Source of the DNA: Raja brachyura | Taxonomy: Eukaryota | Direction: 5' to 3' | NCBI GenBank assembly: GCA_963514005.1 | Contig: OY740807.1 | Location: forward strand, 1,674,001-1,738,000 | DNA length: 64,000 bases | In this document: positions 1 to 64,000 of the stretch, in pieces | Numbering within the stretch: position 1 is the first letter of the stretch | Layout of the letters: each line of letters starts with the position of its first letter | Notes under the pieces: model-generated | Database searches by the model: none | What the model was told of the DNA's origin: nothing | What the model saw: only the letters and a program-made list of their open reading frames with translations | Translations under genes and position numbers: made by a program

Positions 1-547
1 GCGGCCTGGCGTCGCAACTTTTGTTTTGAATGTCAGGGGCCGAGAGGAGATCGTTTCAGTGACCCGCCTCAAGCCCGGCCATCTGGACGTCAACAGCCCG
101 GTGTTGGTGGCCTAACACCGGCATAGAGGTCGTCCGTTGGCCATTCCGCTTTCGCTGGTTGCACTTGGTGAGCCTGTTCTGCTTGTTGTGACTGTTGCAC
201 CTGTTTTGTTGGTTGCCCCTGTCTCCACTCGGTCTGGCCGCCTGATTCGGATTCCCGCTCGTTTCCTTTCCTCTGATTCTGGGGCGGGGTGGGGGGTCCT
301 GTAGCGGCACCTAATGGTGGGGCTGGGAAGTCAGAACCTCGTCATTGGTTGGCACAGTCATGTAGCCGCGGGGGATCGTTCGCGGGCTTTTTAGTTAGTT
401 ATCAGCGCTCCTCCCAGCGAGAGGAGCTGTGTCCTTAAGCTCAACAAGGCATGCGTTTTTTACGAGTTTCTGTTTTGTTTTTTGTGAATAAAAACGTTTT
501 CACTCAACCTGCCTTGTCTCGCTTCAGTATCATCCTGAAACGTCACA
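1..547 (+). mobile_element. 3' end of Ty3/Gypsy LTR retrotransposon (integrase C-terminus, PPT, 3' LTR 300-547)
   Basis: Frame reads RPGVATFVLNVRGREEIVSVTRLKPGHLD (end of the GPY/F domain); G-rich PPT 281-297; LTR starts TGTAGCG, contains AATAAA near 488, ends CGTCACA. Confidence 0.75.
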
Positions 548-734
548 CATTCCTTCTCTGTGCTCAGCCTGTCCCGCTGAGTTACTCCAGGTTTTTGTGT
601 CAATCTTCGGTTAAAACCAGCTTCTACAGTTCCTTCCCAAATGATTGAATGGACGATGGGCCGAATTTCCTAATTATGGTCCTAGAACTTATGAATGCAG
701 AGAAGCAGTCCGCAGACATTGCTCCCTCTGAAAC

Positions 735-1145
735 TCCTTGGTTCACTCATCCCTTCCCACACAAACCACTCCCTCGCCAGGTGCATTCCCCTGCAACTGC
801 AGGAGACGTGACACTTGTCCTTATACCTCCTCCCTCACTTCCATCCAGGGATACTTTCAGGTGAGGCATGAGGCTCACATACAGCTCCTCTCACTGTATC
901 CAGTGTTCCCTATGTGGCCACTTGCACGTCGGAGAGACTAATTGTAACCTTGGCGACTGTCTTGCCCAACACTTGACTCGGTCCGCCAAGGCCTGCTGGA
1001 TCTCCCCTTCCCAGTTCCCCTTGAACTCCCCTTCCCACTTCCTCACGGAGTTTGTGTGACGGGTTCCCTCCATTGACAGTGAGGCCACATGCAAATTGGT
1101 GGAACAGCACCACATAGTCCGCTTGGGTAGCTTACAATCCAACAA
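735..1145 (+). mobile_element. Penelope-like element fragment (Zn-finger / GIY-YIG region)
   Basis: Similar to the 51714-52346 ORF (SSLPTQTTPSPGxFPCNCR...C...HVGET). Confidence 0.7.
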
Positions 1146-1329
1146 TTATACCTCTCCAATTATATTTTTATTTAACTAACCTGTAAATTACCCCTTCCCC
1201 CTTTTTAATTTTTTTGTCTGTTTTAAATTATTTTTCTTCCTTTCGCCCGCATGCTCAATTGGGTTCAGACCGGGTGAGTGACTTGGCCACTCAAAAAATG
1301 ACAATTTTTTAGCTTTGAAAAACTCCTTT

Positions 1330-1797
1330 GTTGCTTTAGCCTCTGCATTTCTGTTCACAAAATACGTCTGCAGACAGTAGTCATTGACAAATCCACACCT
1401 GACTCCTGAAAAGTGTTTCTGATCTGTCAGACTGGTGTGTGGGGATTTTTCTTTATTATAGAGAGAATTCTTCTGTCATCAGCTGTGGGGGTCTTCCTTC
1501 GCCTGCCAGTCCCTTTGCGATTAGTAAGCTCACCAATGCTCTCTTTCTTCTTAATGATGTATCAAACAGTTGAAACACCTGTGAAGCCAAACATTATGGT
1601 GCCCTGAAATGGGGAGACTATGTAAAAACACAGCTGTAATTTCTACATGGCGAAACCAAAATGTATAAAAATACCCTTTAATAAAATCTGACAACGAGCA
1701 CTTTATCCACATGTGATTTTTTCTATTACAAATCTCAAATTGTGGAGTACAGATGCAAATAAATAAATGATGGGTCTTTGTCCCAAACATTATGGGA
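1330..1797. mobile_element. Tc1-like DNA transposon remnant
   Basis: Tc1-type terminal sequence (gggtctttgtcccaaacattatgg) with an internal repeat of ccaaacattatgg; degraded. Confidence 0.45.
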
Positions 1798-2214
1798 CAT
1801 ATGACAATGACTTGATTCTTGAACAATGAGAGGGAGAAAACAATACATTTCCGTGGACTCGTTGGGCCAGGTCACATGCAGTGACCATCTGATGTTTCAT
1901 ATCGCACAAAGAATTGTGGAAGTCTTTATAAAACTTCCTCCGATCTTTTTATGAGATATTGTATCAGATCGAAGTAACACAACACGTTGTCGTATTCAGC
2001 TGAGATCAGAATGGAAAGAGGCTGCATCTTATTAGTTGATGAACTAAAGATAGAGTTCAATTGTGAAAACAATCGGCATTATTTTAAATCTTTCCATCAA
2101 AAGTGGTCAGGTCTACAGCATGTTCATGCCCTGGCCAGTCCTTGAACAGAATACGCAGCTGAATTCTCGAGTTCTCTGTGTTCTCGAGTCACACACTGAC
2201 GACGGTATTTATCT

Positions 2215-2955
2215 GAGAAAAAAAGACACAAAATGCGGGAGTAACTCAGCGGGTGAAGCAGCTTCTCTGGAGAACATGGATTGGTGATGTTTCGAGCCGG
2301 GATTCTTCTTCTGACCCAAAACGTTCAGGATGTGTAGGAAGGAACTGCAGATGTTTGTTTACTGCAAAGATAGACACAACATACTGGAGTAACTCAATGT
2401 CAGGCAGCATTTCTGGAGAAAACAAATAAGTGACGTTTCGGGTCGAAACGCTTCTTCGGACTGAGAGTCAAGCGGGAGGGAAGCTAGAGGCATGAAAAGG
2501 TTCATAATACTGTAAACCAGAGCCACACCAGTGACCAAGGAAAGGTGGAGCCCACAATGGTCCATTGTTGGCTGATAATGAAGAGATATATAGATGCAAA
2601 CAGTGGTACTGACAGGATAACAAGGGTGGGGGACGGGCGGAGAAAGAGGCAATGCAGGGGTTACTTGAAATTAGATAAATCAACGTTCATACGGCTGGGT
2701 TGTAAGTTGCCCAAGCGAAATATGAGATGCTGTTCCTGCAATTCATGTGGGGCCTCATTATGACTGTGGAGGAAGCCCAGGACAGAATAGTCAGTATGGG
2801 AATGGGAGGGGGATTTACAATGTTTGGCGTAGGAATTCAGTGAAACGATCGAGTAGTCTATGCTTGGTCTTGCCGATATATTGGAGTTGATACTGAGAAT
2901 AATGGATACAATAGATAAGATTGGAGAAGGTGCAAGTGAACCTCTGGCTCACCTG
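2215..2955 (-). mobile_element. Penelope-like 3' fragments and hammerhead-type tails
   Basis: Repeated tail (gctggagtaactcagc...gcagcatctctggag...gtttcgggtc...cttcttc) and antisense GIY-YIG segment. Confidence 0.6.
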
Positions 2956-2999
2956 AAATTAATAGAATGGAACTTTCAAGAAGGGATAAGAGAGTAAGG

Positions 3000-5900
3000 T
3001 CAGGTGAAATAGGAACCAGTGTGAGAGGGGAGGCGAATACCAAATTAAAAGTGTTATATATGAATGCGCGAAGTTTATGAAATAAAGTGGATGAACTTGA
3101 GGCTCAGTTAGAGATTGGTAAGTATGATGTTGTGGGAATTACAAAGACATTGCTGCAAGATAATCAGAGCCGGAAACTGAATATTCAGGGTTATACATCC
3201 TATCAAAAAGACAGACAGGTGGGCAGAGGGTGTGGGGTAGCTCTGTTGCTAAGAAACATAGAAACATAGAAAATAGGTGCAGGAGGAGGCCATTCGGCCC
3301 TTCGAGCCAGCACCGCCATTCATTGTGAGCATGGCTGATCGTCCGTGATCAATAACCCGTGCCTGCCTTCTCCCCATATCCATTGACTCCACTAGTCCCT
3401 AGAGCTCTATCCAACTCTCTCTTAAATCCATCCAGTGATTTGGCCTCCACTGCCCTCTGTGCCAGGGAATTCCATAAATTCACAACTCTCTGGGTAAAAA
3501 AGTTTGTTCTCACCTCTGTCTTAAATGACCTCCCCTTTATTCTAAGACTGTGTCCATGGTTTTGGACTCACCCAACATTGGGAACATTTTTCCTGCATCT
3601 AGCTTGTCCAGTCCTTTTATAATTGCATATGTTTCTATAAGATACGCCCTCATCCTTCTAGACTCCAGTGAATACAAGGCTAGTCTTTTCAATCTTTCCT
3701 CATATGACAGTCCCGCCATCCCAGCGATCAATCTCGTGAACCTACACTGCACTGCCTCAATCACAAGAATATCCTTCCTCAAATTAGGAGACCAAAACTG
3801 TGCACAATACTCCAGATGTGGTCTCACCAGAGCCCTATACAAGTGCAGAAGAACCTCTTTACTCCTGTACTGAGATCCTCTTGTTATGAAGGCCAACACT
3901 CCATTAGCTTTCTTCACTGCCTGCTGTACCTGTACGCCAACTTTCAGTGACTGGTGTACAAGGACACCCAGGTCTCGCTGTACCTCCCCCTTACCTAACC
4001 TAACCCTATTGAGATAATAATCTTCCCCCTTGTTTTTGCCGCCAAATTGAATAACCTCACATTTATCTATATTATACTGCATCTGCCACGCATCTGCCCA
4101 CTCACTCAACCTGTCCAGGTCCTCCTGCAACCCCCTAACATCCTCTTCACAGTTCACACTGCCACCCAGCTTTGTGTCATCTGTAAACGAGCCAGTGTTG
4201 TTCATAATTCCCACTTCCAAATCATTAATATATATGGTAAACAGTTGCGGCCCCAACACCGAGCCTTGCGGCACTCCACTCACCACTGCCTGCCATTCTG
4301 AAAAGGATCTGTTCACTCCTACTCTTTGCTTCCGGTCTGCCCACCAATTTTCTATCCATGTCAACACCATACCACCCCCTTAGATCCTCTGCCCTCCAGT
4401 ACATCTGGGAGATTGTTTGTGTTTGCCTTAGTGAAGACAGATCCGAAGTACCTATTCAACTCTTCTGCCATTTCCTTGTTGACCATAATAATAGTAAGAT
4501 TAAACGAGACCTTACCAGTTTGAAGTTTGACCTTGATATTATGAGGTGTTACGTTGGTGATTACGTGAAGAAGACCCGCCAGGCCGCATGCGCACCAATC
4601 TTCAAAGCAGCGGTATGAAATCACAAATAACAACACCGAAGTGACATAGTAAGATGCATGTCTAGAGAACTACCAGATGATCCTTTATAAGAGAGGGTTG
4701 GGCGTGGCGGGCACGTAATCACCAACATAAACTCCTCATAAAATCAAGATCAAACTTCAAACTGGTAAGTTCTCATTTAATCTTACTATTTTACTTCGGA
4801 GTCAGGTGAGTGATTCCGTGAAGATTTCAAAGCTTTGTGATTTCATGCCGCAGATTACAAATCTCGGCATCCCACTGCATTGATTGACTCAAATGAGAAA
4901 TTAATGAATAAGTAGTAACATTGTATTTAATGCAGGAATAAAATATAAACAAACAACAGTACCCCTCTATCCCACGGCACTTTAAACAGAACTTAGAATA
5001 GCTTTGGCAAACAGCCCTGGATCGGTTTAACTTACCGCTGGCAGGAGCTCTGTCCTGCCAGTCTGGTGCTTGCGCCAGTGTGGCTGACGCACTGGTGCGC
5101 TTGCGGCCTGGCGGGTCTTCTTCACGGAATCACTCACGTGACTCTGAAATAACTTCACCCGTGTCTGTCTTCAAGGGACCCACATTTGACTTTGCTACTC
5201 TTTTTCTCTTAACATATCGAAAGAAGCTTTTACTGTCCTTCTTTATATTCCTGGCCAGCTTCCCCTCGTTCTTCATCTTTTCAGCCCATATTGCCTGTTT
5301 TTTTTCCTTCTGTTGTCCTATGAAATTTTCACAATCCTCTGGCTTCCGGCTACTCTTTGCTGTGTTATACATCTTTTCTTTTAGTTTTATTCTATCCTTA
5401 ACTTCTCTGTCAGCCACAGTTGCCTCCTACTCTCCTTAGAATCTTTCTTCCTTTTTGGAATGAAATGATCCTGCGTCTTCCGGATTATGCCCAGAAATTC
5501 CTGCCATTGCTGTTCCACCGTCATTCCTGCTTGGATCCCATTCCAGTCTACTTTGGCCAGCTCCCCTCTCATGCCTTCATAGTCCCCTTTGTTCAACTGC
5601 ATCACTGCCACTTCCGATTTAACGTTCTCCTTCTCAAATTGCAGCTTAAAACTAATCATATTATGGATTACTAAGGAATGAAATCCAGTCCCTTGCGAAG
5701 GGTGACATAGAATTATAAGATGCAGTCATTGTGGATAGAACGGAGAAATTGTAAGGGTAAAAATACCCTAATGGGAGTTATCTACAGGCCCCCAAACAGT
5801 AGCTTGGACATGGGGTGCAAGTTGCATCAGGAGTTAAAATTGGCATGTAACAAAGGTAATGCTACGGTGGTTATGGGAGATTTCAACATGCAGGGATACT

Positions 5901-6090
5901 GGGAAAATCAGGTTGGTACTGGGCTCTCCCTTGTGCATAGAAAATAGGTGCAGGTGGAGGCCATTCGGCCCTTCGAGCCAGCACCGCCATTCATTGTGAT
6001 CATGGCTGATCGTCCCAAATCAATAACCCATGCCTGCCCTCCTCATATCCCTTGATTCCACCAGCCCCTAGAGCTCTATCTAACTCTCTT
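3000..6090 (-). mobile_element. Cluster of CR1 (HER1-type) LINE fragments, mainly minus strand
   Basis: RT ORF 3537..4370 ([15 protein letters not shown]), APE fragments, (agaaacat)n tails. Confidence 0.9.
4491..5152 (-). mobile_element. Non-autonomous DIRS-type (tyrosine-recombinase retrotransposon) mini-element nested in CR1
   Basis: Inverted repeats 4564-4597 / 5092-5125; internal region 4712-4823 is complementary to both ends joined; interrupts the CR1 sequence ccataataat|ttcaccc with no clear TSD. Confidence 0.7.
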
Positions 6091-6139
6091 CGGTCAGTCG
6101 ATCCAGCTTGCGGGTTTCAACACGGACGGTCGATCCAGC

Positions 6140-6481
6140 TCAAGGCTTTCCAAGCGAGTGCCCTCGAGCTTGAAGGTCAAAGACACTCTTCTTAACTCGC
6201 GGATTAGGTCGCCCAAGTTGAACAGCCCCATACGTCTTGGTGTTGCTGCTGGCCCTGCTGCCGCTGCTGCTGCTTTCCTCGGAGGCAGAGATGCCCAAAA
6301 CTTTGGGCTCCACTTTGCACCCCCTCGCCGTCTGGCTCTTCAAGTAATTAGCCTTGTTGGCAGCCAGTCTCTCCACAGCGCTCTGCTGACCCCACCTGTC
6401 CCCCTCCATTTGACTGCGGAGGTAGCCGGGACCTTTGGTCAGGAGCCTGAGCGGCGGAGAGACTCTCGCATCGGGCAGCAT
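6140..6481 (-). pseudogene. FAM110: FAM110-family N-terminal fragment (truncated copy)
   Basis: ORF contains PLRLLTKGPGYLR...SAVERLAANKANYLKSQ, matching the FAM110 N-terminal motif (PLRILNKGPDYFR...SAVERLEADKAKYVKSQ); stops after 113 aa and lacks the C-terminal domain. Confidence 0.75.
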
Positions 6482-6544
6482 GCTTGCAGTGGGCGCGATC
6501 TCGCTCGGAATCTTACTTTGATCCAGCCAATGAGGACAAACATG

Positions 6545-6919
6545 TTTTCACATCCATGAAGAAGCAAAGACCAGGACTTCCATGAGCAATGACAAGCTGT
6601 CTGCAATCGCCTTAATCCACATTCACTATGACTTTGTCCATAACTTGGACAAAGTCGGGACTAGGTTTGCGCAGTTACATTCTTGGAAAATGGAACTGGA
6701 AAACCTGATTTGTGGCTAAATGACAATATATGCCGGTGTGCCACGAGTGTCCGTCGCCTGCATCACTACACCAGGACTTCCATGAACAATGACAGGCTGT
6801 CTGCACTTGGCTTAATGCACATTCACTATGACTTTGCCCATGACTTGGACAAAGTGGTGACTAGGTTTGCAAAATTACATTCTCGTAAAATGGAACTGGA
6901 AAATGTGGTATATGGCTAA
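6545..6919 (+). mobile_element. Two tandem hAT transposase C-terminal (hATC) remnants
   Basis: RTSMSNDKLSAIALIHIHYD... (6570-6715) and RTSMNNDRLSALGLMHIHYD...MELEN (6770-6915). Confidence 0.7.
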
Positions 6920-7104
6920 CTGGCAATGTATGCTGGTCTGCCAAGTGTGTTATCAAAGTCGGTGAGAGGAACCCTGAACTGTCTGCTAATCCCCTCATAC
7001 TTTGGGAGCCCAAACAGGGCATAGAAACATAAAAACACAGAAAGCAGGCGCAGGAGGAGGCCATTTGGCCCATTGAGCCAGCACTGCCATTCATTGTGAT
7101 CATA

Positions 7105-9012
7105 TCCCAAATCTAATGAACCTATTTGAAACATATGGATACTACTCAGGGTATAAATTGAATATAACAAAAACACAAATTCTTTCATTCAATTATTCTC
7201 CATCCCAACAAATCAGAGACGCATATAATCTGAAATGGAACTAAAACGATGCAGTATCTTGGTGTAACTATAACCAAAACACTTTCCAACTTGTTTGAAA
7301 CTAATTATAACAAAATTGAAGAAAACATCAAAAAGGATGTTGAGAGGTGGTCGACCCTTCCTCCAGACTTCAGTGCCAGAATACAAACGGTAACAATGAA
7401 TATCCTACCTAAACTACTATATTTATTCCAATCTCTCCCAATTAATGTTCCCCGAGATAAATTCATAGCCTGGGATAAAATGATCTCTAGATTCAATTGG
7501 AATAGCAAAAAACCAAGAATAAAACTAACAACACTTCAACTGCCGAAAAGCAAGGGTGGAATGGCTTTACCAAATCTGAAGAAATACTCTTATGCAGCTC
7601 ACCTCAGACCTCTGGCTTGTTGGTGTAGACCTGATTATGAACGGAAAGGGACATACAGGGTTACCAGAGCCAGATTTTGGTGGGAGACAAATATCTGAGA
7701 GGGGCTTTGAGACATGCTATGGATCCAATAGTAGCATTTACGTTAGAAATATGGAATTTTATAGTGTAAAAATACAAATTAAAAAGGGGTTCACACATTG
7801 AAGTGGTTCGCATATGACAAAGTTTCAGCCAGGGGTGTATGATTCCAAATTCAAAGAATGGGCACAAAAAGGCATAACGGCAATGTATACAGTTTCAGAA
7901 AATGGCGAGTTTATGAGCTTCCAAGATTTAAAGTCAAAGTATGGTCTTGAAAACAAAGAATTTTTTAGATACTTGCAATTAAGAGACTACTTTATAAAAG
8001 AGATAAGGCCAGAACTAGATGAAACTTCAAATAATGTGATCAAGGTGATTGTGGATGCATACAAACAGAAGGGGTTTCGGGTCATCTCTGCTTTCTACCA
8101 AGCTCTGGTGGAAAGCGGGGAGAATCAACACTCTACATAAAAACAAAATGGGAAGCAGAATTAAAGATTCAAATAACAGAAGAAGAATGGTATCAAATGT
8201 GTGAAACACAATGTTCATCCACAAGCTCACTAGTATGGAGAGAATTTTGCTGCAAGAATCTATCTCGCTTTTTTATAATACCCAAAATAAAAAGCAGACA
8301 ACTTGCTGTCCAACAACACTGTTGGAGGCTGTGTGGGAGTACGGAGGCAGACCACTCGCATATTTTCTGGAACTGTGCAAAGATAAGGCCATACTGGGAA
8401 AATGTTAATGCAGCTGTAAATAATATCTTGGGTTATAAAATCCCAAATACCTGGTGTAAAAATAGAAGATACATATTTGATTAAAGCTTTGCTTGCAGCA
8501 AGTAAGAAGGCCATTACCAGGCATGGCTTAATGAAAAAAGTCCAACGCAGGAACCAGTGGTTAGAAATTGTGCGAGACATCTTTAATATGGAGAAATTGA
8601 CATATTCCTTGAGAGTCAAGGAGAATTCATTTGAGAAGATCTGGGAAAAATGGACTGTTTATTTGAGTTTTTTATAACCCAATGATACCAATTAGATAAA
8701 TGCCGAGCTAGATATGGGAAGATTGTGTTATATAGAACTAGACGGTATGTTTGTATGAATGTTGAATTATCTCCAGATAACTAATCAATGTAATGTTTTT
8801 TCTTTTTTTAATTTGGTAAGTGAACCACACGGTCTTATTCCAATTTTTTAATTTATTTACTTCTTTTTTTTCTTTTTTTTCCCCCCATCTACCTATTTTC
8901 TTATTTTGATTGCTATTTTTTTTACATTGTTTTATTTATTGTGATGGTGTTGCACTGTTTTGAAAATATCTCTTAAAAATCAATAAAAATTTAAGTGAAG
9001 AATAAAAAAAGA
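7105..9012 (+). mobile_element. 5'-truncated L1-clade LINE (ORF2 C-terminal half)
   Basis: YLGV...W..LP...[15 protein letters not shown]...GGMALPNL; CCHC knuckle CWRLCG...HSHIFWNC; T-rich 3' UTR, AATAAA and A-rich tail. Confidence 0.85.
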
Positions 9013-12000
9013 AAATAGAAAATAGGTGCAGGAGGAGGCCATTCGGCCCTTCAAGCCAGCACCGCCATTCATTGTGATCATGGCTGATAGTCCGCTATCA
9101 ATAACCCGTGCCTGCCTTCTCCCCATATCCCTTGACTCCACTAGCCCCTAGAGCTCTATCCAACTCTCTCGTAAATCCATCCAGTGATTTGGCCTCCACT
9201 GCCCTCTGTGCCAGGGAATTCCATAAATTCACAACTCTCTGGGTAAAAAAGTTTTTTCTCAGGTCAGTCTTAAATGACCTCCCCTTTATTCTAAGACTGT
9301 GGCCCCAGGTTCTGGACTCACCCAATATTAGGAACATTTTTTCCAGCTTGTCCAGTCCTTTTATAATTTTATATGCTTCTATAAGATCCCCCCTCCTCCT
9401 TCTAAACTCAAGTGAATACAAGCCTAGTCTTTTCAATCTTTCCTCATATGACAGTCCCGCCATCCCAGGGATCAATCTCGTGAAACTACACTGCACTGCC
9501 TCAATCACAAGGATGTCCTTCCTCAAATTAGGAGACCAAAACTGTACACAATACTCCAGATGTGGTCTCACCAGAGCCCTATACAACTGCAGAAGAACCT
9601 CTTTACTCCTGTACTGAAATCCTCTTGTTATGAAGGCCAACATTCCATTAGCTTTCTTCACTGCCTGCTGTACATGCACGCCAACTGTCAGTGACTGGTG
9701 TACAAGGACACCCAGGTCTCGCTGTACCTCCCCCTTACCTAACCTAACCCCATTGAGATAATAATCTGCCCCCTTGTTTTTGCCGCCAAAATGGATAACC
9801 TCACATTTATCTATATTATACTGCTTCTGCCACGCATCTGCCCACTCACTCAACCTGTCCAGGTCCTCCTGCAATCTCCTAACATCCTCTTCACAGTTCA
9901 CACTGCCACCCAGCTCTGTGTCATCCGCAATCTTGCTGGTGTTGCTCCTAATTCCCTCTTCCAAATCATTAATATATATGGTAAACAGTTGTGGTCCCAA
10001 CACCGAGCCTTGCGGCACTCCACTCGCCAATGCCTGCCATTCTGAAAAGGACCTGTTCACTCCTACTCTTTGCTTCCGGTCTGCCAACCAATTTTCTATC
10101 CATGTCAACACCCTACCCCCAATACCATGTGCTCTAATTTTAGTCACCAGTCTCCCGTGCGGGGCCTTATCAAAGGCTTTCTGAAAGTCTAGATACACTA
10201 AATCCACTGGCTCCCCTTTATCTATTGTACTTGTCACATCCTCAAAAAATTCCAGAAGATTAGTCAAGCATGATTTCCCTTTCATAAATCTATGTTGACT
10301 TGGACTGATCCTTTTACTGCTATCCAAATGCTCCATTATTGCTTCTTTAATAATTGACTCCAGCATCTTTCCCACCACTGAAGTCGGGCAAACTGATCTG
10401 TAATTCCCCATTTTCTCTCTCGCTCCTTTCTTGAAAAGTGGGATAACATTAGCTATCCTCCAATCCACAGGAACTGATCCTGAATCTATTGAACATTGGA
10501 AAATGATCACCAATGCGTCCACTATTTCTAGAGCCACCTCCCTGAGCACCCTCGGATGCAGACCATCAGACCCAGGGGATTTATCATCCTTCAGTCCCAT
10601 TAGCCAACCCAATACTATTTCTCGCCTAATTAAAATGTATTTCAGTTCCTCTACCCCCTTAGGTCTTCTGTCCTCCAGTACATATAACAATATAACCATA
10701 TAACCATATAACAATTACAGCACGAAAACAGGCCTTCTCGGCCCTTCCAGTCCGTGCCAACCATTTATTTTCCCCTCGTCCCATCTACCTGCACTCAGAC
10801 CATACCCCTCCATTCCCTTCCCGTCCATATACCTATCCACTTTACTTTTAAATGTTAAAATCGATCCTGCCTCCACCACTTCTGCTGGAAGCTCATTCCA
10901 CACAGCCACCACTCTCTGAGTAAAGAAGTTCTCCCTCATGTTACCCCTAAACTTCTGTCCCTTAATTCTCATGTCATGCCCTCTTGTTTGAATCTTCCCT
11001 ACCCTCAATGGGGAAAGCTTATCCACGTCAACTCTGTCTATCCCTTTCATAATTTTAAAGACCTCAATCAAGTCCCCCCTTAACCTTCTGCGCTCCAAAG
11101 AATAAAGACCTAACTTGTTCAACCTTTCTCTGTAACTTAGTTGCTGGAACCCAGGCAACATTCTAGTAAATCTCCTCTGTACTCTCTCTATTTTGTTGAC
11201 ATCCTCCCTATAATTAGGTGACCAAAATGGTACACCATACTCCAGAATTGGTCACATCAATGTCTTGTACAATTTTAACATTATATTACTTCCCTACTCC
11301 TATATTCAATGCTCTGATTTATAAAGGCCAGCACACCAAAAGCTTTCTTTACCACCCTATCTACATGCGTTTCCACCTTCAGGGAACTATGCACAGTTAT
11401 TCCTAGATCCCTCTGTTCCACAGCATTCCTCGATTCCCTACCATTTACCATGGACGTTCTATTTTTATTTGTCATAAAATATGTAGCACTGCCAATATGT
11501 AGCACTTCACACTTATCAGCATTAAACTCCATCTGCCATCTTTCAGCCCTCTCTTCCAAATCGCCCAAATCTCTCTGTAGACTTTGAAAATCTACTTCAT
11601 TATCCACAGCACCACCTATCTTAGTATCATCTGCATACTTACTTATCCAATTTTCCACCCCATCATCTCGATCATTGATGTACATGACAATCAACAGTGG
11701 ACCCAACACAGATCCCTGAGGCACCCCACTGGTCAATGGCTTCCAACCTGACAAACAGCCATCCACCATTACTCTCTGGCATCTCCCATTCAACCACTGT
11801 TGAATCCATCTTGCTACTCCGCCATGGGGAACCTTGTCAAAGGCCTTACTGAAATCCATATAGACAACATTCACTGCTTTACCCTCATCAATTTCCCGTG
11901 TAAACTCTTCAAAAAATTCAAGAAGTTTTGTCAAACATGACCTTCCAGGCACAAATCCATGTTGACTGTTCTTGATCAGACCCTGTTTATCCAGACCCTG

Positions 12001-13068
12001 TACATCTGGGAGATTGTTTGTGTTCTCCTTAGTGAAGACAGATCCAAAGTACCTATTCAACTGTTCTGCCATTTCATTGTTACCCATAATTATTTCACAC
12101 GTGTCCGCCTTCAAGGGACCCACATTTGACTTTGTGGCTGATCGTCCCTTATCAATAACCCGTGCCCGCCTTCTCCCCATATCCCTTGACACCACTAGCC
12201 CATAGAGCTCTATCTAACTCTCTCTTACATCCATCCTGTGATTTGGCCTCCACTGCCCTCTGTGGCAGGGAATTCCATAAATTCACAACTCTCTGGGTGA
12301 AAACATTTTTTCTCACCTCAGTCTTAAATGACCTCCGCTTTATTCTGAGACTGTGGCCCCTGGTTCTGGACTCGTCCAAGATTGGGAACATTTTTTCTTG
12401 CATCTAGCTTGTCCAGTCCTTTTATAATGTTATATGTTTCTATAAGATTCCCCCTCATCCTTCTTAACTCCAGTGAATACAAGCCTAGTCTTTTCCATCT
12501 TTCCTGATATGACAGTCCCGCGATCCCACGGATCAATCTCGTGAACCTAAGCTGCACTGCCTCAATCACAAGGATGTCCTTCCTCAAATTAGGATACCAA
12601 AACTGTACACAATACTCCAGATGTGGTCTCACCAGAGCCCTATACAACTGCAGAAGAACCTCTTTACTCCTACACTGAAATTCTCTTGTTATGAAGGCCA
12701 CATTCCATTAGCTGTCTTCACTGCCTGCTGTACCTGTAAACCAACTTTCAGTGCAAGGACGCCCAGGTCTCCCTGCACCTCCCCCTTACCTAACCTAACC
12801 CCATTGAGATAATAATCTGCCCCCTTGTTTTTGCCGCCAAAGTGGATAACCTCACATTTATCTATATTATACTGCATCTGTCACACATCTGCCCACTCGC
12901 TCAACCTGTCCAGGTCACCCTGCAACTTCCTAACTTCCTCTTCACAGTTCACACTGCCACCCAGATTTGTTTCATCCGCAAACTTGCTAGTGTTGCTCCT
13001 AATTCCCTCTTCAAATCATTAATATATATGGTAAACAGTTGCGGCCCAACACCGAGCCTTGCGGCACT
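9012..13068 (-). mobile_element. Tandem/nested CR1 LINE fragments of two families ((agaaacat)n and (ataaccat)n tails)
   Basis: RT ORFs 9098..10714, 10715..11161, 11281..12195, 12324..12701. Confidence 0.92.
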
Positions 13069-14524
13069 GCAAGAAGAGGTAGAAGTAGGGTCACCTACAT
13101 CAGTGTACTGCGGAACGACACATGCTTTGACAGCATTAACAATCTGATGACTGCCATGCTAGATAATCTGGTCTGAGGTGCTATATTCGTGGAACCAGGG
13201 ATGGCATATAGGCTAAGGCCAACGAATGCCCTTGCATTAGTAGAAGTAGTGACAGTAGTGACAAATGGCAATATACATTCAGAAGCATCTGAATGATTTT
13301 GCAGCATCATGCCAGCATGCTGGGTGCTGAGTGACAGTGAACTAATTCCAGTCATGCTAGTCAGCATGGCTCAACGATATTAACACTGGGTGATTTTATA
13401 AAATTGTACTTACCATGCTACTCACGTTTATGTGACATTTACCAGGAGCACCTGAATGATTATGCAGCATGATGCCAGCATGTGTGATTGTTTGGTAAGC
13501 TCTATAATGAAATGTGAATTTTATGTTATGCTATATATTTTTAATGTTATGGAATCAAAATCAAGAATTATAAATTCACATTTCATAAATTATTTCACAA
13601 TTCAGTTGGACTGATTTTCAGTACTCCATACTGATATTTGAGAATACATGAGGTTGCATGCAAAATACTGAAAATTCTGTGTAGTACGTTCTATTGCATT
13701 CATGTGAGAAATACCAATTTCCCCAACAAAATACTGATTGGAGCCATCAAAATACGGAAATGCTCGGTGAAACTTGGCAGTTCTACAATTATTCAAAATC
13801 ACATTTTGTTTGGGAATTCAAAATGTGATTTGGGATCTTGTTTATGAGTCATCATGGAACTAGAATTTGTTATAATAGTATGACAGTAGGTCATACTATT
13901 AGTTTGGTTAGTTTGAAAGCGGTCGTAGTAATGTAAATGCATCATTTAGTTTGACTTCAATTTTCATGATGGAAATTGAAGTCGAACTAAATGTTGTATT
14001 CACATCACTATTCCATGTTGAAATTGATGTGATGTTGAGTTGTTCGATCAGGAGGACCATTAAAGGTGCACTGCACACACTAACACAGTCTAACAGTAAC
14101 AGGCAATCAAATCAATTCACAAAACATTTTCTGAAAAAGTGTTTTGTTTACTGCAAAAACTTACAGTATTTTATTTGCAGTTTTTACATGCTCCTTTATA
14201 ACATTTTACAACAGTACATTTTGAATATTAAAAAAAGGACACCAATGCTTGATTTAAAAATAATGAATACAACAATGACCCCAATCATCCCATTCCACCC
14301 ACTCATTACTCTTGACTCAACCAAAATTATTTCTGAAATATTGGTGATAAATTTGGTGCAAAAAAGCTCCAAAATAAGGCTCCAAATGCTTCAAAGAGTA
14401 TCTAAAACCCCAGAGCTTCCAGGGCCCTTAAGCGGGCCCTGGACCCCGGCCACGATGGGTTTCGCCCTCGTGATTATTTCACATAAAATGTTTGTTACCC
14501 TGCCATTCCAACTCCCTTTTTGAA

Positions 14525-15420
14525 AAGTTTTATACGAGTCTGCTGTACTTGCCGCAGGTGTGGCCTGTCCCTCCCTCCTACGCCACAGACATCTCCCGGG
14601 CCATCTTCCAGTTCATCTGGGGGTCGAGGATGGATTCGGTGCAACAGAATGCACAACTCAGCAGACAAAGGGGGTAAAAGTGTGCCCAACGTTGCCTTCA
14701 CCCCGATTGCCATCTCCATGTGTGGCTGCATCAGGCAGAACATAGAGCCAAGGCATGTGGGCACCAAGTGTCACTACCTGCTGAGGTTCTACCTGTCCCC
14801 GGTGTTGCAAAGTATAGGCCTGGCACAGATGCCACACAATGCTCCAGTCAGCTGGACATTGCCGCACCATCTGTCATTCGTGGAAAAGTTCTTCCGGACC
14901 AACACCTTTGACCACAAGTCCATCGGGCCGGGTTAGCTCGGAACATCATGCAGGCACTGCAGGGAAATGTCTCCATGGATCCTGTGGCGTGGTTCCCGGA
15001 GTAGATGGCACAGCTTGAATGGCGAAATGCCTGATCACCAGAACTCACCAACAAGCACCAAGTCCTGGCTTGGCTGGTGGTGACGGTAGCCACCCCAGTC
15101 AGATCCTTCCTGTATTTGCTGAGGGACGCACTGAAGCTTGGTGCAGCCAACGCCAAGGCTCTGTGGGGGAAGTCCAGGGTTGAGGGTCATTCCGCTGCTG
15201 GACATTGGCGGGCAGGGTGTGGTGGGGATGCCCCTCGAAAATAAGGGAAGGGATTCCACGTCAGTGGGTCTCATGAATGGCAAAGGTGGGGGATAAATGT
15301 GTGAAATTTGTGCAAACAGTTTTGAATGTTTGTATAGCCTCCGAAATTGTCAGATGACATTTTTGCACGGTTCCTGTATTGTATATATTTATTACTTGAA
15401 TAAAGTCTACTTTGAAATAA
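14525..15420 (+). mobile_element. Tx1-clade LINE 3' fragment
   Basis: LLYLPQVWPVPPSY...AIFQFIWGSRMD...KGGKSVPNV; ends aataaagtctactttgaaataa. Confidence 0.7.
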
Positions 15421-15599
15421 TGTTTAAAGAGTTCTCCAGGATGAGGCTATCCCATTGCATTTCGGGTGTGCTGACGCCTACAATGTCCCCAAATGCGGGA
15501 TACTCAACTGCAACATTTGTGATAGCGGGGGCTGCATTCTCCCCTGATTTTCGAACTAAAACCAGAATAAAATGCTTTTGTGGCTACAATCTCTAAGAT

Positions 15600-17065
15600 T
15601 TAGAAACATAGGAATATAGAAAATAGATGCAGGAGGTGGACATTCGGCCCTTAGAGCCAGCACTGCCATTCATTGTGATCATAGCTGATCGTCCCAAATC
15701 TATAACCCGTGCCTGCCTTCTCCCCATATCCCTTGATTCCACTTGTTCCTAGAGCTATCTAACTCTCTCTGAAATCCATCTGGTGAGTTGGCCACCACTG
15801 CCCTCTGTGGCAGGTAATTCCACAAATTCACAATTCTCTGGGTGAAAACGTTTTTTCTCACCTCACTCTTAAATGGCCTCCCCTTTATTCTAAGACTGTG
15901 GCCCCTGGTTCTGGACTCGCCCAACATTGGGAACATTTTTTCTTGCATCTAGCTTGTCCAGTCCTTTTATAATTTTATATGTTTCTATAAGATCCCCCCT
16001 CATCCTACAAAACTCCAGTGATTACAAGCCTAGTCTTTTCAATCTTTCCTCATATGACAGTCCTGCCATCACAGGGATCAATCTTGTGAACCTACGCTTC
16101 ACTGTCTCAATCACAAGGATGTCCTTCCTCAAATTAGATCAAAACTGTACACAATACTCCAGATGTGGCGTTACCAGAACCCTGTACAACTGCAGAATCC
16201 TCTGTCCTCCAGTACATGGGAGATTGTTTGTGCCTTCCTTATTGAACACAGATCCGAAGTAGCTATTCAACTCTTCTGCCATTTCTTTGTTATCCATAAT
16301 AATTTCACCCATGTCTGCCTTCAAGGGACCCACATTTGACTTTGCTACTCTTTTTCCCTTAACGTATCTAAAGAAGCGGTTACTGTCCTTCTTTATATTC
16401 CTGGCTAGCTTCCCCTCGTACTTCATCTTTTCAGCCCTTATTGCCCGTTTTGCTTCCTTCTGTTGTCCTATGAAAGTTTCCCAATCCTCTGGCTTCCGGC
16501 TACTCTTTGCTGTGTTATACATCTTTTCTTTTAGTTCTATTCTATCCCTAACTTCTCTTGTCAGCCACAGTTGCCTCCTACTCCCCTTAGAATCTCTATT
16601 CCGTTTTGGAATGAAATGATCCTGCGTCTTCTGGATTATGCCCAGAAATTCCTGCCATTGCTGTTCCATCCTCTTTTCTGCTAGGATCCCTTTCCAGATA
16701 GGCAGATGGTTGGACAAAGGCCAGAAATAAAAAGACAGAAAAAGACTCAAAGTGCTGGAGCAACTCAGCAGGTCCGGCAGCATATCCAGCGAGCCTGGAT
16801 AGGTGACGTTTCAAGTTAGGACCCTTCTTCAGACTGAGTGTAGGGGAGGGAGGGGAAGAAAGCAACAAGAGAGGAGGGGCAGGACAAAGTGTGGCAGGTA
16901 ATAGGAGAATTGGTGATGAGATCGAAATAGTCTGGGAGATGATGGCCCCGTGTTTGTCGGATGATTGGGGATGATCAGCCATGATCACATTGAATGGCGG
17001 TGCTGGCTCAAAGGGCCAAATGGCCTACTCCTGCACCTACTATCTATTGTCTATTGTATATTGTC
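15600..17065 (-). mobile_element. CR1 fragments plus Penelope tail
   Basis: ORFs 15700..15948 and 16139..16783; Penelope-type tail 16740-16900. Confidence 0.8.
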
Positions 17066-17111
17066 TACAGTTACTAGCAAGTGGCTACACAGGTGAACAG
17101 CATGGTGAGAA

Positions 17112-17208
17112 GAGTCTGAAGAAGGGTTTCGGCCCAAAACGTTGCCTATTTCCTTCGCTCCATAGATGCTGCTGCACCCGCTGAGTTTCTCCAGCACTTT
17201 TTTCTACC
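17112..17208 (+). mobile_element. 97-bp Penelope-derived hammerhead/tail insertion with 11-bp TSD
   Basis: catggtgagaa duplicated at 17101-17111 and 17209-17219; insert begins gagtctgaagaagggtttcggcccaaaacgtt. Confidence 0.7.
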
Positions 17209-18063
17209 CATGGTGAGAACATCACTTGCCAATCTATTCTTACTGACCGAGATTGACCAGCAGGTGGTGCATGCAACAGACTGATTTGTGATAATTGCGT
17301 TGCCATGAGACAAAACACACAGGGAACATCTTTATTCCATTTAAACATATCTTTATGTAATGTAGAAATCTAACTTTACAGTACACAGGGAATCTATAGA
17401 GTGCAATGAACACTTTATGCAACAGAATATATTTGTATTGCGCACAGCTCTTGCTTACAGCACGGATATTTTTCATTGAATATTCGACATTTCTCGGCAT
17501 TGTTAACATTTATTCAGTGCCGAACACCCTTGCATCTGTAGAGCCAGGTGTCACATGTCACATTCATGAAAAAATACTGTTTTAGCTACCAGGAAATTTT
17601 TTTTTAGTAACTCACTCAACATGATGTTACATTTGTGTTGAATAATTTTTATTAGAAGTATAAGTACAGGTGTAAGTACAAATATAAGTACATATAAAAA
17701 CATGATGTTACATTTGACATGGCGAACAATATCTCAGCAATCGGCCGGCCATGTTTTCGTTGATGCATCGATGAAGGAGTTGTAGGCGTGCGCCTCACTT
17801 GAATGGGGACAAACCATATCAAATCCATGAAGCCAGCAAAAGACAGGTTTAGCCAAGGCTCTTTCCAGTGTCCATGAATCCCCGTTTGTTCAGCAGAAAG
17901 TGTAAGCAATTGTAAGCAAAATTGTTTAGTTTAAAGATAATTCCCCTCAGGACTGTCGATGAGATCCAAAAGGGTTGGCATAAAGAAAAGGGACGAATAG
18001 TAAACCCAGTGACTTCAAAGGCAACACAGGGTGGAGTGTGAGTTATTGAAGTGTAGCCATTAC

Positions 18064-19592
18064 CATACCTGCCAACATTTGGAAATGAAAAATCTTACTC
18101 TGAGTGCACTCGCCCCTTAAGGGTGGGGTCCAGGAGCCCGCCTTAGCTCCCGGATTTTAAGTTTTTTTTTGTAGTTTGCCGATATCATGATATATTCAGA
18201 GCTGCCAGGTTTTGTCAAAGCATTTCAGTATCCTAGTACCTGGAAATCAGTATTTTGCTGCGGATTTTTACGCGGTTCTCTTTTGCTGATTTTTTTTTTT
18301 TAAGCGCATTTTGTATGTGGTGTGTATTTGTAATACGCTTTACTGTGTATTATATGTCATAGCTGCTTTCTTGCACTTGGTAGCTAAGTCATTTGGTAGC
18401 AAGGAAGGAATCTCTCTCTCTCTCCTTTCTACCTCTCTCTCTCCCTCCTTTCTACCTCTCTCTCTCTCCCCCCCCTGGCCTTCTCTCTCACTCCCCCCCA
18501 CTCTCCCTCCTTCCTTCCCCCTCCCTCCCTCTCTCTCTCTCTTTCTCCCTCTCTCCCTCCCAGTCTCTCCCCTGTCCCTCCCTCTCCCTCTCTCCCACCC
18601 CCTNNNNNNNNNNNNNNNNNNNNNNNNNNNNNNNNNNNNNNNNNNNNNNNNNNNNNNNNNNNNNNNNNNNNNNNNNNNNNNNNNNNNNNNNNNNNNNNNN
18701 NNNNNNNNNNNNNNNNNNNNNNNNNNNNNNNNNNNNNNCTCTCTCCCTCCCGCCCCTCTCCTCCCCTCTCACTCTCTCCCCTCCCTACCTATCCCTCCGT
18801 CCCTCGCGCTCTNNNNNNNNNNNNNNNNNNNNNNNNNNNNNNNNNNNNNNNNNNNNNNNNNNNNNNNNNNNNNNNNNNNNNNNNNNNNNNNNNNNNNNNN
18901 NNNNNNNNNNNNNNNNNNNNNNNNNNNNNNNNNNNNNNNNNNNNNNNNNNNNNNNNNNNNNNNNNNNNNNNNNNNNNNNNNNNNNNNNNNNNNNNNNNNN
19001 NNNNNNNNNNNNNNNNNNNNNNNNNNNNNNNNNNNNNNNNNNNNNNNNNNNNNCCCTCTCTCTCCCCCCCATCTCCGCCACCCTCTCACCCCCTCCCTCT
19101 CCCCCTCTCTCCCCCCACCTCTCTCCCTCCCGCCCCCCTCTCTGCCTCCCCCCTCTTTCCTTCTCTCCTTCTCTCCCACCCTCCCTCTCCCTCCCCCTCC
19201 CTCCACACACACAACTACAACACCTACAACAAGACTCTATGCTTTACACTCTGTGCAAACAACAGAGACAAAGTGTTGGGGGCAGCCATCTTCCGCTTCA
19301 GTGGGGGAAGCTGGTCGGTGATTGGCCCCTCGGAAACAGCGTCTGATTGGCTACCGTGTGATCAGCGCATTCTGTGATTGGACACAATGGTCTTGGAGAC
19401 AGCGGCTGATTGGACGGGTATTTTATGGGAAGCCGGTAGCTGATTGGACGCAACCCCCTTAGAGACAGCGGTTGATTGGCCATTGTTTCTCCCTCATTTC
19501 AAAATCGTCCTGTTCAGATTTGTTCAAAAATTGACTTTTTAAACTTATAAATCGGAAGAAATACGATACAATCGGACTAATTGGTAGGTATG
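18064..19592. mobile_element. Non-autonomous DNA transposon with CATACC TIRs and 6-bp TSD (hAT-like)
   Basis: CATACCTGCCAA ... TTGGTAGGTATG, flanked by cattac at 18058-18063 and 19593-19598; internal CT-rich tract with two assembly gaps. Confidence 0.7.
18410..19205 (+). repeat. Polypyrimidine (CT/CCT) low-complexity tract containing two N gaps
   Basis: Seen directly; N runs at about 18604-18738 and 18813-19053. Confidence 0.95.
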
Positions 19593-20149
19593 CATTACTA
19601 GAACCGCTCACACTGTGATTGGATCTACAAATCTAGACACAAATTTGTGCTCTCCACTAAAGACCCACCATTACATGTATGAAATGGATGTTTACCACAA
19701 CGAGGATGATTCGGTGGGGATTGAGATTGCCATAAAGAGACTAGTGTACAAGGATGAGAGGATAAATGTGATCTGTGCAGGGGAGTGCAACTGTGAAATA
19801 CTCACAGTTAGAGAAGACATTGGTGGAGGTCATTGGGACTTGTGGTCTGCATGCCTGTCTGTCTCATCACCTTGTGTAGCCGACTGCAGGCATTTAGATT
19901 TAACATCTCCAGTGCTGTATTCACCACCCCTCGTTTTAAATTCCTTTCCATGTTGTCTGACATTAGGCTCTTATTCCATCCACTTCTAAACTGCTGACGT
20001 AAATATTTTAATTACAGAGAGGACAAAATCCCAATTTCTGCACCACATAGACGCCCAATCTAAAAGTGAAATGTTGTAATTGATAATATCAATTGGACAA
20101 AGTGTTGGGGGCAGCCATCTTCTGCTTCAGTGAGGGAAGCTAGCCGATT

Positions 20150-21100
20150 AAATCATTGGACAAAGTCAGCATGGATTTATGAAAGGTAAATCATATCTGA
20201 CGAATCTTATAGAATTTTTCAAGGATGTAACTAGCAGAGTGGATAAGGGAGAACCAGTGGATGTGTTATATCTGGACTTTCAAAAGGCTTTCGACAAGGT
20301 CCCACATAAGAGATTAGTATGCAAACTTAAAGCACACGGTATTGGGGGTTCAGTATTGATGTGGATAGAGAACTGGCTGGCAGACATGAAGCAAAGAGTA
20401 GGAGTAAACGGGTACTTTTTTGAATGGCAGTCAGTGACTAATGGGGTACCGCAATGCTCAGTGCTGGGAACCCAGCGATTTACAATATGTATTAATGATT
20501 TGGATGAGGGAATTGAATGCAACATATCCAAGTTTGCGGATGACATGAAGTTGGGCGGCAGTGTTAGCTGTGAGGAGGATGCTGGGAGGCTGCAAGCTGA
20601 CTTGGATAGGCTGGGTGAGTGGGAAAATGTATGGCAGATGCAGTATAATGTGGATAAATGTGAGGTTATCCACTTTGGTGGCAACAACAGGAAAATAGAC
20701 TATTATCTGAATGGTGGCCGATTAGCAAAAGGGGAGATGTAACGAGACCTGCGTGTCATGGTACACCAATCATTGATAGTCGGCATGCAGGTGCAGCAGG
20801 CAGTGAAGAAAGTGAATGGTTTGTTAGCATTCATAGCAAAAGGATTTGAGTATAGGAGTAGGGAGGTTCTACTGCAGTTGTACAGGGTCTTGGTGAGACC
20901 ACACCTGGCGTATTGCGTACAGTTTTGGTCTCCAAATCTGAGGAAGGACATTCTTGCCATAGAGGGAGTACAGAGAAGGTTAACATAGAAACATAGAAAA
21001 TAGGTGCAGGAGGCGGCCATTCGGCCCTTCGAGCCAGCACCACCATTCATTGTGATCATGGCTGATCGTCCGTTATCAATAACCCGTGGTTCACCAGACT
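20150..21100 (+). mobile_element. CR1 RT fragment with an inverted CR1 tail inserted
   Basis: ORFs 20179..20742 and 20758..20988. Confidence 0.88.
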
Positions 21101-21764
21101 GCCCCCCCCCCTTTATATATCTCATGCCACGGGTCCGATATGGAATAAAAGAGGAGAGACCACGTGAGACTGAGTCGATCTTCTTGGACCGTGCTGACTA
21201 TCTGGAGGTGTCTATTCGCACGAGGCTGAAGGGCGTGGATGAATAGAGAGAAGGATCGCACACACGGTGTTGGTTAGGTATCGTATAGGAAGTGCTTTCG
21301 TGTTTGAGAAGTGAAGAAGTTAGTTGATCCAGAGCTTGACAGTGTTTTACTGAACCAGACCAACTGTGTGAGATTAGGAGCTAAATTACATAATGACGTA
21401 AAAGGGGCAGTGGAGGTTCAGTGGGGCAAGCTTAGAGCTGAGAGTCAAGGCAGCCAAACCACTGTGGGTAGTTGGAGAGTGCAGAGATATGAAGATTTAC
21501 AGTGGGACCATAGATGAAGAAGAGCAAAGGTTTCAGAGGGTTGCAGGACTGGAAGAGGTTCCAGAGAAAGAGAGGGGATGAGGGCCCAGGAGTGATTTGA
21601 ACATGAGGTTGAGAATGCTAAAACTGAGTCAGGGAACTGGTGGAGCAAAGCATTAACACACACACTGTTCATTGCCCAGTGACCAGGAAGAGAAGGCTCC
21701 AATGTCCACAGTTGGTGATCAGTGAGGCCCACTAATCAGCTCGCAGATCCAGAGCCACAAGAAA

Positions 21765-22385
21765 CCGCAAGTGCTGGAATCATGGGTAAAACACAAAGTG
21801 CTGGAGTAACTCAACATTTCAGGCAGCATCTCTGGAGGACATGATGTTTCGGGTTGGGTCCCTTCAGACTGACTGTAGAAGGAGTGAGAAAGCTGGAAGA
21901 GAGGCTGCAGATCCACATAGGAATGGCAGAGACCAAGCACCTGTTAATTTGACACAATCACCATTTTCTCCATGTCTCCAAATTAACCTGAAAAGCACAA
22001 GAGAAGCCTATGAATAAACAAGATATTGCAGAAACTGGTTTCCACAAAAGGACACAAAGTGCTGCAGTGACCCAGTGGTTCAGGCAACATCTCTGGAGAA
22101 CATAGAGAGTTGATGCTTCGAATCGGGACCCTTCTTCAGACTGGAAAGCCAATGAGATGACCTCTCCTTGTGCTGAACTCCAGCAAGTACGGATAGACAC
22201 TGCTTCACCGGTCCTTAATCTCAGGTGCCAACTTTTATATGGAACACAAAATTTACAGAAGCTGGAATTCCGAGACAAAGACGGACCATGCTAGGAATCA
22301 TCAGCAGCTCAGGCAACTTATGTGGAGAGAGAAGCAGAGCTGAGACATTTCACTTGCTCCCTAGGAGATGCTTCCCGACCAGCCG
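21765..22385. mobile_element. Several Penelope-type tail/hammerhead remnants
   Basis: Repeated acacaaagtgctggagtaactc...cccttcttcagact. Confidence 0.55.
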
Positions 22386-23429
22386 AGTACTGTAAACCCT
22401 CGTTCTAATGTAGCCCGTTATAATGGATTTCGGATACAGCGGACGGACCTGCTGACGCCATCCAGGCTCGTACCATCTCACCAGCCGTTCAGAGCCCCGG
22501 CATCCAACCCCACCTCCAACTTGCAAGGTGCACTAGAGAGCCCTTCTTCACCTACAGCAAGGTCTGGGTGACGCATCTGTTGTTGCGGCTCACCATGTAA
22601 TGCTTTCTTTGGGCAGCCGCCTCAGATACTTCAGTCACTGACTATGGGGCTCTCACCTGCTGCTGCTTCTTGTGTTGGCGGTACATTTGTCCACTCCCGT
22701 GTCGATGGCCACTGCCCACTAGGCCTCTCCCCCACCCCCACCAGATACTCATTATTTCCCCCCACAGTCACCAACATACTCAAATTTGGAGGCGGCAACA
22801 GGTCAGCCTCACGGTGACAGAAGGCGTCTTGTCGTTGGCAGCAGCCTGAAAAAAGCGTTGTCGGCCAGCACGACAACATGAGCCACAATAACAGCCACGC
22901 CAAGAAGGGCTCGCTGATGAAGACCAGTTGCAATGGCGCCAAGCTTTAAGGTCTAACAACACAAAATGCTGGACTGACTCAGCAGACTGAATCAGTGTGA
23001 AGAAGGCTCCCGATGTCTCCTACCCACGTTCTCCAGAGATGCTGCCTGACCTGCTTTGTAAATCTGTGTACTGTCCCATTGAAGTCCACTAATCTTACAT
23101 CCCACCGACGCATTTCAATGCCTATTAATTATTGTGATTATGTATAGTATGATTTTACTGAATTGTATGCAAAATAAAGAATTTCACTCTACGCTGGTAC
23201 ACGTGACAATAATAAACCTAAACTTGTCCCTTTAGCTGCAGTCGCATCCACAGGCAGGAGATCACGACCAGACCCACACTTCCATCCCGGGACGGCTGCG
23301 GCCGGTCCCATCTTTCACCCCCGGCTCCCATCCCCTCTCTTCCTACCTCTGCCGAACACACCAGGACCTGCAATCTAAGATACCTCTGCTGCGCAACACT
23401 ACTCAGGGCCCTCCGATTTGATACTCAAG

Positions 23430-24360
23430 GTAAAGGGAGCATTACGAGGTCGCGATCACAACATGACAAGTTTTAATCTGCAAATTGAGAGGGAGAAGGT
23501 GAAATCGGATATGTCGGTATTGCAGCTGAGCAAAGGGGATTACAACGGCACGAGGAGGAGCTGGCAAAAGTTGACTGGAAAGAGACCCTAGCATGGGTGA
23601 CGGTGGAACAGCAATGGCAGGAATTTCTGGGAATAATCCAAAAGATGCAGGATCTTTTTATTCAAAAGAGGAAGAAAGTTTCAGGGGGAGAAAGAGGCGA
23701 TCATGGCTGACAAGGGAAGTCAAGGACAGTATAAAAGATAAAGAGAAGGCATATAGCGAAGATTAATAGGAAACCAAATGATTGGGGAGCTTTTATAGAA
23801 CAACAGAAGGTAATTAAAAAGGCAATACGGGAGAAAAGGTGAAATACGAAAGAAAGCTAACCAATAATATAAAAGAGGATAGGAAGAGTTTCTTCAGTTA
23901 TATAAAGAGTAAGAAAGAGGCTAGTGTGGAAGTTGGGCCGCTGGAAAATGATACAGGAGAAGTGATAATGGGGAATAAAGAAATGTCAACTTTGTTGCTG
24001 CAGTCTTCACAGTGGTGACACCAGCAACGTGCTTGAAATTCAAGAGAGTCAGGTGTTGAACTTTGTGGAGCGGCTATTACTCAGAACAAGGTACTTGGGA
24101 AGCTGAAAGGGCTGAAGATGGATAGGTCACCTGGACCAGATGGACTGCACCCTAGGGTCCTGAAAGACGTGGGTTTATTGTGGAAGCATTGACAGAGATA
24201 TTTCAAGAATCACCATAGACAGGAGAGGTCTCATATGATTGGAAAATTGCCAATATTACCCCGCTGCACAACAAGGGAGCAAAGCAGAATAGTGGGAACT
24301 ATTGGCCAGTTAGTCTGACTTCAGTAGTTGGTAAATTTTTAGAGTCCTTTATAAAGGAGT
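23430..24360 (+). mobile_element. Degenerate CR1 ORF2 fragment
   Basis: Similar to the ORF2 linker and RT N-terminus (SPGPDGLHPRVLK). Confidence 0.8.
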
Positions 24361-25349
24361 CAATCTGCATTCTCCATCCTCAGCCCTCTAGCACAGCTGA
24401 TCAAGAGCCTGTTGTAATGTTTGACAACAATCTGACATTGACCAGTGGGTGTGACAGTACAGATTCCACCGAGGCTTCTGCACTGAGGAATTCGGGTGCC
24501 TGGGGATTATGCAAGGCAGCGACGTGGAGAGAGTCACCCGCGATTGTAGCAAGTGAAGGAACAGGCCCATTGTTGCTCTTCTCTGATGTGACCTGGAATG
24601 AAGCATTGACTGAATTCCTTGGATCACCGTTATGTCCAACGGTGAGCGCGGAGTGTGCGAGTGAGGTGTCCGTGGATAGAGGCCACGAGCCCCTGATCCG
24701 CCCCCCCCCCCGGGTCGTTGTGATATCCTAATATTTCCCTGCTGCTGATCCCAGTCCCCGCTCCTCCCGAATATTATATATTTATCACAGCTGGAAACCT
24801 CGGCGATTTCTCCCTCCCGCAGCGAGCTCTTTCGCAATTATTATCAAATCAACTTACTATCAATTAAAATATTGAAGTTTATCGCTTGAAAGAGCAATGA
24901 ACTGCAATTAATGAAAATATTTTTTAAAGGCTACATTTCAGGTTCATCGTCTTCCGGAGATTGCAGTTTCTTAATGTTAAATCATTTTTCAAAATGCTCC
25001 CCCACGACTCCCTCCTCCCTCACAGGGTCCCAGCGACCGCGACACCTGCACCGCTTCACAAACAACCAAAAACAGCATCGATTTGTATAACGGCAGCTAA
25101 ATAAAGACCGCGCCAACACCGGCCGGGTCCCCGTGGGGAAATGACGAGAACGCAGCTGCATCAGCGCCGCTCAAACACACGGGCTGGCGCCTGGGCTGCT
25201 CGGCCCATGGACCGTCGGCAATGTGGTGGTGACTGGACACAATGAGACTGATGGAGGGAGACATGTTCCAGTTCATAATTCAACCGAGTTATCGATTTCA
25301 AGTCCCAGCCCATCAGCTTCCACATCAATGTAATCCTTCTCAAAAACCC

Positions 25350-26065
25350 ATGCTCTCTAATACTTCATTTTCCTACCCCGGAATAAAGAGTCTGCATTCA
25401 CACTATCTATCCGCCTCATGATTATATAACTCTCTATAGGGTCACCGCTCAGCCTTTTGTGTTCCAGGAATTAAACCCTAACCTGCTCAACCTCTCCCTG
25501 TAACTCGGGCACTCCAGTTCTTGCAACACCCTTGTGAGTCTCGATGCACTTTTTCCAGCTTAATTAACGTGTTTCCAACATTAGAGTGACCAAGTCTTGT
25601 CACGACTCACCTATTGTGGTCTCATCAACGTTTCTTGCAAATGTCAGAATCTAACTTCTATACTTGACTGATGCAGGACAATGTTCCGAAAGCTTCCTTG
25701 ACCATCCAGTCTACTTGTGACAACACTGTTATGGAACCATGTACCTGTACTCCCTCTGCTCAACAACACTTCATATTTACCGGTTACACCAATTTTAAGG
25801 AATTGTGCTCTCCAACCACCCCCCCACCCCCCACCCCCCACCCCCCCCCCCCCCCAACCCCCCGGGCCTTCATTGTGAACCTCCTGCCCTAGATTGTCTT
25901 CCCAAAATGCAACGCATTGCAGTTATCTACATTGCGCTCCATTTGAAGTTCTTCAGAGCATTTGACAAGCTGATCAAGATCCTGTTTAAACCCCTGATAA
26001 CCCCCTCAATGTCAGCATTACCAGCTATTTTGTGGCATCTGCAATGTGACTAATCATGCCTTGTA
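25350..26065 (-). mobile_element. Old CR1 RT remnant
   Basis: Degenerate antisense RT 3' sequence. Confidence 0.55.
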
Positions 26066-26731
26066 CAATCCTATACATATTTGACAACTCCGACACCGAG
26101 GCACGAGAGAACACAGAGTGTTTGGGACAAGCTTCAAACATACCCTAAACTGCAATAGGTTAAGAGAGACTATTTAATCAATCAAGACGACCCCAGCTGC
26201 TTTGTTGTTATCGGGAAATGCGGGTGCCAGGACACACGGGAAGGCACCCGAACAGATTACCAAACGCTCCGGTCGAAATGTGGTCTTAAAGAGTATGTTA
26301 CTGGAACACAGGGAGGTGCAGAGGTTAAGAAAACTCAAGGGCTCACGACTATCTCAGCCGAAGGCAGGAACGCTCATGGCGGCCGCGGTTTGATTTGGGA
26401 CCCAATCATTGTGAATGAGGCGAAGCGGAGGTGTTGGTGCTTGTGGGGCTGCAGGAGGGAGGTTCCTGGGTATGGGTCGGGGGTTCTGTGGAGGGCTGAG
26501 GACAATGGGTGCGGTGCTCCCGATAATTAACTGCAGGGAACTTCACTCATGATGATCGCACTGTTCATCCATCGGTATAGACATGGTGAAGGGGTGAAGG
26601 GTGGTGGTGATTCACGGAGTCACGGTGAAAACCGAAACACAGTTGTCCAAGTGGAACGGCTCTTCTCAGAATAGACGACTGGCTCTCAGAACAACCCGTA
26701 CTTGAGCTGTCGTAATACACCCGTTTTAATG

Positions 26732-27215
26732 ATAACCATATAACCATATAAAAATTACAGCAAGGAAACAGGCCTTCTCGGCCCTCCCAGTCCGTGCCGA
26801 CCATTTATTTTTCCCTAGTCCCATCTACCTGTACTCAGACCATACCCCTCCATTCCCTTCCCGTCCATATACCTATCCACTTTACTTTTAAATGTTAAAA
26901 TCGATCCTGCCTCCACCACTTCTGCAGGAGGATCATTCCACACAGCCACCACTCTCTGAGTAAAGAAGTTCCCCCTCATGTTACCCCTAAACTTCTGTCC
27001 CTTAATTCTCAATTCATGCCTTCTTGTTTGAATCTTTCCTACCCTCAATGGGAAAAGCTTATCCACGTCAACTCTGTCTATCCCTTTCATCATTTTAAAG
27101 ACCTAAATCAAGTTCCCCCTTAACCTTCTGAGCTCCAAAGAATAAAGACCTAACTTGTTCAACCTTTCTCTGTAACTTAGTTGCTGGAACCCAGGCAACA
27201 TTCTAGTAAATCTAT
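26732..27215 (-). mobile_element. CR1 3' fragment ((ataaccat)n family)
   Basis: ORF 26815..27093 and tail. Confidence 0.9.
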
Positions 27216-27234
27216 ATATCTATGATATATCTTG

Positions 27235-27530
27235 ATCAGTTTAGATTCGTTCAGTTTAGAGATAAAGCGCAGCAACAAGCCCATGGGCCCATTGGGTCTG
27301 CGCCGACCAGCGACCCCCACTATCCTACACCCACTAGGGACAATTTTTACATTTACCAAGCCAATTAACCTACAAACATGTACGTCTTTGGAGTGTGGGA
27401 GGTTACCGAAGCTCTCGGAGAAAACCAATGCAGGTCACGGGTAGAACATACAAACTCCGTACAGACAGAACCCGTAGTCGGGATCGAACCCGGGTCTCCG
27501 GCAGCAACTCTGCCGCTGCGACACCGTGAG
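27235..27530 (-). mobile_element. HE1-like tRNA-derived SINE
   Basis: Antisense B box (gggatcgaaccc), central SINE domain, CR1-like 3' tail. Confidence 0.75.
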
Positions 27531-27569
27531 TCCGTGGGCTGAGGACAATGGATGCGGTGCTCCCGCGCT

Positions 27570-29365
27570 CTTTTAGTGAGGAGGAACTTATTTCGGCATT
27601 TGTGGAACTCCTTGCCACCGAGGGCTGTGGAGTCCATGTCCAGTGGGCATTTTTAAGGCAGAGGTTGACACATTTTGATTAGAATGGTTGTCAATGGTTA
27701 TGGGGAAAAGGCAGGAAATGGGATTAGTAGGCAGAAATCAGACTTGATTAAATGGCGGATTAGACTCATAGAAACATAGAAACATAGAAAATAGGTGCAG
27801 GAGTAGGCCATTCGGCCCTTCGAGCCTGCACCGCCTCGATGGGCCCAATGCCTTAATTTTATTCTGATAATTAATGTCCTTAATTCCAGCCCACGGGTGT
27901 GTAACATGAAGATATTCCAAGGTCTCTGCACCTGTGGATTGGAAGATAGCTACTGTTATCCCACTTTTTAAGAAAGGAGGGAGAAAGAAAACAGGACATT
28001 ATAGAGCAGTTAGCCTGGCATCAGTGGTGGGGAAGGTGCTGGAGTCAATCAATAAAGATGTAATAGCGGCGCATTTGGATAGCAGTAACAGGATCGGTCC
28101 AAGTCACCATGGATTGATGAAGGGGAAATCTTGCTTGAGTAATTTTCTGGAATTTTTTCAGGATGTATCAAGAAATATGGATAAGGGAGAGCCAGTGGAT
28201 GTAGTGTATCTGGACTTTCGGAAAGCCTTTGACAGGGTCCTACACAGGAGATTAGTGGACACAATTAGAACACATGGTATTGGGGGTAGGGTATTGACAT
28301 GGAAAGAAAATTGGTTGGCAGACAGGAAACAAAGAGTAGGAATTAACGTGCCCCTTTCAGAATGACACGCAGTGACTAGTGGGGTGCCGCAAGGCTCTGT
28401 GCTGGGACCACAGCTATTTGCAATATATATAAATGAGTTAGATGAAGGAATTAAAAGTAACATTAGCAAATGCGCAGATATCGCAAAGCTGGGTGGCAGT
28501 GTGAACTGTGAAGAGGATGCTATGAGGATGCAGGGTGACTTGGATAGGTTGGGTGAGTGGACAGATGCAATATAATGTGGATAAATGTGAGTTTATACAC
28601 TTTGGTGGCAAGAACAAGAAGGCAGATTACCATCTGAATGTAGTCAGAATGTTGCAGGATAAGGGGAAGTGCCACGAGACCTGGGTGTTCTTGTACACCA
28701 GTCACTGAAAGTAAGCATGCAGGCACATCGGGCAGTGAAGAATGCTAATGGCATGTTGGCCTACATAATGAGAGGATTTGAGTGTAGGAACAAAGCGGTC
28801 CTCCTGCAGTTGTACGGGGCTCATGTGAGAGCGCCCCTGGAGTATTGCGTGCAGTTTTGGTCTCCTAATTTGAGGAAGGCCATTCTTCCCAGTGAGTGCA
28901 GCGGAGGTTCACGAGGTTAATTCCCGGGATGGCGGGACTGTCATATGATGAAAACATTGGACGACTGGGCTTGTATTTACTGGAGTTTAGAAGGATGAGA
29001 GAGGATCTTATAAAAACATATACAATTATTAAGGGATTGGACAAGCTAGATGCAGAGAACGTGTTCCCGATGTTGGGGGAGTGCAGAACCAGGGGCCACT
29101 GTTTAAGAATATGGGGTAGGTCATTTAGAACGGAGATGAGGAAAAACGTTTTCACCCAGAGTGTTGCGAATTTGTGGAATTCTCTGCCTCAAAAGGCAGT
29201 GGAGGCCGAATCACTGGATACATTGAAAATAGATTTATATAGGGCTCTTAGGGTTAGCGGAATCAAGGGATATGGGGAGATGGGGAGAGAATGGGGAGAA
29301 GACAGAAGCGGGGTACTGAATATGGATGATCAGCCATGATCCCATTGAATGGCGGTGCTGGCTCG
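27570..29365 (+). mobile_element. CR1 RT fragments
   Basis: ORFs 27934..28365, 28372..28575, 28896..29339. Confidence 0.88.
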
Positions 29366-29394
29366 AATTGCTTGGTTTATACAATACATATTTC

Positions 29395-29680
29395 AGTTAG
29401 TTTTCTTTAGAGACACGTCCCTTCGGCCCAGCGAGTCCGCACCGACCAGCGACCTCCGCACACTTACATTATCCTACACACACTGGGGACAATTTACATT
29501 TATACCAAGTCAATTAACCTACAAATCTCTATGCTTTTGGATTATGGGAGGAAACAAAAGATCGAGAGGAAAACCTACGCAGCTCGTGGGGAGAACGTAC
29601 TAATTCCGTACAGACAAGTATCCGTAGTCAAGATCGAACCCGGGTCTCTGACAGTAGCTCAACTGCCACGCCACCTCTGG
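29395..29680 (-). mobile_element. HE1-like SINE
   Basis: Same structure as 27235-27530. Confidence 0.7.
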
Positions 29681-30175
29681 ATAGAATAGATTTTACATAT
29701 ACAGTGGCTTGCAAAAGTTTTCATACCCCTTGTACTTTTCCACATTTTGTCACGTTACAACCACAAACGTAAACGTATTTTATTGGGAATTTATGTGATA
29801 GACCAACACAAAGTGGTGCATAATTGTGAAGTGGAAGGAAAATGATACATGGTTTCCAGCTTTGTCTCTACCAGCTTTGCACATCTAGAGACTGAAATTT
29901 TTGCCCATTCTTCTTTGCAAAATAGCTCAAGCTCAGCCCGATTCGATGGAGAGTGTCTGTGAACAGCAATTTTCAAGTCTTGCCCGAGATTCTCAATTGG
30001 ATTTAGGTCTGGACTTTGACTGGGCCATTCGAACACATGAATATGCTTTGATCTAAACCATTCCATTGTAGCTCTGGCTGTATGTTTAGGGTCGTTGTCC
30101 TGCTGGAAGGTGAACCTCCACCCCAGTCTCAAGTCTTTTGCAGACTCTAACAGGTTTTCTTCCAAGATTGCCCTG

Positions 30176-33100
30176 TAACCATATAACCATATAACAATTA
30201 CAGCACGGAAACAGGCCCTCTTGGCCCTTCCAGTCCGTGCTGAACATTTATTTTCCCCTAGTCCCATCTACCTGCACTCAGACCATACCCCTCCATTCCC
30301 TTCCCCTCCATATACCTATCCACTTTACTTTTAAATGTTAAAATCGATCCTGCCTCCACCACTTCTGCTGGAAGATAATTCCACACAGCCACCACTCTCT
30401 GAGTAAAGAAGTTCCCCCTAAACTTCTGTCCCTTAATTCTCATGTCATGCCCTCTTGTTTGAATCTTCCCTACCCTCAATGGGAAAAGCTTATCCACGTC
30501 AACTCTGTCTATCCCTTTCATCATTTTAAAGACCTCAATCAAGTCCCCCCTTAACCTTCTGCGCTCCAAAGAATAAAGACCTAACTTGTTCACCCTTTCT
30601 CTGTAACTTAGTTGCTGGAACCCAGGCAACATTCTAGTAAATCTCCTCTGTACTTTCTCTATTTTGTTGACATCCTTCCTATAATTAGGCGACCAAAATT
30701 GTACACCACACTCCAGAATTGGTTTCACCTTGTACAATTTTAACATTACTTCCCTACTCCGATATTCAATCCTCTGATTTATAAAGGCCAGCACACCAAA
30801 AGCTTTCTTTACCACCCTTTCTACATGCGATTCGACCTTCAGGGAACTATGCAGAGTTATTCCTAGATCCCTCTGTTCCACAGCATTCCTCAATTCCCTA
30901 CCATTTACCATGTACGTCCTATTTTGATTTGTCCTGCCAAGATGTAGCACCTCATACTTATCAGCATGAAACTCCATCTGCCATCTTTCAGCCCACTCTT
31001 CCAAATATCCCAAATCTCCCTGTAGACTTTGAAAATCTACTTCATTATCCACAACACCACCTATCTTAGTATCATCTGCATACTTACTTATCCAATTTTC
31101 CACCCCATTATCCAGATCATTGATGCACATTACAAACAACAGTGGGCCCAACACAGATCCCTGAAGCACGCCACTGGTCACCGGCTTCCAACCTGACAAA
31201 CAGCCATCCCCCATTACTCTCTAGCATCTTCCATTCAGCCACTGTTGAATCCATCTTCAAAAAATTCAAGAAGGTTTGTCAAACATGACCTTCCAGGCAC
31301 AAATCCATGTTGAGTGTTCCTGATCAGACCCTGTTTATCCAGATGCTTATATATATTATCTCTAAGTATCCTTTCCATTAAGTTGCCCACCACTGACGTC
31401 GAACTAACAGGTCTATAATTGCTAGGTTTATTGTTTGAACCCTTTTTAAAAATGGAACAACATGCGCATTATGCCAATCCTCCGGCACTATTCCCGTTTC
31501 TAATGACATTTGAAATATTTCTGTCATAGCCCCTGCTATTTCTACACTGACTTCCTTCAATGTCCTTGGGAATATCCTGTCAGGACCTGGAGACTTATCC
31601 ACTTTTATATTTTTCAAAAGTGTCAGTACTTCCTCCTCTTTGAATCTCATAGTTTCCATAGCTACTCTACTTTTTTTCCCTTACCTCACAGAGTTCAATA
31701 TCTTTCTCCTTGTTGAATACAGAAGAAAAGAAATTGTTCAATATCTCCCCCATCTCTTTTGGCTCTGCAGGTAGCTGTCCATTCTGGCTCTCTGATGGTC
31801 CAATTTTATCCCTCGTTATCCTTTTGCTAATAATATAGCTGTAGAAACCCTTTGGGTTTACTTTCATCTTTCTTGCCAAAGCAACCTCATATCTTCTTTT
31901 AGCTTTTCTAATTTCTTTCTTAAGATTCTTTTTACATTCTTTATACTCCTCTGGCACTTAATTTACTCCGTGCCTCCTATAATTATTGTAGATATCTCTC
32001 TTTTTCGAACCAAGTGTCCAATTTCCCTTGAAAGACATGGCTCTTTCCAAGTTTTACTATTTCCTTTCAACCGAATTGGCATACTGCGCATGTTGTTCCA
32101 TTGCTTAAAAAGGGTTCTAAGAGTAAACCTAGCAATTATAGACCGGTTAGTTTGACTTCAGTGGTGGGCAAATTAATGGAAAAGATACAGAGATAAGATA
32201 TATAAGCATCTGGATAAACAGGGTCTAATTAGGAACAGTCAACATGGATTTATGCCTGGAAGGTCATGTTTGACTAATCTTCTTGAATTTTTTGAAGAGG
32301 TTACTAGGGAAATTGACGAGGGTAAAGCAGTGGATGTTGTCTATATGGACTTCAGTAAGGCCTTTGACAAGGTTCCTCATGGAAGGTTGGTTAAGAAGGT
32401 TCAACTGTTGGGTATAAATGCAGGAATAGCAAGATGGATTCAACAGTGGCTGAATGGGAGAAGCCAGAGGGTAATGGTGGATGGCTGTTTGTCGGGTTGG
32501 AGGCAGGTGACTAGTGGGGTGCCTCAGGGATCTGTGTTGGGTCCTTTGTTGTTTGTCATGTACATCAATAATCTGGATGAAGGGGTGGTAAATTGGATTA
32601 GTAAGTATGCAGATGATACCAAGATAGGGGGTGTTGTGGATAATGAAGAGGATTTCCAAAGTCTACAGAGTGATTTAGGCCAGTTGGAAAAATGGGCTGA
32701 AAGATGGCAGATGGAGTTTAATGCTGATAAATGTGAGGTGCTACACCTTGGCAGGACAAATCAAAATAGGACGTACATGGTAAACGGTAGGGAATTGAAG
32801 AATACAGTTGAACAGAGGGATCTGGGAATAACCGTACATAGTTCTTTGAAGGTGGAATCTCATATAGATAGGGTGGTAAAGAAAGCTTTTGGTATGCTAG
32901 CCTTTATAAATCAGAGCATTGAGTATAGAAGCTGGGATGTAATGTTAAAATTGTACAAGGCATTGGTGAGACCAAATCTGGAGTATGGTGTACAATTTTG
33001 GTCGCCCAATTATAGGAAGGATATCAACAAAATAGAGAGGGTACAGAGGAGATTTACTAGAATGTTGCCTGGGTTTCAACAGCTAAGTTACAGAGATAGG

Positions 33101-34555
33101 TTGAATAAGTTAGGTCTTTATTCTCTGGAGCGCAGAAGGTTAAGGGGGGACTTGATAGAGGTCTTTAAAATGATGAGAGGGATAGACAGAGTTGATGTGG
33201 ACAAGCTTTTCCCTTTGAGAATAGGGAAGATTCAAACAAGAGGACATGACTTTAGAATTAAGGGACATAAGTTTAGGGGTAACATGAGGGGGAACTTATT
33301 TACTCAGAGAGTGGTAGCGGTGTGGAATGAGCTTCCAATGGAAGTGGAGGTGGCAGGTTCGTTGGTATCATTTAAAAATAAATTGGATTGGCATATGGAT
33401 GAGAAGGGTATGGAGGGTTATGGTATGAGTGCAGGCAGGTGGGGCTAAGGGAAAAAAGTTGTTCGGCATGGACTTGAAGGGCCGAGATGGCCTGTTTCCG
33501 TGCTGTAATTGTTATATGGTTATATGGTTAACAGGGACATAAAGATTCTGTATTCTTACAATTTCCCCTTTAAATGTCCTCCATTTCTCTTCTACATCCT
33601 TCCCATAAAACAAAATGTCCCAATTCACTCCTTTTAAATCCTTACACATTCCCTCAAAGTTAGCCTTGCTCCAATCAAAAATCTCAACCCAGGTCCAGTT
33701 CTGACTCTCTCCATAATTATATTACATAGAAACATAGAAAATAGGTGCAGGAGTAGGCCATTCGGCCCTTCGAGCCTGCACCGCCATTCAATGTGATCAT
33801 GGCTGATCATCCAACTCAGTATCCCGTACCTGCCTTCTCTCCATACCCCCTGATCCCTTTAGCCACAAGTGCCACATCTAACGCCCTCTTAAATATAGCC
33901 AATGAACTGGCCTCAACTACCTTCTGTGGCAGAGAATTCCAGAGACTCACCACTCTCTGTGTAAAGAATGTTTTCCTCATTTCGGTCCTAAAGGAATTCC
34001 CCCTTATCCTTAGACTGTGACCCCTTGTTCTGGAACTAATTGAAACTAATATTGAAACTAATATTGAAACTAATGATATTGTAATCACTGGTCCCAAAGT
34101 GCTCACCAACGCATACCTCTGTCACCTGACCTGCCTCATTTCCTAACAGGAGGTCCAGCACTGCCCCTTCTCTGGTCGATACCTCTATGTATTGCTGCAA
34201 AAAACTATCCTGCACACATTTTACAAACTCCAAACCATCCAGCCCATTTACAGAATGTGTTTCCCAGTCTATTTTTGGAAAATTGAAATCTCCCACAATC
34301 ACTACCTTGTGCTTACTACTAATATCTGTTATCTCCTTACATATTTGCTCTTCCAATTCTCGCTCCCCATTTAACAGTCTATAATACACCCCTAAAAGTG
34401 TTGCTACACCGTTCCCACTTCTCAGTTCCACCCAAATAGCCTCCCTAGACGAGCCCTCTAATCTATCCTGCCAAAGCACTGCTGTGATATCTTCTCTGAC
34501 AAGCAATGCAACACCTCCACCCCAGGTCCCTCCAATTCTAGCACACCTGAAGCAA
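30176..34555 (-). mobile_element. Long CR1 nested in the Tc1, itself interrupted by further CR1 insertions
   Basis: ORFs 30258..31214, 31378..31659, 31667..31957, 34036..34506 (APE). Confidence 0.88.
32076..33530 (+). mobile_element. Young 5'-truncated CR1 nested in the opposite-strand CR1
   Basis: Open RT ORF 32252..33448 (YADD); host sequence ttcaaccgaa|acagggacat is interrupted; (tatatggt)n tail. Confidence 0.9.
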
Positions 34556-36004
34556 CAAAAATTAAAGTTTTTGGCCTAAATGCAAAGCGCTATGTATGGC
34601 AGAAAAAAGAACACTGCACATCACCCATATGTATTTGGCTCCTTCCATCTTCCCATCAACTCTGACCAGCTTCCCTGTCCCTGCTGAAGAAAAGCATCCC
34701 CAAAGCATGATGCTGCCACCATCATGTTTCACAGTGGGGATGGTGTGTTCAGGGTGATGTGCAGTGCTCGTTTTCTGCCACACATGGCGTTTTGCATTTA
34801 GGCCAAAAACTTCAATTTTGGTCTCATCAGACCAGAGCACCTTCCTCCACATGTTTGCTGTGCCCTCCACATGGCTTGTGGCAAACTGCAAACGGGACTT
34901 CTTATGGCTTTGTTTCAACAATGGCTTTCTTCTTTCCACTCTTCCATAAAGGCCCGATTTGTGGAGTGCACGACTAATAGTTGTCCTGTGGACAGATTCT
35001 CCCACCTGAGCTGTGGATCTCTGTAGCTCCTCCAGAGTTACCATGGGCCACTTGGCTGCTTCTCTGATCAATGCTCTCCTTGCCCGGCCTGTCAGTTTAG
35101 GTGGACGGCCATGTCTTGGTAGGTTTGCAGTTGTGCATACTCTTTCCATTTTCGGATGATGGATTGAACAGTGCTCCGTGAGATGTTCAAAGCTTGGGAT
35201 ATTTTTTTCAAACCTAACCCTGCTTTAAACTTCTCCACAACTTTATCCCTGACCTGTCTGGTGTGTTCCTTGGGCTTCGTGATGCTGTTTGTTCACTAAT
35301 GTTCTCTAACAAACCTCTGAGGCCTTCACAGAACAGCTGTATTTATACTGAGATTAGATTACACACAAGTGGACTCTATTTACTAGTGACTTCTGAAGGC
35401 AATTGGTTGCGCTGGATTTTATTTAGGGGTATCAGTGTAAAGGGGGCTGAATACTTTTGCATGCCACATATTTCAGTTTTTTATTTGTAAAAAAAATTGA
35501 AAACCATGTATAATTTTCCTTCCACTTCACAATTATGCGCCACTTTGTGTTGGTCTATCACATAAAATCCCAATAAAATACATTTACGTTTGTGGATGTA
35601 ACGTGACAAAATGTGGAAAAGTAAAGGGGTATGAAAACTTTTGCAAGCCACTGTATTGTTGGACGTGAAGGGAATTGATGCTCTGGGTTTCGTGCGGGAG
35701 GGTAGCACTCGGGTAAATGATCAGCCACCTTCACGTTGAACAAGGGCGAGCCGAGGCGCGAGGAACCCCGTACCCTAATAGTATTTAATGGTCAAATGCA
35801 CTGGGAAAGGAACATTGATATTCTCACTTTTGATACCTTGATAGACCCATTGACGTATTAACGCGGAGAAAATATACAGTAATCAATAATACAATCAATT
35901 AGTAATCAGTTATACAAGGTAACCACAAAAGTAGAAAACCGAAGCCTGTTGTGCAACCAAAATCAGAGAATATCACAGTTGCTGCGGTAGTGGTTTGTGT
36001 TGTG

Positions 36005-36260
36005 CGCTTTTTAGTTTAAAGGTACAATATGGAAACAGGCTGACCAAAGATCACTCATACACACATGTTCCATGTTATCCTACCTTTGCATTATCTAAAG
36101 ACCAGCATTTTTGGGGGGATGTTTGAGGAAACTGGAACACCGGGAGAAAATTAGCGCGGACAGAGGGAGAAGCAATTCCACACGGACAGCACCCGAGATC
36201 AGAAACCTGGGTCTCTGGCGCTGTGAGACAGCAGCTCTACCCGCTGCTCCACTGCGGCAG
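36005..36260 (-). mobile_element. HE1-like SINE
   Basis: Antisense tRNA-derived head and central SINE domain. Confidence 0.6.
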
Positions 36261-36875
36261 GGTGTCCAAGAGCCTGGTGATTGCTGGGAAGAGTAATGCA
36301 CTGTCATACCCATGTCTTTATTTCTGATGTAATGCCTCACACTGAATGCCCATGCGCGAGTGGCGCAGGGAATGGATTCTCGCGTCGGTGGCGCAGACTC
36401 AACCCGTTGGTCAGGAACTCAGGTACTCAGTCTTCCCGTGGATTTTGAAGCAACAGCAACAAAGAGAAGCAGGAGAAAGCACTGATTGGCTCTAGCCCAA
36501 GTGGGAGGAGAGTTCTCAGTGAGTCAGAGGGGGAAAGCAGTTGAAAAGGAGGGACAAAGCACAGGCAGACTGTACTCAGTCTTCCCGTGGATTTTGAAGC
36601 AACAGCAACAAAGAGAAGCAGGAGAAAGCACTGATTGGCTCTAGCCCAAATGGGAGGAGAGTTCTCAGTGAGTCAGAGGGGGAAAGCAGTTGAAAACTGA
36701 GGAATTTGGTTTGTAAATTAGGTAATTGAACAGTCAATATAAGCAAGGCAGCTCTTGGGGAGCGGCAGTGAGTGAGCGGCCTTGTGAGGGAAGTGCCCTG
36801 TGAGTAAAGTGTGAGTCTTCGGAGAGGAGGCTGCGCAATACACTGGATAGGGAGAGACCGAGGCAAAAGAAGGAG

Positions 36876-37802
36876 ATGTCAAGCAAGCTGATGCAGTGTG
36901 ATGCTTGCAGTATGTGGGAGGTCAAGGACACTGCTGGTGCCTCTGGATGCTACAAATGTGAGAAGTGCATCCAGGTACAGCTCCTGAAGGACCGTGTTGG
37001 GGAATTGGAAAAACAAGTGGATGACCTCAGGTTCATCCGAGAAACTGAGTCGTTCCTCGACAAGTCCTTCAGTAAGATTGTTACACCCAAGGCACTAGAA
37101 GAGAGAAGGTGGGTGACGGTGAGAAAGGGAGGAAAACATGGAATGCAAAGGTCCCCGGGTGTTGTACCTCTTGTGAACAGGTTCACCCACGTGGAAGCTG
37201 CCGGGACAGAAGACGGTATCTCACTGAGCGGCGGACTGGCTTGCCAAACAAAAAGGGCTGATGAGCCAAAACCAAAGAGGCCAAAGTCGGGCAACGCCAT
37301 TGTAGTTGGAGACTCCATTGTGAGAGGTACGGACAGGGTTTTTTGCGGCAACAGACGGGATTCCAGGATGGTGTGCTGCCTTCCTGGTGCCAGGATCCAG
37401 GATGTTACGGACAGAGTGCAGACAATCCTCAAGGGCGAAGGTGAACAGCCGGAAGTGGTCGTGCATGTTGGCACAAATGATGTTGGAAAGAAGGGGATGA
37501 ATATTTTGCAGCGGGACTTCAGAGAGCTTGGAAAAATGCTAAAAAGCAGGACTTCCAGGGTTGTTATCTCCGGTTTGCTTCCAGTTCCTCGTGCTGGCGA
37601 GAGCAGGAACAGGGAGATACGGGACCTGAATGCGTGGCTGAGGAACTGGTGCAGGGGGCAGGGATTTAGATTCTTAGATCACTGGGATCTGTTTTGGAGT
37701 AAGGGGGAACTGTACAAAAGGGACGGATTGCATCTTAACAGGTGGGGGACCAGCATTCTGGCCGGCAGGTTTGCCACTGCTACACGGATGGTTTTAAACT
37801 GA
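36876..37802 (+). CDS. CR1 ORF1p (Zn-finger, leucine zipper, SGNH/GDSL esterase)
   Basis: CDAC...CEKC, heptad leucines, GDSIVR, HVGTND and DGLH motifs. Confidence 0.9.
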   Translation: MSSKLMQCDACSMWEVKDTAGASGCYKCEKCIQVQLLKDRVGELEKQVDDLRFIRETESFLDKSFSKIVTPKALEERRWVTVRKGGKHGMQRSPGVVPLVNRFTHVEAAGTEDGISLSGGLACQTKRADEPKPKRPKSGNAIVVGDSIVRGTDRVFCGNRRDSRMVCCLPGARIQDVTDRVQTILKGEGEQPEVVVHVGTNDVGKKGMNILQRDFRELGKMLKSRTSRVVISGLLPVPRAGESRNREIRDLNAWLRNWCRGQGFRFLDHWDLFWSKGELYKRDGLHLNRWGTSILAGRFATATRMVLN

Positions 37803-40800
37803 ATAAGGGGGGTGGGGTGTCAAATGGGATAATTGAGAACGGAGTTAAAGGGAAAGAGAGTAAAGGGATGGTTAATGACCCCAGAATTAACGGGAAAGAA
37901 AGCTCACAACGGGATAGGAGAGTATGGCCAAGTGTAATAGGGATCGATGTGAAAGGGGCCACTTGTCAACATAATTGTATAAGGAGTAAGAGTATTGTAA
38001 AAACAAGCCTGAAGGCTTTGTGTCTCAATGCGAGGAGCATTCGTAATAAGGTGGATGAGTTGAAGGTGCAGATAGCGATTAATGACTATGCTATAGTTGG
38101 GATCACGGAGACATGGCTCCAGGATGACCAAGGTTGGGAGCTGAACATCCAGGGATATTCAATATTCAGGAGGGATAGACGAAAAGGAAAAGGAGGTGGG
38201 GTAGCGTTGCTGGTGAGAGAGGAGATTAATGCAATAGAAAGGAAGGACATTAGCGTGGAGGATGTGGAATCGATATGGGTAGAGCTGCGAAACTCTAAGG
38301 GGCAGAAAACGCTAGTGGGAGCTGTGTACAGGCCACCTAACAGTAGTATTGGAGTTGGGGATGGCATCAAACAGGAAATTAGAAATGCGTGCAACAAGGG
38401 TAACACGGTTATAATGTGTGACTTCAATCTGCATGTAGATTGGGTGAATCAAATTGGCAGGGGTGCTGAGGAAGAGGATTTCCTGGAATGTATGCGGGAT
38501 AGTTTTCTCAACCAACATGTGGAGGAACCAACGAGAGAGCAGGCTATTCTAGACTGGGTATTGAGTAATGAGGAAGGGTTAGTTAGCAGTCTTGTTGTGC
38601 GTGGCCCCTTGGGCAAGAGTGACCATAATATGGTTGAGTTCTTCATTAGGATGGAGAGTGACAAAATTAAGTCAGAAACAAGAGTTCTGAACTTGAACAA
38701 AGGTAACTTTGAAGGTATGAGATGTGAATTGGCCAAGATAGACTGGCAGGTGATTCTTAAAGGGTTGACAGTGGATGTGCAATGGAAGGTATTTAAAGAC
38801 TGCATGGATGAAGTACAAAAGTTGTTCATACCAGTTTGGCAAAAGAATAAATCAGGGAAGGTGGTGCATCCATGGATAACAAGGGAAATCAGGGATAGTA
38901 TAAAAACAAAAGATGAGGCATACAAATTTGCCAGAAAAAGCAGCCTACCGGAGGACTGGGAGAAATTCAGAATGCAGCAGAGGAGGACAAAGGGCTTAAT
39001 TAGGAAAGGGAAAATAGATTATGAAAGGAAACTGGCAGGGAACATAAAAACTGACTGCAAGAGTTTTTATAGATATGTGAAGAGAAAGAGACTAGTTAAA
39101 ACAAATGTTGGTCCCTTGCAGTCAGAAACAGGTGAATTGATCATGGGGAACAAGGACATGGCAGACCAATTGAATAACTACTTTGGTTCTGTCTTCACTA
39201 AGGAAGACATAAATAATCTGCCGGAAATAGCAGTGGAACTGGGGTCAAATAAGATGGAGGAACTGAGTAAAATCCAGGTTCGCCGGGAGGTGGTGTTGGG
39301 TAAATTGAACGGATTGAAGGCCGATAAATCCCCAGGGCCAGATAGTCTGCATCCCAGAGTACTCAAGGAGGTAGCCACAGAAATAGTGGATGCATTAGTG
39401 ATAATTTTTCAAAATTCCTTAGATTCTGGAGTAGTTTCTGAGGATTGGAGGGTAGCTAATGTAACCCCACTTTTTAAAAAAGCAGGGAGAGAGAAAGCGG
39501 AGAATTACAGACCAGTTAGTCTAACATCGGTAGTGGGGAAACTGCTAGAGTCAGTTATTAAAGATGGGATAGCAGCGCATTTGGAAAGTGGTGAAATCAT
39601 TGGACAAAGTCAGCATGGATTTACGAAAGGTAAATCATGTCTGACAAATCTGATAGAATTTTTTGAGGATGTAACTAGTAGAGTGGATAAGGGAGAACCA
39701 GTGGATGTGTTATATCTAGACTTTCAGAAGGCTTTCGACAAGGTCCTGCATAAGAGATTAGCATACAAACTTAAAGCCCACGTTATTGGGGGTTCAGTAT
39801 TGATGTGGATAGAGAACTGGCTAGCAGACAGGAGGCAAAGGGTAGGAGTAAACGGGTCCTTTTCAGAATGGCAGGCAGTGACTAGTGGGGTGCCGCAAGG
39901 CTCAGTGCTGGGACCCCAGCTATTTACAATATATATTAATGATTTGGACGAGGGAATTCAATGCAACATCTCCAAATTTGCAGATGATACCAAGCTGGGG
40001 GGTATAGTTAGGTGTGAGGAGGATGCTTGGAGGCTGCAGGGTGATTTGGATAGGCTGAGTGAATGGGTAGATGCATGGCAGATGCAGTATAATGTGGATA
40101 AATGTGAGGTTATCCACTTTGGTGGCAAAAACATGAGGGTAGACTATTATCTGAATGGTGGCAGATTAGGAAAGGGGGAGATGCAACGAGAACTGGGTGT
40201 CATGGTACACCAGTCATTGAAAGTAGGCATGCAGTTGCAGCAGGCAGTGAAGAAAGCAAATGGTATGTTAGCATTCATAGCGAAAGGATTTGAGTATAGG
40301 AGCAGGGAGGTTCTACTGCAGTTGCACAGGGTTTTGGTGAGGCCACACCTGGAGTATTGCGTACAGTTTTGGTCTCCAAATCTGAGGAAAGACATCCTTG
40401 CCATAGAGGGGGTACAGAGAAGATTCACCAGACTGATTCCTGGGATGTCAGGACTTTCATATGAGGAAAGATTGGATAGACTCGGCTTGTACTCGCTGGA
40501 ATTTAGAAGATTGAGGGGGGATCTTATAGAAACTTACAAAATTCTTAAGGGGTTGGACAAGCTAGATGCTGGAAGATTGTTCCCGATGTTGGGGGAGTCC
40601 AGAACAAGGGGTCACAGTCGAAGGATAAGGGGGAATTCCTTTAGGACCGAAATGAGGAAAACATTCTTTGCACAGAGAGTCGTGAGTCTCTGGAATTCTC
40701 TGCCACAGAAGGTAGTTGAGGCCAGTTCATTGGCTATATTTAAGAGGGCGTTAGATGTGGCACTTGTGGCTAAAGGGATCAGGGGGTATGGAGAGAAGGC

Positions 40801-40816
40801 AGGTACGGGATACTGA
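37742..40816 (+). CDS. CR1 ORF2p (AP endonuclease + reverse transcriptase)
   Basis: Uninterrupted 1024-codon frame: NARS, ITETW, YRPP, DFN, SDH; RT motifs [25 protein letters not shown]. The true start codon is uncertain. Confidence 0.93.
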   Translation: MGDQHSGRQVCHCYTDGFKLNKGGGVSNGIIENGVKGKESKGMVNDPRINGKESSQRDRRVWPSVIGIDVKGATCQHNCIRSKSIVKTSLKALCLNARSIRNKVDELKVQIAINDYAIVGITETWLQDDQGWELNIQGYSIFRRDRRKGKGGGVALLVREEINAIERKDISVEDVESIWVELRNSKGQKTLVGAVYRPPNSSIGVGDGIKQEIRNACNKGNTVIMCDFNLHVDWVNQIGRGAEEEDFLECMRDSFLNQHVEEPTREQAILDWVLSNEEGLVSSLVVRGPLGKSDHNMVEFFIRMESDKIKSETRVLNLNKGNFEGMRCELAKIDWQVILKGLTVDVQWKVFKDCMDEVQKLFIPVWQKNKSGKVVHPWITREIRDSIKTKDEAYKFARKSSLPEDWEKFRMQQRRTKGLIRKGKIDYERKLAGNIKTDCKSFYRYVKRKRLVKTNVGPLQSETGELIMGNKDMADQLNNYFGSVFTKEDINNLPEIAVELGSNKMEELSKIQVRREVVLGKLNGLKADKSPGPDSLHPRVLKEVATEIVDALVIIFQNSLDSGVVSEDWRVANVTPLFKKAGREKAENYRPVSLTSVVGKLLESVIKDGIAAHLESGEIIGQSQHGFTKGKSCLTNLIEFFEDVTSRVDKGEPVDVLYLDFQKAFDKVLHKRLAYKLKAHVIGGSVLMWIENWLADRRQRVGVNGSFSEWQAVTSGVPQGSVLGPQLFTIYINDLDEGIQCNISKFADDTKLGGIVRCEEDAWRLQGDLDRLSEWVDAWQMQYNVDKCEVIHFGGKNMRVDYYLNGGRLGKGEMQRELGVMVHQSLKVGMQLQQAVKKANGMLAFIAKGFEYRSREVLLQLHRVLVRPHLEYCVQFWSPNLRKDILAIEGVQRRFTRLIPGMSGLSYEERLDRLGLYSLEFRRLRGDLIETYKILKGLDKLDAGRLFPMLGESRTRGHSRRIRGNSFRTEMRKTFFAQRVVSLWNSLPQKVVEASSLAIFKRALDVALVAKGIRGYGEKAGTGY

Positions 40817-41819
40817 GTTGGATGATCAGCCATGATCACATTGAATGGCGGTGCGGGCTCGAAGGGCCGAATGGCCTACTCCTGCACCTATTTTCTATGT
40901 TTCTATGTTTCTAAGTTGTCCAGGAGCGTGGGGGAGTTGACCCCTCACCCACGTGGTTGCATCCCAACACACTGCTGATTCCTGGATCGTCCTCGGCCTA
41001 ACCCGAAACAAATCTCTCGCCATATCACCCTGGGCCTTTGGCCCTGGGATCGGGTAACATTAGTCACAGAGTCATTGAGTCACACAACACAGTAACAGGC
41101 GCTTCGACCTAGCTGTGCCGACCACGATGCCCCTTCTCCACTCGTCCCACCTACCTGCGTTGGGCCCAAATCTATCCGAAACTTTCCTATCCATGTACCT
41201 GTACAAATGTATTTTAAATTCTACTCTCATTCTGCTTCAACTATCTCCTCTGGCAGCACGTTCCATAAACCCACCACTCTCTGTGTGAAATATGATTTGC
41301 ACATCTTGATTTAATTAATCCAGTTTAATTTATTGCCAATGGTCAGCTCTGGATGTTGATGGCGGTGGATTCTGTAGTGCTGAGTCATTGGGTATCACAG
41401 CTTGGTGGACAGACTCTTTGTTCAAAGAGGCGATTAATGGCACATGAACTGTAAATGGTTGTTCTGTGATCCTGCCCCACACTCCATTATAAGGGAAGAA
41501 TCGGATACAATTATGACTTTCAAAATGTATGTATTTGAACAGCTATGTGGATTGAAAGGATTTAGAAAGATGAGGGCTAAATGCATGCACTGGGACTCGC
41601 TGGCATGCGTTGACAAGGTGGGCTGAAGGGCTAGGGTTTCGCTGCTCTACGACTCGATATGGAAAGTACAATGAATACAACTGCCATGTGATCCCAGAAT
41701 GGGCTGGTGGGATGGGAATGGTGAAAGTGCTGTAGATGTTGGGCTCTGCTCGCTATTTTGAGGAACTATGTGGATTGAACGGATTCAGAAAGAGGAATCC
41801 AGGCGTCACATCTTACAAC

Positions 41820-42500
41820 ATACTTGCTGTCACCCTTGAAGTATCTTGGCATCAAATTGCAGAATGATCTACGTTGGAATGGTCAGACTCATCATGCAAC
41901 AGTGAAAGCAACAGGTGTCCTAAACTTCCTGAGGTGCAACTTCCATCATTATTCAGCTTCTGTCAAGGAGAAGCTGTATTTCACCCTCGTTAGACCTCAT
42001 CTGGACTACGCAGTTGCAGCTTGGGACCCATACACAGATAAAAACATTTCATCCATCGAACGTGTCCAAAGACAGGCCGCTCGATTTGTTACTAACACCC
42101 ACGAGAGAGAAGCGAGTGTCACCAAACTTCAGAATTCTCTGGGGTGGAACCCTCTCCAAGACAGACGTGAAGCTCACCTGTTTTTACAAAATGTTAAATT
42201 TTCAGCGAGACATAGATCACAAGACCTACACCAACCCCAAACCAATTAGGAGCAGATGAGGGCATTCGATCCAATTTGTGGTCCCGACCTCAAAGACAGA
42301 TGTGACATTAGTTCTTTCCACGCACTATTAAAGCATGGAATAATCTCCACCAAGCCACGGTTGCCCAGCCAGATGCAACTAAATTTAAAGTGGCAGTTTC
42401 TTCCCAATAACCCTCTCTGGCTAAACCCCTCTCTTCACCACCTCCAATTTAAATTCAAGTTGGAATATTTTGGAGGACCAAGTAACCAAGAACCAAGAAC
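41820..42500 (+). mobile_element. Divergent CR1-group LINE 3' end with (ccaagaa)n tail
   Basis: YLGI.LQNDLRW...LNFLRCNF...KEKLYFTLVRPHLDYAVAAWDPY...IERVQRQAARFV; tail 42478-42500. Confidence 0.7.
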
Positions 42501-42694
42501 TCCTGCAGTGATGTACTGGGGCTGTGTGGATTAGCTTCCAAAAAACATTCAACAGGCCGATGCCTGGATTGTCAACTACAGTAAGAAATTTTAGTTACTT
42601 GGTTGCATTCTCTGGAATGCTGGGAGTTGCGGGGAATCCTAATGGACGTATATAAAGTTATGGGGCACAAATAAGATCAACAATCAGAACATAA

Positions 42695-43515
42695 AGCACA
42701 GAAACATAGAAAAATGTGCAGGAGGAGGCCATTCATCCCTTCGAGCCAGCACTGCCATTCGTTGTGATCATGGCTGATCGTCCCCTATCAATAACCCGTG
42801 CCTGCCTTCTCCCCATATCCCTTGCTCCACTAGCCCATAGAGCTCTATCTGACTCTCTTCTAAATCCATCCAGTGAAATGGCCTCCACTCCCTCTGCGGC
42901 AGGGAATTCCATAAATTCACAACTGACTGGGTGAAAACGTTTTTTCTCACCTCAGTCTTAAATGACCTCCCCTTTATTCTAAGATTGTGGCCCTTGGTTC
43001 TGGACTTGCCCAACATTGGGAACATTTTTCCTGCATCTCGCTTGTTCACTCCTTTTATAATTTTATATGTTTCTATAAGAATTCCCCTCATCCTTCTACT
43101 CCAGTGAATACAAGCCTGGTCTTTTCAATCTTTCCTCATATGACAGTCCCGCCATCCCAGGGATCAATCTCGTGCACCTACGCTGCTCTGCCTCAATCAC
43201 AAGGACGTCCTTCCTCAAATTAGGAGACCAAAATTGAACACAATACTCCAGATGTGGTCTCACCAGAGCCCTATACAGCTGCAGAAGAACCTCTTTACTC
43301 CGATACTGAAATCCTTTTGTTATGAAGGCTAACATTCCATTAGCTTTCTTCACTGCCTGCTGTACCTGTAACCCAACTTCCAGTGACTGGTGTACAAGGA
43401 CATTCAGGTCTCGCTGTACCTCCCCCTTACCTAACCTAACCCCAGTGAGATAATAATAAAATGCCCCCTTGTTTTTGCCGCCAAAGTGGATAACCTCACA
43501 TTTATCAATATTATA
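42695..43515 (-). mobile_element. CR1 3' fragment
   Basis: ORFs 42768..43091 and 43096..43530. Confidence 0.9.
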
Positions 43516-44469
43516 CGGTAGTGTACCCAAGTTAAATTGTATTATACTGTATTGTACTGTATTGTACCCAAGTCAAATACTAGAGGGTACAGTTTTAAAC
43601 GTGAGAGTGGCAAAGTATGAATCAAATGTGTGGGGCAGGGGTTTTACACAGAGGTTGGTGGATGCCTGGATCACGCTGCCGGGAGCGGTGGTTTAGACAG
43701 TGGCGTTTAAGAGACATTTGCATATCCGAGGAAATGTGGGATATGGATTATGTGCATGGAGAGGAGCTTTTGCCTTAGCGACTGGTCTGGCAGGCCGAAG
43801 GGTCTGTTCATGTGCTGTACTGATGTATCTTCAATGTCGTAATAATCTTAGTTTGCGCAAAGCCTGGCCCAACTGTTTGAGGCGAATCGCGATTCTCCAG
43901 GTTCGCGTTCCGGCTGCTCTTGGGAAACGGTCGCCAGTCGATTGGGTGTTATGCATTTTGGGGATTAGTTTTATTCTATATTTAAACAGGCAAAGTACAG
44001 ATGCGTCTGGTTTCCTGCAAGGTTTTCCCAATCCCAGATCTGAACCTGTTCATTGATGAGACAGTTTCGCTGCGGGCAGAGAGTGTTTGCGCGGGGTTGA
44101 TCAATATGATGCGGAGCAACTTTGATCTCATCGACCGGTGGGATAGAAGCGATGGACTGAATGGCCCGCCGGCTCAGGCCACAATAGCCAATCCGAATGT
44201 CTGAAACCAGTTTACCCTGATATTAATAAAATCTTCACCAGCCTGAAGCTGAAGCCGGAGATTAAACCTGTAGTTGAAGATTCAGAATTTGACGATTGGT
44301 TTATATTTAATCGCGGATGCGAAATTTAGCGGTAAGAGACTTGTGCATTGCGGGCCGAAGGGCCTATTTCTGTGCTGCATTGTACTATGCTCTATGTCCA
44401 ACCAAAGATGAAACATTTTCAGGTTAGAGGTTGCTGTTTTGTTTTGTGTTTACTTGTATGTTTTTATAA

Positions 44470-46475
44470 TCATATAATCATATAACAATTACAGCACGGA
44501 AACAGGCCTTCTCATAGAAACATAGAAACATAGAAAAATAGGTGCAGGAGTAGGCCATTCGGCCCTTCGAGCCTGCACCGCCATTCAATGTGATCATGGC
44601 TGATCATCCAACTTAGTATCCCGTAACTGCCTTCTCTCCATACCCCCTGATCCCTTTAGCCACAAGTGCCACATCTAACGCCCTCTTAAATATAGCCAAT
44701 GAACTGGCCTCAACCACCTTCTGTGGCAGAGAATTCCAGAGACTCACCACTCTCTGTGCAAAGAATGTTTTCCTCATCTCGGTCCTAAAGAAAGTCCCCC
44801 TTATCCTTAGACTGTGACCCCTTGTTCTGGACTCCCCCAACATCGGGAACAATCTTCCAGCATCTAGCTTGTCCAACCCCTTAAGAATTTTGTACGTTTC
44901 TATAAGATCCCCTCTCAATCTTCTAAATTCCATCGAGTAGAAGCCGAGTCTATCCAGTCTTTCCTCATATGAAAGTCCTGACATCCCAGGAATCAGTCTG
45001 GTGAGTCTTCTCTGTACCCCCTCAATGGCAAGACTGTCTTTCCTCAGATTTGGTGACCAAAACTGTACGCAATACTCCAGGCGTGGCCTCACCAAAACCC
45101 TGTACAACTGCAGTAGAACCTCCCTGCTCCTATACTCAAATCCTTTCGCTATGAATGCAAACATACCATTTGCTTTCTGCACTGCCTGCTGGACCTGCAT
45201 GCCTACTTTCAATGACTGGTGTACCATGACACCCAGGTCTCGTTGCATCTCCCCTTTTCCTAATCTGCCACCATTCAGATAATAGTCTACCCTCATGTTT
45301 TTGCCACCAAAGTGGATAACCTCACATTTATCCACATTATACTGCATCTGCCATGCATCTGCCCATTCACTCAGCCTATCCAAATCACCCTGCAGCCTCC
45401 AAGCATCCTCCTCACACCTAACTATACCCCCCAGCTTGGTATCATCTGCAAATTTGGAGATGTTGCATTGAATTCCCTCGTCCAAATCATTAATATATAT
45501 TGTATATAGCTGGGGTCCCAGCACTGAGCCTTGCGGTACCCCACTAGTCACTGCCTGCCATTCTGAAAAGTACCCGTTTACTCCTACCCTTTGCTTCCTG
45601 TCTGCTTGCCAGTTCTCTATCCACATCAATACTGAACACCGAATACCGTGTGCTTTAAGTTTGTATGCTAATCTCTTATGCGGGACCTTGTCGAAAGCCT
45701 TCTGAAAGTCTAGATATAACACATCCACTGGTTCTCCCTTAACCACTCTACTAGTTATATCCTCGAAAAATTCTATCAGATTTGTCAGACATGATTTACC
45801 TTTCGTAAATCCATGCTGACTTTGTCCAATGATTTCACCACTTTCCAAATGCGCTGCTATCCCATTTTTAATAACTGACTCTAGCAGTTTCCCCACTACC
45901 GATGTTTGGCTAACTGGTCTGTAATTCCCCGCTTTCTCTCTCCCTCCCTTTTTTTAACTGTGGGGTTACATTAGCTACCCTCCAATCCTCAGGAACTACT
46001 CCAGAATCTAAGGAATTTTGAAAACATTCTAAGGATTTCCAGTCCGTGCCGACCATTTATTTTCCCCTAGTCCCATCTACCTGCACTCAGACCATACCCC
46101 TCCATTCCCTTCCCGTCCATATACCTATCCACTTTACTTTTAAATGTTAAAATCGATCCCGCCTCCTCCACTTCTGCTGGAAGATCATTCCACACAGCCA
46201 CCACTATCTGAGTAAAGAAGTTCCCCCTCATGTTACCCCTAAACTTATGTCTCTTAATTTTCATATCATGCCCTCTTGTTTGAATCTTCCATACCCTCAA
46301 TGGGAAAAGCTTATCCACGTCAACTCTGTCTATCCCTTTAATCATTTTAAAGACCTCAATCAAGTCCCCCCTTAACCTTCTGCGCTCCAAAGAATAAAGA
46401 CCTAACTTGTTCAACCTCTCTCTGTAACTTAGTTGCTGGAACCCAGGCAACATTCTAGTAAATCTCCTCTGTACA
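44470..46475 (-). mobile_element. Nested CR1 fragments (two families)
   Basis: ORFs 44613..45896 and 46067..46600; the host tail ggccttctc is split by the second element. Confidence 0.9.
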
Positions 46476-47099
46476 TACATTTTTAATGTACATACATTTT
46501 GTATTGTGGGGGGGGGGGGGGGAAACTTTTTTTTAAATCTCTTTCCTCGACGGAGATGCGACTTCTTCAACGTATCTCGTCTGCACAACGGCTTTAACAC
46601 CGCGGAGCTGGGAGAAAAGGAGGAAATTAGGGATAAGTTATTTGACTTCCATCACAGTGGGGAATGTGAGGTCGCCGAAAAAACAAGATGGACTTGCTGC
46701 CTGCACTGGTGAGGACTGGGAGGCAATGCCGTGAGCTCAGTGATCTCGGTGTTTTGCAGGGACATGGCTCCGTGAGGACATCCCGGAGTCTGCGAGTGTG
46801 GACGGGACGGTTCGGGCGGACAGGGACTGCAGAGAGAGTGACTGCGGTCGGTACAACTCTGGTCACATCACGGTGAAGGAGCGCGTGTGTGGCCCGGACA
46901 TTGAACTGATGGCTTTGGGTCTCCGCTTATGCTGTGGCCCTGGGGATTCTCACACACCGCTGTGGTGGCTGTTTAAGTCGATGTGTAATTTGTATGTGGT
47001 TATGTATCTTGTTGTTTTTTTTTAATGATTGTTGGCAATCAAATTCCTGGTATGTTTACATACTTGGCTAATAAATTAATTTCAATAAGAATTAAACGA

Positions 47100-47304
47100 C
47101 ATTGAATTTGCCGTCAGCAGATTCTAAAGCGCCGGAAATCAGTCTCCGCCCACACAGGTTTCCTGGCCCCTCCCACTCATTACATTCCCGTTAATAAAAA
47201 CAACCAGAGGCTCTGGTTTCCAGACACTGGACCCCGAGCGTCTCCCGGACTTTGCTGTACAACACGAGTGGGTCTGAAGATTTGGTGTTCGCCTGTCCGG
47301 AAGA
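47100..47304 (+). promoter_or_regulatory. Putative IgL proximal promoter
   Basis: Non-repetitive sequence upstream of the leader ATG with a TATA-like TTAATAAAAA (47191-47200), an ETS-like CCGGAAAT (47132-47139) and a GC box; no canonical ATTTGCAT octamer seen. Confidence 0.45.
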
Positions 47305-47353
47305 ATGGCCCCAGCGCTGCACCTCCTGTGGCCTCTGCTGCTGCTCCCAGCAG
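47305..47353 (+). CDS. IgL leader exon (MAPALHLLWPLLLLPA-G)
   Basis: ATG in AGAATGG context, hydrophobic 16-aa peptide, phase-1 donor CAG|GTGAGA; classic split Ig leader. Confidence 0.88.
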
Positions 47354-49845
47354 GTGAGACTCGGGTTGGTTCACGACTGATTATCTGCAACGAGGCTCGT
47401 TAAAATCTCCACCATCGTCGGTGCTCTACGCGTGTCTAGCCTTCTGTGGGCTCCAGATCACCCAGTCGTTTCATCTGTCCATAAGTGATGGGCCATTCAA
47501 TCTCTATCTGATCTATCTCTTTCTCCTAACCCCATTCTCCTGCCTTCTCCCCATAACCCGTCACCCGTACGAAACACGGATCTATCTATCTCAGCCTTAG
47601 CTTGGCCTAAACCGCCGTCTGTGGCAATTAATTCACCTCCCTTGGACTAAAGAAACTCTTCATCATCTCATTCTAAAGGAATGTACATTATTTCTGAGGC
47701 TTTGATTAAGGTTTTCATTGTGTTTTGTTGAAGGTCTCCTGGCGATCCCAGTCCTGAATCAGACCCCAACGTCCGGACCTGTCTCCGCGGCACAAACCAT
47801 CCGCTTAGAGTGTCGGATGCAGAACGGAAATGTTGCAAGTTACCGTGTAAATTGGTATCGACAGCGTCCCGGGGAGAGACCAGAGTGGGTGATAAGGCAT
47901 GACACGGATAATGATATATTCCGTGGCAGTGGGATCACAGACCGGTTCCAACCGTCCAGAGATACCTCCGCCAACAGCTACATCCTGACCATCGGCACCC
48001 TGGAGCCCAGAGACGCCGCCGTCTACTACTGTGCAGTGTGGGAAAGCAACGTGGGATACATCTTCAGCCCTGGGAGTATCCTGGATATAAAGAGTAAGTG
48101 ACTCCCTCGTTCTGTTCCCATGAATCCCCTTTGCAGTCGTTCTCATTCCCCAGTCCGGGAACGCTCCGGGAAAACTTGCTCTGTCTCTACTCGGAGCGGG
48201 AGGCCATTCTGCCCATCGGGTCCGCGCCGTACGTCAGCGGTCGGGAGAGTATTCCCGCCTGCGGGGAACGTTAGCCCGCGGGGATTCCTGCATCGTTAAC
48301 ACAAGTCGCAGTTTGCGACAATCAAACGCGTTAATGTTGGGGAAACAAGGAAGACAATTTGCAGGCATTCTGATGAATGACATTGAGGGGAATACTGTGC
48401 AGCGGGTTGGGCAAGTCGGTTAGAGAGTGTAGCGGGAAAGGACGTGTTGGTGCGGGCTCGGGGTGTAATCCGGGATGAACCGGTCGCTTCCTCGTCTCTT
48501 CACCTCTCAATGGTTTGCGGAACCGCGCTGCGTCCCGCCGCTCCCCTTGCGTCACTTGACAGGGAGTGTTGGATATCCGGAGGCCTCTCCGGTACCGGTA
48601 CTTCCCGCCATAACTCCTTAAAGTGGGTGCGGCACATTGGCTCAATGGTAGATATGTTGCCTCACTGCGCCAGATTCCCCGGTTCGAGCCTGACCTCGGG
48701 TGCTGTCTGTGTGGGGTTTGCAAGTTCTCCCTGTGACCCCCCTGGGATTCCTCCCGCTGCTCCGGTTGCCCCGAGTGTACGGGGAGTGGGTGAGAAGCGG
48801 GATATCATAGAACTAGTGTGAACGGGTGATACATGGTCAGTGTGGACTCGGTGGGCCGAAGGGCCAGTTTCCATGCTGTGTCTCCTAAAATAGCTACATT
48901 CGCAAATTCACATTCAAGCGAATTCCAGAGCTGGGGAATTATTGAACCCCGCAATGAAGTCGTCTCGACAGAGCGACGTAAAGCCGAGCGGCGCCAGGTG
49001 GAGGGACGGGGCCGGGGTGATGTTACTCAAGTGGGTTTAGAGCTCTCGGCCTGGTGTTGGCTGCAAGGCGACAGCTGCGATTAACCTGGGCCAATCTTCA
49101 TTAGCCGGCTTAGACCGGCTGGGTTCAATAGCCGCGTCCTTTTCCTCGACTTTCACGAATTGTTCGCGTCATCGACGGTCTTTTAGTTTTAGTTCTAGTT
49201 TTAGAGACAGCCCGAAAACAGGCCCTTCGGCCACCGAGTCCACACCGACCAAAGATCCCCGCAAACGAACACTACCCTACAAACACTGGGGACTAAACGT
49301 ACAAACTCCGTACAGACATGCACCTATATTTAGGATCCGACCCGGCTCTCTGGCGCTGTAAGACAGTTGCTCCAGCGCTGCACCACCGCGCCGCCCAGTC
49401 ACTGACACTTTCCGTGGCCGAGTTCGTTTCTCTCGCGTTGGGGTCAGTGTGTGGCGCTGCCGACGGTCTCCATCAACTAATAATGTTTCTCTTCTCCTCC
49501 GCCTCTCCACACACAGGTAGCGAGTCTCGGAAGCCCTCACTTCTCCTGCTCCCTCCGTCTCCGGATGAAACTGGCACGGGCTCGGCCACACTCAGCTGCC
49601 TGGTGAGCGGCTTTAAGCCGGGCTTCGTGGCGCTGCGCTGGGCCGTGGACGGCGTGGAGACGGAGAGCGGGGTGACGTCGGGCGCCGTGTCCCCGGACGC
49701 CGAACAGACGTACAGGCTGAGCAGTTACCTGCGGGTCCCCGCCGCCGCATGGGACAAGGGCTCCAGCTATTCCTGCAGCGTCGGACATAGCTCGCTCAGC
49801 TCGCCTCTGCGACACACCGTCTCGTCGTCCACCTGCGCGAACTGA
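47305..49845 (+). CDS. Immunoglobulin light chain, cartilaginous-fish sigma-cart (type I/NS5) class, germline-joined VJ; join(47305..47353,47734..48093,49517..49845), 245 aa
   Basis: Three exons joined by phase-1 GT-AG introns (CAG|GTGAGA at 47354, TTGTTGAAG| ending 47733, A|GTAAGT at 48094, ACACACAG| ending 49516) give 49+360+329=738 nt in one open frame: signal peptide, V domain (C...WYRQ...DAAVYYC), J (FSPGSILDIK), C1 domain (ATLSCLV...W...YSCSVGH) and a Cys third from the C-terminus (STCAN*). The V framework (IPVLNQTP...C.MQNGNV.SY...WYRQRPGE.P...DRF.PSRDTS.NS.ILTI) matches shark/skate sigma-cart light chains as I recall them. Confidence 0.93.
47734..48093 (+). CDS. IgL fused V-J exon (pre-rearranged), CDR3 AVWESNVGYI
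   Basis: Within ORF 47718..48101; both V-domain cysteines, WYRQ and YYC are present, followed directly by J-like YIFSPGSILDIKS and a GTAAGT donor; no heptamer/nonamer between V and J. Confidence 0.95.
48624..48890 (+). mobile_element. HE1-like tRNA SINE in the IgL J-C intron
   Basis: A box TGGCTCAATGG, B box GGTTCGAGCC, central SINE domain, CR1-like tail. Confidence 0.75.
49181..49397 (-). mobile_element. Antisense HE1-like SINE in the IgL J-C intron
   Basis: Reverse-complement of the same SINE family, with a (tttag)n tail. Confidence 0.7.
49517..49845 (+). CDS. IgL constant (C1-set) exon
   Basis: Within ORF 49318..49845: KPSLLLLPPSPDE...ATLSCLVSGFKPG...WAVDG...YRLSSYLRVP...W...YSCSVGHSSLSSPLRHTVSSSTCAN; polypyrimidine tract and CAG acceptor at 49514-49516. 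Confidence 0.95.
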
Positions 49846-50111
49846 GTTCGTGCCATTGGCATCGGCTGCCAATTCTCTGCTATGTTTAACACAGAGAGAG
49901 CTTTACTGTGGTCTGCCGCCACCTTGTGCAATGTAACCTATAGCAATGTCCACTTCTGGGAACAACACGAATATGTAATTATCTCAGAGATCAGTGCGAA
50001 TTTCTTTGTAGATTTGTCCTCTGTGTTTTACTGCCTCTGGCTGTAGAGTGGGGGGAGATTCCATGTAGACAGTAACCGTGTTGTGATTGGATCTGGTGTA
50101 TCGCAGCTCTT

Positions 50112-50117
50112 AATAAA
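50112..50117 (+). terminator. Probable IgL polyadenylation signal AATAAA
   Basis: First AATAAA about 270 nt after the C-exon stop, followed by GT-rich sequence. Confidence 0.6.
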
Positions 50118-51097
50118 AAGGAAAAACTGCGGTGTGATTCCATTGGTCTATTTTCACGCGGTTCCTCGTAGTACATTGAGGGGTTTGTCGCAAAGACCTG
50201 GCGATCAGGAGCCGCCTTATACACAACTACAAACAGGTCCGCTCAAACGGCTCATTCTGCTCCTCTTGATCAATAGCACTCTGTGTCCCACACCGACCTC
50301 TTCCCCCCTCTCCCACCTGCCGCCGTCTGCCGGTCCCTCTATTCTGCGTCCCGTCTCCCCTACCTCCATCGCAACCTCACGTGTTTATCCTGCTCCCCAT
50401 TTCCCACCTACCCCCCTCCTCCCTCTGGATGCCAGATGCACAATCTCGCCGCTCTTTGGTCATTTTTTGGGGGTGGGGACATACACACGAAACACGGAGC
50501 TGGACTCTTCCGCTCTGAACCATCCGTCAAATTTTGTCCGTTCCGTTTGTAATCCGATGCACTCCGGGCAAGTTGTTCGATTCCGAGGCTACCGACGCTA
50601 CGATATTCAACATGTCGGAAGGAGGGAAACATAATGACATAAGAAGCCGAAGTCGATCCTTCGGATCCGTGCGCTCATTGGACCATTCAACATGATCATG
50701 GTTCACCTCTCAACCTCCTACCGATTTCGCCAATGAACTCCCAGCCGTGATCTATAATTGTAAGGAAAGACACACAATGCCGGAGTAACATTGCTGCTCA
50801 GGCAGCATCCCTGGAGCACGTGGGTAGGTGAAAACTCGGTTAGAGACCCTTCTTCAGATTTAGCTCCGAACCTAAACGTCACCTATCCATGTTCTCCATG
50901 GATGCTATCCGACCCATTACCAATGCCTTTCCATGGTAAACCAGCATCTGCAGTTGCTTGTTTGCAGTTGCCCCTATAAATGCACGAAGTTCTCATAACT
51001 CAGTAAGTGTGACGCTATCTCTCGGGAAGCATTCGCTACTGAGGGCCTAATGGGTGAACACTAAAGTACACAAGAGCTGATCACCGGGTTGTGAATG

Positions 51098-52434
51098 TTT
51101 AAGAATGAACTGTAGATGCTGGAAAATCATGCTGGAGAAACCCAGCGGTGAGGCAGCATCCATGGAGCGAAGGAAATAGGCAACGTTTCGGGTCGAGAGG
51201 GCGCGGGGGGGGGACAAGAAAGGAAGAGGCGAAGACAGTAGGCTGACAGAGAGCTGAGAAGGTGAGGAGAAAGCAGGGACTACCTGAAATTGGAGAAGTG
51301 CAGTCTAGATAGCCATAGGGGTCAGTGGGTGTCGGCCAGTACATCTACTTACTGACCGACATCTACTATAAACCCACTGAGTCCCATGGGTATCTGGACT
51401 AAGCTTCTTCTCCCCCCGCTTCCTGTAAGGACTCCATCTCCCACTCCCAAATCCTCCGTCTTCGCGGCATCTGCTCCCAGGATGAGGTGTTCCACTCCAG
51501 GGCATCAGAGGTGTCCTCATTCGTCAGGGAACGGGGCTTCCCCTCTTCTACTATAGATGAGGCTCTCACCAGGGTCTCTTCTATACCCCATAACTCTGCT
51601 CTCATTCCCCAACCGCCCACTCGTAACAAGGGCAGAGTCCCCCTTGTCCTCATCTTCCACCCTACCAGCCGTCACAAACAACAAATAATTCTCCGATATT
51701 TTCGCCATCTCTAATGGGATCCCTCCACTGGCCACATCTCCCCATCTCCTCCCCGTCTGCTTTCAGCAGAGACCGCACCCTCTGTAACTCCCTGGTCAAT
51801 TCATCCCTTCCCACCCAAACCACCCCCTCTCCTGGCACTTTCCCTTGCAACTGTAGGAAATGCTACACTTGTCGCTTTACCTCCCCCCTCGACTCCATTC
51901 AAGGACCCAAGCAGTCTTTCCAGGTGCGGCAGAGGTTCACCTGCACATCCTCCAACCTCGTCTATTGCATCCACTGCTATAGGTGTCAGCTGCTCTTCAT
52001 CGGCAAGACCAATCGTAGGCTTGGCGATCGCTTCGCCCAACAGCTCCGCTCGGTCCGCATTAACCAACCTTATATCCCGGTGGCTCAGCACTTCAACTCG
52101 CCCTCCCATTCCAAATCTGTCCTTTCAGTCCTTGGCCTCCTCCATGGCCAAAGTAAGGCCCACCGTAAATTGAAGGAGCAGCACCTCATATTTCACTTGG
52201 GCAGTTTACACCCCAGCGGTTTGAACATTGACTTCTCCAGTTTCAGGCAGTCCCTGCTTTCTCCTCCCCTTCTCAGCTCTCCCTCAAACCCACTGTCTCC
52301 GCCTATTCATTTCTTCTTCCCGCCCCCCACCCTCACATCAGTCTGAAGAAGGGTCTCGACCCGAAACTTTGCTCATTTCCTTCGTTCCATAGATGCTACC
52401 TCACCCGCTGAGTTTCTCCAGCATTTTTGTCTAC
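51098..52434 (+). mobile_element. Penelope-like element with inverted 5' arm and 16-bp TSD
   Basis: caccgggttgtgaatg (51082-51097) and caccgggctgtgaatg (52435-52450); ORF 51714..52346 with Zn-finger and GIY-YIG-like LVYCI...FIGKT; antisense tail at the left end. Confidence 0.82.
52343..52367 (+). ncRNA. Minimal hammerhead-ribozyme-like motif in the Penelope tail
   Basis: CTGAAGA-A-GGGT-CTCG-ACCC-GAAAC: catalytic core boxes flanking stem II; the cleavage side is mutated in this copy (GAAACTTT). Confidence 0.5.
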
Positions 52435-53135
52435 CACCGGGCTGTGAATGGTCCTATTAAAGACAGGGCTTTATTTTGTTAATACATCAGCGATTATTGA
52501 TCATTTCTTTAATTAGACACACGTGATGTGAGTTACAACCACAGACTCTCACAAATAATTCAATGAATGCCCACACAAAAGATCATGAGGTGAAATGGGT
52601 GTCTGAGGGGTTGGGTGAAGCCATTTCATTGGGGTTGATGATTGAGGAGAAGGTGGGAGCTGGAGATTGGATGTAAAGAATAAGGAAAGATAGGATGCCG
52701 AGTTTAATGCTGCATACCGATATTGTATGTGCCGTAAGTCTCAATGAATGGTTAGAGAAGTGTAAATAAAAATATGGAGATGGTCAGGGTGCAAAGACTT
52801 GTGTCGTGAGGTAGGAAATTCCATCCGGATAAACAGCTTTTTTCATTGAGACCAGTCATTAAATTATAGAGCAGCACAGCACGGATACAGGCCCTTCAGG
52901 TCACCTTACCCCTCCGACCTAGTTGGCATACCAGGCTAGTCACATTTGGTTGTAAGCTGTGGGCCGAGCATCGAAAATGTGTCCAAAATTTAACTTTTGT
53001 CACCCATGTCTGGGAAATACTTGAAAGTTTGCACAGATTTAGATATAACATAATTGAGAAGGAATTCATAACTTGTCGGTGCCAAAAGTTGCACATTAAT
53101 TAATGAATCCAATTAGAATATAATATGGAAAAAGT

Positions 53136-53154
53136 AGGCGCCATCTAGTGTCCA
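53136..53154 (-). promoter_or_regulatory. CTCF-binding motif
   Basis: Minus strand reads TGGACACTAGATGGCGCCT, close to the CTCF core consensus (TGGCCACYAGRKGGCGCT), in non-repeat AT-rich sequence. Confidence 0.6.
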
Positions 53155-53925
53155 ACGCCCATATTACTCCATGGAGAGCCTAATTCTGTCCTGTTTGTTT
53201 AAACCATATATATACTTGTGAATATGAGTGTAATTATATATAATTATATTATATAAATATAATATAACGAATATAATTGTGAGTGTGTATGTTGAGTGAG
53301 ACTGCCGCAGAGGTCCAGCTCCTGAACCCGCCTAATTAATGGATGAGGGAAGTTCCTGTGGGTTCCCCCGTTTACTGAACCCCACTGACTGCCAGTGTGA
53401 GTGTGGGTCACGGCCATAGTGGGATGGGGCAGAGCCAGGCTGGGGGAAGACAAAGGCATCTTCCACTGACAGGAAAATGCCTAACCCTAACCCTAACTCG
53501 CCCCCCTTCCAGAGCTGTCCAAGGCTGGAGCTGGAGTCGTTTTGGGCTCCGTAAGTGGGCACTGTAATTGAGGACACTCAGCACGTCCACCTCGGCCAGC
53601 ATGCCCTTTTGGATCATCATGGTGATGATGGTGGGGAGCAGCACCGCCCTGCACGCCGCCCGGGCCGCCTATAGCACCCCCATAGCGCCGGCTCCGTCAG
53701 TCGGCCCGCTCGTTCGTTGCAACACCGGCCATCCGACAGCCCGAGCGACCCCTCGCAACATCCACCAGGGGCCCGGCAGCCCGATAGCCCGATCGACCCT
53801 TCACAGCATCCAGCGGCAGCCCGACTGACAGACTGGTCGATTGATCGACTGACTGACCGACTGACTTGTTGTGGTTCGTTTCTCTTAAACAGACGCAAAA
53901 ACAAATAAAATCACTAATCAAGCAT

Positions 53926-54449
53926 TGAAATCTTTATTTCGCCAGGTGGGTGTGGTAAGACTCTTACAGTATGTAGATACAGACTATACAGAGTAATCCC
54001 GCACAAAGGGACTGATTAAGTACATGTATTTACACTCCAATAATCAGCGATTCAGCTATACCTTATCTTCAGCGCATAGTACAGCGTCTTGCTTCTTAAG
54101 ATTGACAGCTTCTTAAGATTGACAGGTTCTTCCGAGAGAGGAAGAGTTAGCCATATATGGTTATATGAGGAGGCTATTTTTCTGCAGAACAAGAATTTTG
54201 TTTTTTTTACTGAATGACGCACATTATAATCTGATAGAGCAAGGGTAAGAGCCGAGAGTCTGAACAGCCTCTATATGTTTATATTATAGAGGAGACATTC
54301 ATGAAGTTGTGCTTGTGATCTCACTTGTATTATTGGAAAAAGGCACATAAACAACGTGTTAGCCTTGTTAGTGGAATAAGAGCAAGGGTTGGAGCATTCT
54401 GCTGGCTTTGCAATTAACTAGAGAAAGGTAACAGCCCGTCTTAGTTTCA
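53926..54449 (-). mobile_element. Possible solo LTR
   Basis: TGAAA...TTTCA ends, antisense AATAAA and TATA-like motifs, internal 17-bp duplication; no TSD found. Confidence 0.3.
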
Positions 54450-54464
54450 GCTGAACCAATTTTT

Positions 54465-54560
54465 GTAAAGTTTGAACTGTTTGGAGTCTGTAGACTGGGC
54501 AATGTTCAGGGACTCGGCAACGGACCTGAACAAATGCGCCACAGTCGTCACAGGCGCCAC
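54465..54560 (+). mobile_element. Rex1/Babar-like LINE fragment
   Basis: CLESVDWAMFRDSATDLN motif. Confidence 0.55.
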
Positions 54561-54739
54561 CCACTGCCCAGCGAGCGCTCCAGCTCCCGGGCGGCGGGGC
54601 CCCCGCGGTCTAGCTGGTAGTCGCTCACGTCGGTCGCCCACAGCATGTCGTGGGGCAGCCGCAGCAGTGGATCCCGCTGCCCCGGAGCCGCGCCGAGCTC
54701 GCCCATGCAGCCGCAGTGCCAACAGCAGAGCGTAGCACA

Positions 54740-57120
54740 GAATAATTTCAGAAGATTAGTCAAGCATGATTTCCCTTTCATAAATCCATGTTGACTTGGA
54801 CAAATCCTTTTACTGCTATCCAAATGCCAGTTTAAACTCCTGCTGCAACTTACACCCACTTCCGGGCTACACTTTGTGGGTCTGTAAATAACACCAATTA
54901 GCGTATTCTTGCCTTTACAATTCCTCAACTCAAACCACAGTGACTCTACCTCATCAGTCCTTATGTCTTCCTTCACAAGAGACTGAATTCCATCCCTCAC
55001 CAGCAGAGCAACCCCCCCTCCTCTGCCCACCTGCCTGTCCTTTCTATGGGAGGTATAACCCTGATTATTAAGTTCCCAGGCCCGATCCTCCTGCAGCCAC
55101 GTCTCAGTAATCACCACAATGTGATATCAACCAACCTCTAACTGAGCCTCAAGCTCATCTACTTTTCTTCTTATACTTCGCGCATTCATATACCACATAA
55201 CCATATAACAATTACAGCACGGAAACAGGCCTTCTCGGCCCTTCCAGTCTGTGCCGACCATTCATTTCCCCCTAGCCCCATCTACCTGCACTCAGACCAT
55301 ACCCCTCCATTCCCTTCCCGTCCATATACCTATCCATTTTACTTTTAAATGTTAAAATCGATCCTGCCTCCACCAATTCTGCTGGAACATCATTCCACAC
55401 AGCCACCACTCTCTGAGTAAAGAAGTTCCCCCTCATGTTACCCCTAAACTTCTGTCCCTTAATTCTCATGTCATGCCCTCTTGTTTGAATCTTCCCTACC
55501 CTCAATGGGAAAAGCTTATCCATGTCAACTCTGTCTATCCCTTTCATCATTTTAAAGACCTCAATCAACTCCCCCCTTAACCTTCTGCGCTCCAAAGAAT
55601 AAAGACCTACCTTGTTCAACCTTTCTCTGTAACTTAGTTGCTGGAACCCAGGCAACATTCTAGTAAATCTCCTCTGTACTCTCTCTATTTTGTTGACATC
55701 CTTCCTATAATTAGGCAACCAAAATTGTACACCATACTCCAGAATTGGTCTTACCAATGCCTTGTACAATTTTAACATTACTTCCCTACTCCTATATTCA
55801 ATGCTCTGATTTATAAAGGCCAGCACACCAAAAGCTTTTTTTACCACCCTATCTACATGCGATTCCACCTTCAGGGAACTATGCACAGTTATTCCTAGAT
55901 CCCTCTGTTCCACAGCATTCCTCAATTCCCTACCATTTACCATGTATGTCCTATTTTGATTTGTCCTGCCAAGATGTAGCACCTCACACTTATCAGCATT
56001 AAACTCCTTCTGCCATCTTTCAGCCCACTCTTCCAAATGGCCCAAATCTCTCTGTAGACTTTGAAAATCTACTTCATTATCCACAGCATCACCTATCTTA
56101 GTATCATCTGCATACTTACTTATCCAATTTTCCACCCCATCATCTAGATCATTGATGTACATGACAAACAACAGTGGACCCAACACAGATCCCTGAGGCA
56201 CCCCACTGGTCACCGGCTTCCAACCTGACAAACAGCCATCCATCATTATTCTCTGGCATCTCCCATTCAGCCACTGTTGAATCCATCTTGCTACTCCGCC
56301 ATTAACACCCAAAGATTGAACCTTCTTAACCAACCTTCCATGGGGAACCTTGTCAAAGGCTTTACTGAAATCCATATAGACAACATCCATTGCTTTACTG
56401 TCATCAATTTCCCTAGTAACCTCTTCAAAAAATTCAAGAAGGTTTGTCAAACATGACCATCCAGGCACAAATCCATGTTGACTGTTCTTGATCAGACCCT
56501 GGTTATCCAGATGCTTATATATATTATCTCTAAGTATCCTTTCCATTAATTTGCCCACCACTGACGTCAAACTAACAGGTCTATAATTGCTAGGTTTATT
56601 CTTTGAACCCTTTTTAAACAATGGAACAACATGCGCAGTACACCAATCCTCCGGCACTATTCCCATTTCTAATGACCATCCTCGAATCCCCTGTCCGTAC
56701 CTCTCACAATGGAGTCTCCAACTACAATGGCATTGCCTGACGTTGGCCTTTTTGGTTTTGACTCAACAGCCCTTTTTGCTTCGCAAGCCAGTCCCCTGCT
56801 CAGGGTTTTAACGTCTTCTGTCCCGACAGCTTCTAAGTGGGTGAACCTGTTCACAAAAGGTACAACACCCGGGGATGTTTGCATTCCAAGTTTCCCTCTC
56901 TTTCTCACCGTCACTCACTTTCTCCCTCCCTTAGGTGTAACAATCTCACTGTAGGACTTGTCGGGGAATGACTCCGTTTCTCGGACGAACCAGAGGTCAT
57001 GCACTTGATTCTCCAGTTCCCCAACTTCAGGAGCTGTACCTGCATTCACTTCTCATATTTGTAGCAGCCAGAGGCAATAGCAGTGTCCTTGACCTCCCAC
57101 ATACTGCATCTCCCACATAC
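54740..57120 (-). mobile_element. CR1 fragments (RT, APE and ORF1 pieces)
   Basis: ORF 55272..56666 (YADD); ORF1-like 56669..56914 (GDSIVR). Confidence 0.9.
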
Positions 57121-57134
57121 TACGTCTCTCTCCT

Positions 57135-58382
57135 ATTGTTAATAATCCGCCGTTTAAACCATCTATTATCAATAAAACGTGTACACACTGGGAAAGAATA
57201 GGAATTAAAATCTTTGGAGAAATGTATGAAATGGGAAATCTTTTATCATTCCGACAACTACAACTTAAATACACCCTGAAAAGTAATCAGTACTTTAAAT
57301 ATCTTCAAATCCGTGACTACTTCAAAAAACATACAAAAGAACATCAAACTTTGACTTCAGATATACTAGATGAAGCTATGAATAGAAAGGCGCATTCTAC
57401 TAATTTAATATCATATTTGTATAATATCATTTTAAACATAGAGATACCACCGTCTGATGCAATCAGGCAGGGAACAAGAATTATCTATAAATATCTCGAA
57501 AGACAGATGCGATAAATATTTGCTATATGTACATAAATGCTCGATAAATGTAAGATACCTTAATTCAATTAAAATTTTACATAGATTATATTACTCAAAA
57601 ACTAAATTGAATAAAATATTTCCAAATGTCTGACCCATCTCTGATAAATGCTTATCTCAAGATGCAACTATAGCTCACTCTTTTCTCTTTTGTATAAAAC
57701 TTCAGAAGTTTTGGAATGATTTTTTTCAAAATGTTTACAAAAGTATTTAAAACAGAAATGAACCCCAACGCAGAATTGATTATCTTTGGAACAATGGAGA
57801 CTGGCTCTGAGCTGACTTCATTCCAAGAGAGTTTCCTTAATTATGGCTTAATAACGGCAACAAAAAAATAAAAATTCAGGAAAAATGCACCAATACCAAC
57901 GCTTAAAATGTGGATTTCAAACATGTCTGAATTGTTACACCTAGAAGATATGAGATTCATCCCAGCAGGTAAATCAGACCAATTCTTAAAGATTTGGTCT
58001 CCCTTTATCGATTTATTACAAGCATATGGTGCAACATAATCCTGAAAATAAACTGTTTCAGAACTGGGTGAGGGGTGCGCAACGATACCAAGTAGGTATA
58101 TACCTTTCATCTTATTTTCCTTTTATTATCTTTTTTGCTTTACCTTCTTGAAATATTTGTATTTATTTTTTTTATTTTTTTAATATCTCTCCTCCTGTCT
58201 CTGTTTCTCTTGTACTTTTCACGAACTATCACTTTCACCGCTTTACCTAACTTTTTCTCTTTTTGCTTATATTACTTTTTTATTATTAAATTCAAAAACA
58301 AGTTGCATATGAAATGTATTATATTATTCTTAATGTACCCTATTGTATATGACTTCTAATAAAAATATTATAGAAAAAAAAA
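57135..58382 (+). mobile_element. L1-clade LINE 3' fragment
   Basis: FKYLQIRDY motif, degenerate CCHC, T-rich UTR, AATAAA and poly(A). Confidence 0.8.
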
Positions 58383-58429
58383 CACTTGTACTGCCTAATG
58401 TATATTTATCGTTCCTCAGCCCCGCTCTG

Positions 58430-59420
58430 CCCGTTTCTATCTCCTCCCCAAAATCCACAGACAGAACTACCCTGGCAAATCCACTGTTGCTGTCTGCCCC
58501 TGCCCCACTGAACTAATCTCCATGTATTTTATCTCTATCCTCTCCCCCTTGCCCATTCCCTTCGGACCAACAACTGAGGCACCTCAAACACCCTTCAACT
58601 CTTTGATAACTTTCAGTTTCTAGGCCCCCCAGTCACTCATGCTAACCATGAACGTCCAGTCCCTCTACACCTCCATCTCCCACCAGGAAGATATTAAAGC
58701 CCTTTGTTTCTTCCTTGAACAGAGACCCAACCCTACACTAACACTCTCTACCACCTAGTGGATCTTGCCATTACCCTCAGCAGCTTCACTTTTTATTCTT
58801 CTCACTTTCTCCAAGTTAAAGGTGTAGCCATGGGCACTCGCATGGGCCCAGCTATACCTGCCTTTTTGCTGGTTACGTTGAACAGTCCGTGTTCCAGGTG
58901 TATGCTGGACTTATCCCCCAACTCTTTCTCTGCTACATCGACGAATGCATCGGGGCTGCCTCCTGCACCCTTGCAGAACTCAGAGACTTCATTAACTACA
59001 CCACTAATTTCCACCCTCCACTCAAATTCACCTGGACTATCCCTGACACCTCTCTCCCCTTCCTCTTCTCTCTGTCTCCATCACAGGAGACAGACTGTTG
59101 ACTGGCATATACTACAAATCTACCAACCCCCGCAGTTATCTTGACTACACTTGTAGCCACCCTGCCTCCTGCAAAATTGTTATCCCCTTCTCTCAATTCC
59201 TCCATCTCTGTTGCATCTGCTCCTAAAATAAGGCTTTCCAGAAGATGACAATCGAGGTGTGATCATTGTTTCGTGAATGTGGTTCCCCCAGCTGTCATAG
59301 ATGGATCCCTCACCTGTGTGCTAGAGTCAGGCTCTCACTCTCCCCCAGATGCAACAAGGAAAGAGTTCTCCTGGTCCTCACCATTCACCCCACCAGCCTC
59401 TGCATCCATCACAACATGTG
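58430..59420 (+). mobile_element. Penelope-like RT fragment
   Basis: QVKGVAMGTRMGP and YIDE (YIDD-like) motifs. Confidence 0.8.
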
Positions 59421-59429
59421 TTGGATACA

Positions 59430-61950
59430 GATTATCAAAAAGTTAATCTGCAAGTCGAGTCGGTAGTAAAGTGAGCAAACTCAATGCCAGCATTTATTTC
59501 AAGAGGGCTTGTATACAAAAACAGGGATGTAATGCTGAGGCTCTATAAGGCACTGGTAAGGCCGCATTTGGAATATTGTGAGCAATTTTGGGAATCATAT
59601 CTGAGGAAGGATGTGCTGGCTCTGGAGATGGTCCAGAGGAGGTTTACAAGAATTATCCCAGGAAGGAGTAGGATAACCTATGATGAGTCATTTCCAGTAC
59701 TGGGCCTGTACTCGCTGGAGTTTAGAAAAATGAGGTGGGACCTCTTTGAAACACAGAATAGTGAAAGGCTTGGATCGAGTGGGTAAGGAGAGGATGTGTC
59801 CACTATTGGGAGAGTCTAGGACTAGAGGTTACATCCTCAGAATTAAAGGACATTCTTTTACGAAGGAGATGAGGAAAACCTTCTTCAATCAGAGGGTGGT
59901 GAATCTATGGAATTCTTCGTCACAGATTGCAATGGAGGACAAATCCGTGGATATTTTTAAGGCAGAGACAGATAGATTCTTGATTAGTACAGGTGTCAGA
60001 GGTTAAGGGGAGAAGAGGGAGAGATAGATCAGCCATGATTGAATGGCAGAGTAGACAAGGGGCCGAATGCCCTAATTCTACTCCTATCATAGCAGATATG
60101 TGCAGGAGTTGGCTATTTGGTCTTCGAGCCTACACCGCTTATAGCATATCACTTATGACCTTAGCGTCATAGAGTCACAGAATGATACAGTGTGGAAACA
60201 GGCTCTTCAGCCCAACTCGCCCACACCGGCCAACAATGTCCCAGCTACCCTCGTCACACTTGCCTGCACTTAGTCCATAACCCTCCAAACCTGTCCTATC
60301 CATGTACCTGTCCACCTGTTTCTTTAATGATGCGATAGTCTCAGCGATAAACTACCTCCTCTGGCAGCTTGTTCCATACACCCACCACCCACTGTGTGAA
60401 AAAGTTACCCCTCGGATTCGTATTAAATCTTTTCCCCTTCACCCTGATTCAATGTCCTCTGGTCCTCGATCCCCATACTCTGGGTAAAAAACTCTGTTCA
60501 TCTAACTGATCTATTCCTCTCGTGATTTTATACGCCTCTATAAGATCCCTCATCCTCCTAAGCTCCGTGGAATAGAGACCCAGCCTACTTAACCTCTCCC
60601 TATAACTCACACCCTCTAGTCCAGGCAACATCCTCATAAATCTTTTCTGAACCCTTTCAAGCTTGACAATATCTTTCCTATAACATGGTGCCCAGAACTG
60701 AACACAATATTCTCAATGCAGTCTCACCAACATCTTATATAACTGCAACATGACCACCCAACTTCTATACCCAATACTCTGACTGATGAAGGACAAAGTT
60801 CCAAAAGCCTTGTTGACCACCTTATCTACCTGCGACTCGACCTTCATGGAACCATGCACCTGCACTCCTAGATCCCTCTGCTCTACAACACTACCCAGAG
60901 GCCGACCATTTACTGTGTAGGTCCTGCCCTTGTTCGACATCCCAAAATGCAACACCTCACATTTCTCTGTATTAAATTACATCAACCATTCCTCCGCCCA
61001 TCTGGCCAATCGATCCAGATCCTGCTGCAATCGTTCACAACCATCTTCACTATCTGCAAAACCACTAACCATCAGCAAACTTGCTAATCTTGCCCTGTAT
61101 GTTCTCATCCAAATCATTGATGTAGATGACAAACAGTAACGGGCCCAGCACTGAACCCTGTGGCACACCACTAGTCACATGCCTCCATTCTGAGAACCAA
61201 CCTTCCACCATCACCCTCTGCTTCCTTCTATGGAGCGATTTTGCTTCCATTCAGCTATCTCTCCTTGGATCCCATGAAATCTAACCTTCCAGTGCAGCCT
61301 ACCATGCGGCACCTTGTCGAACACCTTACTAAACTCCGTGTACACTACATCTCCAGCGCTGCCCTCATCAACCTTTTTGGTCACGTCTTCAAAAATATCG
61401 ATCAGATTTGTGAGACACGACCTCCCACTTACAAAACCATGCTGACTGTCCCTAATCAGCCCTTGCCCATCCAAATGCATGTATATTCTATCCCACAGAA
61501 TACTCTCCAGTAACTAACTAACTACAGATGTTAAGCTCACCGGCCTATAGTTCCCAACATTTTCCCTGAAGTCCTTCTTGAAAAGAGGCACAACATTTGC
61601 CACCCTCCAATCCTCTGGCACCTCTCCTGTATTGAAGGACGACTCATAAATTTCAACCAGGGCTCCCGCAATTTCCTGCAATATCCTCGGATATATCTGA
61701 TCAGGCCCCAGAGATTTGTCTACCTTGAAACACGGCAGTACCTTCAGTACCTCCTCAACGGTAACCCTGACTGCCCTCGTGACACTTCCAGTGACTGCTC
61801 CAATTTCCTCCATCCTACTGTCTTTCTCGTCAATAAATACAGAGGAGAAATACTCATTGAGGACTTTACCCATCTGCTGTGGCTCCACACAGAGGTGACC
61901 GCTTTTATTCCTGAGAGGTCCTACTCTCTCTCTAGTTACCCTTTCCCCTC
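59430..61950. mobile_element. Two CR1 fragments (59430-60100 +, 60165-61950 -)
   Basis: ORFs 59484..59786, 61065..61250, 61514..61888. Confidence 0.85.
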
Positions 61951-63251
61951 TATCTATCTGTCTGTCTGTCTATCTTTCAAACTCTCATCTTTTATGTTTG
62001 TCTGTCTGTGAGAGTGATCCTGAAATTACGCCAACATGATAGCGCAAATATTTTTGGCCTACCTTACCATTGTCCTGTGGTGTGGTGTATGAAAGTTACG
62101 TTCAGATTGATGGTATATTTTACAAGTTATTCACATTATAAACTTTACAAAAAGCACTTTTACAAACATAACTTGCCCTGCCCTTCAGCAAGCATATGAC
62201 CTCATGACGTCACACAGCCAACGACGTCATGATATCATAATGGGATCCCGAATTTCATTTTTAAAAATATGCCTTTTTTTTCTGTGTACTTGCCTCGTCT
62301 CACAATGGGGACCCAACGATTCCACGGGTAAGTTTCCTTCGTCTGTACAAACGCCTCCACGGGTCCTCTATTCACTTTATTAACGTTAACTTAATTTCAA
62401 CCAACAACTGCACAGCTTTGAATGCGGTACCGCGTATGTGCAGTTTGGTGGTGTTACGTTGGGGTAGAGGACCCACCGGGTCCTCACTTGATCTAGAATC
62501 TATCTATCTATCTATATTACTAAAAGTCTGATCTTGACCACTTCCTGTTTTTCTGTTTTATGATTTTAGAAAAACGCTGCCACTTACAGCTGTGATTTTT
62601 GGCCATCTTACATCTTACAGAAGAATCCCCTTCTGCTGTGCAGGACAAGAGGATTTTGCCCATCGATTAAAAATAAAATAGTTATTAATGTTTAAAAAAT
62701 GTTGAGATTCTCTCTGCTGCCCCTGCTGGTGGGAGGGGACAGGGACTATAAAACCCAGAAGTGTTGCATCTCACTCAGTCTCTTCAAGATGGAGGTTGGT
62801 GGTGTTTGCTTTGAAATGCTGTACTGCAAATGGTTGTTGGTCTAAACTTGACAACTTCCTGTTTGCACTGTATATTGATTTTAGATAAAACGCTACCACT
62901 TATGGCTGTGATTTTTGGCCATCTTACTCAGTCCCCTTCCGCTCATCAGGTGCAGAGGATTCTTCCCATCAATGAAAAATAAAAGTGTTATTAGTGTTTA
63001 TAAAAATGTCATTCACGCCATGAAGGCCACTTCTGGTGGGAGGGGGGAGGATTATAAAACCCGGAAGTGTGGGTGTGGCTCAGTCTCTGCAAGATGGGGG
63101 AGCGAGAGGTCATGACATAGTCTGAGCTGTGAATCAACTGAACACACTGAATGTCTACTAACCTGTGAGTGTGGTGTTTTGTGTGGTATTGTGGTGGTTT
63201 CACCCTGCTTGAAATGGTATGAAACTGCATTTGAATTTGGTGGCCTTGCAC
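61950..63251 (+). mobile_element. Two adjacent non-autonomous Helitron-like elements
   Basis: Hairpin GAGGACCC-ACC-GGGTCCTC (62467-62485) followed by CTAG (62493-62496); the next unit begins A|TCTAT...TATTACTAAAA and has internal tandem units at about 62533-62790 and 62847-63098. Confidence 0.6.
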
Positions 63252-64000
63252 CAGGCACGTGCCGTGAGTAATGAGCCAGGGTAGGCAGTGGCTTTTAAAA
63301 ATCTTGAAAACCACGCATGCGCAGATGATTCTCTCCCCGGTGAGCTGTCAGCCGGGTTTTTTTTTTTAAACCTTCAAACTGCGCATGCGCAAAAATTGTG
63401 AAAACCGCGCATGCGCACTTTGTTCCCTTACCGGTAAACTGCCGATCGCCTTTTTAAAAATTCTTGGAAACCGCGCATGCGCACTTTGTTCCCTCCCGGT
63501 GAACTGCATTCGGCTTTTTTAAATCGTGGAAACCGCGCATGCGCACTTTGTTCCCTTACCGGTAAACTGCCGGTCGCCTTTTTAAAAATCTTGGAAACCG
63601 CGCATACGCACATTGCTCTCTCGACTTTTAACAAGTAATTTCTCTTCAATAGGTCCTATCTCTTAATAAAGTATTTAAAAACATATAGCTCAGATAAATG
63701 TACTTACCATATTATTTGTACACAAAATCCATTCTTCTCTCTTTGTTTGCAGCAAAAATATCCATCACTTTTTCATAGAAATTAGCAGTGGGACTTTGCT
63801 CCATCTGAGTAAATCTTTCCTTTTCAATAGAAATTAAAGCAAGTGATGAAAGCCTTTCATTGGACATTCTATTCCTGGTGAAGCTTTTAATTCTTTTCAA
63901 AGCTGAAAATGACCTCTCAACAGAAACTGTTGTCGCAGGAATTGTTAAAATTAATTGTTGCAGCTTCACGGCTTCAGGGAACGTTTGTTCCAATCCAATT
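63252..64000 (-). mobile_element. hAT DNA transposon 3' end (hATC dimerisation domain and subterminal repeats)
   Basis: ORF 63712..63993: LTIPATTVSVERSFSALKRIK...MSNERLSSLALISIE; about 63-bp repeats carrying GCGCATGCGC; CAGG terminus. Confidence 0.85.

What the first reader, a model, noticed from the sequence alone, without database searches (positions are those of the whole stretch)
47305..49845. Intact germline-joined (pre-rearranged VJ) sigma-cart Ig light-chain gene: an inherited antibody chain
Seen: V runs in frame into J (YYC-AVWESNVGYI-FSPG) with no RSS or intervening DNA, leader and J-C introns are retained, splice sites are canonical and the 245-aa frame is open. Retained introns rule out a processed cDNA. 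Established: cartilaginous fish organise Ig genes as V-J-C clusters, and skate type I light-chain clusters are germline-joined, attributed to RAG activity in germ cells, so the phenomenon itself is known. Inference: this copy encodes a fixed CDR3, could be expressed without recombination, and may act as an innate-like or early-ontogeny light chain diversified only by hypermutation.
Basis: partly seen in the sequence, partly recalled or inferred. Interest (0 to 1): 0.85.

Follow-up and report, generated by a model that had tools for sequence, protein, structure and literature searches.

The report
Germline-joined skate type I light-chain gene
This is an intact antibody light-chain gene of a skate whose V and J parts are already fused in inherited DNA, a real but long-known peculiarity of skates, so this copy is one more ordinary member of that family.

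Summary
Leader exon (47305-47353), fused V-J exon (47734-48093) and C exon (49517-49845) have canonical splice sites and phases, and sum to 245 codons plus stop. No RSS lies at the V/J border.

The isotype holds. The C exon is 91% identical to 'type I immunoglobulin light chain [Leucoraja erinacea]', and by my count 95% to an Amblyraja radiata model and 87% to the sawfish protein that a 2025 paper labels IgLS2. Type I = NS5 = sigma-cart = sigma-2 (PMC5192425).

The assembly-artefact rival fails. Public DNA contigs from two other organism labels run straight through the V-J junction, at the same depth as flanking unique DNA.

The phenomenon is in print. Anderson et al. 1995 found at least 89 type I clusters in skate, all germline-joined, expressed and possibly hypermutated. 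The scan's first readers noted four more joined clusters in this genome (not checked here).

Variants between this copy and the read contigs concentrate in the CDRs. Expression of this particular copy stayed untested because no RNA run was listed.

Verdict: a new member of a known kind, of low interest. The 'innate-like, early-ontogeny' idea is untested speculation.

The parts
47192..47198 (+). TATA-like TAATAAA about 110 nt upstream of the ATG; candidate promoter element (weak)
   Evidence: Motif scan. No perfect octamer lies upstream; the nearest one-mismatch ATTTGTAT is at 46988. Function was not tested.
47305..47353 (+). Leader exon, MAPALHLLWPLLLLPA + 1 nt, donor GTGAGA
   Evidence: The same 16 leader residues occur in the Amblyraja radiata model P0065.
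47354..47733 (+). Leader intron (380 nt, phase 1) holding a high-copy interspersed repeat at about 47450-47650
   Evidence: Contig depth there is 2x10^5 to 2.6x10^6, against 8-90 in unique parts (table 2).
47734..48093 (+). Fused V-J exon (360 nt): FR1-CDR1-FR2-CDR2-FR3-CDR3-J in one open frame, no RSS
   Evidence: (V-set 5.1e-15). Contigs X3 record 11 (47692-48710) and X1 record 3 (47692-48091) bridge the junction.
47814..47852 (+). CDR1 by my own marking (RMQNGNVASYRVN, between Cys and WYRQ)
   Evidence: Variant positions 47844, 47845 and 47850, all replacement.
47895..47921 (+). CDR2 by my own marking (RHDTDNDIF)
   Evidence: Variant positions 47896, 47898, 47903, 47918 and 47920; 4 of 5 are replacement.
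48033..48062 (+). CDR3 including the inherited V-J joint (AVWESNVGYI, 10 codons)
   Evidence: Of 12 skate relatives, 11 have 10 codons here and 1 has 9. Variants 48046 (S>N) and 48061 (I>T).
48063..48093 (+). J-derived FR4, FSPGSILDIK + 1 nt; FSPG in place of the usual FGxG
   Evidence: FSPG is shared by all 12 skate relatives of the P0001 cluster. That FGxG is the canonical motif is recalled, not taken from a call.
48094..49516 (+). J-C intron (1423 nt, phase 1) with high-copy repeats at about 48650-48950 and 49150-49450
   Evidence: table 2. No Rfam family matches.
49517..49845 (+). C exon (108 codons + stop), C1-set domain, C-terminal Cys in ...STCAN, no transmembrane tail
   Evidence: C1-set 3.9e-21; 91% to skate type I; 103 of 108 to P0065.
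50112..50117 (+). AATAAA polyadenylation signal 267 nt after the stop
   Evidence: motif only.

Best explanation
This is one cluster (leader - VJ - C, 2.5 kb) of the multi-cluster type I (sigma-cart / sigma-2) immunoglobulin light-chain family of a skate. Its V and J segments were fused in the germline of an ancestor and have been inherited as a single exon ever since.

How it works:
- The gene needs no V(J) recombination. Transcription and two ordinary splices give a complete 245-residue light chain with a fixed, germline-encoded CDR3.
- Diversity for this isotype comes from many slightly different clusters, whose CDRs diverge by germline substitution under selection, and possibly from somatic hypermutation.

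What is shown and what is inferred:
- Shown here: the gene structure, the isotype, the joined state in independent DNA data sets, and CDR-biased variation.
- Taken from the literature: expression and possible hypermutation of such genes in little skate.
- Inferred: that this particular copy is expressed, and that the original fusion was made by RAG in germ cells.
For: Structure:
- Exons, phases and splice sites.
- V-set and C1-set domains.
- No RSS in the window.

Isotype:
- The best C-exon hit is 'type I immunoglobulin light chain [Leucoraja erinacea]' at 91%.
- All 64 hits are cartilaginous-fish light chains of this group.
- By my count, P0065 (Amblyraja radiata) matches 104 of 119 V-J residues and 103 of 108 C residues.
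- P0002 is XP_051901911.1, listed as Pristis IgLS2 in PMC12227049.
- The same CDR3 length and the same FSPG J motif occur in all 12 skate relatives, one of which is a codon shorter.

Germline state:
- X3 contig record 11 spans 47692-48710, and X1 record 3 spans 47692-48091.
- Their depths (81.2 and 31.6) equal those of flanking unique contigs (81-94 and 31-41).
- Introns are contiguous with exons, so these are DNA forms.
- The two runs carry different organism labels and studies, and neither is the window's own sample. All four runs share differences from the window.

Selection:
- In X3 record 11, 13 of 21 differences lie in the 360-nt exon and 8 in the other 659 nt (Fisher p = 0.018).
- 10 of 14 variable exon positions lie in CDRs, which make up 27% of the exon (binomial p = 0.0006).
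- 14 of 15 variants change the amino acid.
- The part of the C exon covered by X3 record 13 shows 0 differences.

Literature:
- Anderson 1995 (PMC2192082, abstract).

Locus: four more joined clusters were noted in the same genome (first-reader notes that I did not check).
Against: - There is no RNA evidence for this copy. None of the 22 runs listed is on record as RNA, and none of the 15 joints listed skips an intron (237 more joints were not shown).
- The tissues of the DNA runs are unknown to me, so 'non-lymphoid' rests on depth. It is not taken from a label.
- X6 has a hole at 47965-48052, and table 8 lists no bridging piece for X7. So only 2 of the 4 runs are shown to bridge.
- No perfect octamer lies upstream of the gene.
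- The contigs may be orthologues, alleles or very close paralogues, so the variant pattern is not a clean population sample.
- The replacement excess alone is not significant (p = 0.08).
- J has FSPGS where the canonical motif is FGxGT. That is family-wide, but it is a departure.
Confidence: 0.9

Rival explanations
1. The joined V-J is a somatic B-cell rearrangement captured by the assembly, and the germline locus is split.
For: The window alone cannot distinguish the two. The tissues of the runs laid are not known to me.
Against: - Contigs from two runs with different organism labels and studies bridge the junction at the depth of flanking unique DNA.
- Among the 24 loose ends listed, none lies at the V/J border (1285 more were not shown).
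- The same joint length and J motif recur in 12 relatives from two skate genera.
- Anderson 1995 found no unjoined type I gene in skate (abstract).
Confidence: 0.02
2. The gene is joined in the germline but is a silent or decaying copy, that is, a pseudogene in the making that contributes no protein.
For: - No RNA run was available.
- No perfect octamer lies upstream.
- J departs from the usual motif: FSPGS.
- The gene sits in LINE-rich DNA.
Against: - The frame is open across three exons, with canonical splice sites.
- Both domain cysteine pairs, the FR2 Trp and the C-terminal Cys are present.
- The C exon is almost invariant across runs while the CDRs vary, which is the pattern of a gene under selection.
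- FSPG is present in the GenBank skate type I proteins.
- FSPG is also present in seven unnamed full-length family proteins on contigs of about 1-1.3 kb. Those contigs are too short to hold the introns, so they are spliced transcripts of the family.
Confidence: 0.07
3. This is the first reader's functional idea: the copy is a specialised innate-like or early-ontogeny light chain, distinct from the adult adaptive repertoire.
For: In nurse shark the germline-joined sigma-2 gene is expressed early and pairs with the neonatal IgM1gj heavy chain (PMC5192425 passages). [quoted passage not shown]
Against: - In skates all type I genes are joined, and cDNAs match them (Anderson 1995 abstract). The joined state therefore does not single out a special subset.
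- CDR-focused variation fits a diversified antigen-binding family better than a single fixed innate specificity.
Confidence: 0.15

Closest known systems
Little skate (Raja/Leucoraja erinacea) type I light-chain clusters (Anderson et al. 1995, J Exp Med 182:109; GenBank proteins AAA87170.1 and AAA87171.1)
   Same: - The same L-VJ-C cluster form with V and J fused in the germline.
- The same 10-codon CDR3 frame (AVWE..VG..) and the same unusual FSPG J motif.
- C exon 91-93% identical and V-J exon 81-86% identical.
- CDR-biased replacement variation, as in that paper's abstract.
   Different: - This is a different copy and probably a different species. No identical protein was found.
- J ends ...SILDIK, where most of those sequences have TILEIN.
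- In the V-only tree this copy is sister to the starred clade (100/96) of the 12 other FSPG sequences.
Amblyraja radiata RefSeq model XP_032902325.1 (P0065)
   Same: It is the closest single protein: 104 of 119 V-J residues, 103 of 108 C residues, and an identical 16-residue leader.
   Different: It differs at 15 V-J positions, and its CDR3 and J read AVWESGVGYF-FSPGTILEIN. I did not see its DNA, so I did not check its joined state.
Horn shark (Heterodontus francisci) type I light chain (CAA33375.1, P0051)
   Same: The same isotype, with the C exon 68-69% identical. It falls in the sister clade in the V tree.
   Different: Its clusters are split (V-RSS, RSS-J) and rearrange somatically, according to PMC5192425 and PMC2193156 passages. 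Its J motif is FGPG.
Nurse shark germline-joined NS4 (kappa) and NS5 (sigma-2) genes (Lee et al. 2000, PMC2193156; PMC5192425)
   Same: V-J fused in germline DNA within a cluster-type locus. That work is the basis for proposing RAG-like joining in germ cells.
   Different: In nurse shark, joined and split genes coexist, and the joined ones are expressed mainly early in life. In skates the whole type I family is joined. NS4 is a different isotype.

Membership tests
Ig light chain, type I / NS5 / sigma-cart / sigma-2 | One V-set and one C1-set domain, a secreted-type C terminus with a Cys for the H-L bond, and no transmembrane exon | tested here: met
   Pfam V-set 5.1e-15 and C1-set 3.9e-21. The C exon ends ...STCAN followed by a stop.
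Ig light chain, type I / NS5 / sigma-cart / sigma-2 | The closest relatives are proteins named or used as this isotype | tested here: met
   The best hit is 'type I immunoglobulin light chain [Leucoraja erinacea]' at 91% over C. P0002 is XP_051901911.1, which is 'Prpe IgLS2' in PMC12227049. The horn shark type I protein is at 68-69%. Other isotypes did not appear among the 64 hits, so I built no tree against kappa, lambda or sigma.
Ig light chain, type I / NS5 / sigma-cart / sigma-2 | Cluster organisation: leader, V(J) and C within a few kb, repeated at many loci | tested here: met
   L-VJ-C spans 2541 nt. There is only one cluster in this 64-kb window. First readers noted four more in the same genome (not checked by me).
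Germline-joined Ig genes of cartilaginous fish | V and J contiguous and in frame, with no RSS or spacer DNA | tested here: met
Germline-joined Ig genes of cartilaginous fish | The joined form is the inherited form, present in non-lymphoid or all cells | tested here: met
   Contigs from 2 of the 4 runs laid bridge the joint at the depth of flanking unique DNA. These two runs carry different organism labels and come from different studies. The other 2 runs are uninformative at the joint in the listed tables. Tissue labels were not seen, so the test rests on depth and independence and not on tissue.
Germline-joined Ig genes of cartilaginous fish | Leader and J-C introns retained, so it is not a retro-copy | tested here: met
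   Introns of 380 and 1423 nt with GT..AG ends.
Germline-joined Ig genes of cartilaginous fish | Transcribed and spliced without rearrangement | not tested
   No RNA run was listed for this stretch, and no intron-skipping joint appears among the 15 listed. There is family-level support only: Anderson 1995 (abstract), and seven full-length relatives on contigs of about 1-1.3 kb.
Processed (retrotransposed) Ig pseudogene | Introns absent, poly(A) tract, target-site duplications | tested here: not met
   Both introns are present.
T-cell receptor or non-rearranging IgSF gene | Best homology to TCR chains or to VJ-type IgSF receptors, with a transmembrane region | tested here: not met
   All 64 hits are light chains, and the C exon ends in a stop with no transmembrane segment.

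The most novel reading that the evidence does not exclude
The V-J joint itself may be very old.

Skates (this gene: AVWESNVGYI-FSPG) and stingrays or devil rays (for example TVWESNIGWV-YGPG and RVWESGVGYF-YGPG) share a 10-codon CDR3 with the same WES-x-(V/I)-G core. This could mean that a single germ-cell joining event in a batoid ancestor, more than 200 million years ago, founded all these clusters. The junction codons would then have evolved ever since as ordinary, selected germline sequence.

A clade uniting the skate rows with the stingray YGPG rows is not rejected (AU p = 0.336), but it is not supported either. CDR3 length changed at least 5 times on the tree. I could not see the ray DNA, so whether those genes are joined is not shown.
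Probability: 0.35. Interest if true: 0.4.

Novelty: new member of a known kind. Interest (0 to 1): 0.15.

Why it matters
It matters little as a discovery. Germline-joined type I light chains in skates have been in the literature since 1994-95 and appear in every review of fish immunoglobulins.

The copy is useful as annotation. It is an intact, precisely delimited sigma-2 cluster in a chromosome-scale context, and it is a slightly divergent lineage with an ancestral-looking J end.

Together with the other clusters noted in this genome, it could feed a full census of the locus. That census could ask:
- How many clusters are there, and are all of them joined?
- How are they spaced among the LINEs?
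- Do the CDRs evolve under diversifying selection?

Comparing junction nucleotides across batoid orders could date the joining event. Lee et al. 2000 called that point 'probable, but not conclusive'.

Tried and rejected
- **Paralogues and RSS in the window.** tblastn with the V-J and C exon peptides found only the gene itself. RSS patterns gave no hit, and loose heptamers gave none at the border.
- **PDB sequence searches** returned only generic antibody chains. They were useless for isotype.
- **Two ancient joined lineages?** I asked whether the 8- and 10-codon CDR3 classes mark two lineages shared by skates and rays.
  - The V-only tree used 60 rows: 59 of the 74 proteins kept, plus the window. 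15 proteins were dropped for lacking a recognisable junction motif, and P0064 and P0076 were dropped as C-only.
  - The tree mixes both lengths inside the stingray YGPG clade.
  - The AU test rejects one clade of all 22 batoid 10-codon rows (p = 0.000145). Length class changes at least 5 times.
  - I named the groups after seeing the tree, which weakens the p-values. The idea is dropped.
- **Skate + YGPG as one clade:** p = 0.336, inconclusive.
- **Octamer promoter motif:** no perfect match upstream.
- **The search of earlier findings by place near the window:** nothing.
- **Anderson 1995:** only the abstract and the reference list are held. I could not compare this copy with that paper's sequence groups or figures.
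- **Literature on joined light chains in stingrays:** one search ('light chain', 'germline-joined', 'stingray') found one paper. Its single use of the term concerns a ratfish heavy chain. I make no wider claim of absence from print.
Full report
**Observation**

- A 49-nt leader exon (47305-47353, donor GTGAGA) is followed by a 380-nt intron.
- Next comes a 360-nt exon (47734-48093). It opens after TTGAAG and runs without interruption from framework 1 through ...AVYYCAVWESNVGYIFSPGSILDIK to an A|GTAAGT donor.
- A 1423-nt intron follows, then a 329-nt C exon (49517-49845) ending in TGA.
- The exon lengths sum to 738 nt, which is 245 codons plus the stop, with both introns in phase 1.

I derived the length by arithmetic.

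Pfam calls the V-J exon V-set (5.1e-15) and the C exon C1-set (3.9e-21). No heptamer-spacer-nonamer RSS (nonamer with up to 2 mismatches) exists anywhere in the 64-kb window. No heptamer lies at the V/J border. tblastn with both exon peptides found no second V or C in the window.

**What it is**

I searched with the C exon alone. It was carried in the natural ORF 49318-49842, and only residues 68-175 were scored. This returned 64 proteins, all cartilaginous-fish light chains.
- The best is 'type I immunoglobulin light chain [Leucoraja erinacea]' at 91%.
- Next come Pristis (88%), Amblyraja (87%) and the stingrays and devil rays (75-84%).
- Further out are Squalus (74%) and horn shark type I (68-69%).

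The 90% cluster of the best hit holds the two GenBank skate type I proteins (AAA87170.1, AAA87171.1), RefSeq models of Amblyraja radiata and L. erinacea, and eight unnamed proteins.

By my own count the closest protein is the A. radiata model P0065: 104 of 119 V-J residues, 103 of 108 C residues, and an identical leader. No protein is identical to this copy.

P0002 is XP_051901911.1. PMC12227049 lists that accession in its methods as the sawfish 'IgLS2' (passages). PMC5192425 (section 5.1, passages) equates type I, NS5, sigma-cart and sigma-2. The isotype assignment therefore holds. The current name is sigma-2.

I did not place the gene in a tree against kappa, lambda and sigma, because none of those appeared among the hits. 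Identity of 91-95% to named members makes such a tree unnecessary.

**Germline or somatic**

- The look-up of sequencing runs listed 22 runs. Of these, 20 hold part of the stretch, spread over 9 studies and organism labels A-G. None is on record as RNA.
- I laid four runs from four samples and studies: X1 and X6 (organism A), X3 (organism B) and X7 (organism C). All are contigs.
- The contigs carry introns contiguous with exons, so they are the DNA form.
- X3 record 11 (1019 nt) covers 47692-48710, which is the whole V-J exon plus 617 nt of the J-C intron, with 21 differences and no gap.
- X1 record 3 (400 nt) covers 47692-48091 with 6 differences.
- Their depths (81.2 and 31.6) match the flanking unique contigs of the same runs (81-94 and 31-41). 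The joined form is therefore present at the copy number of the surrounding genome. It is not a minority B-cell clone.
- X6 has a hole at 47965-48052 at low depth. For X7, table 8 lists no bridging piece. Those two runs say nothing at the joint in what was shown.
- None of the 24 listed loose ends lies at the V/J border, though 1285 more were not shown.
- All four runs share differences from the window (for example at 47189, 47199, 47241, 47256, 47799, 47898 and 47903). None is therefore the window's own sample, and the support is independent.

I did not see tissue labels. The argument rests on depth and independence.

**Pattern of variation**
- Within X3 record 11, 13 of the 21 differences fall in the 360-nt exon and 8 in the other 659 nt (Fisher p = 0.018).
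- X3 record 13 covers the first 147 nt of the C exon with 0 differences.
- Table 3 lists 15 variant alleles at 14 positions in the V-J exon. Of these, 14 change the amino acid.
- 10 of the 14 positions lie in my marked CDRs, which are 27% of the exon (binomial p = 0.0006).
- The replacement excess alone is not significant (p = 0.08).
- Caveats: the variants come from four related data sets and are not independent, and 49 further rows of that table were not shown.

The picture agrees with the abstract of Anderson et al. 1995, which reports differences preferentially in the CDRs, with replacement substitutions exceeding neutral ones.

**Comparison with what is known**

- **Anderson et al. 1995** (PMC2192082; only the abstract and references are held) reported at least 89 type I clusters in Raja erinacea. 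They found no type I gene that was not germline-joined, expression of the joined genes, and possible somatic mutation.
- **Lee et al. 2000** (PMC2193156, passages) showed RAG-like joining in germ cells for nurse shark NS4. They noted that the skate type I joining probably happened after the divergence of Batoidea. For this gene the RAG origin is thus an inference by analogy.

All 12 skate relatives share the FSPG motif in J. 11 of them have a 10-codon CDR3 like this copy, and one has 9. This is what one expects if one joined ancestor was duplicated many times.

Seven unnamed full-length relatives sit on contigs of about 1-1.3 kb. Contigs of that size cannot hold the two introns, so they are spliced transcripts of the family. 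They are not this copy.

The scan's first readers noted four more joined L-VJ-C clusters in the same genome, at about -146, +417, +593 and +674 kb. I did not check them.

The window around the gene is LINE-rich. 8 of the 10 largest ORFs carry a reverse-transcriptase domain, and one more is a LINE ORF1-type esterase.

**Evolutionary side question**

Batoid relatives show 8-codon and 10-codon CDR3s, and the stingray 10-codon forms resemble this gene's joint.
- I built a V-only tree that excludes CDR3 and J. It has 60 rows: 59 of the 74 proteins kept, plus the window. 15 proteins were dropped for lacking a junction motif, and two C-only proteins were also dropped.
- The tree gives a starred batoid clade (99/89) and a skate clade (92/84).
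- This copy is sister to a starred clade (100/96) of the other 12 FSPG sequences.
- The stingray YGPG clade mixes both CDR3 lengths.
- One clade of all batoid 10-codon rows is rejected (AU p = 0.000145).
- A skate + YGPG clade is not rejected (p = 0.336).
- The length class changes at least 5 times.

CDR3 length is therefore not a lineage marker. The age of the joint remains open, and I could not see the ray DNA.

**Function**

The most likely mechanism is simple. The gene is transcribed and spliced into a complete light chain without recombination, and its CDR3 is fixed in the germline. Repertoire breadth for this isotype comes from the number of clusters and their germline CDR divergence, with hypermutation as a possible somatic layer.

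In skates the whole isotype is joined, so the joined state does not mark out a special subset. I give that reading 0.15.

A silent copy is possible (0.07), because no RNA was available and no perfect octamer lies upstream. The intact frame and the selection-like pattern argue against it.

**Verdict**

The feature is a further member of a family described thirty years ago. Interest is low (0.15).

The N runs at 18604-19053 were left alone.

Noticed in passing
window 47450-47650, 48650-48950, 49150-49450: Three stretches inside the two introns have summed contig depths of 10^4 to 2.6x10^6 in all four runs, against 8-90 in unique parts. They are very high-copy interspersed repeats (SINE-like by eye). 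No Rfam family matches.
   Followed up: partly
window 36876-40816 (+), also 9098-10714 (-), 55272-56666 (-), 44613-45896 (-), 32252-33448 (+), 30258-31214 (-), 11281-12195 (-), 3537-4370 (-): The window is LINE-rich. One long element has an ORF1 with a GDSL-esterase domain followed by a 1024-codon ORF with endonuclease and reverse-transcriptase domains. Seven further ORFs carry RT fragments. They are described only.
   Followed up: partly
window 48063-48074: The J motif is FSPG in place of the usual FGxG. This Gly-to-Ser change is shared by all 12 skate relatives, whereas sawfish, stingrays, electric ray and sharks keep FG.G or YG.G. That FGxG is canonical is recalled, not from a call.
   Followed up: partly
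window 47844-48092 in run X7: X7 shows two forms at several V-J positions (for example depth 7.1 and 12.6 out of 19.7, and 7.5 and 13 out of 20.5). These could be two alleles or two near-identical clusters in that sample (table 3).
   Followed up: no
window 47886: Runs X6 and X3 read CGG (Arg) where the window has TGG (Trp), in framework 2 (...RPEWVI...). This is a radical replacement outside the CDRs.
   Followed up: no
window 48208, 49002-49006, 49502: Length differences in the J-C intron between runs: 26 nt left out in X6, 6-nt insertions in X6, X3 and X7, and a CT insertion in X3 and X7 just before the C-exon acceptor tract (table 4).
   Followed up: no
window 18604-18738 and 18813-19053: Two N runs (376 N in all).
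   Followed up: no
proteins P0042, P0043, P0047, P0048, P0050 (horn shark models): Five of the 11 horn shark models among the hits are over-long (255-299 aa) and lack a recognisable YYC...FGxG junction, whereas most batoid models are 243-246 aa with a clean junction. This is what automatic gene models would look like on split versus joined clusters, but I did not see the DNA.
   Followed up: no
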